Position numbers and translations under genes: made by a program. A stretch of DNA of 64,000 bases, taken from assembly GCA_963422375.2 (NCBI GenBank), contig OY729428.2, forward strand, positions 1,280,001 through 1,344,000, written 5' to 3'. Origin of the DNA: Bryobacterales bacterium (GTDB lineage: Bacteria; Acidobacteriota; Terriglobia; Bryobacterales; UBA6623). The notes beneath the pieces are model-generated. The model ran no database searches and was not told where the DNA came from. It saw only the letters and a program-made list of their open reading frames with translations. Positions within the stretch are counted from its first letter, which is position 1, and every line of letters starts with the position of its first letter. Below are positions 1 to 64,000 of this stretch, one piece after another.

Positions 1-334
1 ATTGACTCCGCGAAGGATCGGCGCCTAGGGGCCCTGGTCGCCAATGCGATTTTCGCGAATGAATTCCAGCGGTGGAGCCTCATGGGTGGTCGTGCGGCGT
101 GCGGTGCCGGGCCCCAGCCCGTCCACGAGCTGGGATTCGGAGCGGGAAGCCAGACACCCGAACCGGGACTTGGACGTCTCCGGACCAACGGCTATCGCAG
201 ACACCAAAATCTCGCTAGGTTAGCCCCGTGCCCGACGACCCTGGTCGGGGCTAGGAGTTGCAGGGCACAGGCTCCCAAGCGTTGTCGGAAAGAGGGACTG
301 CGACACTCCCCTGGGCCTAGGTACAAGCGACTCG

Positions 335-838
335 CTAGCTCTCGTCGGCTGAAGGACCGTACATCCCCGGAACGGGAACGTCATTCAATCTCAGGTACAC
401 GCTCAGCTGGGCGCGATGGTGGATGACGTGGCTGAGGACCATCGTTCTGAGCACGCTGATTCGCGGCATCGTAAATATCTCCTGGCCCTGCATGCGAAGG
501 GTCCAGTCCGTCTGCATAGCGACGTCGTCTGCCTTGCGAATGGCAGCCACCGACTCGGTCAGGGCAGTGTCGAAGAATGCTAGAGTCTCCTCGCGACGCG
601 CCGGCGCGTAGGGCTGGTAGGGTGGACTGCCGGGAGGCCGGAGCTCTAGCTCGTCCGTCTGAACGGTGTTCGTGCCCCACTGGACCATTTCCGCCACGTG
701 TCCAGCCAGCCGGGCCATGGTCATGGATTTCGGGTGGGGCTGAAAGTCCATTGCCTCGTTCGGCACCCGCTCGAGCATTCGGCGAGTCTGGCGCATCTCA
801 GCTTCAAACTCCGCAAGGAAGGTTTCCGCGATTGTCAT
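335..838 (-). CDS. DinB/YfiT family protein
   Basis: MTIAETFLAEFEAE..TRRMLERVP, PHPKSM, 'HVIHHRAQLSVYLRLNDVPVPGMYGPSADE' C-terminus typical of DinB; start placed at ATG 838. Confidence 0.85.
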   Translation of the reverse strand: MTIAETFLAEFEAEMRQTRRMLERVPNEAMDFQPHPKSMTMARLAGHVAEMVQWGTNTVQTDELELRPPGSPPYQPYAPARREETLAFFDTALTESVAAIRKADDVAMQTDWTLRMQGQEIFTMPRISVLRTMVLSHVIHHRAQLSVYLRLNDVPVPGMYGPSADES

Positions 839-962
839 GACCTCAACCTCAGCAACTCGGGATTCCCTAGACTGCACCTGCGCCTGCAGGACCACCTAGA
901 GCCGACTTCTCAATAGATCCTACCGCATCTCGTCCGGCCAAGGTCGACGGCGGCCTATGCTC

Positions 963-1703
963 CTAGCGCGACTCCCGGCGCTGGCGACATATCTCGAACA
1001 GAGCGACGCCTGCCGCCACCGAGACGTTCAGCGACGAGACCGTGCCCGCAAGAGGGATCCGCAGCAGGAAATCGCAGCGCTGCGCCACCTTCTCTCGCAG
1101 CCCGCTGCGCTCGCCTCCCAGCACCAAGGCGCAGCGGTCCGCGTATTCCACCTCGTCGTAGGCTCCCTCCGCTTGAGCGTCGAAGCCGTAGAGCCAGAAA
1201 TCAGCCTCCTTCAGCTGCTCCATGGCCCGGCCGATGTTCTTGACCCGTACGACCGGAAGCGCTTCCAGCGCCCCGGCGGCGGCCTTCGCAGCAGCCGCGC
1301 TCAACTGGGCCGACCGCCTCTCCGGAATGACTGCCGCAGCCGCGCCGGCCCCGTCCGCCGTGCGGATGATGGCGCCGAGGTTGCGCGGATCTTGCACTGA
1401 GTCGAGTACGACGACCGTAGACTGCGCTCCGGCGCACTCGAAGAGGCTGTCCAGCGTCTCGTACTGCGCAGAAGCAGACAGTGCTACGACGTCCTGATGC
1501 GCATCGGCGCCAGCTAGGCGCCGGACAGCCGACCGCGGTTCGAACCGAACCGGGATCCCAAGCTGCCGGCACTCCTCGACCAGGGGCTGCAGTCGAGGGT
1601 TCCGGGCCCCCTTGCTCACGACGAGCCGGTCCAAGGGGGCCCGAGTCTCCGGCGCCGAGCGCAGGGCGGCGGCGACCGCGTGTATGCCCACCAAGCGCCG
1701 CAT
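963..1703 (-). CDS. rlmB: 23S rRNA (guanosine-2'-O)-methyltransferase, TrmH/SpoU family (RlmB-like)
   Basis: GIHAV N-terminus, 'LDSVQDPRNLGAIIRTA', 'LVLGGERSG', 'IPLAGTVSSLNVSVAAG' SPOUT motifs. Confidence 0.88.
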   Translation of the reverse strand: MRRLVGIHAVAAALRSAPETRAPLDRLVVSKGARNPRLQPLVEECRQLGIPVRFEPRSAVRRLAGADAHQDVVALSASAQYETLDSLFECAGAQSTVVVLDSVQDPRNLGAIIRTADGAGAAAAVIPERRSAQLSAAAAKAAAGALEALPVVRVKNIGRAMEQLKEADFWLYGFDAQAEGAYDEVEYADRCALVLGGERSGLREKVAQRCDFLLRIPLAGTVSSLNVSVAAGVALFEICRQRRESR

Positions 1704-1748
1704 TCCCTAGCGTCTATAATATGGAGTCTCCCTTCCCCGCCCTCAGGG

Positions 1749-2921
1749 ATGCTGCGTTTCGTCACAGCGGGCGAGTCTCACGGCGAGACGCTCGTCGCAA
1801 CCCTTTCGGGCATGCCTGCGGGCGTGCCCGTGGATCTTGGCCGTATCAACCGCGACCTGTGGCGCCGCCAGCAAGGCTACGGTCGCGGCGGGCGGATGAA
1901 GATCGAGAGCGACAAGGTTCACATCGTCTCGGGTGTCCGTCACGGCAAGACGATCGGCTCGCCGATCGCGGTGCTGCTGCGCAACCGCGACTGGAAGAAC
2001 TGGACCCAAACGCTGCCGGTCGAAGACTACGAGAAGTCCGGCGAGCACGCCAAGCCGGTGTATCGCCCTAGGCCGGGACACGCCGACCTAGCGGGCAGCA
2101 TCAAGTACAACTACCCCGAGGCGCGTTACATCCTCGAGCGCGCCAGCGCGAGAGAGACGGCCGGTCGCGTGGCGATCGGCGGCTTCGCGAAGATCCTCCT
2201 AGGGGAATTCGGAATCGCCGTTCTGAGCCACGTTGTCGCCGTAGGCGACGTCGAGCTCGAGCGAGCGGCCGCCTGGGACGAGCTCGAGGCGCTGGCCTCG
2301 AAGAACGAAGTGCTTCTGAATTGCGTGGACCCCGAGACCGAGCAGCGCATGAAAGCCGTAGTCGACAAGGCCTATGCCACCGGAGATACCAGCGGCGGCG
2401 TGTTTGAGGTCATCGTGCGGGGCGCGCCGCCCGGCCTTGGGTCGCACACGAGCTGGGATTCGAAGCTCGACGGTCGACTGGCGCAAGCGATCGTCTCGAT
2501 GCAGGCCGTCAAGGGGGTGGAGGTAGGCTCGGCAGCGATCCAAGCCGCCTCGCCCGGGTCCAGGGTACAAGACACCATCCACTACGACAAGACCAAGCGC
2601 AGGTTCTACCGAGGCTCGAACAAGGCCGGCGGGCTCGAGGGGGGAATCACCAACGGGCAGGACATTGTCGTGCGCGGCTACCTGAAGCCAATCTCGACAC
2701 TTCGCCGACCGCTCGAATCGGTCGACCTGACGTCGCGCGAACCGGCCAGCGCCGCCTACGAGCGCTCGGACGTAGCTGTGGTACCTGCCGCCGGCGTGAT
2801 CGGCGAGGCCATGGTGGCCCTGACCGTAGCAACAGCGTTCTTGGAAAAGTTCGGCGGGGACTCGCTCGGCGAAGTCCGTCGCAATTTCGACGGCTACGTC
2901 GAACAGGTCCGACGCTTCTGA
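1749..2921 (+). CDS. aroC: Chorismate synthase
   Basis: MLRFVTAGESHG, RRQQGYGRGGRM, PRPGHAD, ERASARETA, KPISTL, ERSD signatures. Confidence 0.97.
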   Translation: MLRFVTAGESHGETLVATLSGMPAGVPVDLGRINRDLWRRQQGYGRGGRMKIESDKVHIVSGVRHGKTIGSPIAVLLRNRDWKNWTQTLPVEDYEKSGEHAKPVYRPRPGHADLAGSIKYNYPEARYILERASARETAGRVAIGGFAKILLGEFGIAVLSHVVAVGDVELERAAAWDELEALASKNEVLLNCVDPETEQRMKAVVDKAYATGDTSGGVFEVIVRGAPPGLGSHTSWDSKLDGRLAQAIVSMQAVKGVEVGSAAIQAASPGSRVQDTIHYDKTKRRFYRGSNKAGGLEGGITNGQDIVVRGYLKPISTLRRPLESVDLTSREPASAAYERSDVAVVPAAGVIGEAMVALTVATAFLEKFGGDSLGEVRRNFDGYVEQVRRF

Positions 2922-2953
2922 GGCGGTCGACCGTTCTGTTGCGACCATAACCG

Positions 2954-3526
2954 ATGGATCGGATGACCGGCGCGAGCGACCGCGAGCGACTGAAGCGAAT
3001 CCTCCGGACGCATTCGATCAAGCGCGGTGACTTTGTACTCGCTTCCGGCGCTCGGAGCGAAGTCTACGTCGACTGCCGGCTGACCACCCTGCGAGGCGAG
3101 GCGATGCCGCTGGTCGGCAGGCTGATGCTGAAACGCTTCGCCGAGCGCGGCTGGCGGCCTCAGGCCGTAGGCGGTCTGACCATGGGAGCGGACCCGGTCG
3201 CCTGCGCTGTCTGCTTTGCATCCCAAGGAACATCCACTCCCGTCGACGCGTTCGTTGTGCGCAAGACCGAGAAGGGGCACGGACGGAAACGCACGATCGA
3301 AGGCCTGCCGCAAACGGACGGGGTGCGCTGCGTGGTTCTGGACGATGTATGCACCACGGGAGGGTCGACCGCAATGGCGATCAATCGAGCCCGGTCCGCG
3401 GGCATGGTCGTTCTCGGGGCCATCTGCATGGTGGATCGGGAACAGGGCGCGCGCGCCGTGATCGAGGCGGCCGGCTGCCCCCTCGACGCGCTGTTCACGA
3501 TGCGGGAGCTCCTAGCGGGCAAGTGA
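2954..3526 (+). CDS. pyrE: Orotate phosphoribosyltransferase
   Basis: GDFVLASG..S..YVD, VRK..KGHG, PRPP-binding 'VVLDDVCTTGGS'. Confidence 0.93.
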   Translation: MDRMTGASDRERLKRILRTHSIKRGDFVLASGARSEVYVDCRLTTLRGEAMPLVGRLMLKRFAERGWRPQAVGGLTMGADPVACAVCFASQGTSTPVDAFVVRKTEKGHGRKRTIEGLPQTDGVRCVVLDDVCTTGGSTAMAINRARSAGMVVLGAICMVDREQGARAVIEAAGCPLDALFTMRELLAGK

Positions 3527-4100
3527 ACTCGTCAACGAGCGCGGGGATCCATACGTGGAGAGTCGGTCCGCGATTGGATTGAGGCGGGCGCAGCGCTTCG
3601 GAAGCCTGCGCAGGCGTCGCATGTTCCGCCATTCCGCCGAGAAGGCAAGAGCGTTCTAGCGCAGGCTCGCACGGAAGCCTTGCGCCTGTCGACCAAGTTC
3701 ATCGGCACCATGCACCTGCTTGGCCTCCTGCGGGAGGACTGCTGCTCCTCGGCGAGGGGCTTGCTGGCCTGCGGTCTGAGCGTCTCCGCAATTCGCCGAG
3801 ACATCGCCCGCTCGCAGCCTGGACCGGCGTTGTCGCGAAGCCCGTAGCGATAGCAGTTCCACTGATCGGCAGCGATGGAGCGATCCGGCGGCGAGCGGCG
3901 CAGGCCTCGCAGCGACCTGGAAGGCACATTGGGAGGCGGGAACCTCTGCGATGTGATCGCGTCGGACCGCATCGTCCGAACCGACGGCCACGGCACGGGA
4001 GGCCGCAAGGCGCGAGGAACCATGTTGGTATGATGGTCCGCAAGGGACCAGCGCCTGTCGGCCCGTGCTCGCCGCCTGCCGGCCAGAGCGTTTGGATCGC

Positions 4101-6581
4101 ATGTTCGAACGCTACACGGAGAAGGCCCGGCGCGTCATCTTCTTCGCCCGGTACGAGGCCAGCCAGTTCGGCAGCCCGTACATCGAGACCGAGCACCTCC
4201 TCCTCGGCCTGATCCGTGAGGACAAGGCGCTGGCCAATCGCTTCCTGCGCTCACACGCAGCGGTCGACTCCATTCGCAAGCAGATCGAGACGCACACTAC
4301 CGTCCGCGAAAAGGTCTCAACCTCGGTGGACCTGCCGCTTAGCCACGAGTGCAAGCGCGTCCTCGCCTACGCAGCGGAGGAAGCCGAGCGCCTATCCCAC
4401 AAGCACATCGGAACAGAGCACCTGCTGCTCGGCCTGTTACGGGAGGAGCGCTGCTTCGCTGCGGAGATCCTGCACGAGCGCGGCCTGCGGCTGTCGACGA
4501 TCCGCGAGGAACTCGCCCGCGTGCAGTCCGAGAAGATGCCCTCGGGCCGGCCCAAGGAAGGCTCGATGCTCGCGGAGTTCAGCCGCGACCTGACGCAGGA
4601 AGCCGCCGACGGCAAGCTGGAGCCCCTGATCGGGCGCGACAACGAGCTGGAGCGGGTCGTGCAGATCCTCTGCCGGCGCACCAAGAACAACCCGGTGCTG
4701 ATTGGAGAGCCCGGGGTGGGCAAGACGGCCATAGTGGAGGGCCTCGCCCAGCGCATCTCGAGCGGCGTCGTGCTGCCGTTCCTGTCCGAGAAGCGGATTC
4801 TCTCGCTCGACCTGTCCCTCGTCGTCGCGGGCACCAAGTACCGCGGCCAGTTCGAGGAGCGTCTCAAGACGATCATGCGAGAGCTGATGGAGAACCGCAA
4901 TTCCATCATCTTCATCGACGAGCTGCACACCATCGTCGGGGCGGGATCGGCGGAGGGCTCGCTTGACGCGGCGAACATCCTCAAGCCCGCGCTCTCGCGG
5001 GGCGAGATCCAGTGCGTCGGGGCCACCACGCCCAGCGAGTTCCGCAAGTCCATCGAGAAAGACCGGTCCCTGGAGCGGCGCTTCCAAGCCGTCAAGGTCC
5101 AGCCGCCCTCGGAAGAGGAGGCAGTGCAGGTACTGATCGGCATCAAGGAGCGTTACGAAAAGTTCCACGCCGTGGTGTACACCGACGACGCGGTGGAATC
5201 CGCCGTCTACAGCTCGATCCGATACATCCCGGACCGTTTCCTGCCCGACAAGGCGATCGACCTGCTCGACGAGGCCGGCGCCCGGGTCAAGCTGCAGCAG
5301 ACGAAGATGTCGGACGAGACCGCGGAGATCCACAAGCGCATTAAATACGTCGTGCATCGCATGGAGACCGCGATCTCGAACCACGAGTTCGAGAAGGCTC
5401 GCTTCTATTCGGACGAGGAGCGCAAGGAGCGCGAGAACCTGCACCGGATCCAGAAGCAGGAGGACCTTGAGCAGGCGGTCACGGCGACCGTAGGCAAGGA
5501 CGACATCGAGGAGGTCGTGGCGCGGTGGACAGGCGTGCCCATGACCGCCATCAAGGAAGAGGAGATGGATCGGCTCCTGCGGATCGAGGACGAGCTGCAC
5601 GAGAGGGTCGTCAGCCAGGACAGCGCGATTTCCGCGCTGGCCCGTGCCATCCGGCGCTCCCGCGCCGGCCTCAAGCCCGTCGGCCGGCCGGCCGGATCCT
5701 TTCTATTCCTAGGGCCGACGGGTGTCGGCAAGACCGAGGTGGCCCGCGCCCTCGCCGAATGCCTGTTCGGCACCGAGAAGTCCCTGATCCGCTTCGACAT
5801 GTCGGAATTCATGGAGAAGCATTCCGTGTCGAAGCTGATCGGCTCCCCGCCGGGCTACGTGGGCTACGAGGAGGGTGGCCAGCTCACGGAACGCGTAAAG
5901 AGGGCACCATACTCGATCATCCTGCTCGACGAGATCGAGAAGGCCCATCCCGACCTGTTCAGCATCCTGCTGCAGGTCTTCGAGGACGGGCAGCTGACCG
6001 ACGGCATCGGCAACACGGTGGACTTCAAGAACACGATCATCGTGATGACCTCGAACATCGGAGCGCGGTATCTTCAGCTCAAGACGCCGATGGGCTTCCA
6101 AGGCCGGTCGAAGGACTCCACCGACTCGAAGGCCGAGCAGGAAGTCCGCAGCGAGGTCAAGCGGACGTTCAATCCCGAGTTCCTGAATCGGATCGACGAG
6201 ACGATCATCTTCCGGTCACTGACGGACGAGGACCTGCTCAAGATAGTGCAAATGCTGGTCGGCCACATCAACCGCAACCTGATCAGCAAGGGCCTGCAGA
6301 TCCGCCTCGCCGAGGACGCCGCGCAGTACGTGCTCGAGGAGACCATCGGAGACCGCAGCTACGGCGCCCGGCCGCTCAGGCGAGCGCTGCAGCGCTGCGT
6401 GGAGGACCCGCTTTCCGAGGCGCTCATCCAGAACCGCCTGCCGCGCCCGGCGGAGATCGAGATTTTCCGTGGGCCGGACGGCATGTACTACCGGCGGCTC
6501 GACTTGGCGGAAGGCGAGGACGAGCTCTCCGAACCGGGCGCGGTGGCGGTTGCTACAGGGACGCTGCTCTACTCCTTCTAG
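4101..6581 (+). CDS. clpC: ATP-dependent Clp protease ATP-binding subunit ClpC
   Basis: [11 protein letters not shown]lp-N repeats, two AAA+ modules ([16 protein letters not shown]), [19 protein letters not shown]. Confidence 0.96.
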
Positions 6582-6928
6582 CCCCGCAGCTCGATTTCAA
6601 CCCGCGAGCGCCCGACGCCCGCCTGTCTCGAGCTGAGACCGGGTTCGCGGATGCGCAGCCGGGCCCGACTCGTGACGCATGCAGAAGAGAGGCACTCCGG
6701 CCGGTGGTTCGCTTCGCGGTTTCGTCTCGCTGTGCGAGCACGCTTCCGGGCCATGGGCAAGGCCACTTTCGATGGCCTTCAAAAGGAACGGTTGGCCCCT
6801 GATGCTCCGGTTCTCCCACGGAGCCGAGGTCCGCAGCGCTCTTGGGGCGACCGATCAAGCGGCGAGCGCCTATTGTTATCAGCACGCGACGAAGCCGCCC
6901 TCGGCAGGCTACCAGTGCCGCTTGGGCT

Positions 6929-7264
6929 TCAGATCAGCTCCTCGGCCCAGTGGATGACCGCCTCGGCGATTTCAACGGACCGCTCCTGCTCTTGTGCATT
7001 TTCTGGTGCTACTAATGGAGGGTATCGCGTGACCATGGCGAACGTCGTGAAATCCTCAGCCTGCATGACCTCATCTGGAATCCTCAGCCCTGTTGTCTCG
7101 AACAGCGATCCGACATGCGCTAGATCTTGTACGCACGGAATCCCAATTCCTCGCTGAAAAGATACAGCCGTTATCTCTTTCTCGGCGACTTGCCGCGCCA
7201 AGAAACAAAGATCTTCGAAATAAGCCCCTCCATTGCCAAACTGCTCTTCTCCCGAGTCATCCAC
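6929..7264 (-). pseudogene. Degenerate HEPN-domain toxin (HEPN-MNT module)
   Basis: 'EDLCFLARQVAEK' and 'TRYP' resemble HEPN, but conserved residues have drifted and the N-terminus appears lost; lower GC than flanks. Confidence 0.6.
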
Positions 7265-7284
7265 TTCCGTGGATCATCGGGAGG

Positions 7285-7620
7285 CTATCGGTCAGGGGCC
7301 CTCTCTATACCACCCGGCCCTCCGTCAGCTCCAAATTGATGATTAAGGCTGGGCAATTCTTGTAGCGTTCCATGTCGCGTGGTGAGACGACGATTGGGTC
7401 TACCGCTGCACCGACACCATGCAGGCCCCTGCATGGTGCGAGCCATAGGCCTCAGAGGATGCCTACTCTCCTTGATGATCGGTAAGTCCACGTCCCGAGC
7501 GGAACTCAGTCCATCTCGGGCTGCGGAACCAAGAAGTATGATTCTCTCCGACTGCACAGTCTTCACCGCATGCCGGATGATTTCGTCCAAGACCGCTTGA
7601 CTAACTCCGCGACCATTCAT
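7285..7620 (-). pseudogene. Degenerate minimal nucleotidyltransferase (MNT) antitoxin
   Basis: 'ERIILLGSAARDG...DVDL' MNT motif, then similarity is lost (apparent frameshift); directly upstream of the HEPN remnant. Confidence 0.65.
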
Positions 7621-8246
7621 GAATTGCTAGACCCTTCAAGGTCGGTTGGTCGACTCGTCGAGCGGACCCCGGTGCAACTGGCGCTAGCCACCAGCCTAGG
7701 ATCACTTCTGAGTCTATCGCCCAACACGGCGATCCAGCCACTCGGCACGTTGTCCTCGACAGGCGCGTCCCGCACGCTCCAGCCTCGGACGGGTCCCGCT
7801 TCCGGCATCACTATCGCAAGGTCGAGCCAGATTGACCCGCTCGCCTGCGAGCGACGGTTTGTGACGTTGCAGCCGCTCTCGGGGTGTACCGAAATTCAGG
7901 TGCGTGCAGATCTCCAGCTCGGCACCTCGGGTTCGCACCCAGCGGATGCGACCCAGCGTTCTTGAGGCCATCTCCCTCGGGCAGCACGACGAAGCGCGTG
8001 TCCTTGCCGGTCAGATGCGGGCGGCCCCCCAGCGCGGAGGGCCAGCCCATCCACGTCTTGCCCGGCGCACAATGGCACACGCCAGCCTGCCGCCCGGTGC
8101 AAAGCCGGGACGGAGGGCTCAGCTCGGGCAGGCGAAGACTTCCGCACGAGGCTCCAAGGAATCGGACGGACATCGCTAGGGGCCGGGCGAGAGGATGGGA
8201 GCGATGGGAGCGATCGGTTTCCGCGGCTCGGCGTTCGAGGCTGCGC

Positions 8247-9764
8247 TCACATTCTCGGGAAAACGCCCTTGAGTGCCGGGTACATCTCCTGGAACAGGTC
8301 GTACGCACGTTCGTAGGTCCGTACCAGACCCGGATCCGATTCGAGCCGGTTGCGCTCCGCGATCAGACTGCGGCAGGCCTCTTTCACGGATGCGAACTGG
8401 CCGGTGCCGACCATTGCCAGCAGCGCCGCCCCGTAGGCCGACCCTTCCTGCGTTTGCAGCGTCGCGATCGGCTTCTGGAAGACGCCGGCGAGAATGCTCA
8501 GCCATAGGGGGGACTTCGCTCCCCCGCCCGAGGCACGCACCGCGCTCACGGCCGCCCCGAGCGATTCGATCACACCGAGGCAGTCGCGCAAGCTGTAGGA
8601 GACGCCTTCGAGAATCGACCGGACCAAGTGCGCCCTGGTGTGCTTCGCGGTGAGTCCGATCCAGCCGCCCCGGGCGTACGCGTCCAAGTGGGGGGTGCGA
8701 TCGCCCATGAGATAGGGGAGCCAGAAGAGTCCCTCCGAGCCGGGCTGGACGGCGGCCGCCTCCTCCGTCAGCAGGTCGTAGACTTCAAGGTCGCGTTCCC
8801 GAGCTTCCTGCTCGAGACCGGAGGCCAGCTGGTTGCGGAACCACTGCAGGCTGAGGCCGGCGCCTTGGGTCACTCCCATCACGTGCCATTTCCCGGGCAC
8901 GGCATGGCAGAAGGTATGCACTCTCCCTTCTGGGTCGTAGGCCGGTTCTTCCAGATGGGAGAAAACCACTCCCGAGGTGCCGACCGTACAGGACACCAGA
9001 CCCGACTCGACGATCCCGTTGCCGACCGCGCTGGCGGCCTGGTCGCCGCCTCCGCCCACCACCGGAGTTCCAGCCATCAGCCCGGTCTCGGCGGCGAGGG
9101 CGGCGGTCACGCGTCCGGCGGCAGCCGGCGACTCCACCACATCGGGCAGGATCGACGCGTCGATGCCGAGCCGCTCGATCAACGGCCACGCCCAGCGGCG
9201 CCTAGCGACGTTGAAGAGCGCGGTGCCCGAGGCATCCGACACCTCGCTGACGTACTCGCCGGTCAGCCTGAAGCGGATGTAATCCTTGGGCAGGAGCATC
9301 CTCCGGATCCGGGCGTAGCTAGCCGGATCGTGGTCGCGAACCCAGAGCAGCTTAGGGGCCGTGAATCCGGTCAGCACGGGATTGGCGGTCTGCTCCAGGA
9401 CCATGGCCTCGCCAGCGGTCGCGTTGATCCAGTCGACCTGCTCCTGGCTGCGCTGGTCGCACCAGATGAGCGCGGGACGGACGACCTCGTCGCTAGCGTC
9501 CAGCAGCGTCAGGCCGTGCATCTGGCCGGACAGACCGATGCCGGCGACGTCGCCCCCGGCGACCCCGGCCTTGGCCAGCACGCCGCGGATCGCCTCGCGA
9601 GCGGCATCCCACCAGTTCTCGGGCCTCTGCTCGGCCCATAGCGGCCGATGCATCCGGATTTCTTCGTGCCCGACGGTGACGCCGCGGGCGACGCTGCCGT
9701 CCGCCCGCACCAAGAGCGCGCGCGACCCGCCCGTCCCCACGTCAATGCCTAGCCAGTACTTCAT
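8247..9764 (-). CDS. xylB: Xylulokinase (FGGY carbohydrate kinase)
   Basis: MKYWLGIDVGT, GLSGQMHG, GFTAPKLLW, GGGDQAA, PYLMGDRTPH; start ATG 9764. Confidence 0.92.
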   Translation of the reverse strand: MKYWLGIDVGTGGSRALLVRADGSVARGVTVGHEEIRMHRPLWAEQRPENWWDAAREAIRGVLAKAGVAGGDVAGIGLSGQMHGLTLLDASDEVVRPALIWCDQRSQEQVDWINATAGEAMVLEQTANPVLTGFTAPKLLWVRDHDPASYARIRRMLLPKDYIRFRLTGEYVSEVSDASGTALFNVARRRWAWPLIERLGIDASILPDVVESPAAAGRVTAALAAETGLMAGTPVVGGGGDQAASAVGNGIVESGLVSCTVGTSGVVFSHLEEPAYDPEGRVHTFCHAVPGKWHVMGVTQGAGLSLQWFRNQLASGLEQEARERDLEVYDLLTEEAAAVQPGSEGLFWLPYLMGDRTPHLDAYARGGWIGLTAKHTRAHLVRSILEGVSYSLRDCLGVIESLGAAVSAVRASGGGAKSPLWLSILAGVFQKPIATLQTQEGSAYGAALLAMVGTGQFASVKEACRSLIAERNRLESDPGLVRTYERAYDLFQEMYPALKGVFPRM

Positions 9765-10534
9765 GCGGTCCTCCCGCTGGAGTCGTCCGAGCCGTCCGGG
9801 CGCGGGCCCGCGGCGAGGGTCTCGATCTCGGCGCGCAGCGCGCCCGTCAGCGGTCGGGAGGCAATGCCGCCCGGTCCGTCGGTCCGCATCGGCTCCCCGA
9901 TGCGCAGCTCCACGATGCCGGGCCTCAGATGCCACGATCCGGGAGCGAGCACGCGACGGGTCCCGGCGATGGCCATAGGTACGATCGGCACGCCAGCTTG
10001 GATCGCTATGTGGGCCGCGCCCGCCTTGAAGGGCCGGGCCGCCGCGCTACGGCGACGCCCGCCTTCCGGAAAAACCAGGATGGAGCGGCCCGCCCGCACC
10101 TTTCCGGCCGCGTCGGAGATGTTCCGCGCCGCGCGCCGCGCGTTCGCCCGGTCTACCGGCAGGTGGCCGGCCCGGTCGAGGTGCCAGCCGATGAAAGGGA
10201 TTTTCCACAAGCCCGACCGGGCCAGGATCCGAAACGAGCGGGGCATGAATCCGAACATTAGAGGCGTGTCGATCAGGCTGAAGTGGTTCGACGCGAAGAC
10301 GTAGGGCTGCCCGGAATCCAAGCGCTCAGCGCCCCGGACGCGCACGTCCACGAGGAACACAGCCATCAGCATGCGTCCCCAACTTCGCGCGACTCGATGC
10401 TGCCGCTCGCCCCGGCTGTCCACCAGCGAGCAAGCGAGCGACAGGAGCCCCATGGCGCTGGTGATCGCCAAGAGCATCGGGATCATCCAAAACACCGAGC
10501 GCAGAAGGCTCAACGTCTCCCGCAGCCCGCCCAA
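9761..10534 (-). CDS. plsC: 1-acyl-sn-glycerol-3-phosphate acyltransferase family protein
   Basis: NHFSLID (NHx4D) and FPEG motifs, FKAGA, PIVP. Confidence 0.85.
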   Translation of the reverse strand: MGGLRETLSLLRSVFWMIPMLLAITSAMGLLSLACSLVDSRGERQHRVARSWGRMLMAVFLVDVRVRGAERLDSGQPYVFASNHFSLIDTPLMFGFMPRSFRILARSGLWKIPFIGWHLDRAGHLPVDRANARRAARNISDAAGKVRAGRSILVFPEGGRRRSAAARPFKAGAAHIAIQAGVPIVPMAIAGTRRVLAPGSWHLRPGIVELRIGEPMRTDGPGGIASRPLTGALRAEIETLAAGPRPDGSDDSSGRTA

Positions 10535-10543
10535 GACCCGATT

Positions 10544-11827
10544 CTATCCGAGCAGGTCGCGGGCCTCCCCGACGAGAAATATGGAACCCGCGACCACAAT
10601 CCATCCCCTGGGGTCCGTTCCGGCTCGCGCCGAGAGGAGAGCTCGCTCTACGTCGGCCGCGGTCTCCACGCGCGGATGGTGGTGGCCGACCGTCGCGCGC
10701 AGGGCGCGGGGGCTTGCGGACCGCCGCACCTTCGAACGAGTCAGCAGGACACGGTCCGCGGCCGGGAAGATCCAGCCGGCGATCTCGTCCACGGCCTTGT
10801 CCCGCGAGGATCCGTAGACTAGCGTGACGCTCCTCCCGCGCGCTTCGCTCCCTAGGAATGCGGCTAGCGAGCGGGCCCCGTCAGGGTTGTGAGCGGCGTC
10901 CAGCAGGACACGCGGATCCGAGCTGGCGAATTCGAGCCTGCCGGGCCAGCGGACCCGGCGCAGGCCGGCTGCAATGCTGTCCGCCGGCACGCCCAGCGCA
11001 TCGAGGGCGGCGACTGCCACCAAAGCGTTCTCGACTTGGTGCTGGCCCGCCAAGCCGAGCCTGGCAGCGACCGAGCGGTCGCGGCCGGCAACAGTGATGC
11101 GCCAGCGACCAGCCTCGCTGGCTGCATCCCGGACTTCCCAGTCCGCCTCGCAGTCCCGAACGTCCGCCACTGCCGCGCGGCAGCAGCGCAGCAGCACCCG
11201 GCGGGCCTCCGGGGCCTGGCGCCCGATGACCGCCAGGCTGCCGGGCTTGACGATCGCCCCCTTCTCGGCGGCGATACGTCGCAAGCCGCGGCCGAGATAC
11301 CGTTCGTGGTCATGATCGACGCGCGTGAACGCGACGAGCTCGGGGCGCACCACGTTGCTGGCGTCGAGCCGACCGCCCAAGCCCGTCTCGACGATGCGGG
11401 ACCGGCAGCCGGCCTGCTCGAAGAGCACTAGCGCCACCGCCGTAACCGCCTCGAAGAAGGTCGGGTGCGCCCCGCGGCCGTGCTGGGCCACGATGCGCTC
11501 GTTCGCCCTCCGCACGGGCTCGACGGCGCGGCCGAGCGCCTCGTCCGATACCGGGCGTCCGTCCAGCAGGAAGCGCTCGTTGATGCGCGAGAGGTGCGGC
11601 GACGTGTACAGCCCAGTCGAGCGGCCCGCCGCACGAAGGCCGCTCTCGATCATGGCGGCGGCGGATCCCTTGCCGTTGGTGCCAGCGATGTGGACAATTC
11701 CGGGGGCCCGCTCGGGGTGGCCCAGCTCGGCCATGAGCCGCTCCATGCGGTGCAGGCCGAAGCTCTCCTTGCGAACCGAGCCCAGCAGGGAGAAGAGGTA
11801 CCGGACCGACGGGTGCGCCGACTCCAT
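10544..11827 (-). CDS. folC: Folylpolyglutamate synthase/dihydrofolate synthase
   Basis: HIAGTNGKGS, YTSPHL..NER, ETGLGGRLDASN, WPGR, LDAAHN. Confidence 0.95.
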   Translation of the reverse strand: MESAHPSVRYLFSLLGSVRKESFGLHRMERLMAELGHPERAPGIVHIAGTNGKGSAAAMIESGLRAAGRSTGLYTSPHLSRINERFLLDGRPVSDEALGRAVEPVRRANERIVAQHGRGAHPTFFEAVTAVALVLFEQAGCRSRIVETGLGGRLDASNVVRPELVAFTRVDHDHERYLGRGLRRIAAEKGAIVKPGSLAVIGRQAPEARRVLLRCCRAAVADVRDCEADWEVRDAASEAGRWRITVAGRDRSVAARLGLAGQHQVENALVAVAALDALGVPADSIAAGLRRVRWPGRLEFASSDPRVLLDAAHNPDGARSLAAFLGSEARGRSVTLVYGSSRDKAVDEIAGWIFPAADRVLLTRSKVRRSASPRALRATVGHHHPRVETAADVERALLSARAGTDPRGWIVVAGSIFLVGEARDLLG

Positions 11828-11833
11828 CCGCCC

Positions 11834-12667
11834 CTAGCCGGCCTGGTCGCGGAAGAAATCCAAGGCGCTCCCGATGTACTTCTTCAGCCGCCGCCGCGGC
11901 ACCACCGCGTCGAGCATCCCGTGCTTCAGCAGGAACTCAGCCCTCTGGAACCCCTTGGGGAGCTTCTGGCGGATGGTCTGCTCGATCACGCGCGGCCCGG
12001 CGAAGCCGATCAGAGCGCCCGGCTCGGCGATGTTCAGGTCTCCCAGCATCGCGAAGCTCGCGGTGACCCCGCCGGTCGTGGGGTCGGTCAGAACGCTGAT
12101 GTACGGCACGCGGACCCGCGCGAGATGCTTGAGCGCGGCAGACACCTTGGCCATCTGGACCAAGCTCACCACACCCTCCATCATGCGCGCGCCGCCGGAG
12201 GCGGACACGATGACCAGCGGCTTGCGGTCGCGGGCGGCCAGCTCCGCGGTTCGCGTGAGCTTCTCCCCCACAACCGCGCCCATGCTGCCGCCGATGAAGC
12301 TGTATTCCATCGCGCACACCAGCACGTCGTGGCCCTCGAGCCTGCCGGCGCCGCAAATGACGGCGTCGTTCAGGCCGGTGGTCTGCTTGGCCTGATCCAG
12401 CCGGTCCTGGTACGGCTTGCGGTCATTGAATTGCAGGGCGTTCGTTGAACGGAGGTTTCCGGCGATGTCGTCCCATCTCCCGTCATCGAACAGCATTCCG
12501 AGCCGGTCGCGCGCACCGATCTTGAAATGGAACCCGCAACCCTCGCAAACCATCCCCTGCGCTTCGAGATCCTTTTTCCAGATGGGAGCCGAACACGAAT
12601 CGCACTTGATCCAGAGGCCTTCGGTAACGACTCTCTTGGGTTCGTGCTCGCGCTTGAACCAAGGCAT
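11834..12667 (-). CDS. accD: Acetyl-CoA carboxylase carboxyltransferase beta subunit
   Basis: MPWFK, LWIKC zinc finger, GGSMG, SGGARMMEG, PTTGGVTASFA, FAGPRVIEQT; start ATG 12667. Confidence 0.96.
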   Translation of the reverse strand: MPWFKREHEPKRVVTEGLWIKCDSCSAPIWKKDLEAQGMVCEGCGFHFKIGARDRLGMLFDDGRWDDIAGNLRSTNALQFNDRKPYQDRLDQAKQTTGLNDAVICGAGRLEGHDVLVCAMEYSFIGGSMGAVVGEKLTRTAELAARDRKPLVIVSASGGARMMEGVVSLVQMAKVSAALKHLARVRVPYISVLTDPTTGGVTASFAMLGDLNIAEPGALIGFAGPRVIEQTIRQKLPKGFQRAEFLLKHGMLDAVVPRRRLKKYIGSALDFFRDQAG

Positions 12668-12946
12668 TGGGTGGGGACCCCCAGCGAGGCCGGGTACCCG
12701 CAATATACCGATGATAGCCACTCCGCTTGGCGCGCTCCCAACAAGAGCGGGTCGGAATGGAATTCTCCGCCGCAGCCCGCATCCGCCTAGCCGACGGCCA
12801 AGGCTATCGGCGGTTGAGAGGCGGCAGCCTCCCGGGCGATCCAAGCCCCTTGCGGTAGGCGAGGGGGCGTAGTGCCAAGCGGTCTCGGGAGGAACAGCGC
12901 GGGTCCCATGCGGGCCCGGACCCCGGGGTCGCCCTAGGAGACGACG

Positions 12947-14032
12947 TCAAGCCGCGCAGTGCCCGACGGCGCTAGGCCGCAGAACGTCGGCTGGGGCAGG
13001 AGGCGCTCCGAGCCCGGGGCTGGCCTCCGTCGCGCTCGCCGTTCCGGGGCGCTCCGGCCGCTCGAACAGGGACCTCTGCACCGGCCCTGCCGTCCGGCCC
13101 TCTCCGTCAGGTCCCCACGGCACCGAGGCCGCTAGGCCGTGCTCGCGCCGAATCCGACGGACCCTCTCGGACAACCAGTCGCGGTATCCCGGAGCGACGT
13201 ACGCGCCGCGGTGGTAGTGCGCCTTGTAGCGCACGGCCAAGCGGGGGAACTCGTGCTCGAGGAACGGCATCAGGCGTGCCCTGGCAGCATTGGGCAGGAA
13301 CAGGGGATTGGCGCTCCAGAAACAGGCCTCCGCTTCCAGCGCAGCCTTGGCGACCCCCGACAGAATCTCCCGCGTGTCAGTGAGCAGAGGCAGCACCGGG
13401 GCGCTGAACACGCCTGCGCAAAGGCCGCGGGCGCGCAGCTGGCGCACCGCATCGAGGCGCTTGTCGGGCCGCGGGGCGCGCGGCTCGAGCAGGCGCGCCA
13501 AGGGGTCGTCGGTGGTGGTGATCGTGACGCTGACGTGGAGCTCGTTCCGGGCGGCGATCACGCCAAGCAAGTCGATGTCTCTCAATATCAGGTCGGACTT
13601 GGTCGTGATCCCGAGCGTGCATCCGGAGATCCGCGAGAAGACCTCGAGAATGCCTCTCGTCGTCCCGAAGCGCCGCTCGGCGGGCTGGTATGGGTCCGTG
13701 CCGGTGCCGATCGCGATGGCCCCCTCGAGACCGCGAGCAAGTTCGCGCGCGAGCAGGTCCTTGGCCTGCTCCTTCGAGAACACGAGGGAGTCGAACTGGC
13801 CCGGGTCCTCGATCCCGAGGTACTTGTGCGTGTAGGCGGCGTAGCAGTAGTGGCAGCCGATCTCGCAGCCGCGGTACGGGTTGATTGTCCAGCGGAACGG
13901 CATGCGGGGGTTCGCGCAGCGGTTTAGGATGCTTTTCGACGGGAGGGCGCGGTACTCGACTTTGCGCTTCCTCGCAAGAGTCTTGCCGCTCGCGGCCAAG
14001 GCGGCGATCCCAATGGGCTGTTGGTCGGGCAT
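12947..14032 (-). CDS. Radical SAM protein, spore-photoproduct-lyase-like DNA repair family (Rv2578c/PA0069-like)
   Basis: INPYRGCEIGCHYCYA (CxxxCxxC), TDPYQPAE, ITTKS.LILRD, LEPRAP. Confidence 0.88.
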   Translation of the reverse strand: MPDQQPIGIAALAASGKTLARKRKVEYRALPSKSILNRCANPRMPFRWTINPYRGCEIGCHYCYAAYTHKYLGIEDPGQFDSLVFSKEQAKDLLARELARGLEGAIAIGTGTDPYQPAERRFGTTRGILEVFSRISGCTLGITTKSDLILRDIDLLGVIAARNELHVSVTITTTDDPLARLLEPRAPRPDKRLDAVRQLRARGLCAGVFSAPVLPLLTDTREILSGVAKAALEAEACFWSANPLFLPNAARARLMPFLEHEFPRLAVRYKAHYHRGAYVAPGYRDWLSERVRRIRREHGLAASVPWGPDGEGRTAGPVQRSLFERPERPGTASATEASPGLGAPPAPADVLRPSAVGHCAA

Positions 14033-14040
14033 ACGCTGAT

Positions 14041-14055
14041 TTTCGCATTATATTC
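14041..14055. promoter_or_regulatory. Possible LexA box (degenerate GTTC-N7-GTTC direct repeat) at the radical SAM gene start
   Basis: TTTC-gcattat-ATTC, 9 bp upstream of the ATG of a DNA-repair-type gene. Confidence 0.3.
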
Positions 14056-14899
14056 CCTTAAATGCAAGGGTCGGGGAGGCATTTTAGCGAAATTCGCACG
14101 AAGAAGCGTAGTCTTCGAGGAAGTGCTCAGGTACGGAACACGGGCGATCACCTGTCTGGAGACATTGAATTCGGTCGGAGCCCTCGCACGGGGCGGTGGG
14201 GCGATAGCCCTCGTTCCGCGCTTCGGCCCGCTAGAGCGGGTTCCATCGAGCGTCCGGCCGGGCGCGTCGGTTTCGCGGCGAGCCACCGGCGCGGTTCGGA
14301 GCCAGGCCCCCCCCCGCCAGCGGCGCAGCTGCTCGCAGCGACTCCCGCGCCGACCGCCGGGCCGGCTTAACCGCCGCTTCGCACTCGCAGGCGAAGGGTT
14401 CGCCCTCTCAGTAACAGCACTCCGCACGCGCTGTCCGCCCCAGGCGCGCGTTGATCAAGTCCCTGCCCTACGAGTCAAGACTCCTAGCACCACGGTCGGC
14501 ACTGCAACAGCCGCCTCGGCCAGCTCGCAGGAGCGGTGGGCATTCAGCAGCCACCCAAGTGCGCGCCCCCGCCCACGCACACCTCGTCCTCTCTCTACAG
14601 GTCCAGCGGCTTGCTCGCGACCATCTCATTGACCGTCTTCTCAACCACTTACGAGTCAGGATCTCCGACGAACGTATGGCGGAGAACTTTGACTTTCCGA
14701 GCTTGTGTCTCATTCTTCAGGTGCCCTAGCGTCCAAGGCAGCGCTACAACTTTCCCGATCTCGCGCGCGGCGATTCAGAAGGATCTAACGTATTCGCCCT
14801 GAGGAGTTCCGCCGACCCGCCCTTGTATTCATTCATTCCCACCCTTGTGGGCTACGACACAGGACTGACTCTGGTTGATACCTCGTTCCAATGCAATCG

Positions 14900-15324
14900 A
14901 CGTCAATGGTGCGCCTTCACTGGTTCACTGTCAAGCATCTCAAGGCAATGCGTGGTCATGACCACTTGCACATAATGACTAGAATATTCCATTAGGTCAA
15001 GAATTGTCCCATACGCTTCGGGATGAACAGAGGACTCAGGCTCCTCAACAGCCAGTAGCTATAATGCCTAGGTCTCCCGCTCTACCCCCTCGCTAGCTTC
15101 CGTTCCTTAGTTGTTCCTACTACTGAGATTCCTCTTCTGCTATCAAATACCTGTTCCGAAGGATGGTTCATCCATTCAGATGGAAGCTCAAGAGCGGCCA
15201 TCAAGTTACTCTTTCCCAATCCATTTGTCCCTCCAATCACTGTGAATTCATCGAATTCTATGCCCCTCGAAGCGCAGCTCAGAAATCCGTTCAATGTCAG
15301 GCGAGTCAATCTCGGCTCAATCAC
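14900..15324 (-). pseudogene. Decayed AAA/ABC-type ATPase (AAA_21/RecF-like)
   Basis: 'LTRLTLNGFLS...GGTNGLGKSNL' Walker A fragment, with a downstream out-of-ORF 'VEEPESSVHP' Walker B remnant; multiple stops, low GC. Confidence 0.65.
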
Positions 15325-15625
15325 GATTCACTTGATCGCTTCAAGCAGTTTGGAGAATACTGACCCATAAGGGACCCCAATGGCAATGCGTGGGCTACTG
15401 CTCGAGTAGCCTTCGGGCAGCATTCAGGGAATCACGGACCGTCCACGAGTGCGATCGAAGCCACGAGCCGCGTTGCAACGCAGTCATGAACTCCAGCCTT
15501 GAGGGGAGATTCGCTGGCCCCGTGTCAGAGACGGTGGGCTTCGGAACAGCACCAAAGCAAATTGCCGCGACGACGGGAAGTTCTGGAGATCCCGCCCATC
15601 AACGTCCAGCGGCCACACCACGGCC

Positions 15626-16729
15626 CTAAGAATGCACTGCGCCCGTCAGGATCCCCAGCATCCTGCGGAGGGGCTCGGCGGCCCCCCAGAGCAGTTGGTC
15701 CCCCACAGTGAAGGCCCCGAGATAGCCCGGTCCAAGCTTCAGCTTGCGGACACGTCCGACCGCAATGTCGAGCGTCCCGGCAACGGCGGCAGGCGTCAGG
15801 CCACCAAGCGTCTCTTCCTTAGTGTTACCCACGACCCGCACCCAAGGGTTCCCGTTCCGCAACAGAGCGAGCGATTCTTCAAGGGACACGTCTCGGGAGA
15901 GCTTGATGCAAAGTGCCTGGCTGTGGCATCGCAGGGCGTCCACTCGGGCGCACGTTCCGTCGATCCTGACCGGCGGGTCGGCCGCCAGCAGCCTGCTCGC
16001 CTCCACGCTCGCCTTCCACTCCTCCCTAGTCTGACCGCCCTCCATCGCGGCGTCAATCCACGGGAGTACGTTGCAGGCCAAGGGCGCGCCGATCTCCCCT
16101 GTCGGCAGAGACTCCAGTCGCTGCAGGCCGGTGATCGCCCTCTCGGTCTCGACGCTCGAGAGGGTTTCCAAGTCGGTGTCGGAGAGGGCCATGTGCCGCA
16201 TCTGCCGCGCCAGCTCCGAAAGCTTGCGGGCACCCGCGCCGGAGACCGCCTGATATGTCATCGTGCTGACCCACTCGACCAGCCCCGCGCGAAAGAGGCC
16301 TCCGACGGCCATAAGAAGCAGGCTCACCGTGCAGTTCGCCCCGATGAAATCGCGGCACCCGGCGCGAAGGCGCTCGCGAATCCGGTCGCCGTTGACCGGA
16401 TCCAGCACCAAGGTCGCGTCCTCTCTCAGCCGCAGCCTCGACGATGCGTCGATCCAGTAGCCGGCCCATCCGGCCCGACGCAGCGGATCGTAGACATCCG
16501 ACGTGTAGCCTCCACCCTGGCAGGTCAGAATGACATCGCATGCCCGGAGTCTGGAGAGGTCGCGGGCGTCCTGCAGGGTCGCGGTGGAACTCTCGCTCGG
16601 GGCGAGCCCCCCGGCATTCGACGTACTGAAGAAGCGAAACTCCGCCTTCCGGAAATCCCCCTCCGCACGCATCCGCTCCGCGAGGACGCTGCCGACCATC
16701 CCGCGCCAGCCGACGAATCCTACCCGCAT
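15626..16729 (-). CDS. asd: Aspartate-semialdehyde dehydrogenase (proteobacterial/E. coli type)
   Basis: VGFVGWRGMVGSVL, TCQGGGYT, YWIDASS, GANCTVSL, TYQAVSGAGA, TVGDQLLWGAAEPLRRML. Confidence 0.96.
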   Translation of the reverse strand: MRVGFVGWRGMVGSVLAERMRAEGDFRKAEFRFFSTSNAGGLAPSESSTATLQDARDLSRLRACDVILTCQGGGYTSDVYDPLRRAGWAGYWIDASSRLRLREDATLVLDPVNGDRIRERLRAGCRDFIGANCTVSLLLMAVGGLFRAGLVEWVSTMTYQAVSGAGARKLSELARQMRHMALSDTDLETLSSVETERAITGLQRLESLPTGEIGAPLACNVLPWIDAAMEGGQTREEWKASVEASRLLAADPPVRIDGTCARVDALRCHSQALCIKLSRDVSLEESLALLRNGNPWVRVVGNTKEETLGGLTPAAVAGTLDIAVGRVRKLKLGPGYLGAFTVGDQLLWGAAEPLRRMLGILTGAVHS

Positions 16730-16781
16730 CCTGCTCAGGCTTGCCGACGGGCCTTGGACCGCGGCCACGCCTACGGAGAAC

Positions 16782-17030
16782 TCAGCCGTCGCTGGCAGAA
16801 TCCTGCGCCTCGGCCCCCTGCCAAGCGCTGATCTTTAGCCGCCAGCATACCCAGCAGAGACCCTCCGAGCGCTGCGTCGCATCCGGCGCCGCACAGATCC
16901 GGCAGGCCAGTCTAGCCGGCGGTTCGGCAGGGAATACATGCTCCTTGACGTTGTCGATTTCCCTGACTGCGTCGAGCAGGGGCGGGCGGGCCGGAACTTC
17001 GACGGTCTGAGTCTTGGTTGCCTTGCGCAT
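16782..17030 (-). CDS. Small hypothetical protein with CxxC...CxxC (putative zinc-binding)
   Basis: 82-aa ORF with CRIC and CWVC, co-oriented between DUF1501 and asd. Confidence 0.55.
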   Translation of the reverse strand: MRKATKTQTVEVPARPPLLDAVREIDNVKEHVFPAEPPARLACRICAAPDATQRSEGLCWVCWRLKISAWQGAEAQDSASDG

Positions 17031-17143
17031 CGCTCGCACCTGTTTGTCGCATCTTAAGCCTAGCGCATCGCAGGCCCGGCGCGTCAGCACCGAAGACTGC
17101 GCTCTTCGGTGCCCATCAATTCGATCCGAGCGCCAGCTCGCAG

Positions 17144-18580
17144 TCAGGCCAGCAGCTTGTCTACCACCGTCCCAGCGACGTCCGTGAGACGGAAATCGCG
17201 GCCCTGGTGCCGGTAGGTCAGGCGCTCGTGATCAAACCCTAGGCAGTGGAGGAGGCTCGCCTGCAGATCATGCACATGGACCCGGTCCTCGACCGCCTCG
17301 AGCCCGATGTCGTCGGTCCTCCCGACTACCCGGCCGGCCGCGATCCCCCCGCCGGCCAGCCACATGCTGAAGCAGTCGGGATGGTGGTCCCGGCCGGGAT
17401 CCTCGTCCTGCCGGTCGATCTGCGCCATGGGCGTCCGCCCGAACTCGCTGGCCCAGATGACCAGCGTGGAGTCCAGCAGTCCGCGCTGCTTGAGGTCCTT
17501 GACGAGGGCGGCCGTGGGCCGGTCGACAGCGGCGCAGTTTCTCGCGTGGCCCTTGTCCAGCTCCTTGTGGTCGTCCCAGTCTCCGTGGGTCAGCATCACG
17601 AAGCGGACTCCTCGCTCGACCATCCGACGCGCCAGCAGGCAGTTCGTGCCGTACGCGTGGGTGGCCTCCTGCCCGATCCCGTACGACTCGAGAAGGCGGT
17701 CGGGCTCGCCGGAAAAGTCGAGCAGGCGCGGCACCGCGATCTGCATGCGGAAGGCCAGCTCGTACGAGGCGATGCGGGCGGCTATCTCCATGTCGCCGGT
17801 CCGTCGCAGCCGCCTTTGGTTGAGATCCCGGATCGTTTCGATACGCGCGCGCTGAAGCTCCTCGGTAATGCCCTCCGGGTTGGAGACGTAGAGAATCGAA
17901 TCCCCGACCGAGCGGAAGCGCGTTCCTTGGTAGGCCGACGGCAGGAATCCGTTGGACCAGATGTTGGAGCCGGCGTTCGGCCCCTTGCCCGATCCGAGGA
18001 CCACGAATCCCGGAAGGTCGCGGGACTCGCTGCCGAGGCCGTAGGCCACCCACGACCCGACCGAGGGCCGGCCGAATTGCGTGACGCCCGTGGAGAGCAG
18101 CAGCGCGCCCGGGTCGTGATTGAAGGCCTCCGTATGCATGGTGCGGATCATGCAGATGTCGTCGGCGCAGGTCCCTAGATGCGGCAGCCAGTCCGAGAAC
18201 TCGATGCCGCTCCGGCCGTGAGGCCGGAAGGTGCGGGCACTGGGCATGATCTTCGCGTTCGGCTTGATGAAGGCCAGCTTGAGGTCCTTCGTGCGCGAGG
18301 GCGGCAGCGGCTGCCCGGCCCACTTGGCGAGACCCGGCTTGGGATCGAACAGATCCAGCTGGCTGGGCGCTCCCGACTGGTAGATGAGGATGGCGTTCGT
18401 CGCCTTGGGGGCGAAGTGCGGCTCCCTCGGATCCAGCGGATTCGCGTCGCCCGCATCCGTCGCCGTCCGGCCTTCCACAGCGAGCAGGTCCGCCAGCGCC
18501 GCCGTGCCGAGACCGCCCGAGCACCTCTCCAAGAAACCCCGCCGGGCAATGATGCGCCGGAAGTCGGCCGGGTTCTGCAT
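17144..18580 (-). CDS. DUF1501 domain protein (Tat-type N-terminus)
   Basis: RRGFL Tat-like motif, GAPSQLDLFDPKP, CLLARRMVERGVRFV, DLKQRGLLDSTLV, EFGRTP, GRDHHP, GRDFRLTDV. Confidence 0.92.
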   Translation of the reverse strand: MQNPADFRRIIARRGFLERCSGGLGTAALADLLAVEGRTATDAGDANPLDPREPHFAPKATNAILIYQSGAPSQLDLFDPKPGLAKWAGQPLPPSRTKDLKLAFIKPNAKIMPSARTFRPHGRSGIEFSDWLPHLGTCADDICMIRTMHTEAFNHDPGALLLSTGVTQFGRPSVGSWVAYGLGSESRDLPGFVVLGSGKGPNAGSNIWSNGFLPSAYQGTRFRSVGDSILYVSNPEGITEELQRARIETIRDLNQRRLRRTGDMEIAARIASYELAFRMQIAVPRLLDFSGEPDRLLESYGIGQEATHAYGTNCLLARRMVERGVRFVMLTHGDWDDHKELDKGHARNCAAVDRPTAALVKDLKQRGLLDSTLVIWASEFGRTPMAQIDRQDEDPGRDHHPDCFSMWLAGGGIAAGRVVGRTDDIGLEAVEDRVHVHDLQASLLHCLGFDHERLTYRHQGRDFRLTDVAGTVVDKLLA

Positions 18581-18582
18581 GG

Positions 18583-21447
18583 TCACTCCCTTGTTAGGAA
18601 CTCGTCCAGGTTCAGCAGCGCGCTGCCGAGGGTGACCCAAGTCGCGCCGTCCAACTGCGACGCCCCGGGAATTCGCACGCCGAAGAGGCGCTCGACCGAA
18701 TCCGGGGTGCGCTCCAGGATCGCCCGCTGGCTATCCCAAGAAGCTCGCAGCGACTCCATCTCGCCGGAATCCGGATCCCGCGCGAGGCAGAGGCGGAAGA
18801 CCGCCCGCAAGCGGGCGTCGCGACCGCCGTCAAACTCCGTCACCACCCGGACCGCCAAGGCCTGCGCGGCTTCGAGAAAGACCGGATCGTTAAGGAGGTT
18901 CAGCGCTTGGAGAGGCGTGTTCGTCCGGCCCCGGCGACAGGCCGGCTCATAGGTGTCCGGCATGTCGAACGCGCTGAGCAGGGGGTACGGCGCCATGCGC
19001 TGGTACTGGATATAGATGCCCCGCCGATACCTGTCCGGCCCCTCGCTGGGAACCCAGTCGCCGTCCCCGTCGCTGCCCAGCCGTCGCGCTCCCGGCGGCT
19101 GGGGCGGGCGAATGCTGCGCCCGCCAACCCGCGTGTCGAGGAGGCCTGCCACGGCGAGCGTCGAATCGCGGATCAGCTCCGCGGGCAGGCGCACTCGCGC
19201 CTGGCGGGCCGCAAGGGCGTTGGCGGGGTCAATGGTTGCTAGATCCTCGCGCCAGTCCGACGACTGACGGTAGGCAGCGGACATCACGACCGTCTTCACC
19301 AAGCGCTTCCAGCTCCAGCCCCCGTCGACGAAGTCGCGAGCGAGCCAGTCAAGGAGCTCGGGATGGGAAGGCCTCGCGCCCTGGGAACCGAAGTTCTCGG
19401 GCGTCGCGACCAAGCCGCGACCGAAGAGCTCTTGCCAGATCCGGTTCGCCGCGACCCGCGCGGTGAGCGGATTGTCCGGCGAGACGATCCAGTTGGCGAG
19501 GTCGATCCGGGTCAGGCCCGACGAAGGCCCGGCGTTCGGGAGCCACGCCGGCACGCCGGGCTCCACCGGGATGCCGGGGGCCTTGTAGCTGCCGCCGAGA
19601 TAGACGTGGGTCTGGCGCGGCCGGTCCTCCAAGCGCACTGCCTGGGCCTCTCCGAACGCGGGCAGCGAGGCATCGAGCTCCTTCAGCCGGGTCGCGAGCT
19701 CTTCGTAGCCGAGCCGCTCGTACTCCTCCTTGCTCAGGACCCGCTTGTACTCCCTCACGAAAAAATCCGTCAGCGCCTTCTCGTGTCGCACGGAGCGACG
19801 CTCTTGAGGCGTCCGGATGATGCGCTCGCCAAGATTGACGTAGGTGCGGAGCTCGTCGAAGGTGACGTCCCACTCGGCGGACTCCCCGGGGTGCTCAGCG
19901 GCCCAGAGCACTCTCTCCTCCCACGGCGGCTTTCTCTCGAAGACGCCGTGCTCCTCCAGCAGCTGGCGCCGCCGCCGCTGGTAGCCGGGCAGCGCTGCTA
20001 GGCGCGGCCCTCGCTCGCCCGGCAGGGGCGCGTCGATGTCGACTTCCTCGAGGCCGTTGAAGAACGCGAACAGCCGGTAGTACTCCTCCTGCGTGAGCGG
20101 GTCGTACTTGTGATCGTGGCACTGGGCGCAGCCCACCGTCAGCCCGAGCCAGACCGTGCCGACGGCGTTGGTGCGGTTCACCACCTGCTCGAAGCGCCAT
20201 TCCTCGGGATCCGAGCCGCCCTCCGTGTTGGTAGGAGTGTTGCGGTGGAAGCCGGTGGCGACGTGCTGGGCGACCGTCCGGCGCGGCAGCATGTCTCCCG
20301 CGATCTGCTCGAGCGTGAAGCGGTCGAAGGGCATGTCGGAACCGAACGCCTGGATGACCCAGTGCCGGTAGCGCCAAGCGTGGGGCCGGAAGTTGTCGCC
20401 GCGGAAGCCGTCACTGTCCGCGTAGCGCGCGAGGTCGAGCCAGAAGCGGGCCCACTTCTCCGCGTAATGGGGGGAGTCCAGCAGGCTGTCCACGAAGTCC
20501 TCGTATGCCTGCGGGCGCGCGTCCCTCAGAAAGCCTTCCAGCTGGGCGGGCGTCGTGGGCAGGCCCGTCAGGTCGAGGCTCAGCCGCCTTGCCAAGGCTT
20601 CCCTGGACGCGCGCGGCGACGGCTCGATCCCCTCGGACTCGAGCCGGGCGAGCACGAACCGGTCGACCTCGTTTCGCGGCCACGACACGTCCTTCACGGC
20701 GGGCAGCGCCGGCCTGGCCAGCGGCTGGAAGGCCCAGTGGGCGGCCCGAGGCCGGTCGCCGCCGGAGGACTCGGCGCGCGATCGCGGCCATTCGGCGCCG
20801 CGGTCGATCCAAGCCCTCAGCCGACCGATCTCCGCGTCCGTCAGGGACTCGCCCGCCGGCGGCATCGTCTTGCCTCCAATAGCCCCCGCCACCATCAGCA
20901 CCAGCTTGCTGGCGGCGCTATCGCCGGGCACAATGACCGGGCCGCCGTAGCTGCCTCGGAGCGCGTCGGCGCCCCGGTCGAGACGCAGCCCCTGCATCTG
21001 CTGGTCGGGGCCGTGGCAGGAGTGGCAGCGCGCCGCGAGAAGCGGCTCGACATCGCGCCGGAAATCGACGGAGCCGCCGGACGGAGGAGGCAGGGCCGGA
21101 GCGGCCGCGAGGGGCCAGATCCAAGCGGCTGCCGCCACCAATAGGATCGGCGGCGCCGCGGCGACCGGGCCCGAGCGATTCTCTTGCAGGCTGATTCCGT
21201 CCGCTCTCACCGTCGTCGAGACGGGCCCGCCAAGAGGCCGACCCGCGAGCTGCGGCAGGCTCTCGCCGGCAGCCCCGTCGCAATATAGCAACGGGCACCG
21301 CGAAGCGCCATATCCAAGGGTTCGAATCGACGCCGGGCCCAGCGAATGCTCTCCGGGAATCCGAGAAACCCGGCCTCGAAGAGCGTCGGGGGCGATCCCT
21401 GCAGCTCGGGACGCGGCCGGACGGGCCGAGGGGCCCATACGGAGCAC
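18583..21447 (-). CDS. Planctomycete cytochrome c / PSD1 (DUF1549, DUF1553) domain protein; true start probably downstream of 21447
   Basis: CHSCH heme motif, HWAF, WLDLARYADS, CAQCHDHKYDP, NPLTARV, PSHPELLDWLA, NTPLQALNLLN; canonical partner of DUF1501. Confidence 0.9.
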   Translation of the reverse strand: MLRMGPSARPAASRAAGIAPDALRGRVSRIPGEHSLGPASIRTLGYGASRCPLLYCDGAAGESLPQLAGRPLGGPVSTTVRADGISLQENRSGPVAAAPPILLVAAAAWIWPLAAAPALPPPSGGSVDFRRDVEPLLAARCHSCHGPDQQMQGLRLDRGADALRGSYGGPVIVPGDSAASKLVLMVAGAIGGKTMPPAGESLTDAEIGRLRAWIDRGAEWPRSRAESSGGDRPRAAHWAFQPLARPALPAVKDVSWPRNEVDRFVLARLESEGIEPSPRASREALARRLSLDLTGLPTTPAQLEGFLRDARPQAYEDFVDSLLDSPHYAEKWARFWLDLARYADSDGFRGDNFRPHAWRYRHWVIQAFGSDMPFDRFTLEQIAGDMLPRRTVAQHVATGFHRNTPTNTEGGSDPEEWRFEQVVNRTNAVGTVWLGLTVGCAQCHDHKYDPLTQEEYYRLFAFFNGLEEVDIDAPLPGERGPRLAALPGYQRRRRQLLEEHGVFERKPPWEERVLWAAEHPGESAEWDVTFDELRTYVNLGERIIRTPQERRSVRHEKALTDFFVREYKRVLSKEEYERLGYEELATRLKELDASLPAFGEAQAVRLEDRPRQTHVYLGGSYKAPGIPVEPGVPAWLPNAGPSSGLTRIDLANWIVSPDNPLTARVAANRIWQELFGRGLVATPENFGSQGARPSHPELLDWLARDFVDGGWSWKRLVKTVVMSAAYRQSSDWREDLATIDPANALAARQARVRLPAELIRDSTLAVAGLLDTRVGGRSIRPPQPPGARRLGSDGDGDWVPSEGPDRYRRGIYIQYQRMAPYPLLSAFDMPDTYEPACRRGRTNTPLQALNLLNDPVFLEAAQALAVRVVTEFDGGRDARLRAVFRLCLARDPDSGEMESLRASWDSQRAILERTPDSVERLFGVRIPGASQLDGATWVTLGSALLNLDEFLTRE

Positions 21448-21473
21448 CCGCCCGAGCGCCCTATACTGACACC

Positions 21474-22952
21474 TTGGCGTCCGGCCGGAGGCTACTATTC
21501 CCAGCCGCTCTGCTCTGGGCGGCCGGCGCCTGCACGGCGGTGCCCGAGGAGACCCGACCCGGCGAGGTTCTGACAGATTGCGAGCCGGGCGAGGAGCCGC
21601 GCGACGCCCTCTGCGCCCGGATTCCGGTCTACGAGGACCGGGACCGGGCGGCGGGCCGCGTGATCGACCTGAGCGTCGTCGTGTACCCCGCGCTGGACCG
21701 CGACCCGCAGCCGGATCCAGTCTTCTTCCTCGCCGGAGGCCCGGGCCAAGGCGCGGCCCGGGCGAGTTCCGCGCTCGCGTCGGCGTTCCGCGACGTGCGA
21801 CGGAATCGCGACCTGGTTTTTGTCGACCAGAGAGGCACCGGCGAGTCCAACGGCCTTGACTGCGAGATGGACTGGGACGACCTCCGGACCCAATTCAGCG
21901 ACGAGGCGCATCTCGAAGCGCTGCGACGCTGTCAGGACGAGTTCGACGCCGACCTGCGGCACTACACCACGCCGGTCGCGATGGACGACCTAGACGAGGT
22001 CCGCGAGAGGCTCGGATACGGGCGGATCAATCTCTGGGGCGGTTCCTACGGAACGCGCGCGGCGCTGATCTACGTTCGACGGCATGGCGAGCGGGTGCGG
22101 AGCGCGGTGTTCGACGGGGCAGTGCCGATGGCCATGGCGCTTCCGCTCGCGATGGCGGAAGACGCCCAGCGGGCCTTGGAGATGACGGTCGCAGCCTGCC
22201 AGCTGGAGGATCCGTGCCGGGCGAGATTCCCGAACCTAGCCCGCGACCTCGAGGACCTCCTCGGCCGGCTGCGACGCAAGGCACCTGTCGTCAGGGCCGT
22301 GCATCCCCGCACCGGCGAGGCCGCGGAGCTGGAGATGCGAGCAGACGTCGTCGCCTCGATCCTGCGCGTGGCGCTCTACTCGCCATCGGGGGCGTCGATG
22401 GTGCCCCTGCTGGTCAGCCAGGCGGCCCGGGGCCGCTTCGAGGGCCTGCTCGCGACGGCGCTCAGCGCCGAGAGCGCACCCGAGCAGGCGCGGATGAGCC
22501 CGGGCATGTTCTTCTCGGTGATCTGCTCGGAGGACCTGCCCTGGGCGGAACCCGAGGCGCGCCGCCGCCGAGCGGCCGGGACGTTCGTAGGGGAATCGTT
22601 CGCCGAGGAGTGGGACGAAGCATGCGAGACCTGGCCGCGCGGCGACGTGGGGTCGGACTACCGCGAGCCGGTCCGGTCGGACGTTCCGGCCTTGGTGCTT
22701 TCGGGCGAGCTCGACCCCGTCACGCCGCCGCGCTGGGGGGCCGCCCTGGCCGAGGGCTTTCCCAATGCCCTGCACGTCGTGGTCCCCGGGACGGCCCACG
22801 GAACGTCGGCCGAGGGCTGCGTGCCCGACCTCATCGCTAGGTTCTACAGGAATGGCTCGCCGGACGGCCTCGACGCCGATTGCGTCCAGGATCTGCAGCG
22901 CCCTGCGTTCTTTGTCAGCAACGCCGGCCCTCGCATGGGCCGCTCGCGATGA
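21474..22952 (+). CDS. Alpha/beta hydrolase (tripeptidyl-aminopeptidase-like), predicted lipoprotein
   Basis: Signal ending AGAC, AGGPG, DQRGTG, GGSYG nucleophile elbow, DPVTP, GTAH. Confidence 0.85.
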   Translation: MASGRRLLFPAALLWAAGACTAVPEETRPGEVLTDCEPGEEPRDALCARIPVYEDRDRAAGRVIDLSVVVYPALDRDPQPDPVFFLAGGPGQGAARASSALASAFRDVRRNRDLVFVDQRGTGESNGLDCEMDWDDLRTQFSDEAHLEALRRCQDEFDADLRHYTTPVAMDDLDEVRERLGYGRINLWGGSYGTRAALIYVRRHGERVRSAVFDGAVPMAMALPLAMAEDAQRALEMTVAACQLEDPCRARFPNLARDLEDLLGRLRRKAPVVRAVHPRTGEAAELEMRADVVASILRVALYSPSGASMVPLLVSQAARGRFEGLLATALSAESAPEQARMSPGMFFSVICSEDLPWAEPEARRRRAAGTFVGESFAEEWDEACETWPRGDVGSDYREPVRSDVPALVLSGELDPVTPPRWGAALAEGFPNALHVVVPGTAHGTSAEGCVPDLIARFYRNGSPDGLDADCVQDLQRPAFFVSNAGPRMGRSR

Positions 22953-23680
22953 TCGAAGTCCGGGATCTCGGCAAGCGTTTCGGCGACGTGGTCGCGGTGG
23001 ACGGAGTGACGTTTCGCTCCCAAGACGGGGCGGTCACAGCCCTGCTGGGTCCGAACGGCGCGGGCAAGACCACAACGCTGAGAATGATCTACGGCATGAC
23101 CCGGCCGGACCGCGGCGAGGTCTCGGTCGACGGCATCGACGCGCGCGCCGACCCGCTGGGAGCGCGCGCTCTTCTAGGGGTGCTGCCCGAAGCTCGCGGC
23201 ACGTACCCGCGGCTGACGGCTCGCGAGCACGTCGAGTATTTCGGCAGACTGCACGGCCTGCGAGGCGCGGAGCTCGACCGGCGCTGCGACGCCCTGATCG
23301 ACCTGCTGGCAATGGCCGAGATCGCTGACCGACGGGCGGGCGGGTTCTCGCACGGCGAGCGCACCAAGGTCGCCCTGGCCCGGGCCTTGGTCCATGGCCC
23401 GCGCAACGTCGTCCTGGACGAGCCGACCAGTGGTCTGGACGTGATGGCTACCCGCGCCATTCGCAAGATGATCCGCCTGCTCCGCGACGAAGGCAAGTGC
23501 GTCGTCTTCTCGAGCCATGTCATGCAAGAGGTGGCCGCGGTCTGCGATTCGCTCGTGGTCGTGGCGCGCGGGACGGTCGTAGCTTGCGGAACACCGGACG
23601 AGCTGCGGGCCAAGACCGGTCACGAGAGTCTCGAGGACGCATTCGTGGCCCTCACGGACAGCGAGGAAGGGCAACCATGA
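22949..23680 (+). CDS. ABC transporter ATP-binding protein (NatA-like)
   Basis: GPNGAGKTT, FSHG signature, LDEPTSGLD, SSH. Confidence 0.9.
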   Translation: MIEVRDLGKRFGDVVAVDGVTFRSQDGAVTALLGPNGAGKTTTLRMIYGMTRPDRGEVSVDGIDARADPLGARALLGVLPEARGTYPRLTAREHVEYFGRLHGLRGAELDRRCDALIDLLAMAEIADRRAGGFSHGERTKVALARALVHGPRNVVLDEPTSGLDVMATRAIRKMIRLLRDEGKCVVFSSHVMQEVAAVCDSLVVVARGTVVACGTPDELRAKTGHESLEDAFVALTDSEEGQP

Positions 23681-24858
23681 AGTCCGGGCGGGCTTCGTTC
23701 TGGGTCACGTTGCGCAAGGAACTGCTAGACGGCATCCGCGACCGGCGCTCGATCCTCGCCGCGCTGGTTCCCCTGGCGATGATTCCGGCAATGCTCCTGT
23801 TCGGCTTCGACCGAGCTTCCGACGAGATGGAGCGCGTTCGCAACATCAAGGTCCCGGTGACCGGCGGCGATCGTGCGGCACCCTTGATCGACTGGCTGGA
23901 CCGGCAGAGCGGCGTGGACATCGCGGACGGACCGGACGATCCGCGAGAGGCGGTGCGGAAGGGCGAGGTCGGCCTGGCCCTGGTAATACCGGAAGACTTC
24001 GCCGAGCGCTTCGACCGGTCCAAGACCGCGAAGGTGGAAGTCGTCGTCGACAGCTCGAATTCCCGCAACCGGCGCACGGCGGATCGCTTGCGCAGCCTGC
24101 TCCGCGCCTACGCGCAGCAGCTCGCGGCCCAGCGGCTCGTCGCGCGCGGGGTCAGCCCGGAGGTCATTCGACCTATCCGGGTGGCGTCGGTCGACCTTGC
24201 CACGGACCGGGAGCGCATGGCCCCGGCATTCGCCTTCCTACCCATGGTCCTGCTGATCACCGTGTTCGTCGGGGGCCTGCAGATCGCGATCGACTCCACG
24301 GCGGGCGAGCGCGAAAGGGGATCGCTCGAGCCCCTGCTGATCAACCCCGTGTCGCTGCTCTCGTTCGTCGGCGGCAAGTGGGGCGCCTCGGTGGTCTTCG
24401 CTTGGGCGTGCGCGCTGCTCGCGACAGGGATGCTGCTGGCCGTGTTGGAATACTCGCCCCTCCAGCGAGTAGGCCTGGACCTGGACCTCGGACCACCGGA
24501 GATCACGCGCATTCTGGCGGCGGCCCTGCCGCTGGCGCCGCTCGCGTCGGGGCTTCAGATGTCGGTCGCGACGCTGGCGCGCTCCTACAAGGAGGCGCAG
24601 ACCTACGTCTCGTTCCTCATGTTCGTGCCCATGGCACCACTGATGTTCTCGATCGGAGCGCCGGTGGAGCGCGCTCTCTGGAAGCTGGCGGTACCGGTGC
24701 TCGGCCAGCACGTCCTGATCACCAGCGCGTTGGAGGGGAAGCCGTTCGCTCCGCTCGATTTCTTCGTCGCCGCGGCAGCGGCCCTGGCGGCGGCGGCCGT
24801 GTTCGTCTACTTGACAGCTCGCCTGTTCCGCAGAGAGGCGATCGTGTTCGGGCGCTAG
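23677..24858 (+). CDS. ABC-2 transporter permease (NatB-like)
   Basis: KELLDGIRDRR, AGERERGSLEPLL, ARSYKEAQ, multiple hydrophobic segments. Confidence 0.88.
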   Translation: MKSGRASFWVTLRKELLDGIRDRRSILAALVPLAMIPAMLLFGFDRASDEMERVRNIKVPVTGGDRAAPLIDWLDRQSGVDIADGPDDPREAVRKGEVGLALVIPEDFAERFDRSKTAKVEVVVDSSNSRNRRTADRLRSLLRAYAQQLAAQRLVARGVSPEVIRPIRVASVDLATDRERMAPAFAFLPMVLLITVFVGGLQIAIDSTAGERERGSLEPLLINPVSLLSFVGGKWGASVVFAWACALLATGMLLAVLEYSPLQRVGLDLDLGPPEITRILAAALPLAPLASGLQMSVATLARSYKEAQTYVSFLMFVPMAPLMFSIGAPVERALWKLAVPVLGQHVLITSALEGKPFAPLDFFVAAAAALAAAAVFVYLTARLFRREAIVFGR

Positions 24859-25070
24859 ATTGCGCATCCGGATAGAGCCGTCCGTCCGAGGCGCTTGGTG
24901 CATCACCAAGACCGTGCCACTCTCCGCGATCCCGGACGACGAGATGGACGGGCGTCCGCGCTAGGCAGCCTGCCCTGGGTCCGCCATCCCGGCACCGGCC
25001 TCGGAACTCCCGGCCGACGGAGGGAGCGCTAGTGACCGCAAATCCGCTTCACGGGATTTCAAGTCAATGA

Positions 25071-25083
25071 AATCAACGACTTG
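25071..25083 (+). promoter_or_regulatory. IHF consensus site in AT-rich intergenic patch
   Basis: AATCAACGACTTG matches WATCAANNNNTTR exactly. Confidence 0.35.
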
Positions 25084-25559
25084 CCGGCGCGCTTTCCGAG
25101 AGACTCAATACTTGAGGGGAGTCGGGGGCACCCGAGCCCACCTGCCTCGCGGCCCGGATGCTACTGCCTCCAAGCCAGCGCCGCGAGCAACCGGAATCCA
25201 AGCTTCCCGGTGCGTCCCGACTGCATTCGAGAGAAGGCCGCGGCTCGCCCCAGCGGCCCGCGAGATTGGAGTCCAAGGGGCCGCGACGGGAAGGTCACTC
25301 CCGAAGCGCCGCGGGAAACACGGGAGCACAAGACCGCACCGCGGTCGCGGGCCAGCCGCTCCCTGTCGGCCTCGATGAACGAGAGGACGCCGCACAGCCA
25401 AGAAGCCTCGTGCCCCACCGGCAATTCCAAGACCGGAGAATCCATGGGAACGGTCCATTGGCTAACACAGCCGCGCCACCAGACCTCCTCCTTTCCGAGA
25501 ACCGAGACGGGTCGGCCGACCCTTGGCGCTGAGCGCCTACCGGCGGGTAGAATCGTGGC

Positions 25560-26756
25560 GTGCTGCGAATCCTGCTTGCCGCCCTGCTGGCGGCGCACGC
25601 CGTCGGAGGTAGCGCCCAAGTGAGAGAGTTCACTATTCACGTCGACGATTTCGCGCTCGCGGACTTGAAGGCCCGTCTCGAGCGGACGCGATTGCCGGAC
25701 CAGATTCCCGGCTCCGGCTGGGAGTACGGCACCGACAGAGACTACATGGAGGAGCTTCTGGCGTACTGGCGCACCGAGTACGACTGGCGCAAGCACGAGG
25801 CCGCGCTGAACGCACTTCCGCACTTCAAGACCGAGATCGACGGGATCGACCTGCACTTCATCCACGTCCGCTCGCAAGTGCCGGACGCGATGCCGCTGGT
25901 GATCACGCACGGCTGGCCGGGTTCCGTGTACGAGTTCCTCGAGGTGGTCGGTCCACTGACCGACCCGGCCGCGCACGGGCGCGAGCCCGCGGACGCTTTC
26001 CATGTCGTGCTGCCGTCAATGCCCGGCTACGGTTTCTCCGGGCCCTCACGCGAGCGGGGCATGAGCGTGGACCGAGTCGCCGGGGTGGTAGCGAAGCTCG
26101 TGCAGCGTCTCGGCTACGACCGCTACGGGGCGCAGGGAGGCGACTGGGGCTCGGGCGTCTCGGCGTGGCTGGCTCGAGACCACCCGGACCGGCTGATCGG
26201 CATCCACCTGAACATGGTCGGCGGAGGGCCTCCCGAGGGCATGGCGGACCCGGAGGCCGGCATTCCCGAGTGGGAGCTGAACCGTCACAAGGAGCGCTCC
26301 GACTGGTGGCGCGGCGAGAACGCCTACGGCAACATCCAAGGCACCAAGCCGCTGACGCTGGCCTACGGTCTCAACGACTCGCCGGCTGGGCTGGCTGCCT
26401 GGGTCGTCGAGAAGTTCCGCGCTTGGAGCGACTGTGACGGCGACGTGGAGAAGCGGTTCACCAAGGACCAGCTTCTGACGAACGTGATGCTCTACTGGGT
26501 CTCCGAGAGCATGCCCTCGGCGGTCCGGCTCTACTACGAGTCGAGACGCACCGGGCGCAGGGCAGGCCGGGTCCAGGTTCCGACCGCGGTCGCGGTATTC
26601 CCGGGCGAGATCTTCTTCTCTCCGCGCAAATGGGTCGAAGCGCGCTACAACGTCGTCCAGTGGACCGAAATGCCCCGCGGAGGGCACTTCGCCGCAATGG
26701 AGGAGCCAGACCTGTACCTGGACGACGTGACGAACTTTTTCCGGGGGCTGCGGTAG
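25560..26756 (+). CDS. Epoxide hydrolase (EHN + alpha/beta hydrolase), with signal peptide
   Basis: HGWPGS, PSMPGYGFS, QGGDWG, DSPAGLAAW, GGHFAAME. Confidence 0.92.
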   Translation: MLRILLAALLAAHAVGGSAQVREFTIHVDDFALADLKARLERTRLPDQIPGSGWEYGTDRDYMEELLAYWRTEYDWRKHEAALNALPHFKTEIDGIDLHFIHVRSQVPDAMPLVITHGWPGSVYEFLEVVGPLTDPAAHGREPADAFHVVLPSMPGYGFSGPSRERGMSVDRVAGVVAKLVQRLGYDRYGAQGGDWGSGVSAWLARDHPDRLIGIHLNMVGGGPPEGMADPEAGIPEWELNRHKERSDWWRGENAYGNIQGTKPLTLAYGLNDSPAGLAAWVVEKFRAWSDCDGDVEKRFTKDQLLTNVMLYWVSESMPSAVRLYYESRRTGRRAGRVQVPTAVAVFPGEIFFSPRKWVEARYNVVQWTEMPRGGHFAAMEEPDLYLDDVTNFFRGLR

Positions 26757-26786
26757 CGCTAGCGCGCAGCCGCCCGGAACGGCGGT

Positions 26787-27825
26787 TCAACTCCCGGCCA
26801 GCGCCGCGAGCCCAGCTTGGATCTCCTCCTCCGGAATCCAGCGCCCCCGCGCCATGACTCCGACGCGACGCGCCACGTTCGACACGCTGTCGAGGGGATT
26901 CGCCTCGAGCAGCACGAGATCGGCGCGCCGCCCGGAAGCGACGACCCCGAAGTCCGCGCTGCCGAAGTGCTCCGCGGCGTTGCGGGTCGCGCTCGCGAGA
27001 ATCTCGAACGGCGTCAGGCCCGCCTCGGCCATGATCCGCATCTCGCGGTGAATCGAAAACCCGGGCACGTTGAAGACCTGCGGCGCGTCGGTGCCGAACA
27101 CGATCCGCGCGCCTTCGTCCTGCAGCGCCTTGAGCACTTTCCTGCGAATCTCGATGACGCGCGCGCCGGACGCCGGGTCGAGGCGCTCGCGCCGACCGGC
27201 CTGCGATTCGGCCCAAGCCTTCACGGTGTCGGTCGGCATGTACTTCAGCTCGTCTAGGGCCGTATAGCTGTCGGTCGGGACATCGGCGTTGAAGGTCTCC
27301 CACAGCGCCATGGTCGGCACCGCCGAGGCATTCGCGAGCTTGGCTGCCGCCACCAGTGCCGGGATGCCAGCCTCGTCCGCGTGCAGGCCCATCGTGCGGG
27401 CGCGGTCCGCAGGCTCCGCGCGGCGGACCGGGGAGTCGCTCGGAATGAGCGCCTCGAGGAAATTGTCGAGGTGGTCGATGCTGCCCTGGCCGGCCGCGAG
27501 AGCGTGCAGCAGACCCACGTCGTTCGGCACGTGCCCGCCGAACGCAATCCCGGCCTGCCGGGCCTCGTCGGCGATCGCGTCGTAGACCTCGACGTTGAGG
27601 CCCTCCAATATCTTCAGCAGGTCGAAGCCCGCTTCCTTCTGCTCGCGCACGCGCTTCCGCGCCTCGTCCGGGGAAAGATCCGGCGTGCCCCGGAAGGGCA
27701 TCCCCGCGGCGTAAATCGTCGGGCCGAGGCGCTCCCCGGACTCGACCTGCCGGCGCAGGTCGAGGTGAGCGGGGTTGCCGAGCATGCCGCGCACCGTGGT
27801 GACGCCGTTGGAGAGGAACAGCGAC
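26787..27825 (-). pseudogene. Amidohydrolase family gene, 5'-truncated at the prophage boundary
   Basis: LFLSNGVTTVRGM, GHVP, SIDH, GTDAP, ADLVLLEANPL present; the frame closes at about 27878 with no N-terminal HxH metal motif or start. Confidence 0.75.
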
Positions 27826-27950
27826 TGCCGCTCCGGCCGTCGGCCCTCCGCCGCCGGTACCGACTGGCAAATCCATTAGCCGCAACGACTTGCGGCAGGA
27901 CGCCGCTGCGCGCGGGACGCGAGGGGAAAGCGCTGTTCGCGGCGCATTCC

Positions 27951-27997
27951 GTCCACAGAGCGTCCACGCGAGCGGATTCTGTCCACGTTCCGTCCAC
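27951..27997 (+). repeat. Two pairs of GTCCAC direct repeats (11-bp period), candidate integrase arm-type sites
   Basis: GTCCAC at 27951, 27962, 27981 and 27992, just inside the prophage left boundary. Confidence 0.45.
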
Positions 27998-28575
27998 GCC
28001 CCCGGGGCCGCGGACGGCCAGTAGATTTCCTCGCCCGCGAGGGCGAGCGGCTCCAAGCGGGCAGCCGCCGGCTATCGCGCCGGGCAAGCAGCGGGACGGC
28101 CGGGGATCTGTCGTGGGTCGCCTTCCCGAAGCGGAGAGAAAACCGCGGAAACCGCAGCTTGCAAGCCCCCTGCAGGGTCGTCAGGGCCGGTGACCCGGCC
28201 CCTTCCGCGGCGCAATCGCCGGGAGCGGAAGGGGCCGGGCCGCTAATCCGGGCTGCAGGCAAGAGGTACAGGCTCCGCGCCGCCGAAGATCCGAGGCGCG
28301 GGAGCGAAGCGACGCCCGGCTCCACGCCGAGTTCTGCTTCGCAGGGGGGGCGCGCTTAGGCCAAGCCCCCCCTGCGCTTCGCTCCACCCTCACCATCCAA
28401 GTTAGAGGGCCTCGGGGCGCGAAGGGGAGGCGCAGGGAGCCGGGAGACAGGGAGCGGGCGAGGCGAGAGGCGGCCGGATCGGGGACCCGGGGGAGGACCC
28501 GGGGGAGGACCCGGGAGAGGCGGATCCGGGCGAGATTGCCGCGATCCCTTAACGGGTTCGAAGCGCGAGCGGCCT

Positions 28576-28708
28576 CTCGCGGCTCGCGGCGGCACGGATA
28601 CGATCCGCAACGGGGCTCGCGGCTCGCGGCGGCACGGATACGATCCGCAACGGGGCTCGCGGCTCGCGGCGGCACGGATACGATCCGCAACGGGGCTCGC
28701 GGCTCGCG
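28576..28708 (+). repeat. Perfect 40-bp tandem repeat, about 3.3 copies
   Basis: ggctcgcggcggcacggatacgatccgcaacggggctcgc at 28581, 28621 and 28661. Confidence 0.95.
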
Positions 28709-28902
28709 TGCCGGTCCGATGGTGTACCATGGATTCAGCCGCCCTTCGCAGGCGGCGGCCCGACTCCTGGCGGGCCGGACGGTCCGACCGTCCAAAAACA
28801 ACCGTAGCCGGGAACGCCGCGCCCCCCGTGCGCCTTCCCTCGGCGCCCGGCCGGGCGCGAGCCGACCCGGCCCTGCTGCGCCGCGGCCGACCATGCCGAG
28901 GG

Positions 28903-29160
28903 ATGGAATACCGATTCGCCGAACCCGTGCTCCTGTACTGCGGGGGCATGCGCATGCGCGCCCTGCGAGCCGAGGAGGCGCTGCGCCTGATCGCGCGCGG
29001 CAGCGTGGCTCGGCCGCGGCGCAAGGTGGTGCGCTACCTCGAGATCCGCCACCCGGGCGCGAAGGGGCTGCCCGGCCGGACCGCCGGCTGGCGCACGGTC
29101 TACCGCGAGCGGCTCGGGAGCGGCGGCACGGTCTGGCAGCACCGCTTCGCCCGCCTTTAG
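28903..29160 (+). CDS. Hypothetical phage protein
   Basis: 85-aa ORF (MEYRFAEPVLL...) with GAGG upstream and phage-like codon usage. Confidence 0.5.
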   Translation: MEYRFAEPVLLYCGGMRMRALRAEEALRLIARGSVARPRRKVVRYLEIRHPGAKGLPGRTAGWRTVYRERLGSGGTVWQHRFARL

Positions 29161-29221
29161 CGCCTTTAGCGCGGATCTGCCAGAAAATCTTACAAGGGAA
29201 CAGTCAGGGAACCTGAGCGGA

Positions 29222-29638
29222 ATGCTGTCGCGGAAGCCGGCCGGGGAGCGCCCGGGCCGGCGCGGCTCGTCGGCGAGCCGGGGCTACGGGCACCGCTGGC
29301 GCCTGGCCCGCGCCGGCTACCTGCGCCTGCATCCGCTGTGCCGGCCGTGCGCGCGGGCGGGGCGCGCGCGGGCGGCCGCGGTGGTCGATCACGTGCGGCC
29401 CCACCGGGGCGACCGGGCCCTGTTCTGGGACCCGGCCAACTGGCAGCCGCTGTGCCGGCCGTGCCACGACTCGCGCAAGCAGCGCGAGGAGCGCCGCGGC
29501 TACGCGGCCGGGCCGGGTCCGGACGGCTGGCCGGCGGACCCGCGGCACCCGGCCAACCGGCAGGGGGGTAGGGGGGGCGAAAACCCCGCCCGCCCGCCCC
29601 GAGACCGGATTCGGGCGAAAAAAATCGCTAAAGCGTAG
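29222..29638 (+). CDS. Terminase-associated HNH endonuclease
   Basis: RGYGHRW, HPLCRPC, VVDHVRPHRGD..LFWD..NWQPLCRPCHDSRK. Confidence 0.92.
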   Translation: MLSRKPAGERPGRRGSSASRGYGHRWRLARAGYLRLHPLCRPCARAGRARAAAVVDHVRPHRGDRALFWDPANWQPLCRPCHDSRKQREERRGYAAGPGPDGWPADPRHPANRQGGRGGENPARPPRDRIRAKKIAKA

Positions 29639-29648
29639 GAATTTCGCA

Positions 29649-30077
29649 TTGGACAACCAGCGCGGCCGCAAGCCGGCGGCCCGGCTCCCCGCGCCCGACG
29701 CGGGCGCGATCCAGGTGCTCGAGCGCCAGCCGCCCCCGGAGCGGCTGAGCGCGTCCGAGCGGGCCGCGTGGGCCGAGGTGGTCGACGGCATGCCCGCGGA
29801 GTGGTTCTCGGGCCCGTCGATCGCGCTGCTGGAGCAGTACTGCGGCCACGTGGCCTCGGCGCGGCGCATCGCGGCGTGGATCGCGCTGGCCGAGAGCGAG
29901 GGCCTCGGAGGCGGGGGCGCGAGCCTCGACGAGTACGAGCGCCTGCTGCGCCTGCGCGAGCGCGAGACGCGGGCCGTGGCCAGCCTGGCCACGAAGATGC
30001 GCATCTCGCAGCAGGCCACGATCAACCAGCGCGGCAATCCGGCCGTCGCGCGCGGGAGCAAGCCGTGGGAGTGCTGA
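29649..30077 (+). CDS. Terminase small subunit (P27-like)
   Basis: Position between HNH and terL; PPERLS...W, LLEQYC, LATKMRIS. Confidence 0.75.
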   Translation: MDNQRGRKPAARLPAPDAGAIQVLERQPPPERLSASERAAWAEVVDGMPAEWFSGPSIALLEQYCGHVASARRIAAWIALAESEGLGGGGASLDEYERLLRLRERETRAVASLATKMRISQQATINQRGNPAVARGSKPWEC

Positions 30078-31618
30078 AGCGCTCGACGCGCAACGCCCGC
30101 TGGATCGAGCGCTACTGCCGCGTGCCCGAGGGCCGGGACGTGGGCCGCGCGCTGAAGCTGCGGCCGTTCCAGCGCCGCATCCTGCGCCTGATCTACGACA
30201 ACGCCGCCGGCACGCGCACGGCGATCGTGTCGATGGGCCGCAAGAACGGCAAGACCACCCTGCTGGCCTGCCTGCTCCTGCTGCACCTGGCCGGGCCCGA
30301 GGCCCGGCCCAACGCGCAGCTCTACTCGGCGGCCCAGTCGCGGGACCAGGCCGCCCTGCTGTACGGGCTGGCCGCGAAGATGGTGCGGCTCTCGCCGGAC
30401 CTGGCGGGCCACGTGCGCGCCCGCGAGACGGCCAAGCAGCTGCTCTGCCCCGAGCTGGGCACGGTCTACCGGGCCCTCTCGGCGGAGGCGAGGACGTCCT
30501 ACGGCATCAGCCCGACGTTCGTCGTGCACGACGAGCTGGGCCAGGTGCGCGGGCCGCGGTCGGAGCTCTACGACGCCCTCGAGACGGCCGTCGGGGCGCA
30601 CGAGGAGCCCCTCACGGTGATCATCTCGACGCAGGCGCGGCGCGACGAGGACCTGCTCTCGCAGCTGATCGACGACGCCGCGGCCGGGCACGACCCGCAT
30701 ACCGTGCTGGCGCTGTGGACGGCCGATCCGGAACTGGACCCGTTCGGCGCGAAGGCCATGCGGCAGGCCTGCCCGGCCTACCGCGACTTCCTCGTGGCCG
30801 GCCAGGTGCGGCAGCTCGCGGAGCGGGCCCGGCGCATGCCCAGCCGCGAGGCGGCCTACCGCAACCTGATCCTCAACCAGCGCGTCGCGGACAAGGCCGA
30901 GAGCTGGCTGACGGCGGCTCTGTGGCGCTCCGCCCAGGCGGACCTGGACCTCGCGGGCTACGCGGGCCGGCCGTGCTGGGGCGGGCTGGACCTCTCCCTG
31001 ACCAAGGATCTGACGGCGCTGGTGCTGGCCTTCGAGGCCGGCGCGCGGCGCTGGGACGCGTTCGCTTGGCACTGGATGCCGGGCGACCGCGTGGCCGAGG
31101 CCTGCGAGACCGACGGGGCGCCCTACGACGCCTGGCGGCGCGAGGGCTTCCTGCGGGCGCCGCCGGGCCCGGTGGTCGACTACGCCCGCGTGGCCCGCGA
31201 GCTGGCGGGCCTGTGCGAGCTGTACCGCGTGCGCGAGATCGCCTACGACCGGCACAAGGTCGAGCTGCTGCGGCACGAGCTGGACAGGATCGGGCAGCGC
31301 GTGCCGCTGGCTCCGCACGGGCAGGGCTTCGCCAAGTCCTCCGAGACGGGCATGTGGATGCCGGGCTCGATCGAGGAGACCGAGGCGGCCCTGCTCGAGG
31401 GCCGCCTGCGGGTCGCGCGCAACCCGCTGCTGACGTGGTGCGCGGGCAACGCGGTCTGCGTGCCCAGCTCCCTCGAGCCCGCCGACCGGCGCTTCGACAA
31501 GCGTCGCGCGACGGGGCGCATCGACGGGGCGGTGGCCCTGGTGCAGGCCCTCGGGGCGGCCACGCGCCTGCCCCGGGGCCCGCGGAAGATCCGCTTCGAG
31601 AGGCTGGCGGTGGCATGA
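30071..31618 (+). CDS. Terminase large subunit
   Basis: LRPFQ, GRKNGKT Walker A, VHDELG Walker B, IISTQ, GLDLS..KDLTA, RIDGAVA; GTG start 30071. Confidence 0.96.
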   Translation: MLKRSTRNARWIERYCRVPEGRDVGRALKLRPFQRRILRLIYDNAAGTRTAIVSMGRKNGKTTLLACLLLLHLAGPEARPNAQLYSAAQSRDQAALLYGLAAKMVRLSPDLAGHVRARETAKQLLCPELGTVYRALSAEARTSYGISPTFVVHDELGQVRGPRSELYDALETAVGAHEEPLTVIISTQARRDEDLLSQLIDDAAAGHDPHTVLALWTADPELDPFGAKAMRQACPAYRDFLVAGQVRQLAERARRMPSREAAYRNLILNQRVADKAESWLTAALWRSAQADLDLAGYAGRPCWGGLDLSLTKDLTALVLAFEAGARRWDAFAWHWMPGDRVAEACETDGAPYDAWRREGFLRAPPGPVVDYARVARELAGLCELYRVREIAYDRHKVELLRHELDRIGQRVPLAPHGQGFAKSSETGMWMPGSIEETEAALLEGRLRVARNPLLTWCAGNAVCVPSSLEPADRRFDKRRATGRIDGAVALVQALGAATRLPRGPRKIRFERLAVA

Positions 31619-31773
31619 CGCGCGAGCGCCTGCGCACGGCGGCGGCCGTCGAGTCGCTGGCCGGGGCGGCGACGGCCTGCGCGGGCCTGTGGTCGTGGAG
31701 CCCGCCGGCGGCCCTGGTGTGCCTGGGGGCCCTGCTGATGCTCGACGCCTGGCGGCTGCGGGAGCGCTGCTGA
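31615..31773 (+). CDS. Small membrane protein between terL and portal
   Basis: 52-aa hydrophobic ORF overlapping the terL stop (ATGA). Confidence 0.6.
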   Translation: MTRERLRTAAAVESLAGAATACAGLWSWSPPAALVCLGALLMLDAWRLRERC

Positions 31774-31777
31774 GCCG

Positions 31778-33067
31778 ATGCTGAGCCACCTGGCGGAGCG
31801 CCGCGCGGGGCGGCATCCCCGCGACCCGGCCCTGGCCTCCCTGCTGGGCGCGCCCGCCGCGACGGCCGCGGGCCGGGCGGTGGACGAGCGGGAGGCGCTG
31901 GGAGCGACCGCGGTCTACGCCTGCGTGCGCAACACGGCCGAGACGCTGGCCGAGATGCCCTGCCGCCTGCGGCGGGTGGCGCGGGACGAGGCCGGCCGCG
32001 AGCGCGGCGAGGACGCCCTGGGGCACCCGCTGCGCCGGGTCCTGCTCGAGGCGCCCAACGCGTGGCAGACGGCCTTCGATTTCTGGGAGTGCGTGGTCGA
32101 GCATCTCGAGCTGAGAGGCAACCACTACTCGGTGGTGCGGCGCGACGGGGCCGGCCGGGCGGCCGGGCTGGAGCCGCTGCATCCCGACCGGGTGGACGTG
32201 CGCTGGGATCCGTCCGAGCGGGCCCCCGGCCGGCGGCCGCTGTACCTCGTGGAGGGGGAGGCCGGCCGGTCCGCGCTGTGGCCGGGCGAGATCTTCCACG
32301 TGAGGGGGCCGATGCAGGGCGACGGCCTGCTGGGCTCCTCCCCGATCCGCATCCACCGCGAGACGGTCGGCATGGCCCTGGCGGCGCGCGAGTACGGCGC
32401 GCGCCTGTTCGCGAACGACTCGCGCCCGGCCGGGGTGATCGAGACCGACGGGGTCTTCGAGGACGAGTCGCGACGGGAGGAATTCAAGCGGCAGTGGAGG
32501 GAGTCCTACGCCGGCCAGCAGCGCCACGGGGTGGCGGTGCTCGAGGCGGGCCTGCGATTCAAGGCCATCGGCATGAGCAACGGCGACGCGCAGTACATCG
32601 AGCTGCGCGGCTTCACCGACCTCGAGATCGCGCGGCTGTTCCGCGTCCCGCCGTACAAGATCGGGGTGCTCGAGAAGAGCACGCTGAACAACGTGGAGCA
32701 GCAGAACCGCGCCTGGGTGACCGACAAGCTGGCCCCGCTGGCGCGGCGCATCGAGGACGCCGTCCAGCGCGACCTGATCGCGCCCTCGAGCCGCGGCTCG
32801 CTGCAGGCGCGCTTCGATTTCTCGCAGCTGCTGCGGGGCGACGTGCGGGCGCGGACCGAGGCCAGCGCGCGGGGCATCCAGTGGGGCTGGCTGAGCCCCA
32901 ACGACGTGCGGGCCCGCGAGGGCCTCAATCCGATCGGGCCGGCAGGCGACGTGTACGTCTCGCCGGTGAACATGCGGCCGATGGCGGACCTGCTGGACGG
33001 GTCCGGCGGCCGGGAAGAGGGCGCGGAAGAGGGAGGCGGCGATGGAGCGCAGGGCGCTGGAGGCTAG
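31778..33067 (+). CDS. HK97-family portal protein
   Basis: AVYACV, PNAWQT, LRGNHY, EIARLFRVPP, NNVEQQ, LLRGD, SPNDVRAREGLNP. Confidence 0.96.
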   Translation: MLSHLAERRAGRHPRDPALASLLGAPAATAAGRAVDEREALGATAVYACVRNTAETLAEMPCRLRRVARDEAGRERGEDALGHPLRRVLLEAPNAWQTAFDFWECVVEHLELRGNHYSVVRRDGAGRAAGLEPLHPDRVDVRWDPSERAPGRRPLYLVEGEAGRSALWPGEIFHVRGPMQGDGLLGSSPIRIHRETVGMALAAREYGARLFANDSRPAGVIETDGVFEDESRREEFKRQWRESYAGQQRHGVAVLEAGLRFKAIGMSNGDAQYIELRGFTDLEIARLFRVPPYKIGVLEKSTLNNVEQQNRAWVTDKLAPLARRIEDAVQRDLIAPSSRGSLQARFDFSQLLRGDVRARTEASARGIQWGWLSPNDVRAREGLNPIGPAGDVYVSPVNMRPMADLLDGSGGREEGAEEGGGDGAQGAGG

Positions 33068-33602
33068 CGGGCTGGAGGCGCGCGCCGGGGACGGCGCCGG
33101 GCCGCCCCGCCTGGAAGGGCACGCGGCGGTCTTCGGGGTCGAGGCGGACGTGGCGGGGATGTTCCGCGAGCGGATCGAGGCGGGGGCCTTCGCGGAGACG
33201 CTCGCGCGGGACGACATCCGGGCGTTGCGGAACCACGACCCGGGGCTCGTGCTGGGGCGCACCAGGGCCGGCACGCTGCGCCTGTCCGAGGACGGGCGCG
33301 GGCTGCTGGCGACGATCGACCCGCCGGACGCCGGCTACGCCCGCGACCTGATCGAGTCGGTGCGGCGCGGGGACGTCAGCGGCATGTCCGTCGGCTTCGC
33401 CGTGCTCGACGAGGCGTGGGGCATGGAAAGCGGCGTCGCGATGCGCACGCTCCGCAAGGTCAAGCTCTACGAGGTGTCGGTGGTGACGTTCCCGGCCTAC
33501 GCCGAGACGGACGTGTCGCTGCGCTCGCTGGAAGCCCGGCGGGCGCCGTGGCGGCGCGCGCTGGCCAGGCGCCGCCTGGAGCTGGAGGAGGCCCGGGCCT
33601 GA
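33042..33602 (+). CDS. HK97-family prohead protease
   Basis: GHAAVF, FRERIEAGAF, NHD..LGRT, GMSVGF, EVSVVTFPAY. Confidence 0.95.
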   Translation: MERRALEASGLEARAGDGAGPPRLEGHAAVFGVEADVAGMFRERIEAGAFAETLARDDIRALRNHDPGLVLGRTRAGTLRLSEDGRGLLATIDPPDAGYARDLIESVRRGDVSGMSVGFAVLDEAWGMESGVAMRTLRKVKLYEVSVVTFPAYAETDVSLRSLEARRAPWRRALARRRLELEEARA

Positions 33603-33645
33603 GGCCCGGCGGGACGGCCCCGACGGGGCCGGAAGGAGCAATCCG

Positions 33646-34860
33646 ATGGAGATTCGGGAGCTGCAGGAGCAGCGGGCGAAGGCCGTGGCCGACGCCAGGG
33701 CGGTGCTGGACCGCGCCGAGAAGGAGAACCGCGACCTCGGCGCCGAGGAGCGGGCGGCCTACGAGCGGGCCCTGGCCGCGGCCGGGGCGCTGAAGGACCG
33801 CATCGAGCGGCGCCGGCGGCAGGACGACCTCGAGCGCGACATGGCCGCGCTGGAGCCGCCGCCGACGGCCCGCGGCGGCGAGCGGCGCTCGCGCGAGGAG
33901 CTGGTCCGGGACGGGTTCCGCGCGTGGATCGTCAGCGGCCGCGAGGCCCGCGACGACGAGGCGGCCCGCGAGTTCCGCGGCCAGACCGCGGGCAGCGCCG
34001 CCGAGGGCGGCTTCCTGACGGTCCCGGAGCGCTTCGTGACCAGCCTGATCCAGGGCCTGGACGACGCCGTCGTGATGCGCGCCTGGGCCACGATCTACCA
34101 GGTCAACGGGGCCGACAGCCTGGGCGTGCCCACGCTGGACCGCGACCCGGACGACCCGGACTGGACGACCGAGCTGCGCACGGGCTCCGAGGACGAGGGC
34201 ATCCGCTTCGGGAAGCGCTCGCTGCACCCGCACCCGCTGGCCAAGCGCGTGCGCATGAGCAACGAGATCCTGCGGCGGGCCGTGCTGCCGGTGGAGACGA
34301 TCCTGCGGCAGCGCCTCGAGTACAAGGTGGCCGCGGCCCAGGAGCGGGCCTTCCTCGCCGGCAGCGGGGCGCACCAGCCGCTGGGCGTGTTCGCCGTCTC
34401 CGACGACGGCATCCCGGCCGCGCGCGACGTGGCCCAGGGCAACAAGGCGACCGAGATCACCTTCGACGGGCTGATCGGGGCGAAGTTCAGCCTCAAGGGC
34501 GGGCACCGGCGCGCGGCGCGCTGGATCTTCCATCGCGACGCGCTCGAGAAGCTGGCCAAGATCAAGGACAAGGACGGGCGCTACATCTGGTCGGGCTCGG
34601 TGCGCGAGGGCGAGCCGGACCGCCTGCTCGGCCTGCCGTTCTTCGAGTCGGAGTTCGCTCCGCGCAAGTTCGTCTCGGGCGAGACGGTCGGCATCCTGGG
34701 CGATTTCCGGCACTACTGGGTCGCCGACGACATGCGGCTGCAGGTCAAGAGACTGGAGGAGCTGTACGCCGAGACCAACCAGGTCGGCCTGATCCTGCGG
34801 GCGGCCACCGACGGCATGCCGGTGCTGGCGGAAGCCTTCGCCCGCGTGAAGCTGGCCTAG
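33646..34860 (+). CDS. HK97-fold major capsid protein with delta domain
   Basis: Coiled-coil N-terminus, EGGFLTVPE, FLAGSG..QPLG, KDKDGRYIW, LLGLP, GDF. Confidence 0.95.
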   Translation: MEIRELQEQRAKAVADARAVLDRAEKENRDLGAEERAAYERALAAAGALKDRIERRRRQDDLERDMAALEPPPTARGGERRSREELVRDGFRAWIVSGREARDDEAAREFRGQTAGSAAEGGFLTVPERFVTSLIQGLDDAVVMRAWATIYQVNGADSLGVPTLDRDPDDPDWTTELRTGSEDEGIRFGKRSLHPHPLAKRVRMSNEILRRAVLPVETILRQRLEYKVAAAQERAFLAGSGAHQPLGVFAVSDDGIPAARDVAQGNKATEITFDGLIGAKFSLKGGHRRAARWIFHRDALEKLAKIKDKDGRYIWSGSVREGEPDRLLGLPFFESEFAPRKFVSGETVGILGDFRHYWVADDMRLQVKRLEELYAETNQVGLILRAATDGMPVLAEAFARVKLA

Positions 34861-34888
34861 GGCCAGCCTGGGGAAAGAGGAGGGGAGC

Positions 34889-35311
34889 ATGAGAGCCCTG
34901 ATCGACCGGGTCCGCGTGATGCGGACCAGCAACGCGGCGGCCGCCGGCAAGACGGACGTCGCCGACGGCACGGCCGTGGACTCGAGCAACTACGAGGGCA
35001 CGCTGTTCGTGGCGGCCGTCGGGACCGTCGTCGACGGCGGCGCCACGGCCGTGCAGGTCGTGGCCAGCGACGAGTCGGACATGAGCGATGCGGAGGAGGT
35101 GGCCGCGGTGGCCGTGCCGGACGGCGGCAGCGACAAGCTGGTGACGATCGACGTGCGCTACGCGCAGCGGCGCTACCTGCGCTGCGTGGTCAAGCGCAAG
35201 ACCGCGAACGCGACGCTCGACGGCGTCGTGGCGCTGCAGTACGGGCCGCGCCGCGAGCCGGCGCCCCGGCACTCGACGGTGCTGGCCTCGGTCCGGGCGG
35301 CGGACCACTAG
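34889..35311 (+). CDS. Putative capsid decoration/cement protein
   Basis: Follows MCP with strong RBS; beta-rich, 'RRYLRCVV' motif. Confidence 0.55.
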   Translation: MRALIDRVRVMRTSNAAAAGKTDVADGTAVDSSNYEGTLFVAAVGTVVDGGATAVQVVASDESDMSDAEEVAAVAVPDGGSDKLVTIDVRYAQRRYLRCVVKRKTANATLDGVVALQYGPRREPAPRHSTVLASVRAADH

Positions 35312-35868
35312 TGCGGACGCTGGAAGCGCTGGACGATCCCGGCGGCCCGCCGCTGGGCCTCGACGCGGTCAAGGCCCACCTGCGGATCGAGGGGGAGGGC
35401 GAGGACGAGGCGGTCCGGCTGATCGCCGCGGCCGCCGCGGCCCGGGCCGAGTCCTTCGCCCGGCTGGGCCTGTCGGCGCGGCGGATGCGGCTGACGCTGG
35501 ACGGCTTCCCGCCGGGAGGGCGGCCCGCGCAACTGCCGCGGCCGCCCGTGCCGGAGGTGGAGTCGGTCCTGTACCTGGGCCCCGACGGGGCCCAGCGCGA
35601 GCTGCCGGCGGACGGGTACCGCCTGGACGCGGCGCGCGGCCGGATCGCCCCGGCCGGCGGCGCCTGGCCGGCCGCGGCCCCCGCCCCGGGGTCGGTGGCG
35701 GTGACCTACCGGGGGGGCTACGCGCGGGCCGCGGACGTGCCCGCGCCCGTGCTGCAGGCGGTCCTGCTGATCGCGGGGAGCCTGTACGAGCATCCCGACG
35801 GGGAGGGGCCCGGGCTGCCGGCCGCGGCGCGGTCGCTGCTGGCCCCCTACCGCCGGATTGCCGCGTGA
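35311..35868 (+). CDS. Head-tail connector (gp6/phiE125 gp8-like)
   Basis: KAHLRI, LPRPP, VTYRGGY, VP..QAVLL...YEH, LLAPYR. Confidence 0.88.
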   Translation: MRTLEALDDPGGPPLGLDAVKAHLRIEGEGEDEAVRLIAAAAAARAESFARLGLSARRMRLTLDGFPPGGRPAQLPRPPVPEVESVLYLGPDGAQRELPADGYRLDAARGRIAPAGGAWPAAAPAPGSVAVTYRGGYARAADVPAPVLQAVLLIAGSLYEHPDGEGPGLPAAARSLLAPYRRIAA

Positions 35869-35878
35869 AGGAGGAACC

Positions 35879-36208
35879 GTGAGAGACGCGCTGATTTTCC
35901 TCGCGCTCGCCGCGACGGCCCTGGCGGGCATGGGCGCGGTGGACGCGCTGGCCGGGCCGCGGCCCGGCGAGCTGGAGCGGGCCCTGGCGGCGTGGCTGGG
36001 CAAGACGTTCACCTGCGCCGGGGCCACGCTGTTCTTTCTCGGGATGAAGAGGGCGCTCTTCCCCGAGTTCGACATCTTGAGGGTGATCCACGGCGAGCCG
36101 CCGTTCAGCCCGCACGGGGAGGACGTGCCCCGGGCGGCCTACATCGTGGGCTGGTGCCTGCTGTACGGGGCGACGCTGCTGGCCTTCGGCTGGGGCGGGG
36201 CGTACTGA
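35879..36208 (+). CDS. Membrane protein, putative holin
   Basis: Three hydrophobic segments, immediately upstream of the endolysin. Confidence 0.5.
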   Translation: MRDALIFLALAATALAGMGAVDALAGPRPGELERALAAWLGKTFTCAGATLFFLGMKRALFPEFDILRVIHGEPPFSPHGEDVPRAAYIVGWCLLYGATLLAFGWGGAY

Positions 36209-36747
36209 TGCTCCTGCTGGCCGCGGCCCTGCTGGCGGTGCCGTGCGAGCTGGCCCCGGTCTTCGAGGCCGAGCTCGGCCGCGCCGGGGCGGCGGCGATG
36301 CGGGCCGAGCTGGCCGCGCAGATCCACCGCGAGTCGTCGTGGCGCCCGCGGGCGCGCTCGCGCTACGCCAGCGGGCTGGCCCAGTTCACCCCGCCGACGT
36401 GGAGCGACATCGCGCCGCTGACGGTCCCGCCCTGCGACGGGGCGGACCCGACCGACCCGGGCTGCGCGATCCGGGCCCAGATCGTCTACATGCGGCGGCT
36501 GCTGGCGCGCTACCGCTTCGACCGCGACCGGTGGGAGTTCGCGTGGGCGGCCTACAACGGCGGCCCGGGCTGGATCGGGCGCGAGAAGTCGCGCTGCCGG
36601 CGCGAGCCGGGCTGCGACCCGCGGCGCTGGACGGGCCACGTCGAGCGGCACTGCATCCGGGCCGCCTGGGCCTGCGCGGAGAACCGCGCCTACCCGGCGA
36701 AAGTCGGGGGCCTCGTGCCCCTGTACCGGGAGGGCGGCTGCCGCTAG
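36208..36747 (+). CDS. Lytic transglycosylase (SLT) endolysin with hydrophobic N-terminus
   Basis: QIHRESSW (catalytic Glu), ASGLAQF, AAYNGG, ENRAYP. Confidence 0.9.
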   Translation: MLLLAAALLAVPCELAPVFEAELGRAGAAAMRAELAAQIHRESSWRPRARSRYASGLAQFTPPTWSDIAPLTVPPCDGADPTDPGCAIRAQIVYMRRLLARYRFDRDRWEFAWAAYNGGPGWIGREKSRCRREPGCDPRRWTGHVERHCIRAAWACAENRAYPAKVGGLVPLYREGGCR

Positions 36748-36766
36748 CGGGCCGGAAGGGAATCCG

Positions 36767-36982
36767 ATGAAGAATCCGATGAAGACGCTGGGGCTCGCGG
36801 CCCTGGGCTGCGCCTCGATCGTGCTCGCGTTCCTGTGGGCGATGAACGTGCACGAGCTGGGGCAGCGGATAGAGCGGATGGCCTTGCTGGCGTTCCAAAT
36901 CGGGCCGGCGGTGGTGTTCGTGTCGTGCGGCGCGCTGGCGCTGCATTTGGCCTGGCAGTGCGCCCGGGGGGACTGCGAGTGA
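36767..36982 (+). CDS. Small two-TM membrane protein
   Basis: Two hydrophobic helices; within the lysis block. Confidence 0.55.
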   Translation: MKNPMKTLGLAALGCASIVLAFLWAMNVHELGQRIERMALLAFQIGPAVVFVSCGALALHLAWQCARGDCE

Positions 36983-37308
36983 CCATGATCGAAGCGTTGT
37001 GCACGGCCCTGGCGCTGGCGTTCCTGTCGCCGCTGGCGGCGTTCGGGGCGGCGGCCTTCGTCGAGGGCGGGCGGCGGCGGCGGGCTTACCGCCGGCTGGC
37101 GTCCGACCCCCTGGTGCGCGTCGGAGCGGCCATCGAGCGGCTGGAGATAGAGGGCCTGCCGCACACCGCCCTGCGGGACTGCCGGATCGTCGAGTTCGGG
37201 GTCGGGCGCATGGCCGTGCGGGACGCCCGGGGCGCGGTGATGACGTTCACCGGGCGGGAGTTCGAGCGCTTGCACCCCGTGTTCGCGCCGCCCGAGGAGC
37301 GGTCGTGA
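36979..37308 (+). CDS. Hypothetical membrane-anchored protein
   Basis: Coupled start/stop overlap, N-terminal TM. Confidence 0.55.
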   Translation: MTMIEALCTALALAFLSPLAAFGAAAFVEGGRRRRAYRRLASDPLVRVGAAIERLEIEGLPHTALRDCRIVEFGVGRMAVRDARGAVMTFTGREFERLHPVFAPPEERS

Positions 37309-37526
37309 CGGCGTTCCGGCCGCGCCCCGTGCCTGTCGCGGCGCTGTTCGCGGGGCTCGTATTGCTCGCGAACGCGCGCTGGCTGGAGATCGCCTGCGGC
37401 CTGCTGCTGGCGGTCGGCGGGCTGGCGGCCACGCTGCAGTCCGGGGCCTGGTCGGCGCTCTGCGGGCCTCTCGAGCGGCTGGCGGAGGCCTGGGAGGCCC
37501 GGAACCGCCGCAAGGGGGGCGCGTGA
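37305..37526 (+). CDS. Small membrane protein
   Basis: GTGA overlap, hydrophobic segments. Confidence 0.5.
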   Translation: MTAFRPRPVPVAALFAGLVLLANARWLEIACGLLLAVGGLAATLQSGAWSALCGPLERLAEAWEARNRRKGGA

Positions 37527-38173
37527 GCGCCTGGGCCCTGGCGGGGGCGCTGGCCGCCGGCGTCGGGCTGGGCTTCGGCCTGGCGGCCCTGCTGCCGTCC
37601 CCGGGCCTGCCCGCGCAGGCGCTCGCCATCTGGGAGCGGGCCGGCCGGGCGCGGATCGAGGCCGAGGCGCGAGCCTACGCGGCGGAGATGGGCTTGCGGG
37701 CCGCGGCCGTGAGGGAGGCTCGCGAGGCGGCCGAGGCCGCCCGCGCCGAGGCCGAGCGGAGGGGCTCGGAAACGGTCGCCGCGGTCGCCGCGGCCGAGCG
37801 GGAGACACTGCCCGTAGCCGCGCTCGACCGGAAGCGCTTGGAGCTGCTCCGCGCGGATCTGCCGGAGGCCCTGCGGGTCAGCGGCGAGGAGATCGAGGCG
37901 CTGTTCCGGCAGGTGGCCGCCTTGCGGGACGCCCTGGCGGCGGCGCGCCGGGAGACCGTTTCCGTGCGGGAGCTGGCCGACCGCTTCGAGGAGCTGGCGC
38001 AGCGCGAGCGGGCGGCCCGGGAGCTGGCCGAGGCCCGCGCCGGGACGCTCGAGGGGAGGCAGCGCTGGAAGCTGCGCTGGGGCGTCGGCGCGACGGCCGG
38101 CGCGGTCAAGGGATTCGGTCCCGGCTGGTCGCCGGGGGCGTCGATGGGCCTGACGGTCCTGTTCGGGAGGTAA
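37523..38173 (+). CDS. Membrane-anchored coiled-coil protein, spanin-like
   Basis: N-terminal TM, long Ala/Glu/Arg coiled coil, C-terminal beta-like segment ending LTVLFGR. Confidence 0.5.
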   Translation: MSAWALAGALAAGVGLGFGLAALLPSPGLPAQALAIWERAGRARIEAEARAYAAEMGLRAAAVREAREAAEAARAEAERRGSETVAAVAAAERETLPVAALDRKRLELLRADLPEALRVSGEEIEALFRQVAALRDALAAARRETVSVRELADRFEELAQRERAARELAEARAGTLEGRQRWKLRWGVGATAGAVKGFGPGWSPGASMGLTVLFGR

Positions 38174-38176
38174 GGA

Positions 38177-38458
38177 ATGGGCGAGTGGGTGCAGGTCGTG
38201 GACAGCGGCGTCAGCCTGGTCATATTGATCGTGGCCGCGGCCTTCTTCGTGCAGCGCGCCACGCGCTCGATGAGCCAGATCGCGGAGATGCACGCGATGG
38301 TGTCCCGGTCCTGCGGGGATCTGGCGGAGACGCACGCCAAGGTCGGCGAGGCCTGCGACCAGCTGGTCTCGCTGACCGGCATGCGCCGCCGGGAGCACGC
38401 CGAGATCCTGCGGGCGATCGAGGAGCTGGGGGCGGCCCGGGAGCGCCGGGAGCGATGA
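38177..38458 (+). CDS. Single-TM protein (holin/antiholin-like)
   Basis: One N-terminal TM followed by a helical tail. Confidence 0.45.
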   Translation: MGEWVQVVDSGVSLVILIVAAAFFVQRATRSMSQIAEMHAMVSRSCGDLAETHAKVGEACDQLVSLTGMRRREHAEILRAIEELGAARERRER

Positions 38459-38778
38459 AGCCGTACCGCCTGGACCGGCGCGTCGTCCTGCTGGAGCCGC
38501 GCCCGGAGCGGGATCCCGCCACCGGCGAGACAGTCGCGGGCGAGCCCGCCGAGCATCCCTGCTGGGCGGCCCGGCGGGACCTCGGCGGGCGCGAGAGGCT
38601 GCGGGACGGGGTGGAGTTCGGCGAGGAGCGCGCCCGCTTCGTGATCCGCTGGCGGGACGGGGTGCGGCCCCACTGGCGGCTGCGCGACGAGCGCGGCGCC
38701 GAGCACGCCATCGAGGGGCTGGCCGAGATCGGCCGCCGCCGCTACCTGGAGATCCTGGCCGCGAGGGCGGGGAGATGA
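38455..38778 (+). CDS. Head closure / head-tail adaptor (SPP1 gp16-like)
   Basis: LDRRV, CWAA, FVIRWRDGV, RRRYLEI. Confidence 0.85.
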   Translation: MKPYRLDRRVVLLEPRPERDPATGETVAGEPAEHPCWAARRDLGGRERLRDGVEFGEERARFVIRWRDGVRPHWRLRDERGAEHAIEGLAEIGRRRYLEILAARAGR

Positions 38779-39146
38779 GCCGCGCGGGCGAGCCGCCCGA
38801 GGAGCACGTGGTGCGCATGGCGCGGGAGGCGGGCCTGGGATGCTACCCGGTCGTCGTGCCGGAGTCCGCCGGGATCCCGGATCCGGCGGTCGCGGCGTGC
38901 GTGTACGCGGCGACGGGCGGGACGCTCTCGCCCTCGCCGGCCTTCCGGGCCGGGGCGCGGCTGACGCGGTCGATCCGCGTGACGGCGCTGGCCGCGCGCT
39001 GGAAGGACGCCCGGGACGCGGCCGACCGCTTCGTCGGCCGGCTGCGGCAGGGCGGCCGCATGATCGCCTGCGCGGGCCCGGTCGACGGGTACGACCCGGA
39101 CCTGGAACTCTACCAGCGGTCGGTGACGGCGGAGATCGCCCTGTGA
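38775..39146 (+). CDS. Putative tail terminator protein
   Basis: Position; YPVVVP, DGYDPD..LYQRS resemble tail-completion proteins. Confidence 0.55.
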   Translation: MSRAGEPPEEHVVRMAREAGLGCYPVVVPESAGIPDPAVAACVYAATGGTLSPSPAFRAGARLTRSIRVTALAARWKDARDAADRFVGRLRQGGRMIACAGPVDGYDPDLELYQRSVTAEIAL

Positions 39147-39628
39147 CGGCCGCCGACGTGGACCTGTCGGGCGCCGCGGCCATGATCCGGGAGCTCGAGT
39201 CGCTGCCCGGCGTCCTGGCCGAGGTCGCGATCGGGGACGGCCTGGCCGCGGCGGCGGAGGAGATCCGGCGCGCCGCGCGGCGCTCGGACGCCTTCGAGGA
39301 CCGTACCGGCGGCCTGCGCCTGTCGCTCGCGGCCAGGCGCGGCAGGCGCAGGTACAGGCCGTCGGCCCTGGTGCTCACCCGGGGGCCCGCGGGGGCGCAC
39401 GGGCACCTGGTGGAGTTCGGCACGGGGCCGCGCGTCGTCCGCAAGACCGGCCGGAGCGCGGGCCGCATGCCGGCCCGGCCGTTCCTGGCGCCGGCCGCGC
39501 GAGCGGCGGGCGACGCCCCGCTCCGGGCGTTCGCCGCCGGCTTGCGCGAGAACTTCCGGCGGGTGGAGCGAGAGATGAAGGGCGAGCGCAAGGCCGGCGC
39601 GAAGACGCGCCGGGCCCTGGCCGCCTAG
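39143..39628 (+). CDS. HK97 gp10-family tail component
   Basis: RTGGLR.S, HLVEFGT, MPARPFLAPA. Confidence 0.85.
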   Translation: MTAADVDLSGAAAMIRELESLPGVLAEVAIGDGLAAAAEEIRRAARRSDAFEDRTGGLRLSLAARRGRRRYRPSALVLTRGPAGAHGHLVEFGTGPRVVRKTGRSAGRMPARPFLAPAARAAGDAPLRAFAAGLRENFRRVEREMKGERKAGAKTRRALAA

Positions 39629-39658
39629 GGAGAGGGACGGAGACGAAAGGTTACACCC

Positions 39659-40312
39659 ATGGGACTCACGGTACACGGCAGCGAGTTCGCCAAGCTCGAG
39701 GTCGAGCTGGGCGGGAAATTCGCCGAGGTGCCCGGCGTGACGGGCTACAGCGAGAGCGGGGGCGAGGCCCCCGACAGGGAGATCGTGTCCTTCGGGACCG
39801 TGGCCAAGCGCACCGGCCTGGCGCGGGTGCCGACGGTCGAGGTGCAGGCCGTCTACCAGCCGGCGCACCCGGTCTGGAAGGGCCTGCGCAAGGCCATGCT
39901 CGACGGCACGGCGCTGCGCTTCCAGCTCGAGACCCGGGGGGAGACGGTCTACGAGATCGACAAGGACGGGCACACGGCGGCGATCGCCGCCAAAAGCGGG
40001 GCGGTGACCTTGGTCGGCGACGAGAAGCCCGACCTGTCCGAGCCGCGGTTCGGCGAGGGGATGGTACTGCAGATCGGCAGCGCCAAGCGGGTCATCCGGT
40101 CGATCTCCGCCGACGGCGCGGCCGCGGTCGAGGGGACCGACGCCGTCGGCGCGGCCAAGGACTACAAGATCCTCCTGCCGTCCCTGCGGCGGGGGCCGTT
40201 CCCCGCCACGGTGCGGTCGGCGGGCAACGTCAGCCTGGAGTCCGAGGGCGACCTCACGACCACGCTGTCCCTGTCGCCGCGGGCGCCGCTGCCCGAGTGG
40301 GTGATCGCGTGA
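39659..40312 (+). CDS. Major tail protein
   Basis: Position before the tail assembly chaperone and tape measure; size and beta-rich composition. Confidence 0.65.
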   Translation: MGLTVHGSEFAKLEVELGGKFAEVPGVTGYSESGGEAPDREIVSFGTVAKRTGLARVPTVEVQAVYQPAHPVWKGLRKAMLDGTALRFQLETRGETVYEIDKDGHTAAIAAKSGAVTLVGDEKPDLSEPRFGEGMVLQIGSAKRVIRSISADGAAAVEGTDAVGAAKDYKILLPSLRRGPFPATVRSAGNVSLESEGDLTTTLSLSPRAPLPEWVIA

Positions 40313-40722
40313 CGGCGCGGGCCGCGGCGAGAAGGCCGGCCGACGCCGCCGGCATCCGGGCCCTGCTGGGGGCGCCGGTCGAGGTCGAGGCCGAGGGGCT
40401 CGCGCTGGAATTGCGCCAGCCGGCCGCGTCGGCGGCTCTCGCGCTGCGCGAGAGCCTGTTCGAGCGCGCGCGCGCGGGGGACCCGGGCGGCGGGTACCTG
40501 CTGGACGCGTCCGCCGAGGCCGCCCGGGCCTGCCTGGGGCTGGACCTGGACGAGGAGGAGGGCAGGCGCCTGGTGATCCGCTGCGGCGGCGAGTCCGGGC
40601 GGCTGGCCCGGGAGTCGCTGAAGCTGTGCGGACTGGCCGCGCTGCTGCCCGCGGAGCCGGAGCCCTCGGAGCCGGGCCCGGACGCGGAGGGCGAGGGCTC
40701 CGACCCGACCCCTTTTTCGTAG
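40309..40722 (+). CDS. Tail assembly chaperone (gpG analogue)
   Basis: Ends at slippery C-CCT-TTT just before its stop. Confidence 0.7.
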   Translation: MTARAAARRPADAAGIRALLGAPVEVEAEGLALELRQPAASAALALRESLFERARAGDPGGGYLLDASAEAARACLGLDLDEEEGRRLVIRCGGESGRLARESLKLCGLAALLPAEPEPSEPGPDAEGEGSDPTPFS

Positions 40723-41030
40723 CCCGGGCCGTGGGGCTGCCGCTGCGCGAGGCCCTGGCCATGCCGTACTCGGAATACCGGGCCTGGGAACGCCACTTCC
40801 GGCGCTGGCCGCCCCTGGAGGCGGTCGCGCCGCGCCTGCTGGCGACCCTGGCCGCCCTGGTGAGTAACGCGGGATTCAAGGTGGACCGCCCGTTGCGTCC
40901 GGACGACTACGCGCCCTGGCTGACGAGCGAGAGCGCGCGGCGCCGCGCGCGGCAGGCCGCGGCGGCCGCGCGAGTCGGGGAAGCGTACCGCAGGAGCGGC
41001 GGGAACGGCAAGAGCGGCAGGCATGGCTGA
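40710..41030 (+). CDS. Tail assembly chaperone frameshift extension (gpGT analogue)
   Basis: -1 frame open from heptamer CCCTTTT (40710-40716): FFVARAVG...MPYSEYRAW, typical of gpT. Confidence 0.7.
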   Translation, partial: PFFVARAVGLPLREALAMPYSEYRAWERHFRRWPPLEAVAPRLLATLAALVSNAGFKVDRPLRPDDYAPWLTSESARRRARQAAAAARVGEAYRRSGGNGKSGRHG

Positions 41031-44000
41031 AGCGATCCGCGCGGGCGGCGTCCTGCTGAGCATCCGCGCCGACGTCGCCCAGTTCTCGGGGTCGATGCGC
41101 CGGATGGGCAACGACATCCGGCGCCAGGAACGGGCCATGCGCGGCCTGCGCCGGACGGTGCAGCGCGCGGCGCGGCAGATGCAGTCGTTCCGCCGGAAGG
41201 TGATCTCGGTGCAGGCCGCGGTCGGCGTGGTTTCCGGAGCCGCCGGGCTGGGACTGATGATCCGGCGCTCGGCCGAGCTCGGCTCGACGCTGGTCGAGAC
41301 GAGCCAGCGCCTGGGGCTGACGGTCCGCGACCTGCAGGCCCTGCAGCGCGCCTTCGAGAGCGAGGGCGTGTCCGTGCAGGCCGTCAACACCGGCCTGCAG
41401 CGCTTCACGCGGCGGCTGGCGGACGCGGCGAACGGGCAGGGCCAGCTGCAGGAGGCCTTCCGGGCCCTGGAAGCGCCGCTGCGGGACGCGAACGGCCGGC
41501 TGCGCGATTCCCACGACGTGCTGCTCGACGTCGCGGAGGGCTTCAAGAACACGGGCGACCAGCAGGAGCGCGTGCGCCTGGCCCAGAAGCTGTTCGACAG
41601 CGAGGGCGTGGCCTTCGTCAACGTCCTGCAGCGGGGCCGGGAGGGGCTGCTCGAGCTGGAGAAGGGCTTCGAGCGGCTGGGCTTCGTCGAATCCCGGGAG
41701 GCGGCGGCGCGGCTCAAGGCTCTCGGACAGAGCTTCGCGGACCTCGACCACGCCGTGCGCGCGGGCGCGGCCCGGGCCGTGGCCGCGGCGGCCGTCGACC
41801 TGGCCTCCCTCAACGAGCGGGCCGGGGAGCTCGCGGCGACCCTCGCCGGGCGCGCGATCGCGGCCGTGGCGCACCTCGCGCGGAACCTGGACGCCGCCAA
41901 GCAAGCCGCGATCGCCTTCGGCCTGGCTCTCGGCGCCATGAAGATCGGCGCGTGGGTCGGCACCGTCCGGGCGGCGATCGCGGCCTCCGCGGGCCTCGCC
42001 GCCGCGTTGCGCGGCCTGAATATCGCCGTCGCCGCGTTCGGGGGGCCGGCGGGCTGGATCGTCGCGGCCGTCGGAGCGCTGGGCTACTACTTCCTGTCCG
42101 CCAAGGACTCCCGGAACGAGACCGACGAGCTCGTCGCGTCGATCCGCGAGGCGGAGATCGTGCTCGCGGGAATGGACGCCTCGGCGCGGAAGCTCGGGCT
42201 CGAGAGAGAGCTCGAGAAGGCCGCCGAGCACGCCGCCGAGCTCGCCCGCGAGATCGCGGCTTCGCTGCAGAAGCACGACGAGCTCATGGAGGCCATGAAA
42301 GCGGGAGCGCGAGGGACCGTGTATTTCGTGGGCCGGGAGGGCAGGATACGCGCAGGCCTCGAGGCGGATGCCGCGCGGACGGCAGAGGAAATCGAGCGGC
42401 TGCAAGCCGAGCTCGCCGCAGCGAACGGGGAGACCCGGAACGCTCGCGGCGGCGGCGGCGATGAGATCCTGCCGCGCGTCCCGCACGTCCCGGAGGACTA
42501 CTTCGCGCGGTACGCGGACGCCGCCGAGCGGAGAATCCGGCTTGCCAGGCAGGAGCTCGCACTGGTCGGCAAGACCGGGGAGGATCTCCTGCAGCTGCAG
42601 GCGCGGCACGCGGTCGTCAACCGGCTGCTCGACGAGCGGGCGCAGCTGGAGCGGAGGCGCGAGAGGGCGGCGGCCGAGTTCCGGGCGGCGGCCGAGGCGG
42701 GCGACCAGCGGGCGCTCGCGGCGGAGCGGGAGAAGATCGCGGAACTCGATCGCGAGATCGCGGCGATCGCCAAGGCCGAGGAGGGCAAGGAATCGCTCGT
42801 GGCCCTGGAGCGCGAGGCCCTGGAGACCGCGGAGCAGGCTCGCGACGCGGCCAAGGAGCACGCCGCGGCCAACGAGCGCGCGACGGAGGCTGCCGAGGCC
42901 CAGGTCCGGGCGCTCGAGACGGCCAGCGCGGCCAGGGCCGATGGCCGGAGGGAGCATCTCAAGCTGGTCGCGGCCGAGGACCGCGAACTGCGGAGTCGCG
43001 AGGAGAGCGCCCGCGCGACGATCGCGAGGAGCGCGGCCGGCGGGGATGCGGAATCCGAGGGAGAGGCCGCGGCCCGCAGATCGTTCGAGGACCAACTGCG
43101 CGGGCTGGAGGCCCGAAGGGTAGGTCTGGACATCGACCTCGGCGGCGCCGCCGACGGCGACGCGGTCGCTGAGATCGACGCGCAATTGGCGGGCGTCGAG
43201 GTCCGGATCGAGGAGCTCCGCAATCGAGACCTCGGGCCGCTCGCGGCCCGCCTGGACAGAGTGGCCGGCATGGAGCGCCTGGCCGGGACGATCGAAGAGA
43301 ACTCGGTCGCGGCCGCGGCGCAGGATGCCGAGGCCCGGATCGCCGCGCTGAGCGAGGCCAACGCCGCGGCGTTCGAGGCGGCGATCCGGCGGGGCGCGGA
43401 TCCGGAGCGGCTCGCGCTGGCCCTCGGAGAGTACGCGTCCGAGGGGTCGCAGCGCTTCCGGGCGGCCTCCGACGAGGCCTTCGAGGGCCTCAAGCGAGAC
43501 CTCGCCGCCAAGCGGCACGCGCTGCTCGCGGCGGCCGAGGAGTTCCGGCGCCGGGCCCGGGCGGCCGCAGGCGACGAGCGGCGGAACCAGCTCTTCGAGA
43601 ACGCCGCTGCCGCCGCGGCCGCCGCGGAGAATCTCCGGACGCAGCTCGGCGACGCGCCCGGGCTGCGGGCCGCGAATCGGGATCGGATCGAGCGGGAGGC
43701 GCGCGAGAGGCTGGTCGACGAGCGCTTCCGCCGCCGCCAGGCGATCCAGAGGGATCTGCTGGCGCTGTCCGAGTCGATGTCCCGGACGCTCTCCGACGGG
43801 CTGGCCCGGGCCGTCGAGCAGGGCGGCAAGCTGAAGGACCACTTCAAGGAGATCGGCCGGACGCTGCTGAACATGGCGCTCCGGAAGCTGGTCATCGACA
43901 AGGCGACGAGCGCGCTCTCCGGGGCCCTGTCGGGGCTGTTCGGCGGCGGGGGCGGCGGGGCGGCGCCCGGCAAGGCCGGCGGCGGCCCCGTCGAGGCCGG

Positions 44001-44280
44001 GCGGATCTACCGCGTCGGCGAGAGCGGCGTGGAGCTGTTCCGGCCGGCGGCGGCCGGTTCCATCGTGCCGAACCACCGCCTGCGGCCGCTCGCCGGCGGG
44101 AGCGAGGCGCCCGCGGTCACGCTCAACATCCGCGTCGAGTCCACGGACGGCCCCGGCGTGGAGGCGGCGATCCGGCGCCTGCGGCCGCTGCTGGCGTCCG
44201 ACGCGGCCGAGCTCGCGAAGGGCGCGGTGAGAACGGACCTGGCGCGGGCGTCGGGGCTCAGAGGGACGCTGCGTGCCTGA
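41023..44280 (+). CDS. Tape measure protein
   Basis: 1085 aa, Ala-rich helical; C-terminal GGPV..GRIYRVGESGVELF..G.IVPN. Confidence 0.93.
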   Translation: MAEAIRAGGVLLSIRADVAQFSGSMRRMGNDIRRQERAMRGLRRTVQRAARQMQSFRRKVISVQAAVGVVSGAAGLGLMIRRSAELGSTLVETSQRLGLTVRDLQALQRAFESEGVSVQAVNTGLQRFTRRLADAANGQGQLQEAFRALEAPLRDANGRLRDSHDVLLDVAEGFKNTGDQQERVRLAQKLFDSEGVAFVNVLQRGREGLLELEKGFERLGFVESREAAARLKALGQSFADLDHAVRAGAARAVAAAAVDLASLNERAGELAATLAGRAIAAVAHLARNLDAAKQAAIAFGLALGAMKIGAWVGTVRAAIAASAGLAAALRGLNIAVAAFGGPAGWIVAAVGALGYYFLSAKDSRNETDELVASIREAEIVLAGMDASARKLGLERELEKAAEHAAELAREIAASLQKHDELMEAMKAGARGTVYFVGREGRIRAGLEADAARTAEEIERLQAELAAANGETRNARGGGGDEILPRVPHVPEDYFARYADAAERRIRLARQELALVGKTGEDLLQLQARHAVVNRLLDERAQLERRRERAAAEFRAAAEAGDQRALAAEREKIAELDREIAAIAKAEEGKESLVALEREALETAEQARDAAKEHAAANERATEAAEAQVRALETASAARADGRREHLKLVAAEDRELRSREESARATIARSAAGGDAESEGEAAARRSFEDQLRGLEARRVGLDIDLGGAADGDAVAEIDAQLAGVEVRIEELRNRDLGPLAARLDRVAGMERLAGTIEENSVAAAAQDAEARIAALSEANAAAFEAAIRRGADPERLALALGEYASEGSQRFRAASDEAFEGLKRDLAAKRHALLAAAEEFRRRARAAAGDERRNQLFENAAAAAAAAENLRTQLGDAPGLRAANRDRIEREARERLVDERFRRRQAIQRDLLALSESMSRTLSDGLARAVEQGGKLKDHFKEIGRTLLNMALRKLVIDKATSALSGALSGLFGGGGGGAAPGKAGGGPVEAGRIYRVGESGVELFRPAAAGSIVPNHRLRPLAGGSEAPAVTLNIRVESTDGPGVEAAIRRLRPLLASDAAELAKGAVRTDLARASGLRGTLRA

Positions 44281-44920
44281 GGTCCAGCATGCAGACGCGC
44301 GCCAGCATACCGAGGTACTCTCGCGCCCGGGCGGTCACCGGGACGGCCGGGGAGAGGCGAAGGCTGGCGTCCTCGTGAAAGATCCGGAAGCTGAATTCCT
44401 CGGAGGAGTGGATCCTGGCGAGCGCCCGCGCCGCGTCGATGCCGTAGAGCACGCCATGGCGCGGGCTGGGGCCGAGCGTGCCGAAGAAATGCAGCGTCTC
44501 GCGCGAGTCCTCGCCCCGCTTCCGGAAGACGAGCTGCAGCCTCGCGCCGGGTCGACTGAATCCCAGCGGCTCTTGCGGATCCGAGGCGAGACGCCGCGAC
44601 TCGGCGACCGCCTCTGCGCCGCTTGCTGCCGGCCCGTTGGAAAAGGTAATCGACAGGCTTGTGAATGCCTGGCTTATCAATACCCGGAGGGGAGTCGTGG
44701 CCGGCTTGGCGCAGGTAAACCTGACGCTAAACCTGGACTCGTGTCTATCGTCGACGGTCACGTGGGCGGCACGGCCCTTGCCCTTCTCCACGACCGGGGC
44801 CCAGTCCACGAGCCGGTCGGGATCCAGCCGGCCGTACGGCTCGTGCTGGGCCGCGGCGAGCGCCGCCGCGAGGAACGCGAGGAAGAGGAGGGCGGGGATG
44901 CGAGCGAAAGGGCCGGTCAC
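44258..44920 (-). CDS. Opposite-strand secreted protein (moron) inside the tail operon
   Basis: Signal peptide (LLFLAFLAAALAAAQ), lower GC, fills the gap between tape measure and distal tail genes. Confidence 0.65.
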   Translation of the reverse strand: MTGPFARIPALLFLAFLAAALAAAQHEPYGRLDPDRLVDWAPVVEKGKGRAAHVTVDDRHESRFSVRFTCAKPATTPLRVLISQAFTSLSITFSNGPAASGAEAVAESRRLASDPQEPLGFSRPGARLQLVFRKRGEDSRETLHFFGTLGPSPRHGVLYGIDAARALARIHSSEEFSFRIFHEDASLRLSPAVPVTARAREYLGMLARVCMLDLRHAASL

Positions 44921-44991
44921 GCGGTGCGAGGCGCCTCCGGGGCGCCGGACCCAGTGTACCGCGGGGGCGACGGGGGCGACGGGGGCGATTC

Positions 44992-45579
44992 GTGGCGCTG
45001 ATCCCGTTCCCGGCGGGCGTGCCGGTGACGCGCTCGGACCTGGCCCTGGGGCATCCCGGCCAGATCGTGCTGCGCTCGCCCTACGGCGGCGGGACGCAGG
45101 TGCTCGGGCGCGGTCCCGGCATCTGGTCCGGACGGCTCGAGATCGGCCCGGCCGACCGCGCCTCGGTCGCGGACCGGCGCGCGGTCGAGGCCTTCCTGGC
45201 GCGGCTGCGGGGGGCCGGGAACACGTTCGAGGCGCCGTTGCACCGCCCCAGCGGCGGCTCGCTCGTCGCCGGGGCCGAGCTGTCGGTGCAGGCGGCGGGG
45301 ATCTACGCGGGCGGCCTGCGCGTGTGGGCGGACGGCTCCTCCGAGGGCCTCGTCGCGGGCGACTACGTGCGCATCGGCGAGCGCCTGTACCAGCTGGTCT
45401 CGGACCTGCGGGGCGGCCGCTGCGAGCTGGAGCCGCCGGCGACGCCCTCCGCGGGGCGGGGCATCGCCTGGGAGGGCGTCACCTGCCTGGCGCGCCGGAC
45501 CGGGCCCGAGCGCGAGCCGTGGAGGCTGGATCCCGACTTCGCCGGGCCGTGGGCGATCGAATGGGAGGAGGCGGCGTGA
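44992..45579 (+). CDS. Distal tail protein-like
   Basis: SPYGGGTQV..W, EAFLARLRG, AGDYVRIG..LYQLV; position after tape measure. Confidence 0.65.
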   Translation: MALIPFPAGVPVTRSDLALGHPGQIVLRSPYGGGTQVLGRGPGIWSGRLEIGPADRASVADRRAVEAFLARLRGAGNTFEAPLHRPSGGSLVAGAELSVQAAGIYAGGLRVWADGSSEGLVAGDYVRIGERLYQLVSDLRGGRCELEPPATPSAGRGIAWEGVTCLARRTGPEREPWRLDPDFAGPWAIEWEEAA

Positions 45580-46169
45580 CGGCTGAAGCCCCCTGGGTGC
45601 AGAACCTCGTCGAGCTGGCCTACCCCGGGGGCGCGACGCGGCTGTGGACGGGCCGCGGCGAGCTGAGCTTCGCCCCGGACGACGGCGACGCCGGCGGCGA
45701 CGCCCGCAAGGTAGCCTGGACCGGCGGGGCGGCCCTCGGCATCGGCGAGCACGAGCGCGTGTCGGGCCGCCCCGAGCGCCGCATGAGCCTCGCGCTCTCG
45801 GGCGTGCCGCGCGAGCGGCGGGCCCGGTTCATGCAGGATCCCGGCCCGATCGAGGTGACCGTGCGCTGGGTGTACAGCCCCGACCTCGGCGAGAGCTGGC
45901 ACGAGGTGCCCGGGGCGCGGTACCGGGGCCGCCTGTCGGGCGGGTCGCTGCAGGACGGGACGCTCGCGGTCGAGCTGGAGACCCTGCTCGGCGACGTGGA
46001 GCGGGGCCGGCCGCGGCGCTGGTCGCACGAGGACCAGCAGCGGCGCTCCCCGGCCCGCGAGGTCGCGGCCGGGGACGGGGGCGCGAAGCGGACCGTGCCG
46101 GCCGACCTGGGCCTCGAGCACATGCGGGCGCTGGCCCGCCAGGGAGTGGAGACGGCGTGGCCGCCCTAG
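45576..46169 (+). CDS. Tail tip protein
   Basis: RLWTGRG, RRWSHEDQQR, D.GLEHM motifs of siphophage minor tail proteins. Confidence 0.65.
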   Translation: MTAEAPWVQNLVELAYPGGATRLWTGRGELSFAPDDGDAGGDARKVAWTGGAALGIGEHERVSGRPERRMSLALSGVPRERRARFMQDPGPIEVTVRWVYSPDLGESWHEVPGARYRGRLSGGSLQDGTLAVELETLLGDVERGRPRRWSHEDQQRRSPAREVAAGDGGAKRTVPADLGLEHMRALARQGVETAWPP

Positions 46170-46624
46170 CCGGCCCAGCCGGGCGCGAGCGGGCGCGGCG
46201 GGTCCGCGACGCCCTCGAGTCCGAGGGCCTCGGGCCGTCCGCCTGGCGCGAGCGCGACTGCGTGACGCTGCTGCGAGCGGTCGTGCGGGCCCTGTCGGGC
46301 CGCGAGCCCTCGCTGGCCCTGCCGGCCTGGACCGACGGCCTCGGCGAGCGCGAGGCGATCCTGCGAGCTCCCCGCGAGCACGGCTCGCTGCGGGACGGCT
46401 GGGCCGCGGTGCTGGACGCCGAGCCGCTGCTGCGGCGCGTCCCGCGGGGATGCCTGCCGCGGCCGGGCATGATCGCCCTGGCGGCGGTCGTCCTCGGCCC
46501 CGGGGGCGAGCGCCTGGCGGGCGCCTCGCCGGGCGTGATCGGCCCGGGCTGCGAGTGCTGGGTCCGGACGCCGCGGGGCATCGAGCGGGCGCACCCGGTC
46601 ACGGACCTGTGGGAGGTCCGCTGA
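46157..46624 (+). CDS. NlpC/P60-like tail assembly protein
   Basis: W.ERDCVTL motif, position before the central tail protein. Confidence 0.5.
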
Positions 46625-46625
46625 G

Positions 46626-51740
<5,115 letters not shown>

Positions 51741-51747
51741 GAGCGAC

Positions 51748-53676
51748 ATGGATCCCGCCTACGTCATCAACGCCTTTCCCGAGCGGCGCGAGGCCGTCGC
51801 GTTCGAGCTCGAGCGCCACGGCGGCGCGGACCCGGCCGCGATCCGCTGGATCGGCGCCCCGCGCGGCAGCGCGGCCCGCGGCGAGCCGCTGTTCGCCTGG
51901 CCCCGCTGGCGCGAGGAGCGGACCGGGGCCCTGCTGACGTGGGGCGAGCTGGCCTGCTTCGCGGGGCACCTCGAGGCCTGGCGGCGCATCGCCGCCGGCG
52001 ACGCGGGCGGGGGCTTCGTCTTCGAGGACGACGCCGCGCTGACGGCCCGCCTGGACGGGCTGCCGGCGGAGGCCTTCGCCGGCGCCGGCCTGGTGTACCT
52101 GCACTCGCAGTGGCGCTGCGAGCCCGAGCCGGGCCCGGGCCCCTGGTGCGCGGCGCCGTACACGTGGACGCTGACGGCCTACTGGCTCTCGCGGGAGGCC
52201 GCGGCCGGGCTGGCCGCGGCGGTCGATCCGGACCGGATCGTGCCGGCGGACGAGTACGTGCCGTGGCACTGCGGGACGTGGGACCCGGCCTTCAACCCGC
52301 GCGTGCGCGGCGAGCTGGGGCAGCAGCCGCCGGCGGGGATCGCGGCCCGCTGCCTGCGGGAGCGGCCGGCCGGGCCGTCCGGGCGCTGGGAATCGTCCAC
52401 CGCGGCCGGCCTCTCCCCGCCGGCCTTCGACTTCGAGACGGTCGTCTTCGCCACCGAGCCGGCCCGGGCCGGGGAGGCGCTGGGGGCCCTGCGCGACCTC
52501 GGCTACCGCCCGCGGGTCCTCGGCGCGGGCGAGCCGGGCTGGGACGCCTCGGCGGAGGGCGGCATGCCCAAGCTGCGCTGGCTGCGGGAGGACCTCGCGG
52601 GATCCGACCCGCGGCGGCGCGTCGTGCTGGCGCTGGACGGCTACGACACGCTGCCGCTGGTCCCGGCCGCGGAGTTCTGGGCGCGCTTCGCCGGCATGGA
52701 CTGCCCGGCGGCGATCTCCGGGGAGCGCGGGCTGTGGCCCCCGCGCAACGAGTGGGTGCCCGACCCGGAGCGCGCCTGGCAGGCGTACTGGGAGGACTGG
52801 CCGTGGCGCCGCGAGGGCGTCGCCGAGCGCTACCGGCACGCGTGCAGCGGCGCCTTCGCCGGGCACGCCGAGACGCTGGACTGGGTGCTGCAGGGCCTGC
52901 CGCCCGACGGCGACGACCAGGCCTGGATGCAGGCCGCCGTGCTGGCCAACCCGCGCGCCTGGCGGGTCGACTCGGAGGCCTGGCTGTTCCAGTCGCTGGG
53001 CGGCGAGGAGGGCGCCGTCGAGCGGCGCGACGGCGCGGCCTTCAACGCGGCCACCGGCTGCTACCCGGCGATCCTGCACGCCAACGGCCCGCAGGCCTCG
53101 CTGGACCCGTTCCTGCCGGGCCCGCCGCCGGCGGCGCTCGAGCTGGACCCGGACGCCGGGCGCTGGCTGGAGCTGGCGCCGGGCGTCCTGGGCATGCCGT
53201 TCCTGTCGCGCGCGGCCTGCGCCGGGCTGCTCGAGAGAGCGGAGGCCAGCGACGCCTGGCAGCCGCTGGAGGGGGACGCCGTGCCGGGCGACGAGCTGCG
53301 CCTGCGCGCGCTGGACCCGGCGCTGCGGGCGTGGCTGGACGAGACCCTGCGCGCGGTCGTCGGTCCGGCGGTCGCGGCGCGCTGGCATCCCGCCGCCTGG
53401 AAGGACCCCTGCGACGCCTTCCTGATCCGCTACCGCCCGGACCGCCAGCCGTCGCTGCGGCTGCACGAGGACATCAGCTACCTGTCCTGCTCGATCCGCC
53501 TGCGGCGGGCCTGCGCGGGCGGGCAGCTGCGCTTCCCGCGCCAGAATTTCGACGACGGCGCGGCGGACGACGGCTGGCTGCTGCTGTGGCCGTCGCGGAT
53601 CACGCACCCGCACCGCGTGCTGCCGGTGCGGCGGGGGACGCGCGCCAGCCTGGTGGTGTGGACCCCGGAGAGCTGA
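51748..53676 (+). CDS. Putative trifunctional collagen-modifying enzyme: GT25 (COLGALT-like) + PLOD-type glycosyltransferase + PLOD-type lysyl hydroxylase (2OG-Fe(II))
   Basis: [33 protein letters not shown] (GT25); KLRWL, LALDGYD, SGAFAG, DDQ, LFQSL, ILHANGP (PLOD GT); [25 protein letters not shown] (PLOD LH). Confidence 0.85.
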
Positions 53677-53691
53677 GCGGGGAGCCGAGCG

Positions 53692-54534
53692 GTGCCCGCG
53701 TTTATCCGCTGGCGCGTCGAGGCCGCCGGGGGGACCGACTTCGGCGCGCCCCAGCCCGTGCTGGCGGGCCTGCCGGGCGGCCCCGGACAGCCCGGGCCCA
53801 AGGGCCTGCCCGGCCGGGCCGGACCGCCCGGAGCCCCCGGGCCGACCGGAGTCCCCGGGCGGGCGGGGCCGGCCGGGCTCCCCGGCCTCGAGGGGTTCCC
53901 GGGGCTGCCCGGCGCCGAGGGCGCCGGGGGCTCCCGGGGGGCCCGGGGGCTCCGGGGCCTGGACGGCGCGCCGGGCGCGAAGGGGGTTCCCGGCCGCCGG
54001 GGGGCGCCCGGAGCGCAGGGCGCGCGGGGGGATCCGGGGGGCCCGGGGGCGCAGGGGCGGCAGGGCTCTCCCGGCGCCCGGGGCCCGGCCGGCGCGCGCG
54101 CCGCGCGAGGCGAGGCCGGCAGGGGCGGCGCGGGCGGAGACCCCGGCGCGGGCGGAGACCCCGGCGCCCGGGGCGCCGGCGGCACCCCCGGAGACCGCGG
54201 CAGTCCCGGCTCCCGGGGAGACAGGGGCTCCCTGGGCGACAGGGGCCCCCCGGGCGCCGGAGGAGACGCCGGCGCCCCCGGAGACCGCGGCAGTCCCGGC
54301 TCCGGGGGAGACGCCGGCGCCGCCGGAGGCATCGGTATCACCGGCTCGGACGGGGCCGGCGGGGCCGGCGGCGAGCCCGGGGGCGCCGGAGACCAGCCCA
54401 GCGGGCCGGACGGATGGTCCGGGCCGGCCGGACCGCCGGGAGACCCGGGCGGGAACGTCTACCTGCAGGCTTACGACGACGGGTACGGCGAGGGCTACTT
54501 CGACGGCGAGGACGACTGCTACTCCGAGCAGTGA
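53692..54534 (+). CDS. Collagen-like protein 1 (Pro-in-Y rich, acidic Tyr/Gly C-terminus)
   Basis: Near-continuous Gly-X-Y over most of 280 aa. Confidence 0.88.
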
Positions 54535-54542
54535 CGCGAGCG

Positions 54543-55409
54543 ATGCCGACGACGACGTGGACGACGGAGGCCGCCGCCGTCGAGCGGGACGACCTGCGCG
54601 CGCGGGACTTCGGCCCGGCGCGAGCGGACTCCGCGCTGCACCCGCCCGGGCCGCCCGGGCCGCGCGGGGAGACGGGCCCGCCGGGGCCCCGGGGCCCGGA
54701 CGGGCCTGCCGGGCGCCCGGGGCCGCCCGGGCCGCGCGGGGAGACGGGCCCGCCCGGCGCGTTCGCCCGCGCCGGCGCCCCGGGCGCTCCGGGCCCGGCC
54801 GGCCCCAAGGGCTCCGCGGGCCTGCCCGGACAGCCCGGAACCCCCGGCGCTCCGGGCGCCAAGGGCTGGCCCGGACGGCAGGGCCTGCCGGGAGCCGAGG
54901 GAGCCGGGGGCGCCAAGGGCCGCAAGGGCTACAGGGGCCCCGGGGGCCCCGGGGGCTCCAAGGGCTCCAGGGGCGCCAAGGGCGCCAAGGGCTACAGGGG
55001 CCCCGGGGGCCCCAAGGGCGTCGAGGGCCGGAAGGGCTCCGACGGCGCGCGGGGCGCCAAGGGATACAGGGGCGCCAAGGGGACCAAGGGGACCAAGGGC
55101 TCCAAGGGGACCAAGGGCCTCAGGTCCTTCCCCTTCCGCGGGCCCCGGGGCCCCAAGGGCTACAGGGGCAGCCCCGGCCCGGCCGGCGGGACCGGCCGCG
55201 GGGGCTACGCGGGCGCGCGGGGCCCGCGCGGGGCCCGCGGGCCGGCCGGCGAGCCGGGCCCGATCGGCCAGGTCTACCAGGAGCCGCTGCGCGGCGACCC
55301 CGGGCCGAAGGGGCGCAAGGGCGCCAAGGGCAGGCGCGGCCGGACGCTGGGCTACTCCTCCGGGTACGCGGCCGGGCATGCTGACGGATACGCGGATGCC
55401 GGCTGCTAG
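54543..55409 (+). CDS. Collagen-like protein 2 (GPP/GPR then GxK/KGYR rich)
   Basis: Gly-X-Y runs; ATG 54543 lies within the spurious 51939..55409 frame. Confidence 0.85.
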
Positions 55410-56265
55410 CGGGGCGCTGTGGACGATCGTCGCGCGCGCCCCGGACGCCCGCTCCGTGCGGGCCGGGGGCTTCGGCGCGCCGCGGCTGTACGCCGGCCCC
55501 GTCGGCCCCGTCGGCGAGCGCGGACGCCCGGGACCGCCCGGCGGCGAGGGGCACCCCGGACCGCCCGGACCGCCCGGACCGCGGGGCCCGCGCGGGCCCC
55601 GCGGCCGGCAGCGGCGCGGCGAGCGCGGACGCCCCGGGGCCGTCGGCCAGCGGGGCGCGCCGGGCGACCCGGGACCGGCGGGCCGGGGCGGCGACCCCGC
55701 CCCCGACGGCGCGCAGGGCGACAGGGGCGCCCGGGGCCTGCCCGGGAGGCAGGGCGACCCCGGCCCCGGCGGCGCGCAGGGCGACAGGGGCGCCCGGGGC
55801 CTGCCCGGGAGGCAGGGCGACCCCGGCCTCGGCGGCGCGCAGGGCGACAGGGGCGCCAAGGGCGTCAAGGGCTCCAAGGGGCGCAAGGGCTACAGGGGCG
55901 TCAAGGGCGCCAAGGGCGCCAAGGGCGCCAAGGGCGCCAAGGGCGCCAAGGGCGCCAAGGGCTCCGACGGCGCGCGGGGCGCCAAGGGCCCCAAGGGGTA
56001 CAAGGGCGCCAAGGGGTACAAGGGCGCCAAGGGCGCCAAGGGCGCCAGGGGCCGGAAGGGCCCCAAGGGGTACAAGGGCGCCAAGGGGTACAAGGGGTAT
56101 AAGGGATACAAGGGGAGCAAGGGCGAGGCCGGCTACTATTCCGGCAGCCCGTTCAACCCCGAGGACTACCGGGGGGCGCCCGGGCCGCCCGGCTCCAAGG
56201 GCGCCAAGGGCGCTTCCGGAGGAGGACGCAACTATGGCCGGACGACGCTACCGCATGCTCGCTGA
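55396..56265 (+). CDS. Collagen-like protein 3 (extremely GxK rich)
   Basis: Gly-X-Y runs incl. (GAK)6; start ATG 55396 (MPAASG) parallels the paralog starts, 55378 is the alternative. Confidence 0.85.
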
Positions 56266-56497
56266 CGGCGACCCGGACAAGCTCTCGGCGGAGAGCTTCC
56301 GCGCTTTCGGCGAGCTGGCCGCGCGGCGCGGGAGGGCCCCCGTCACCCTCTGGGTGCTCGAGTCCGACGAGGAGCTCTCCGCCGAGGGCGCCCGCCCGCT
56401 GCGCCCGCTGCCGGACGGCACCTGGGAGGCTCCCGGCGGCCGCCGCTGGCGCCGCTTGACCGGGACCCCCGGCGGCGCGGAGGGCCCCCGCGCGTGA
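56234..56497 (+). CDS. Small hypothetical protein sharing a motif with the tail tip protein
   Basis: GGAGG RBS; RPLRPLPDGTW..PGGRRW resembles [18 protein letters not shown] in 46626..51740. Confidence 0.6.
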   Translation: MAGRRYRMLADGDPDKLSAESFRAFGELAARRGRAPVTLWVLESDEELSAEGARPLRPLPDGTWEAPGGRRWRRLTGTPGGAEGPRA

Positions 56498-57048
56498 ACG
56501 GCCCCTGGAGCCTGGTGCCCGGCGCCGTCGACGACTGCGCGGGCCTGCTGCGCGCGCTGCTCGACAGCACGGAGCTGCGCCCCGGCACCGTCAACGGCGA
56601 CGGCTCCGTGCGCCCCGACATCCGCCGCTCCGCCGTCGGCTGGCCCGACCCCGCCCGCCACGCCGCCGAGCTCGCCCGCGTGCGCCGGGCCGTTCTCGCG
56701 GCCAACCGCGAGCTGTGGGGCTTCGATCTCGACGGCGGCGAGGAGTGGCAGCTCACGCACTACACCCATCTCGACGCGGGCGTCTACGAGCGGCACATGG
56801 ACTGCTCGCTGGAGGGCGGGCGGCCGCGCTGCCGCAAGGTCTCCGTCTGCGTCAACCTGTCCGACCCGCGCGACTACGAGGGCGGCTCGCTGCGGCTGGG
56901 GGCCGTGGGCCAGCCCGACCGCGCGGCGCTGCGCCAGCGCGGCGCCGCGCTGGTCTTCCCCAGCTTCGTCGAGCATCGCGTCACGCCCTTGCTGGCCGGG
57001 GAGCGCTACTCCCTCGTCGCCTGGTTCTCCGGGCCGGCCTGGCGCTAG
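56494..57048 (+). CDS. 2OG-Fe(II) oxygenase (prolyl 4-hydroxylase/PKHD-like)
   Basis: YERHMD (HxD), RKVSVCVNLSDP.DYEGG.L, FPSFVEHRVTP...GERYSLVAW. Confidence 0.9.
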   Translation: MNGPWSLVPGAVDDCAGLLRALLDSTELRPGTVNGDGSVRPDIRRSAVGWPDPARHAAELARVRRAVLAANRELWGFDLDGGEEWQLTHYTHLDAGVYERHMDCSLEGGRPRCRKVSVCVNLSDPRDYEGGSLRLGAVGQPDRAALRQRGAALVFPSFVEHRVTPLLAGERYSLVAWFSGPAWR

Positions 57049-57067
57049 CCCGCGCCGCCGCGCCTAC

Positions 57068-57076
57068 TGGTATAAT
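57068..57076 (+). promoter_or_regulatory. Extended -10 promoter (TGnTATAAT) upstream of the defence moron
   Basis: TGGTATAAT, 20 bp after the oxygenase stop, in otherwise very GC-rich DNA. Confidence 0.55.
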
Positions 57077-57361
57077 GGAGAGATGCTGGCTCCGGCGTCA
57101 GCATCGTGATCTGGGCGCCGGGGCTGGCAGCTGCAGCAGCACCCGCTGCCACCCTCCCCTGGGTAGAGGGGCCGTGCACGGCCTAACTCCCCGAGGATAG
57201 GGGTGGCAGCGGACCCTAGGCACGGTAGCGCGATCCGTGCGAGGGCCCTGAAGCCCCGCCGCACGGTACGCTGGGAGACGTCGAGCGGAACCCTTTGCGA
57301 GAGCGTTGCCGGGCGGGCCCGCGAGGGCCCGCCCTATTCGTATCGGGAGCGGGAGCGGGGC

Positions 57362-57595
57362 ATGGGAACGCGGACGCTGCACTTCCTGGCAGCCTTCGAT
57401 CAGGTCTGCGACAGGGAGCTGCTTCCCATGAGGCAGGCCGAGGAATGTGGCGCCCGGAGAACAATCGACGAGGCGGCGGCAGTGGCGCTCGGTATCGCTC
57501 CCGATGCAATCGCGGACTGGAGAAGGCGTTTGGCGTTGGAGCCGACGATCACCAATGTGCGCGTCAGGGAACCCGGGAGCGAAGAGGCATCCTGA
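57362..57595 (+). pseudogene. C-terminal fragment of a larger gene (possibly an RM/DNA methylase protein)
   Basis: Protein-like tail LAAFDQVCDRELLP...IDEAAAVALG...WRRRLALEPTITN with no credible N-terminus; GC shift here. Confidence 0.35.
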
Positions 57596-57641
57596 GCATG
57601 GCCCTGAACGCGAAGCACACGGATTTCCAAGGGGCTTGAGC

Positions 57642-59738
57642 ATGTCTGTCGAATACTCGATGAGAATTTCCCGGCTTACCGTCGACAAGTTGGGGGTCAA
57701 GCTCTACGACAAGGTGTCCGCCGTCATCGCCGAACTCATCGCGAACGCCTACGATGCCGATGCCACACATGTGACGGTTCGAGCGCCGATGGGGCAGTTT
57801 CTGGCGACTCGAGCCGGAGGCACCGTGGCGGACAAGGGCTTCAGCATCGAAGTCGACGACGACGGCATCGGCATGACGCCTCAGCAGGTACAGGACTTCT
57901 TTCTCGTCGTCGGTTCCGAGCGGCGGAACGACACCAGCCGAGGCGACCGTTCGCCCCGCTACAGACGTAAGGTCATGGGCCGCAAGGGCGTCGGAAAGCT
58001 GGCACCCTTCGGTATCTGCAAGACCATCGAGGTGATCAGTGCCGGCGGAGATTTCATCGACGGCGGGGGTGCGACCCCGGGCGCCACGGGCTACCTCACG
58101 TCCCACATCGTCCTCTACTACGATGGCATCACGGCGCTCGATGATGAGCCCGACGAACGCTACAAGCCGGTCGTGGGCGACCGCGATGAGTCTTACTCCC
58201 CGAAGTCGGGGACTCGAATCATCCTGAAGGACTTCAGCCACCGGAGGGTCCCCGAGCTCAATGTCCTCGGCCGCCAGCTCGCCCAACGCTTTGGTATCCC
58301 GTCGACGGACTGGAATGTCCAGCTTCTGGACAACACGGAATCCACTCCGTCACCGGTGACGGTCGGCACCTTCGACATTCAGACGATGCCGAACACGAAG
58401 CTCACGTTTGGGCAGAATGGAACTGTACTCAACCCCGACGGTGCTCCTGCGATGGACCAGTCGGCCGGATTCGAACATGAGGGCATATTTCGCCCCATCA
58501 CAGGCTGGATGGCGTACTCGAAGGCTCCCTACAAGGACGAGCTCATGGCTGGGGTGAGAATCTACTGCCGCGGCAAGATCGCCGCCCAGACATCCATCTT
58601 CAACCAGCGGGCCGGCTTTACCGGCGAGCACAACATCCGCTCCTATCTCGTCGGCGAGCTCCACGCCGACTGGCTCGACGAAGAAGAAGACCTCATCCAA
58701 ACCGATCGACGGGACATCCTCTGGTCGGACGAACTCGCTGCCGCCTTCCAAGCTTGGGGCCAGAGAATCGTCAAGAAGATCGGCACCCTGTCGCGGGAGC
58801 CCATGCGGAGAGCGACTTTGGATCTGTTCCTCGAGACGGGCGATGTCGACGCTCGCATCCAGAACGCCTATCCGACCGAAGAGCAACAAGACATTCGCAA
58901 AAGCGCGAAAGAGGTCGCCGAATCCTTCGGTCGCACGATCAGCCGAGGGGATGTCGAAGATGCCAGCGTCGTGAACGAACTGGTCGATCTGAGCATCACC
59001 CTCGCGCCCCACATCACGCTCAACGCCAAGATGAAGGAAGCGGTCGCCAGCGCCGACACGCCGCTCTCTGTCCTAGCTTCGTTCCTGCGTACGGCGCGAT
59101 TGGCCGAACTGTCCTCGTTCGGCAGAATCGCGGAAGACCGCCTCAAGGTCATCGACCGCCTCGAAATTCTGAAGGACGCCGACGACACCGACGAGAACGA
59201 TCTTCAGCGGCTGATCACTGACGCTCCCTGGTTGATCAACCCTGAATGGGCGCCGGTGACCGAAAACCAAACCTTCGCGAGTTTGCGCCGGGAGTTCGAG
59301 AAGTACTACAACGACAAGACCGGCCAGTCCATTTCGTTGTCCGATTTCCAGAAGACGGGCAAACGGCCGGACTTCGTCTTGTCCAATCAGGAAGGCACGG
59401 TGCAGATCATCGAGATCAAGAAGCCGGGCCATAGACTGTCGAACCCGGAAATGGACAGGATCGTCACCTACTACGAGAACATGGAGGCGTTCCTTGACGA
59501 CCCTGGGCATACCGCGTTTCGCATGCACTTGGCCGACTTCCATGTCACCGTGGTCTGCGACAGGCTCGGTTTGAGCGGTTCTCCGCGCGCCGCCTTTGAT
59601 GGTTATCGTGACAAAGGCAGACTGACGCGCATGGACTGGACGGCGTTTCTCCTGAAATCGGAACAAGTGCACCAGGATTTTCTCAGCGAGGCCCAGCGTC
59701 AGCGTGCCGCCGGACCAGCGGTTCCCGACGGCCATTGA
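57642..59738 (+). CDS. GHKL/MORC-type ATPase with C-terminal PD-(D/E)xK nuclease domain
   Basis: ELIANAYDADA, DDGIGM, GRKGVGKLA, GTRI; C-terminal RPDFVL...IIEIKKP. Confidence 0.85.
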   Translation: MSVEYSMRISRLTVDKLGVKLYDKVSAVIAELIANAYDADATHVTVRAPMGQFLATRAGGTVADKGFSIEVDDDGIGMTPQQVQDFFLVVGSERRNDTSRGDRSPRYRRKVMGRKGVGKLAPFGICKTIEVISAGGDFIDGGGATPGATGYLTSHIVLYYDGITALDDEPDERYKPVVGDRDESYSPKSGTRIILKDFSHRRVPELNVLGRQLAQRFGIPSTDWNVQLLDNTESTPSPVTVGTFDIQTMPNTKLTFGQNGTVLNPDGAPAMDQSAGFEHEGIFRPITGWMAYSKAPYKDELMAGVRIYCRGKIAAQTSIFNQRAGFTGEHNIRSYLVGELHADWLDEEEDLIQTDRRDILWSDELAAAFQAWGQRIVKKIGTLSREPMRRATLDLFLETGDVDARIQNAYPTEEQQDIRKSAKEVAESFGRTISRGDVEDASVVNELVDLSITLAPHITLNAKMKEAVASADTPLSVLASFLRTARLAELSSFGRIAEDRLKVIDRLEILKDADDTDENDLQRLITDAPWLINPEWAPVTENQTFASLRREFEKYYNDKTGQSISLSDFQKTGKRPDFVLSNQEGTVQIIEIKKPGHRLSNPEMDRIVTYYENMEAFLDDPGHTAFRMHLADFHVTVVCDRLGLSGSPRAAFDGYRDKGRLTRMDWTAFLLKSEQVHQDFLSEAQRQRAAGPAVPDGH

Positions 59739-59743
59739 CGAAC

Positions 59744-60838
59744 ATGACTCCGACGGCGATCGACATCTTTGCCGGCGCTGGGGGCCTGACGGTTGGCCTC
59801 AAACGCGCGGGCTTCCGCGTTGTCGCTGCGGTGGAGATCGAGGCCCATTCATTCGCTACCTACAAGGCGAACCATCCTGAGGTGCGGTGCCTGAAGCAGG
59901 ACATCGCCACGGTCTCCGGCGACGCTCTTTTCGAGCTCGCGGGAACAGACCGAATTGATCTACTGGCAGGTTGCCCGCCGTGCCAAGGCTTCACCAGCCT
60001 GACTGCAAAGTACAAGGGTAGGGAAGATCCTCGTAACGCACTCGTTCTCGAGATGGCCCGCCTCGCCGAGGAAATGCGGCCGCGGGCGATCATGATGGAG
60101 AATGTCCCCGGATTGGCACGAAAGGGCGGATCGCTATACGGTCGAATGCAAGCGCGACTCCAGGCGCTCGATTACCGACTGACAGATAGGATACTGCAAG
60201 TCGCTGATTACGGTGTCCCGCAGTTTCGGCGACGATTTGTCCTACTCGGTGGTCAAGGCTTCGAGATCGCCCTCCCGGACGCGACTCATTCCGGTACGCC
60301 GACTGGTAACCTTACGCGTTGGCGCACGGTAGGTGACACGATCAAGAACATGCCTGAACCCCTCACCTTGGCGGAGGCCAAGGCAAGGGGAGAGGTCGAG
60401 CGGTCCGACTGGCATGTCGTTCGAAAACTGTCGCGCGAGAACATCGAACGCATTAAGGCGGCGAAGCCAGGTGAGACATGGGCGCACATTCCCGAGCATC
60501 TCCGGCCGGCCTGTCACCGTGACGGCTATGTCGGATTCACCAATGTATACGGGAGGATGGTTTGGGACCGACCGTCACCTACGATTACCGGCGGCTGCAC
60601 CACTCTAAGCAAGGGCCGCTTTGGTCATCCGAATGCCGACCGGACGATCTCCGTACGGGAGGCCGCACTTCTCCAGACCTTTCCCCGAGACTACCGCCTT
60701 GACACACCGTTCATGGATTATGTGTGTAACATGATAGGCAACGCATTGCCGTGCGACTTTGCGGAAGCCCTCTCGCGGCGATGTCTAGACGAGCTTGGCA
60801 AACAGGCGAAAAGCATGTCCCCGACATTCTCCAGCTAG
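59744..60838 (+). CDS. DNA (cytosine-5)-methyltransferase
   Basis: DIFAGAGG, GCPPCQGF, MENVPG, YGVPQFRRR, REAALLQTFP, IGNA. Confidence 0.96.
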   Translation: MTPTAIDIFAGAGGLTVGLKRAGFRVVAAVEIEAHSFATYKANHPEVRCLKQDIATVSGDALFELAGTDRIDLLAGCPPCQGFTSLTAKYKGREDPRNALVLEMARLAEEMRPRAIMMENVPGLARKGGSLYGRMQARLQALDYRLTDRILQVADYGVPQFRRRFVLLGGQGFEIALPDATHSGTPTGNLTRWRTVGDTIKNMPEPLTLAEAKARGEVERSDWHVVRKLSRENIERIKAAKPGETWAHIPEHLRPACHRDGYVGFTNVYGRMVWDRPSPTITGGCTTLSKGRFGHPNADRTISVREAALLQTFPRDYRLDTPFMDYVCNMIGNALPCDFAEALSRRCLDELGKQAKSMSPTFSS

Positions 60839-60913
60839 CGTAGGGGAGCCACCCGAAATTGCCTAAGGTCGGCGTGTTCGAGAGCGAATCCTTCGCCAAT
60901 CCAACGGCTACGA

Positions 60914-61369
60914 TCAATTGATACATCGGCTAGTAGGCGTCTCGTTGGCAGCACCACCCGAGCCGAACAATTGGTCAGAGTGTCGGGGTACGGTCACAAC
61001 CAATCTAGGTCCGGGCGGTCGGGAGGCTTCCGGCTTGCCGCCGACCTTGCCGAACATGACGTAGATCGCGGAGACGGACGGATCGCGCATGGACTCGAAC
61101 ACGCTGTTGCCCACCGCGTTCCATGTGTCGCGCTTGCTGTACTTGACCTCGACGCCGAAGCCGTTGACGCGGATGTCGGGAAAGGCGTGGCGGTGGTAGG
61201 TCGGTTCGACCGTCGCGTCGAGATCGGTGGCCGCGTTCTGCAACGCGGCCAGCACGCCCTGCTCGAACTGGTCCGGGCCGTGGCAGAGCGTGCTGGTACG
61301 GAGATTGAGCGTCAGGAACTGCGCTGCGCGGTCCAGTAGCGCCTCGAACTCAGTCGGCGTCAACAACAA
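60914..61369 (-). pseudogene. Truncated PD-(D/E)xK restriction endonuclease
   Basis: HAFPDI....FGVEVK..D.W..VGNSVFE; sequence turns non-protein-like after KVGGKPEA (about 61025). Confidence 0.6.
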
Positions 61370-61528
61370 GATCTACGTTCTTCACGGTCCCTCCTTGCCC
61401 GTGGCCGGGGCGAAGCGCTCGGCGAAGCGCGCCGCCGTCATCGCCCGCCCCCTGCTCGCGGCATCAACAAGTGTAGCGCTCGGTTAGATCGGCGGGCGCG
61501 GGCCGGGGGGAGGGGGGGCAAATTCCCC

Positions 61529-62185
61529 CTACAACGCCCTGCCCGCCCAGCGCACCTCGCCGACCACGCGGCTCTCCCGCGGCAGCGGCAGGGGCTCGAA
61601 GGCGCGGTTCTCGCTCTCCAGCAGCCACGCGCCGCCCGCGCCGCCCGCCCGCCGGGCCCGCTTGACCACCAGCCCGTCCGCGCCGCGCACGACGAAGACC
61701 CTCCCGCTGGCCAGCGCCCGGCGCTCGTGATCGACCAGGATCCAGCAGCCGTCCTCCAGCAGCGGCTCCATCGAGTCGCCGATCACCTCGATCACGCTGC
61801 AGCGGCCCGCGGCCACGCGGTGCCGCCGCAGCCAGCGGCGCGGGAAGGCCACGTGGCCGATGACCGGCTCCGACTCGGCCTCCGCGCCGGCGCCCGCCGC
61901 CGCGCGGACGTCGCGCAGGGGCACCAGGTCGGCCTCGCGCTCGCCGAGCAGGGCGGGCGGGAGCAAGCCCGCGGGCGCGGGGTCGTCGGTGAGGCCGGCG
62001 AGGTAGTCGAGCGAGACGCCGAGCGTCCGGGCGGCCTCGACCAAGCCGTCGAATCGCAATGTGCGGTGGCCGGCTTCAACCCTCGAAATCATCGCTTGGT
62101 CGTAGCGATCTCCGAGGGCCGCGGCCAATTCGACTTGCTTGAGACCAGCACGTCGCCTAGCCGCCGCCAGCCGCGGACCCAGCAT
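61529..62185 (-). CDS. CI-like repressor (XRE HTH + S24 autopeptidase)
   Basis: LKQVELA..ISRVEAG HTH, SLDYLAG, AAGAG cleavage site, GDSMEP Ser, VVKR Lys. Confidence 0.93.
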   Translation of the reverse strand: MLGPRLAAARRRAGLKQVELAAALGDRYDQAMISRVEAGHRTLRFDGLVEAARTLGVSLDYLAGLTDDPAPAGLLPPALLGEREADLVPLRDVRAAAGAGAEAESEPVIGHVAFPRRWLRRHRVAAGRCSVIEVIGDSMEPLLEDGCWILVDHERRALASGRVFVVRGADGLVVKRARRAGGAGGAWLLESENRAFEPLPLPRESRVVGEVRWAGRAL

Positions 62186-62211
62186 GAATCTAGCCTAAGA
62201 AAAAAAAGTTC

Positions 62212-62261
62212 TTGACAAATGCCTCTGAGGCATGTAGATTGCCTACATGTCCGTGAGGCAT
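62212..62261 (+). promoter_or_regulatory. Lytic promoter (TTGACA-17-TAGATT) with operator palindromes
   Basis: -35 at 62212-62217, -10 at 62235-62240; palindrome ATGCCTCTGAGGCAT (62219-62233) and a 12/15 copy at 62247-62261. Confidence 0.8.
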
Positions 62262-62483
62262 CTCCACGTAAGGATCGCTGAGGTCGGCGTGCTTCACGCC
62301 GACGTGGCGGCCGAGCTTCATCTCCACCCGTCGGCGTTCAGCGCGATCTTGAGCGGCCGCCGTCGCCCGCCCGACGGCTTCGAGGCACGCGTCTCGCAGG
62401 CCCTCGACCGCCTAGAGGCCGCCGAGAAGGCCGCTTCCGAGGCGCGGGCCCGCGTGCTCGCGGGGAAGGAGGGCGTCGCGTGA
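62247..62483 (+). CDS. Cro-like HTH protein
   Basis: Divergent from cI; HADVAAELHLHPSAFSAILSGRR HTH. Confidence 0.8.
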   Translation: MSVRHLHVRIAEVGVLHADVAAELHLHPSAFSAILSGRRRPPDGFEARVSQALDRLEAAEKAASEARARVLAGKEGVA

Positions 62484-62607
62484 CGGCCGACCTGCCGGGC
62501 CTGATGGCTTTCCTCCCGGAGGTGATGTCCCCGGGGGGAACGCGGGGCGGCTATCGGTTACGGCCGTCCCGCACCCGGATCGCCCGGTCCCGCGACGGAG
62601 GCGCCCG

Positions 62608-62868
62608 GTGACGCACCTGGAGATCGCCCTCGCGGCCCTCGCGGTGTCGCACTCGCTGACCGCCGCGATCGCGATCAGGGCCCTGCTGTCCAGCGAGGCC
62701 ACTCGGCGAGAAGCGCGTAAACGGCGTCGAGATGCCCGCCGGCTGGCTCGGACCCGGGATTCTTCCGTGCTTCGCGCGATCGAATCGCTATCCGCTCGCC
62801 CCAGAAGCCGAAGATCGCGTCCCGCGCCTCCGTCGAAAGAGAGCCCTCTCGATGGAGCAGCTCGATGA
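62608..62868 (+). CDS. Small TM + Arg-rich protein (paralog of 63173..63448)
   Basis: GGAGG RBS; LEIALAALAVS.LTAA..RAL. Confidence 0.45.
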   Translation: MTHLEIALAALAVSHSLTAAIAIRALLSSEATRREARKRRRDARRLARTRDSSVLRAIESLSARPRSRRSRPAPPSKESPLDGAAR

Positions 62869-62959
62869 GGGCGGCGAGCGCGAACTCGGTGTCGGTCGGG
62901 GCGTACCCGTACCGGTCGCATTCCCGGGCGATCTCGCGGACCGCCTCGACAGGCTGCAT
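62675..62959 (-). CDS. Hypothetical protein on the antisense strand of the early lytic region
   Basis: Strong AGGAGG RBS, minus-strand TAGAAT at 63047-63042, protein-like N-terminal half. Confidence 0.5.
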   Translation of the reverse strand: MQPVEAVREIARECDRYGYAPTDTEFALAALIELLHREGSLSTEARDAIFGFWGERIAIRSREARKNPGSEPAGGHLDAVYALLAEWPRWTAGP

Positions 62960-63172
62960 GACTTTCCTCCTGGAGGTGCTGTCTCCGGGAGGAACGCGGG
63001 GCGGCCGCTCTCAACGGCCGTCCCGCACCCGGATCGTTCCGATTCTAGCGCGAGGCCGCTCCGCCTCGCGCCCTTTCCCCCCGGCTGCCTGTCCCCCGGG
63101 GGGAACGCGGGGCGGCTATCGGTTACGGCCGTCCCGCACCCGGATCGCCCGCACCCGCGACGGAGGCGCCCG

Positions 63173-63448
63173 GTGACGCCCGTCGAGATCGCCCTCGCCC
63201 TGACGGCCGTGTCGCTCGCGCTGACCGCCGCGGCCGCGGTCCGGGCCCTGCAGGCCGGCTTCGCGGCGCGGCGGGACGAGCGCCGCTGCCGGCGCGCGCT
63301 GCGCCGGCGCTACCGCGAGCGCCTGGCCCAGGCGACCCGCCGCATGCGCGAGTCCCCGGCCGGCCGCCGCGACGGAGGCTCCGCGGCCCGGCAGCGGGCC
63401 CGGGCGGCCCGGGCGGCGGCGGCGCGGGAGGAGGCGCCGCGATGCTGA
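63173..63448 (+). CDS. Small TM + Arg-rich protein
   Basis: GGAGG RBS; VEIALALTAVSLALTAAAAVRAL; coupled to yqaJ-like gene. Confidence 0.55.
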   Translation: MTPVEIALALTAVSLALTAAAAVRALQAGFAARRDERRCRRALRRRYRERLAQATRRMRESPAGRRDGGSAARQRARAARAAAAREEAPRC

Positions 63449-64000
63449 CTCCGGAGCAGGTCGCGGCCCGGCGCGCGGGGCTGGGCGGCAGCGACGCCGC
63501 GGCGGCCCTCGGCCTGTCGCCCTGGAAGACGCAGCTCGAGCTGTACCTCGAGAAGACCGGCCAGGCCCCCGAGGCCGCGCCCACCGAGGCCATGCAATGG
63601 GGCCTGCGCCTCGAGAGCGCCGTGGCCCGGGCCGCCGGCGAGCGCCTCGGGGCGCGCCTGCGGCGGCGGCGCGTCACCCTGGCCCGCCGCGAGCGCCCCT
63701 GGATGCTGGCCCACGTCGACCGCGAGGTGGTCGGGCGCAAGGCGCTCCTCGAGATCAAGACGGCCGCCCGCCGCGACGGCGCGTGGGGCGAGGAGGGCAG
63801 CGACCGCGTGCCCCGGCACTACCTGTGCCAGGCGGCCCACTACCTGGCCGTGAAGCGCTGGGAGACGTGCTGGCTGGCCGTGCTGTTCCTCGCCGAGCGG
63901 CGCCTGGCCCTGTACGAGATCCGCCGCGACGCCGACCTCGAGGCCGCCCTGGTCGCGGCCGAGAGCCGCTTCTGGCACCAGCACGTCCTCCAGCGCGTCC
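63442..64000 (+). CDS. YqaJ-family (lambda-exonuclease-like) recombination protein, partial
   Basis: RRAGLGGSDAAAALGLSPWKT..LYLEKTG, WG..LE, AHVDR, LLEIKT, YLCQAAHYLAV; runs off the window. Confidence 0.92.
   Translation, partial: MLTPEQVAARRAGLGGSDAAAALGLSPWKTQLELYLEKTGQAPEAAPTEAMQWGLRLESAVARAAGERLGARLRRRRVTLARRERPWMLAHVDREVVGRKALLEIKTAARRDGAWGEEGSDRVPRHYLCQAAHYLAVKRWETCWLAVLFLAERRLALYEIRRDADLEAALVAAESRFWHQHVLQRV

Follow-up and report, generated by a model that had tools for sequence, protein, structure and literature searches.

A three-domain prophage protein related to collagen lysyl hydroxylases and hydroxylysine glycosyltransferases lies among genes for collagen-like tail fibres

Glycosylation of collagen hydroxylysine is regarded as animal chemistry, to which mimivirus is a curious exception. 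In animals, COLGALT1 and LH3 form a two-protein complex (8zgc), and the acceptor for COLGALT1 is procollagen in the ER. COLGALT1 (9evj, 9u7h) carries its catalytic GT25 domain at the C-terminus and a non-catalytic glycosyltransferase (GT) domain at the N-terminus, while LH3 (PLOD3; 6fxk, 6fxr, 6wfv) combines a PLOD-type GT-A domain with a C-terminal lysyl hydroxylase (LH) domain, the two being separated by an accessory (AC) domain of ~240 residues. The GT domain of the mimivirus protein L230 is reportedly a glucosyltransferase, as the title of work by Luther from 2011 has it, and is said to put glucose directly onto hydroxylysine. In Acanthamoeba polyphaga mimivirus, an amoebal giant virus, the activities are split over three proteins, L230 (6ax6, 9nev), R699 (9dyt) and R655, and these enzymes are described as modifying the virus's own collagen-like proteins (PMC12279948).

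Most prokaryotic collagens are said to be devoid of hydroxylation and glycosylation (PMC8968730). Bacterial hydroxylases acting on collagen-like proteins have been predicted, but these belong to other families (PMC2938197), and the use of viral prolyl 4-hydroxylase has been termed 'cryptic' (PMC9301287). Our search, which covered the literature outside subscription journals and included passages of PMC12220804 and PMC7029224, did not turn up any report of a GT25-PLOD fusion in phages or bacteria.

The window, i.e. the whole 64,000-nt stretch of Bryobacterales DNA analysed here, encodes such a fusion within a prophage. The relevant features, all on the forward strand, are as follows (bases of assignment in brackets).

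27816..64000, left end near 27816, right end beyond the window: siphovirus-like prophage, structural module at ~28.7-57.05 kb on the + strand (PHROGs, repressor, GC, repeats)
46626..51740, +: J-like central tail fibre of 1704 aa, a candidate substrate whose collagen triple-helix repeats lie close to the C-terminus (PHROGs, Pfam)
51748..52431, +: enzyme domain 1, aa 1-228, COLGALT1-type GT25 glycosyltransferase (VIA-align, PF01755)
52417..53115, +: enzyme domain 2, aa 224-456, PLOD-type GT-A glycosyltransferase resembling the glucosyltransferase domain of LH3 and R699 (VIA-align, PF25342)
53113..53676, +: enzyme domain 3, aa 456-642 and stop codon, PLOD/L230-type Fe(II)/2-oxoglutarate lysyl hydroxylase (VIA-align, phmmer)
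53692..54534, +: collagen-like protein 1, 280 aa (PF01391, E 4.4e-23; tail-fibre PHROGs)
54543..55409, +: collagen-like protein 2, 288 aa; candidate substrate (translation starting MPTTTW, G-X-Y repeats)
55378..56265, +: collagen-like protein 3, 295 aa; candidate substrate (PF01391, E 1.2e-31)
56234..56497, +: small 87-aa ORF before the oxygenase (GC3 0.93)
56494..57048, +: stand-alone 2OG-Fe(II) oxygenase of PKHD/prolyl-hydroxylase type, 184 aa (PF13640, 47.3 bits)

An earlier, sequence-only reading of this DNA had proposed that the ORF at 51748-53676 encodes a single 642-aa polypeptide uniting GT25, LH3-like GT and PLOD-like LH domains. The gene is real: the frame is free of internal stops, its GC content by codon position (0.77/0.59/0.98) is typical of true genes in this high-GC DNA, and a GGAG sequence lies 7 nt 5' of the ATG. 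The motifs quoted in that reading are all present in the translation. The gene is tightly packed between its neighbours, with 8 nt separating it from the upstream stop codon of the central fibre and 16 nt from the first collagen-like gene. A signal peptide is absent, which indicates a cytoplasmic protein. Outside the collagen repeats the DNA encodes few lysines: the 642-aa enzyme contains two, vs 28 in the 295-aa collagen-like protein 3. No NCBIfam model was found for the 642-aa protein.

The domain assignments were examined on an AlphaFold (AF2) model, which the sequence-only reading had called for together with structural superposition. Built on an alignment of 59 sequences, the model reaches a pLDDT of 93 and a pTM of 0.82; it replaces a discarded run with 14 close relatives (pLDDT 66, with 30-55 in the LH domain). 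Foldseek matches it to LH3 with an E of 4.7e-25. Among solved structures the three domains are closest to COLGALT1, to LH3 and R699, and to L230 and LH3, respectively, with VIA-align Z scores of 20.8-29.6 for the collagen enzymes vs 15-18 for the next-best, unrelated families. The structural borders (aa 1-228, 224-456 and 456-642) agree with those proposed earlier (aa 1-224, 228-458 and 471-642). At the level of sequence, a phmmer search of the PDB retrieves human LH3 (E 9.5e-22) over two stretches, aa 250-450 and 478-637, as well as R699 (E 1.8e-4) and L230 (E 3.3e-3). Taken as sequence and model evidence, these matches go far past what chance would produce and support the reading of the domains as collagen-lysine-modifying types. 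Residue conservation, as given below, was counted over 59 full-length relatives with 22-55% identity.

The N-terminal domain (aa 1-228) superimposes on residues 339-579 of COLGALT1 (9evj) with a Z of 24.6 and an rmsd of 2.2 A over 216 residues, whereas bacterial GT25 beta-1,4-galactosyltransferases reach only Z 15-16; a closer kinship with the GT25 enzymes of LPS biosynthesis, which would have spoken against the collagen assignment, is thus not what the structures indicate. Pfam recognizes the domain as PF01755 (29.4 bits vs a cut-off of 24), the match being limited to residues 52-101, and phmmer with the N-terminal 230 aa alone finds COLGALT1 with an E of 3.5e-6 over residues 51-172. In the phmmer alignment D94/D95 correspond to D436/D437 of COLGALT1 and D168 to D522, described as the acidic pair at the UDP-ribose and Mn and as the catalytic base, respectively (PMC12987934). 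D95 and D168 are kept in 59/59 relatives and D94 in 58/59. The segment aligned with the COLGALT1 lid region holds an S-x-T, with S216 in 30/59 relatives and T218 as T or S in 57/59, although the equivalents of S569/T571, the lid-loop Ser/Thr that hold the pyrophosphate, are only approximately placed. The phage GT25 begins at residue 1, without the non-catalytic domain that precedes it in COLGALT1; the two proteins have the catalytic domain in common, yet the phage enzyme is not a COLGALT orthologue.

The middle domain (aa 224-456) superimposes with a Z of 29.6 on the GT domain of human LH3 (6wfv; rmsd 1.9 A, 217 residues, 24% identity) and of 28.9 on mimivirus R699, and it scores 45.6 bits against PF25342 (GT_PLOD; cut-off 27). 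D297, D300 and H444 align by phmmer with D112, D115 and H253 of LH3, Y299 with Y114, D389/D390 with D190/D191 and W330 with W145. In LH3 the first three form a non-canonical DxxD plus His Mn2+ site, Y114 stacks on UDP and D190/D191 are the acceptor-side Asp-Asp, as described in PMC6082870; W145 is the gating Trp. D297, D300 and H444 are kept in 59/59 relatives, as is E326; Y299 is found in 54/59, D389 in 58/59, D390 in 56/59 and W330 in 57/59. W265 (58/59) is offset by about 3 columns from the site that phmmer matches to LH3 W75, the UDP-stacking Trp of the flexible loop, so that its placement is approximate.

The C-terminal domain (aa 456-640) is closest to the LH domain of mimivirus L230 (Z 20.8, rmsd 2.6-2.9 A, 174-176 residues) vs at most 16.4 for prolyl hydroxylases and other dioxygenases, so that the competing assignment to an unrelated dioxygenase family does not hold here either. 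LH3 is matched over this stretch with an E of 1.3e-12. The general 2OG-Fe(II) oxygenase model PF13640 scores 24.8 bits, just below its cut-off of 27, and is outweighed by the direct matches to LH3 and L230. The earlier reading had called the HxD...H Fe ligands and the 2OG-binding Arg intact, and the alignment to LH3 bears this out: H573, D575 and H622 correspond to H667, D669 and H719, R632 to R729 and Y562 to Y656, the LH3 residues being described as the Fe(II) triad and, in the case of R729 and Y656, as binding 2OG (PMC6082870). All 59 relatives keep the triad; at position 632 they divide into 30 with R and 29 with K, and 53 of them share Y562. L594 takes the place of LH3 Cys691 in the 2OG pocket and is Leu in 55/59.

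The catalytic sites of the GT-A and LH domains are thus common to LH3 and the phage enzyme, at an identity of ~25%, but the architectures differ. As the sequence-only reading had noticed, the central accessory domain of PLOD proteins is missing: only ~25 residues lie between the GT and LH matches vs ~300 in LH3, and LH3 residues ~266-540, with the Rossmann-type AC domain, have no counterpart. Unlike LH3, the phage enzyme has an additional N-terminal GT25 domain, no signal peptide and Leu in place of Cys691. What animals assemble from COLGALT1 and LH3, and mimivirus distributes over three proteins with matching LH and GT domains, is represented in this tailed phage by a single AC-less chain of 642 aa.

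What the earlier reading missed is that this is a phage gene, with the neighbouring collagen-like fibres as its likely substrates, and this changes the subject of the finding. PHROGs matches trace a siphovirus-like structural module, with starts for HNH at 29222, large terminase at 29768, portal at 31778, protease at 33042, major head protein at 33646 and adaptor at 35311, followed by the tape measure at 41023-44280 and the distal tail protein at 44992; a CI-like repressor with S24 and HTH domains is encoded at 61529-62185 on the minus strand. The GC content of the element is 75-84% vs a genome mean of 67%. Three copies of the prophage are present in the genome, the segment from 27816 to at least 61367 recurring at 98.5-99.9% identity on contigs C1 and C3, and the three copies of the enzyme gene are uninterrupted and 100% identical. 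A gene transfer agent was considered and rejected, given the repressor, the extension of the element past the structural module and its repetition. A restriction-enzyme-like moron lies just 3' of the tail-fibre module.

The enzyme gene is embedded in the tail-fibre genes. The 1704-aa protein upstream matches phrog_31 (central tail fiber J), phrog_5616 and phrog_6320 as well as PF01391 Collagen (E 4.4e-34), and contains 93 G-X-Y triplets with 14 Lys at Y and one at X. The three collagen-like proteins downstream contain 68, 72 and 74 triplets, and their repeat lysines are confined to Y, with 2/2 in protein 1 (where these are the only two in total), 19/19 in protein 2, which a simple GC3 filter misses, and 28/28 in protein 3, whose true start may be a second ATG 18 nt downstream. 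The 87-aa ORF found no match in Pfam or PHROGs, but homologues occupy the same position in 7/18 related loci (tblastn). The 184-aa oxygenase, possibly a fibre prolyl hydroxylase, is best matched in the PDB by the PKHD-type hydroxylases 3dkq and PiuC and by the P. putida P4H 4iw3; a homologue is found in 14/18 related loci, of which 8 were also covered by Pfam, and in S-CAM9.

The association of enzyme and collagen repeats extends well beyond the window. All 36 runs of at least 10 G-X-Y triplets in the 6.0-Mb genome fall within the three prophage copies. Such repeats adjoin the enzyme gene in 17/18 related loci, and the order of fibre, enzyme, collagen-like genes and small oxygenase recurs in related prophages. 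The enzyme family is widespread, with relatives in the hundreds, and mostly phage-borne: in the ESM-Atlas, 98-100% of the members of the nearest clusters (262, 77 and 52 in size) are viral, with tailed phages predominating. Homologues are encoded by the cultured Synechococcus phages S-CAM9, S-8S53/55/56 and S-PRM1 and by Roseobacter phage CRP-6 (gp58), where they are annotated merely as 'hypothetical protein' or '2OG-Fe(II) oxygenase'. These proteins share the three-domain layout (GT25 and GT_PLOD by Pfam) at ~25% identity over 90% of the length, and their genes directly follow collagen-bearing tail-fibre genes in which Lys occurs only at Y. The phages concerned are lytic marine myo- and podoviruses with very divergent sequences, whereas the window holds a temperate prophage.

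Lysine at the Y position goes together with the presence of the enzyme. The repeats in the window hold 57 Lys at Y and one at X in 263 triplets, and the corresponding counts are 26 and 0 for CRP-6 and 22 and 0 for S-CAM9. Across the 18 related loci, Lys is found 371 times at Y and 25 times at X in 1883 triplets; as most enzyme-linked loci are related prophages, these counts are not independent. In 19 collagen loci without the enzyme, from 14 related genomes, the numbers are 5 at Y and 12 at X in 812 triplets. It should be borne in mind that Arg likewise favours Y (210 vs 46), so the asymmetry is in part general to collagen. Direct G-X-Y counts were used in place of the Pfam collagen model, which at E <= 1e-8 detects collagen in only 2/6 enzyme-bearing relatives; short repeats fall below this threshold, and genome-level co-occurrence by Pfam is therefore uninformative.

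With three enzyme types joined in one protein amid the phage's own Lys-rich collagen-like fibre genes, the phage probably sugar-coats its own fibres. We consider it likely that a cytoplasmic enzyme with three active sites converts fibre Lys to Hyl, Hex-Hyl and finally Hex2-Hyl. As part of the late structural operon, the enzyme would be produced alongside the tail fibres, and its acceptor would be a phage fibre instead of procollagen. In a first step, the C-terminal Fe(II)/2-oxoglutarate domain would hydroxylate the Y-position Lys of Gly-X-Lys while the chains are still unfolded, the putative substrates being the 1704-aa fibre and collagen-like proteins 1 to 3. The N-terminal GT25 domain would then attach a first hexose to the new hydroxyl. 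Galactose donated by UDP-Gal is the most likely sugar here, and the transfer would be inverting, D168 being the presumed base. In the third step, the middle PLOD-type GT-A domain would add a second hexose, most likely glucose from UDP-Glc, with a requirement for Mn2+. Virion fibres bearing glycosylated hydroxylysine would result, and prolines of the fibres may be hydroxylated by the 184-aa oxygenase encoded nearby. Both the identity of the sugars and the order of Gal before Glc are predictions from homology.

This last point leaves some room for a reading in which the fibres are indeed the targets but the chemistry departs from the animal route, by direct attachment of glucose to Hyl, by a GT25 that extends the glycan or acts at another site, by the use of other sugars, or by one GT domain serving merely as a scaffold. 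Donor and acceptor specificity and the order of transfer are not readable from alignments; a second GT domain that binds UDP-Gal without being the catalytic one has a precedent in COLGALT1 itself (PMC12987934), and some related architectures in the ESM-Atlas join the hydroxylase to different GT folds. Both GT domains nevertheless retain every mappable catalytic or metal-binding residue in 58-59 of the 59 relatives, which makes a mere scaffold role unlikely, and LH3-GT and R699, which the middle domain resembles most closely in structure, are both galactosylhydroxylysyl glucosyltransferases according to PMC12279948 and the structure titles. We regard such a departure as rather unlikely.

Surface-modifying glycosyltransferases are common in prophages, and the GT domains could in principle serve lysogenic conversion by acting on the envelope of the host, be it LPS, capsule or a host protein, in place of the fibres and so changing the surface of the lysogen, a reading that draws on the Pfam label of GT25 as an 'LPS biosynthesis' family and on the moron just downstream. 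The gene, however, does not occupy a moron position but sits within the tail-fibre operon, in the same orientation as the fibre genes and with little space between them; its GT domains are fused to a domain of lysyl hydroxylase type; the bacterial GT25 galactosyltransferases fall far behind COLGALT1 as structural matches; and the tie to Lys-at-Y collagen repeats is also seen in unrelated lytic phages. Envelope modification is, on this evidence, improbable. A further possibility, that a defective prophage merely carries along a decaying or inactive gene with no present function, is very improbable. Truncated or interrupted copies do occur in related loci (L003, L005, L007, L013 and L017, with stops in L054, L058 and L061), and a search of sequencing runs listed no RNA run containing the gene, but the element here keeps its full structural module and repressor, its three enzyme copies are intact and identical with a GC3 of 0.98, and the catalytic residues are invariant over 59 diverse relatives.

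Modification of the phage's own fibres thus appears the likely role of the enzyme. A more far-reaching proposition, which we put forward tentatively and consider open to real doubt, is that tailed phages make true animal-type Glc-Gal-hydroxylysine on their fibres with one enzyme, and that this gene pool fed the enzymes of giant viruses and possibly of eukaryotes. If true, having GT25, GT and LH fused in one chain would provide a natural 'Rosetta stone' to the LH3-COLGALT1 complex of animals. Mimivirus L230 has reportedly been used to produce modified recombinant collagen in bacteria, and the phage gene, if its product is active, would offer a one-gene tool for the same purpose. An active enzyme would also provide a minimal, AC-less model of how a lysyl hydroxylase and two sugar transferases cooperate, and would bear on the origin of the PLOD and COLGALT domains. 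For the phages themselves, it would represent a new post-translational modification of the virion, likely to influence host recognition or the stability of the fibres.

The enzyme gene lies inside the tail-fibre module of a prophage. Its reading frame of 642 codons (window 51748-53676, + strand) is uninterrupted, the GC content by codon position (0.77/0.59/0.98) follows the pattern of true genes in the window's DNA, and a GGAG stands 7 nt 5' of the ATG; the gene proposed by the sequence-only reading is thus real, and all the motifs quoted there are found in the translation. The gene starts 8 nt past the upstream stop and ends 16 nt ahead of the next start. Every gene between ~28.7 and 57.05 kb is on the + strand, and their order according to PHROGs is HNH endonuclease, large terminase, portal, head protease, major head protein, adaptor, tape measure, distal tail protein and central fibre. 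The fibre module and the repressor are arranged as follows:

46626-51740, +, central fibre, 1704 aa, J-like, with collagen repeats, directly ahead of the enzyme
51748-53676, +, enzyme
53692-54534, +, collagen-like protein, downstream of the enzyme
54543-55409, +, second collagen-like protein
55378-56265, +, third collagen-like protein
between the collagen-like genes and the oxygenase, +, 87-aa ORF
following the 87-aa ORF, +, 184-aa 2OG oxygenase
61529-62185, CI-type repressor

Among solved structures the small oxygenase is closest to PKHD-type hydroxylases and to a bacterial prolyl 4-hydroxylase; it is possibly a prolyl hydroxylase. Residues ~880-1200 of the central fibre, ahead of its collagen region, form about six tandem units of ~55 residues, as judged by eye, which contain the pattern DG.WG..... 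The structural region (28000-57000) has a GC content of 75-84% vs 67% for the genome, and therefore holds long spurious ORFs in all frames, such as a 1349-aa frame that runs antisense to the central fibre gene. It also carries a tRNA-Arg (anticodon CCT) at 36990-37062 (+). Directly past the fibre module, a 763-aa GHKL-ATPase protein (57447-59738, +) resembles restriction enzymes of the BbrUII/HgiDII family (NCBIfam 234 bits, under the cut-off of 550; REase_II in PADLOC); with a second REase_II-like ORF at 60914-61369 (-), it looks like a prophage-borne defence island.

The genome carries the prophage (window 27816-64000) three times, in near-identical copies that agree at 98.5-99.9% up to window position 61367 and at 91-95% beyond it, and the three enzyme copies in the genome are identical. 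Two prophage copies cross both ends of two other contigs, C1 and C3; these contigs are therefore circles whose junction falls in the phage, or else they were broken inside the repeat. The third collagen-like protein has 48 triplets in the window copy, against 46 in each of the others.

Sequence searches place three domains in the enzyme. Pfam reports GT25 (PF01755) at residues 52-101 (29.4 bits, cut-off 24), the 'PLOD GT domain' (PF25342) at 249-449 (45.6 bits) and PF13640 at 578-639 (24.8 bits, slightly below the cut-off of 27). Among all PDB chains, the top phmmer match is human LH3 (PLOD3; E 9.5e-22) in two stretches, residues 250-450 with its GT domain and 478-637 with its hydroxylase domain, followed by human COLGALT1 and mimivirus R699 and L230. 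The N-terminal 230 residues alone have the catalytic GT25 domain of COLGALT1 as their sole significant match (E 3.5e-6), and solved bacterial GT25 proteins are absent from the matches at E <= 10 in that search. A first AlphaFold model built with 14 relatives was poor (pLDDT 66); one with 59 diverse full-length relatives reached pLDDT 93 and pTM 0.82, and Foldseek ranks LH3 first for it (E 4.7e-25).

Closest solved structures to each part of the enzyme model (VIA-align)
Residues 1-228: best COLGALT1 339-579, Z 24.6, rmsd 2.2 A over 216 aligned; next mimivirus R655, Z 18.2, and bacterial beta-1,4-galactosyltransferases, Z 15-16
Residues 224-456: best LH3 GT domain (6wfv), Z 29.6, rmsd 1.9 A over 217 aligned; next R699, Z 28.9
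Residues 456-640: best L230 hydroxylase domain, Z 20.8, rmsd 2.6-2.9 A over 174-176 aligned; next PKHD and prolyl hydroxylases, Z 16.4 or less

Each of the three domains is closest to a collagen-modifying enzyme. They do not cluster with LPS GT25s (Z 24.6 vs 15-16) or with unrelated dioxygenases (Z 20.8 vs 16.4 or less), the outcome that would have told against the sequence-only reading, and its suggestion that the PLOD accessory domain is absent holds: that domain of LH3 has no counterpart, and ~25 residues join the two matched stretches vs ~300 in LH3.

The active sites can be mapped by counting printed alignments to UniProt numbering, with inferred chain offsets of +40 (9u7j) and +23 (6fxk) that were checked on several residues. 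Enzyme D94/D95 and D168 align with COLGALT1 D436/D437 and D522, respectively; PMC12987934 assigns D436/D437 to UDP ribose and Mn and makes D522 the catalytic base. D297/D300/H444 align with LH3 D112/D115/H253, the Mn ligands according to PMC6082870, and Y299 corresponds to Y114 and D389/D390 to D190/D191. In the hydroxylase domain, H573/D575/H622, R632 and Y562 align with LH3 H667/D669/H719, R729 and Y656, whose roles are likewise taken from PMC6082870. LH3 Cys691 is replaced by Leu, and the positions equivalent to W75 of LH3 and to the lid residues of COLGALT1 can be placed only approximately. Across a 59-sequence alignment (22-55% identity to the enzyme), D95, D168, D297, D300, E326, H444, H573, D575 and H622 are conserved in 59/59 and D94 in 58/59; position 632 is occupied by R in 30 sequences and by K in the other 29.

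The Y-position lysine in X-Lys-Gly is the target site of collagen lysyl hydroxylases. The second and third collagen-like proteins carry all of their lysines at Y (19/19 and 28/28); the enzyme itself holds only 2 lysines in 642 residues. Every one of the 36 G-X-Y runs with 10 or more triplets in the genome (6.0 Mb) falls within the three prophage copies, some of these runs being echoes in alternative frames.

Lysine position in G-X-Y repeats
Window, enzyme present: 263 triplets; 57 Lys at Y, 1 at X
18 enzyme-linked public loci: 1883 triplets; 371 at Y, 25 at X
Roseobacter phage CRP-6: 98 triplets; 26 at Y, 0 at X
Synechococcus phage S-CAM9: 59 triplets; 22 at Y, 0 at X
Control, 19 loci from 14 related genomes without the enzyme: 812 triplets; 5 at Y, 12 at X

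The control was built from 30 collagen loci returned for 120 relatives of the window's genome, leaving out 10 loci from enzyme-holding genomes (the window's own, G000, and the related G036 and G056) and one overlapping locus. Lysine at Y is therefore associated with the enzyme across this sample, in which the prophage loci are kin and the control collagen proteins may be of other kinds. Arginine likewise favours Y (210 vs 46 at X).

Given this lysine pattern, together with the homology, the conserved active sites and the synteny, the enzyme is probably a cytoplasmic, late-expressed trifunctional modifier of phage fibres, and the adjoining collagen-like fibre proteins are its likely substrates. 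From the same observations we infer the activities and the identities and order of the sugars: Y-position lysines of nascent fibre chains would be hydroxylated, a first hexose would then be added via the GT25 site, and a second via the PLOD-type GT site. In a rather unlikely alternative the fibres remain the target and the glycan is built by other chemistry, or one of the two GT domains is silent. That the enzyme is a conversion factor of the host surface is very improbable. An inactive relic, with its frame open and its metal ligands kept, is hardly credible.

As a trifunctional fibre modifier, the enzyme can be likened in its working to the animal pair LH3 and COLGALT1, which occur together in a complex (PDB 8zgc) and have the same domain types, and to the mimivirus L230/R699 set; it is, however, an orthologue of none of these. 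Unlike the PLODs it has no accessory domain, COLGALT1's N-terminal GT domain is missing from it as well, and it is cytoplasmic and belongs to a tailed phage. In long relatives (P0072, P0082, P0087 and P0104), GT25 is fused to an entire PLOD with its GT, accessory and LH domains; P0072 (936 aa) matches human LH3 at E 1.8e-133 and COLGALT1 at 9e-48. No description of a phage or bacterial GT25-PLOD fusion enzyme was found in searches of the literature outside subscription journals.

The enzyme has many relatives. A homologue search returned 13 further clusters of 611-632 aa at 42-53% identity, each with the same domain set, and a representative library gave 4401 matches at E <= 1e-3, of which 197 reach E <= 1e-30; among the best 150, at least 51 cover all three domains. 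In ESM-Atlas, the nearest clusters hold 262, 77 and 52 members of 617-623 aa and are 98-100% viral, with tailed phages in the majority. Homologues of ~25% identity and 90% coverage occur in 11 of 50,697 phage records, from Synechococcus phages S-CAM9, S-8S53/55/56 and S-PRM1, Roseobacter phage CRP-6 and one marine virus, annotated as 'hypothetical protein' or '2OG-Fe(II) oxygenase'; in S-CAM9 and CRP-6, collagen-bearing tail-fibre genes lie directly 5'. Public genomes hold 17 loci, all labelled Acidobacteriota MAGs and 15 of them Bryobacterales, and IMG/VR adds one viral contig. In 17 of these 18 loci the gene has G-X-Y runs beside it, the exception being a 32-residue fragment match; the small oxygenase is found in 14/18, and the distal tail protein and fibre N-terminus are syntenic in related loci (42-59% identity). 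At locus L004, the oxygenase is followed by an NAD-dependent sugar epimerase (12781-13803, +; PF01370, E 1e-54), which could be a UDP-Glc/UDP-Gal 4-epimerase supplying donor sugar.

Six of the 120 genomes related to that of the window match the enzyme profile. All six belong to the same coded family, and the 30 same-genus genomes give no match. Truncated or stop-interrupted enzyme copies occur at loci L003, L005, L007, L013 and L017 and at L054, L058 and L061, and related genomes hold up to four copies each, which suggests that prophages often decay and multiply in this family of bacteria.

Follow-up and report, generated by a model that had tools for sequence, protein, structure and literature searches.

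Lysine at the Y position of prophage collagens co-occurs with a putative three-activity collagen-modifying enzyme

Introduction

Three short collagen-like proteins, encoded in a prophage of a Bryobacterales bacterium, carry all of their lysines at the Y position of the Gly-X-Y triplet. Their genes are flanked by those of a fusion enzyme, which combines a lysyl-hydroxylase domain with two collagen-type glycosyltransferase domains, and of a small oxygenase. Y-position lysine (Y-Lys) co-occurs with the fusion enzyme in every comparison made. It is moderately likely that a temperate siphovirus builds a collagen-like fibre from the three proteins, here called c1, c2 and c3, as its chains, and that they are also the substrates of the two flanking enzymes. 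Given that every lysine is at Y, and that the adjacent enzyme fuses three activities, the phage is likely to add hydroxyl groups and sugars to its own collagen.

Hydroxylated, glycosylated collagen is regarded as an animal hallmark, with mimivirus as the known exception. In humans, LH3/PLOD3 (6fxk) and COLGALT1/GLT25D1 (8zgc) hydroxylate the lysine of X-Lys-Gly and then add galactose followed by glucose. PMC8968730 and PMC3368898 describe bacteria and their viruses as lacking these modifications. A literature search found no paper on such enzyme-collagen pairs in tailed phages.

The window is the whole stretch of DNA that was analysed, 64,000 nucleotides of contig OY729428.2, and all genes given with coordinates below lie on its + strand. 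What is observed is a sequence pattern, domain homologies with their catalytic residues conserved, a recurring synteny and two associations: Y-Lys varies with the fusion enzyme, and Y-position proline (Y-Pro) varies, within this lineage, with the small oxygenase.

Results

The recurring gene order is a distal tail protein, p326, a J-like protein with collagen (J-collagen), the fusion enzyme, small collagens (usually three), orf87 and the oxygenase. The J-like central tail fibre/host-specificity protein of the window (46626..51740, 1704 aa) matches phrog_5616, phrog_31 (central tail fiber J) and PF01391, and ends in C-terminal collagen runs. Counting runs of at least 3, it holds 103 triplets, with Pro 26, Thr 25 and Lys 14 at Y, and a single Lys at X.

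The small collagens follow the enzyme. c1, or chain A (53692..54534, 280 aa), is rich in Y-Pro, has a charge of -5, a Tyr/Asp-rich C-terminal tail and one Cys. c2, or chain B (54543..55409, 288 aa), has a net charge of +32 and the C-terminus GYADAGC. c3, or chain C (55378..56265, 295 aa), has a charge of +44 and is without Cys; comparison with orthologues suggests that its second Met, at 55396, may be the true start. All three match PF01391 at 81-109 bits (cut-off 27.2), and repeat Gly every three residues through long uninterrupted runs. The translations hold 75 triplets in 3 runs for c1, 73 in 4 for c2 and 76 in 4 for c3. The possibility that these are out-of-frame artefacts of high-G+C DNA was rejected, as orthologues at 60-63% G+C share the same termini. 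All 72 collagen matches in the genome fall in three copies of the same prophage, which leaves this genome without other collagens to serve as an internal control.

Between chain C and the oxygenase lies orf87, a conserved ORF of 87 aa (56234..56497), which matched no Pfam or PHROG family. By tblastn it is found in the same place in loci L001, L003, L004, L006, L007, L012 and L014, with a short piece in L002.

The fusion enzyme (51748..53676, 642 aa) has three domains: a COLGALT1-like GT25 domain (PF01755, 29.4 bits, cut-off 24), a PLOD-type GT domain (PF25342, 45.6 bits, cut-off 27) and a 2OG/Fe(II) lysyl-hydroxylase domain (PF13640). In a profile of 14 homologues, positions 10-207 match COLGALT1 324-537 (E = 8e-24), 235-435 correspond to the GT domain of LH3 (34-239) and 463-618 to its LH domain (546-711). 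The profile also matches mimivirus R699 (9dyt) and the LH domain of L230 (6ax6). H573, D575, H620/H622, R632 and D297 are invariant in the 14 homologues, and D300 nearly so. The LH domain thus has HxD...H and the 2OG-binding Arg. The DxxD metal site of a GT-A domain is present, with 'VDGYD' aligning with 'VDSYD' of LH3, and the GT25 acidic motif 'FEDD' is identical in the alignment with COLGALT1. A PLOD-like neighbour, as the preliminary description of this DNA had it, is therefore borne out, with conserved catalytic residues and two collagen-type GT domains in addition.

The aligned HxD...H plus Arg, DxxD and EDD motifs would imply the same three activities as in the human pair. The architecture is different. 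The accessory (AC) domain of LH3 is absent, with under 30 profile positions separating the two LH3-matching stretches, so that residues of about 240-545 of LH3 have no counterpart. The COLGALT-like domain is fused on, whereas in humans it is a separate partner protein. Also unlike the human system, there is no ER or signal peptide, and enzyme identity is only at profile-detectable range. Judging by these alignments, the 642-aa enzyme appears to work like LH3, by a different architecture.

Mimivirus is the other point of reference. PMC9546862 lists L230 (lysyl hydroxylase and glucosyltransferase), R699 (galactosylhydroxylysyl glucosyltransferase), the prolyl hydroxylase L593 and collagens such as L71. 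Like the prophage, Acanthamoeba polyphaga mimivirus holds collagen-like proteins and homologues of animal Lys- and Pro-modifying enzymes in one virus. Unlike mimivirus, the prophage is that of a tailed temperate bacterial phage; the fusion has the order GT25, PLOD-GT, LH within 642 aa; the genes sit within a tail-fibre module; and the collagen consists of three short paralogous chains.

The lysines of c1, c2 and c3 (2, 19 and 28) are all at Y, 49 of 49, with none at X. The substrate sites of an animal-type modified collagen, X-Lys-Gly lysines and frequent Y-Pro, are thus present in the three chains, which, like human fibrillar collagen, carry Lys at Y and fill about 20-35% of Y positions with Pro. 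Lysine is not the default here: across eight proteins of the prophage other than collagens there are 56 K to 461 R, a K/(K+R) of 0.108, against 0.39 in c2 and 0.46 in c3. The lysines in c2, c3 and the block described next are chosen against the local Arg bias.

That block of Gly-X-Lys (GxK) triplets is in c3, at 55852..56121. The preliminary count of 26 Y-Lys in its 30 triplets was exact on recount; the other Y residues are R (3) and D (1). All 26 Lys codons are AAG, in DNA of about 80% G+C. The block belongs to a tandem array with a 9-bp unit (55841-56087, 27.4 copies, 77% matches, consensus G-A-K), and c2 has a second 9-bp array at 54890-55118. The length of the array in c3 varies between the three prophage copies, by an indel of two triplets. 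Given this repeat structure, the 30 triplets of the block are not 30 independent events. It grew by tandem amplification, for which selection on each triplet is not required.

The motif KGYR occurs four times in c2 and once in c3, and c3 also has five KGYK. Its recurrence in both chains, as noted earlier, stands. The proposed likeness to the KGHR site does not: the residue is Tyr, not His, and the motif is KGYR/KGYK. On shuffling triplets, at least four KGYR in c2 has p = 0.0035 and seven KG[YFWH][RK] in c3 has p = 0.0004, both inflated by internal duplication. Over 11 representative loci, 33 of the 58 aromatic residues at X follow a Y-Lys (20 of 40 when the window is left out), against a base rate of 0.20. 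Lysyl oxidase (PF01186) had no match in the genome, in a search that matched no control genome either.

With a 14-sequence enzyme alignment, the gene order was found, some members missing, in one viral contig and in 17 genome loci, of which 16 match the enzyme substantially; the single enzyme sequence matched nothing in genome contigs. Among 18 J-like loci, the enzyme is present in 14, all 14 of which have collagen. In the four without enzyme, no set of collagen runs reaches 12 triplets. Related phages with collagen but without the enzymes are therefore unavailable as a comparison. Over 401 genomes of the same phylum, the enzyme is full-length in 2, and 121 have collagen repeats.

Same-phylum control loci without the enzyme were picked by Pfam family search. 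From 60, five (L019, L023, L034, L049, L063) were dropped for having no frame with at least 20 triplets. The 55 that remain are mostly probably cell-surface and not phage collagens, and the doubtful genes L020, L039 and L058 were kept in the counts. Y-Lys makes up 130 of 4056 triplets in these controls, of which 36 have none at all, versus 669 of 3190 in enzyme-linked loci. Comparing the 11 representative enzyme loci with the controls gives a Mann-Whitney p of 4e-7; the representatives leave out near-duplicates (L007, L009-L011, L015, L016), a decayed locus (L002) and a fragment (L017).

Viral contigs agree. Those with enzyme and collagen have Y-Lys of 0.12-0.31 in 46 of 46 cases (16 clusters); those with collagen and no enzyme have 0-0.01 in 7 of 7 (4 clusters). 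Cultured phages show the pairing as well. There are 26 Y-Lys in the 99 triplets of Roseobacter phage CRP-6 gp60 and 22 in the 59 of Synechococcus phage S-CAM9 gp222, and an enzyme homologue is encoded immediately downstream of each. Synechococcus phage S-PRM1 likewise has the enzyme next to a fibre collagen with Y-Lys.

The preliminary description named an equal positional bias in GC-matched phage collagens lacking the enzymes as a result that would count against it. No such bias was found in the control set: 39 of its loci have collagen DNA of 68% G+C or more, and their medians are 0 for Y-Lys, 0.079 for Y-Pro and 0.40 for Pro at X (X-Pro).

Proline is less clear-cut. The preliminary count for the first 37 triplets of c1, 16 Pro at Y versus 5 at X, was exact (two-sided binomial p about 0.027), and over all 75 triplets of c1 there are 26 and 9. 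In c2 the order is reversed (16 at Y, 22 at X), and c3 has 15 and 13. The claim that Pro is placed at Y thus holds for c1 only. The level of Y-Pro is nevertheless unusual in all three, at 35%, 22% and 20%. For comparison, Y-Pro in Table 4 of PMC3368898 is 33.5% in human fibrillar collagens, 7.4% in those of E. coli prophages, 9.3% in those of other viruses and 3.7% in Gram-positive ones. Bacterial collagens were said to favour Pro at X, which both PMC8968730 and the 55 control loci confirm (median X-Pro 0.38, Y-Pro 0.07).

The candidate prolyl hydroxylase is the small 2OG/Fe(II) oxygenase (56494..57048, 184 aa; PF13640 at 47.3 bits). All 14 sequences compared share H101, D103, H161 and R171. 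The predicted structure (pLDDT 88) has a double-stranded beta-helix of the prolyl-hydroxylase type, with HxD...H and Arg. Its best fold matches are the P. putida prolyl hydroxylase 4iw3 (TM 0.71), the collagen prolyl hydroxylase 5c5t of PBCV-1 (0.66) and PHD2. The architecture of animal C-P4H, with a peptide-substrate-binding domain and a PDI beta subunit, is not found in this single domain of 184 aa. In being a small single-domain 2OG oxygenase of this fold, it resembles the B. anthracis prolyl 4-hydroxylase and vCPH of PBCV-1. Unlike these, its closest fold is an EF-Tu prolyl hydroxylase (4iw3), which is not a collagen enzyme.

Among the eight representative lineages that have the oxygenase, Y-Pro runs from 0.18 to 0.31. 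In loci without an oxygenase match in the genome it is 0.09 (L003), 0.02 (L005) and 0.02 (L012). Within the lineage, Y-Pro therefore co-varies with the oxygenase; the link rests on two evolutionary events, being the two losses that a quick tree gives for these three absences. Oxygenase relatives elsewhere were located with two narrow alignments. The marine ones adjoin collagens in which Y-Pro is 0-0.05 (pooled, 6 of 1327 triplets) and X-Pro 0.10-0.67. Since these have Pro only at X, Y-specificity of the 184-aa oxygenase is not established. In L002, the J-protein collagen has a Y-Pro of 0.42 despite an oxygenase remnant of 58 aa. According to PMC8968730, the B. anthracis enzyme hydroxylates Pro at X as well as at Y, in line with the mixed picture seen here. 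In the comparison of X and Y residues with and without enzymes, then, Y-Lys does track the fusion enzyme, as expected earlier, but Y-Pro is only partly explained by the oxygenase, and the marine relatives run contrary to it.

Discussion

Modification would take place in the cytoplasm during late expression, on chains that are still unfolded. The C-terminal domain of the 642-aa enzyme would hydroxylate X-Lys-Gly lysines, its GT25 domain would add galactose to the hydroxylysines, and its PLOD-type GT domain would add glucose, putting the animal Glc-Gal-Hyl route on one polypeptide. The 184-aa oxygenase would hydroxylate prolines, so that Pro at Y would pay off. The triple helix would then fold, on the tail tip. 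Enzyme activity, c1-c3 as substrates, the modified Lys and Pro sites, the identity of the sugars and the role of the modified fibre are what we infer from the observations above. For that role we favour host-surface adsorption or fibre protection, and the GxK block may carry a glycan brush.

A bolder version can be put forward only tentatively. A whole animal-style maturation (Hyp and Glc-Gal-Hyl) would run in the bacterial cytoplasm, with the three-headed enzyme and the small prolyl hydroxylase acting on an A-B-C heterotrimer with an A-B disulfide. The Gly-X-Lys array would become a cationic disaccharide bottlebrush for meeting the host.

A heterotrimer could also explain Y-Lys by itself, as a register code in which the Y-Lys of B and C pairs axially with X-Asp of A. 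Designed heterotrimeric collagen peptides use just such pairing across chains. c1, c2 and c3 form three orthologous groups, with N- and C-termini conserved across related loci. Triplet counts within one locus are near-equal (42/41/41, 57/58/57, 86/85/85, 70/69/62), only A and B have a single C-terminal Cys, and c1, with its charge of -5, has 11 X-Asp to set against the strongly positive c2 and c3. The numbers do not balance, however: B and C carry 47 Y-Lys between them and A has 13 X-Asp/Glu, so pairing cannot account for the density of Lys. The gaps in the Gly-X-Y runs of the three chains also coincide only partly. Such a code is possible, if somewhat doubtful, and it is compatible with modification.

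Helix physics and adhesion give a different reading. Y-Lys could serve the electrostatics of the helix and make a polycationic fibre for an anionic cell surface, with the enzymes modifying few residues, only the J collagen, or something else. Lys or Arg at Y is a general collagen preference. In Table 4 of PMC3368898, E. coli prophage collagens without hydroxylases have 31% Arg/Lys at Y, with GPK their commonest triplet (15%), and other viral collagens have 38%. As phage collagens without hydroxylases have Y-Lys, it is not diagnostic alone, and position by itself proves nothing. The high charges of c2 and c3 and the amplified 9-bp repeat of the GxK block suit such a fibre too, and control loci L025 and L052 show GDK-type Y-Lys without the enzyme.

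According to PMC3368898, the EPclPs of E. coli O157 are, like c1-c3, prophage collagen-like tail-fibre proteins with Lys/Arg at Y. They have X-Pro of 48%, Y-Pro of 7.4% and X-Asp/Glu of 36%, without aromatics or hydroxylases. c1-c3 differ, with Y-Pro of 20-35%, X-Asp/Glu of 5-17%, Tyr at X (5 in c2, 8 in c3) and the enzymes adjacent. With X-Asp/Glu at only 5% in c2 and 13% in c3, the usual KGE/KGD pairing is mostly missing. Arg, the default basic residue of this genome, would give equal charge, and Y-Lys follows the enzyme in both the controls and the viral contigs. Physics and adhesion without substantial modification of these chains are an unlikely explanation.

That composition drives Y to Pro (CCN), which would make it uninformative on hydroxylation, is very improbable: c1-c3 are indeed 80-84% G+C (GC3 0.90-0.95), and among the controls a weak upward trend of Y-Pro with G+C is seen (Spearman 0.25, p = 0.06), but the G+C-matched controls largely refute G+C alone as the cause, with L054, L036, L030, L028, L075 and L073 at 0.80-0.86 G+C having Y-Pro of just 0.02-0.11, while relatives at 69-78% G+C still have 0.18-0.31, and L005, at 76% G+C and without the oxygenase, has the low value given above.

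The pairing of Y-Lys with the fusion enzyme recurs in prophages of soil Acidobacteriota, in marine viral contigs and in phages from culture, namely cyanophages and a roseophage. From this co-occurrence across such groups it follows that tailed phages probably finish their own fibre collagens chemically. If confirmed, this would be directly testable in the culturable phages S-CAM9, S-PRM1 and CRP-6. It would also provide compact enzymes, expressed in bacteria, with which to make recombinant collagen that is hydroxylated and glycosylated, and a sequence rule for predicting modification sites. The origin of the animal pathway would then become a question.

Prophage setting

By gene content, the collagens sit in a complete HK97-type temperate siphovirus of about 33.5 kb (27816-61367). 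It has an HNH endonuclease, large terminase, portal, protease, major head protein, adaptors, tape measure, distal tail protein and J-like fibre protein; a CI/S24-type repressor is found at 61529-62185. The G+C content is 75-84%, against 67% for the genome. The genome holds three copies of this prophage at about 99% identity, two of which span contig ends, and all 72 collagen-repeat matches in the genome fall within these copies. Contigs C1 and C3 both start and stop inside the prophage, which suggests either recent phage activity or a break of the assembly at this repeat.

The prophage ends in cargo of lower G+C (about 60%; 57447-61369), which encodes a 763-aa HATPase_c_3 protein (phrog_6203), a C-5 cytosine DNA methyltransferase (59735-60838) and, on the opposite strand, a 151-aa ORF of no family. 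This looks like a restriction-modification or defence island.

The collagen chains

The three small collagens c1 (53692-54534), c2 (54543-55409) and c3 (55378-56265) have 75, 73 and 76 Gly-X-Y triplets. A recount confirms the figures of the preliminary description exactly. The first 37 triplets of c1 have Pro 16 times at Y and 5 times at X, the 30 triplets of 55852-56121 have 26 Lys, 3 Arg and 1 Asp at Y, and the motif KGYR occurs four times in c2 and once in c3. Over whole chains, Pro at Y is clearly in excess of Pro at X in c1 only (26 vs 9; c2 16 vs 22, c3 15 vs 13). All 49 Lys of the three chains are at Y.

The block of GxK triplets is a 9-bp tandem array that varies by two units among the prophage copies, so its triplets are not independent. 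In this variable-number GAK array (55841-56123), c3 of the window has two GAK units more than the other two copies, plus three substitutions; c1 and c2 are identical in all three. The dense glycan brush earlier proposed for this block is putative.

The non-collagen proteins of the prophage use 56 Lys to 461 Arg (a Lys share of 0.108). The share is 0.39 in c2 and 0.46 in c3, and the GxK block has 26 Lys to 3 Arg. Acidic residues take up 5% of X in c2 and 13% in c3, and are thus scarce compared to the roughly 35% that Table 4 of PMC3368898 gives for phage and viral collagens.

The neighbouring enzymes

Upstream lies a 642-aa protein (51748-53676) which Pfam domains and a profile of homologues identify as a three-domain fusion. 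Its GT25 domain resembles the catalytic domain of the procollagen galactosyltransferase COLGALT1. The PLOD-type GT domain resembles LH3's glucosyltransferase domain and mimivirus R699, and the lysyl-hydroxylase domain resembles its counterparts in LH3 and mimivirus L230. The accessory domain of LH3 is absent. The residues that bind metal and 2-oxoglutarate are fully or almost fully conserved across 14 homologues, and align with LH3 and COLGALT1. Two related modules are decaying: in L002 a stop interrupts the enzyme, the small collagens have been lost and no more than 58 aa of the oxygenase are left, and in L003 the enzyme is frameshifted.

Downstream is a 184-aa 2OG oxygenase (56494-57048), whose predicted structure is of high confidence (pLDDT 88). 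The closest folds to this model are those of prolyl hydroxylases (P. putida PPHD, the PBCV-1 collagen prolyl hydroxylase, PHD2 and algal P4H), and the nearest sequences are PKHD/PiuC-type hydroxylases. It is therefore likely a prolyl hydroxylase, but no more than a candidate collagen Y-Pro 4-hydroxylase.

Lysine and the fusion enzyme

The Y position of Lys is by itself no more than the usual collagen habit, because collagens of E. coli prophages, which lack hydroxylases, have Lys or Arg at 31% of Y with GPK as the commonest triplet, and viral collagens in general at 38% (both as given in PMC3368898). What is unusual here is the preference for Lys over Arg, the few acidic partners, and Y-Lys that varies with the enzyme.

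The fusion enzyme family is rare: of 401 genomes sampled from the phylum, 2 have it at full length, and 121 have collagen repeats. As controls, one collagen locus was taken from each of 60 collagen-bearing genomes of the phylum without the enzyme, and 55 of these had a frame of at least 20 triplets. In these 55 loci, most of which probably encode surface proteins and not phage fibres, with some doubtful genes among them, Lys is at Y in 130 of 4056 pooled triplets, with none in 36 loci and at least 0.08 in 6. The enzyme-linked set consists of 17 loci from Acidobacteriota MAGs, one viral contig and the window; here Lys is at Y in 669 of 3190 triplets, and at X in 33. For eleven representative lineages against the 55 controls, the Mann-Whitney p is 4e-7. 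The bias is not shared by the 39 controls with collagen DNA of at least 68% G+C, where median Y-Lys is 0. The controls also bear out that bacterial collagens favour Pro at X (median X-Pro 0.38, Y-Pro 0.07; Y-Pro the higher in 3 of 55).

One control (L020; 3434-3784 of C41 in G051, an unrelated genome of the phylum without the enzyme) carries a 9-bp repeat that reads (GYK)n/(GPK)n/(GHK)n and is similar to the GYK part of c3, in a doubtful coding frame.

Viral contigs provide a cleaner test, comparing phage collagens with and without an adjacent lysyl hydroxylase. The marine form of the small oxygenase led to 80 contigs, 53 of which have a collagen of at least 20 triplets. All 46 that also have the fusion enzyme (16 clusters; three enzymes cut by the contig end) have Y-Lys of 0.12-0.31. 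The seven without it (4 clusters) all have Y-Lys of 0-0.01, and their collagens are (Gly-Pro-Thr)-like with X-Pro 0.65-0.67; in five of the seven, the contig extends at least 3.2 kb in the direction in which the gene would be expected.

Among this prophage's J-like relatives, collagen is present in 14 of 14 with the enzyme and in 0 of 4 without, so collagen and enzymes come and go together. The same pairing of enzyme and Y-Lys collagen is found in cultured phages. Roseobacter phage CRP-6 and Synechococcus phage S-CAM9 have full-length homologues (about 25% identity), annotated as 'hypothetical' or '2OG-Fe(II) oxygenase', directly 3' of tail-fibre genes; in the collagen runs of these genes, Lys occupies 26% and 37% of Y positions.

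KGYR had been likened to the glycosylated KGHR site of fibrillar collagen. It differs from KGHR, and this interpretation is weak. A search for lysyl oxidase had no match in the genome, nor in any control genome. A weaker form does stand: of the 58 aromatic residues at X in 11 representative loci, 33 have a Y-Lys before them, where the base rate is 0.20. Leaving out the window this is 20 of 40 (odds ratio 4.2). All these statistics are inflated by homology among the loci.

Proline and the small oxygenase

Pro takes up 20-35% of Y in c1-c3, near the human fibrillar value and far above the 4-9% of bacterial and viral collagens, going by PMC3368898. Within this lineage of Acidobacteriota, Y-Pro is 0.18-0.31 in eight representative lineages that have the oxygenase. 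L003, L005 and L012 have 0.09, 0.02 and 0.02, yet retain Y-Lys at 0.15-0.22. A search for the oxygenase came up empty in their genomes but not in that of their relative L004; a quick tree makes this two loss events. In a G+C comparison across loci, base composition does not account for the difference.

Two observations count against a simple reading. The J collagen of L002 has Y-Pro of 0.42 despite its mere remnant of an oxygenase gene, and marine oxygenase homologues adjoin collagens with Pro only at X. Put most cautiously, the oxygenase and Pro-containing collagen occur together, and within this lineage Y-Pro appears, from sequence comparison, to depend on it.

Viral contigs L215, L220, L227, L231, L236, L239 and L240 have Lys-free (Gly-Pro-Thr)n collagens (X-Pro about 0.66) with the small oxygenase alone alongside, which hints that the marine form may hydroxylate Pro at X. 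The B. anthracis prolyl hydroxylase acts on both X- and Y-Pro, according to the review PMC8968730.

Three chains

The small collagens form three orthologous groups, A, B and C (c1, c2 and c3 here), with a common N-terminal motif and distinct C-termini. Chain A finishes in a tail rich in Tyr and Asp that contains a single Cys, chain B terminates in GY.DAGC, and chain C lacks Cys. Within a locus, triplet numbers are nearly equal. In the window, L006 and L008, Y-Pro tends to be highest in chain A and Y-Lys in chain C. The window (53692-56265) and L001, L004, L005, L006, L008, L013 and L018 have the three paralogues, conserved and matched in triplet number.

The conserved paralogues, near-equal triplet numbers, and single C-terminal Cys in only two chains point to a putative A-B-C heterotrimer with one A-B disulfide. 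Review PMC8968730 describes heterotrimeric collagen as unknown in prokaryotes. Between chain C and the oxygenase is an 87-aa ORF with no family match (56234-56497), its position kept in several related loci, which could be an assembly factor.

Relation to earlier work

Virus-encoded enzymes that modify collagen are established for mimivirus (PMC9546862), and PMC3368898 states that bacteria and viruses are without the prolyl hydroxylases. A literature search of limited depth found no report of collagen modification by enzymes of tailed phages. The preliminary description held that the collagens co-evolved with their enzymes. For lysine this is supported, as Y-Lys tracks the fusion enzyme. For proline it is half supported, with the link within the lineage in favour and the marine homologues and L002 against.

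New are the setting of a soil temperate siphovirus, the three-domain fusion enzyme, the three-chain phage collagen, a quantified association between Y-Lys and the lysyl hydroxylase, and, within this lineage, one between Y-Pro and the oxygenase. CRP-6 and S-CAM9 are ready experimental systems.
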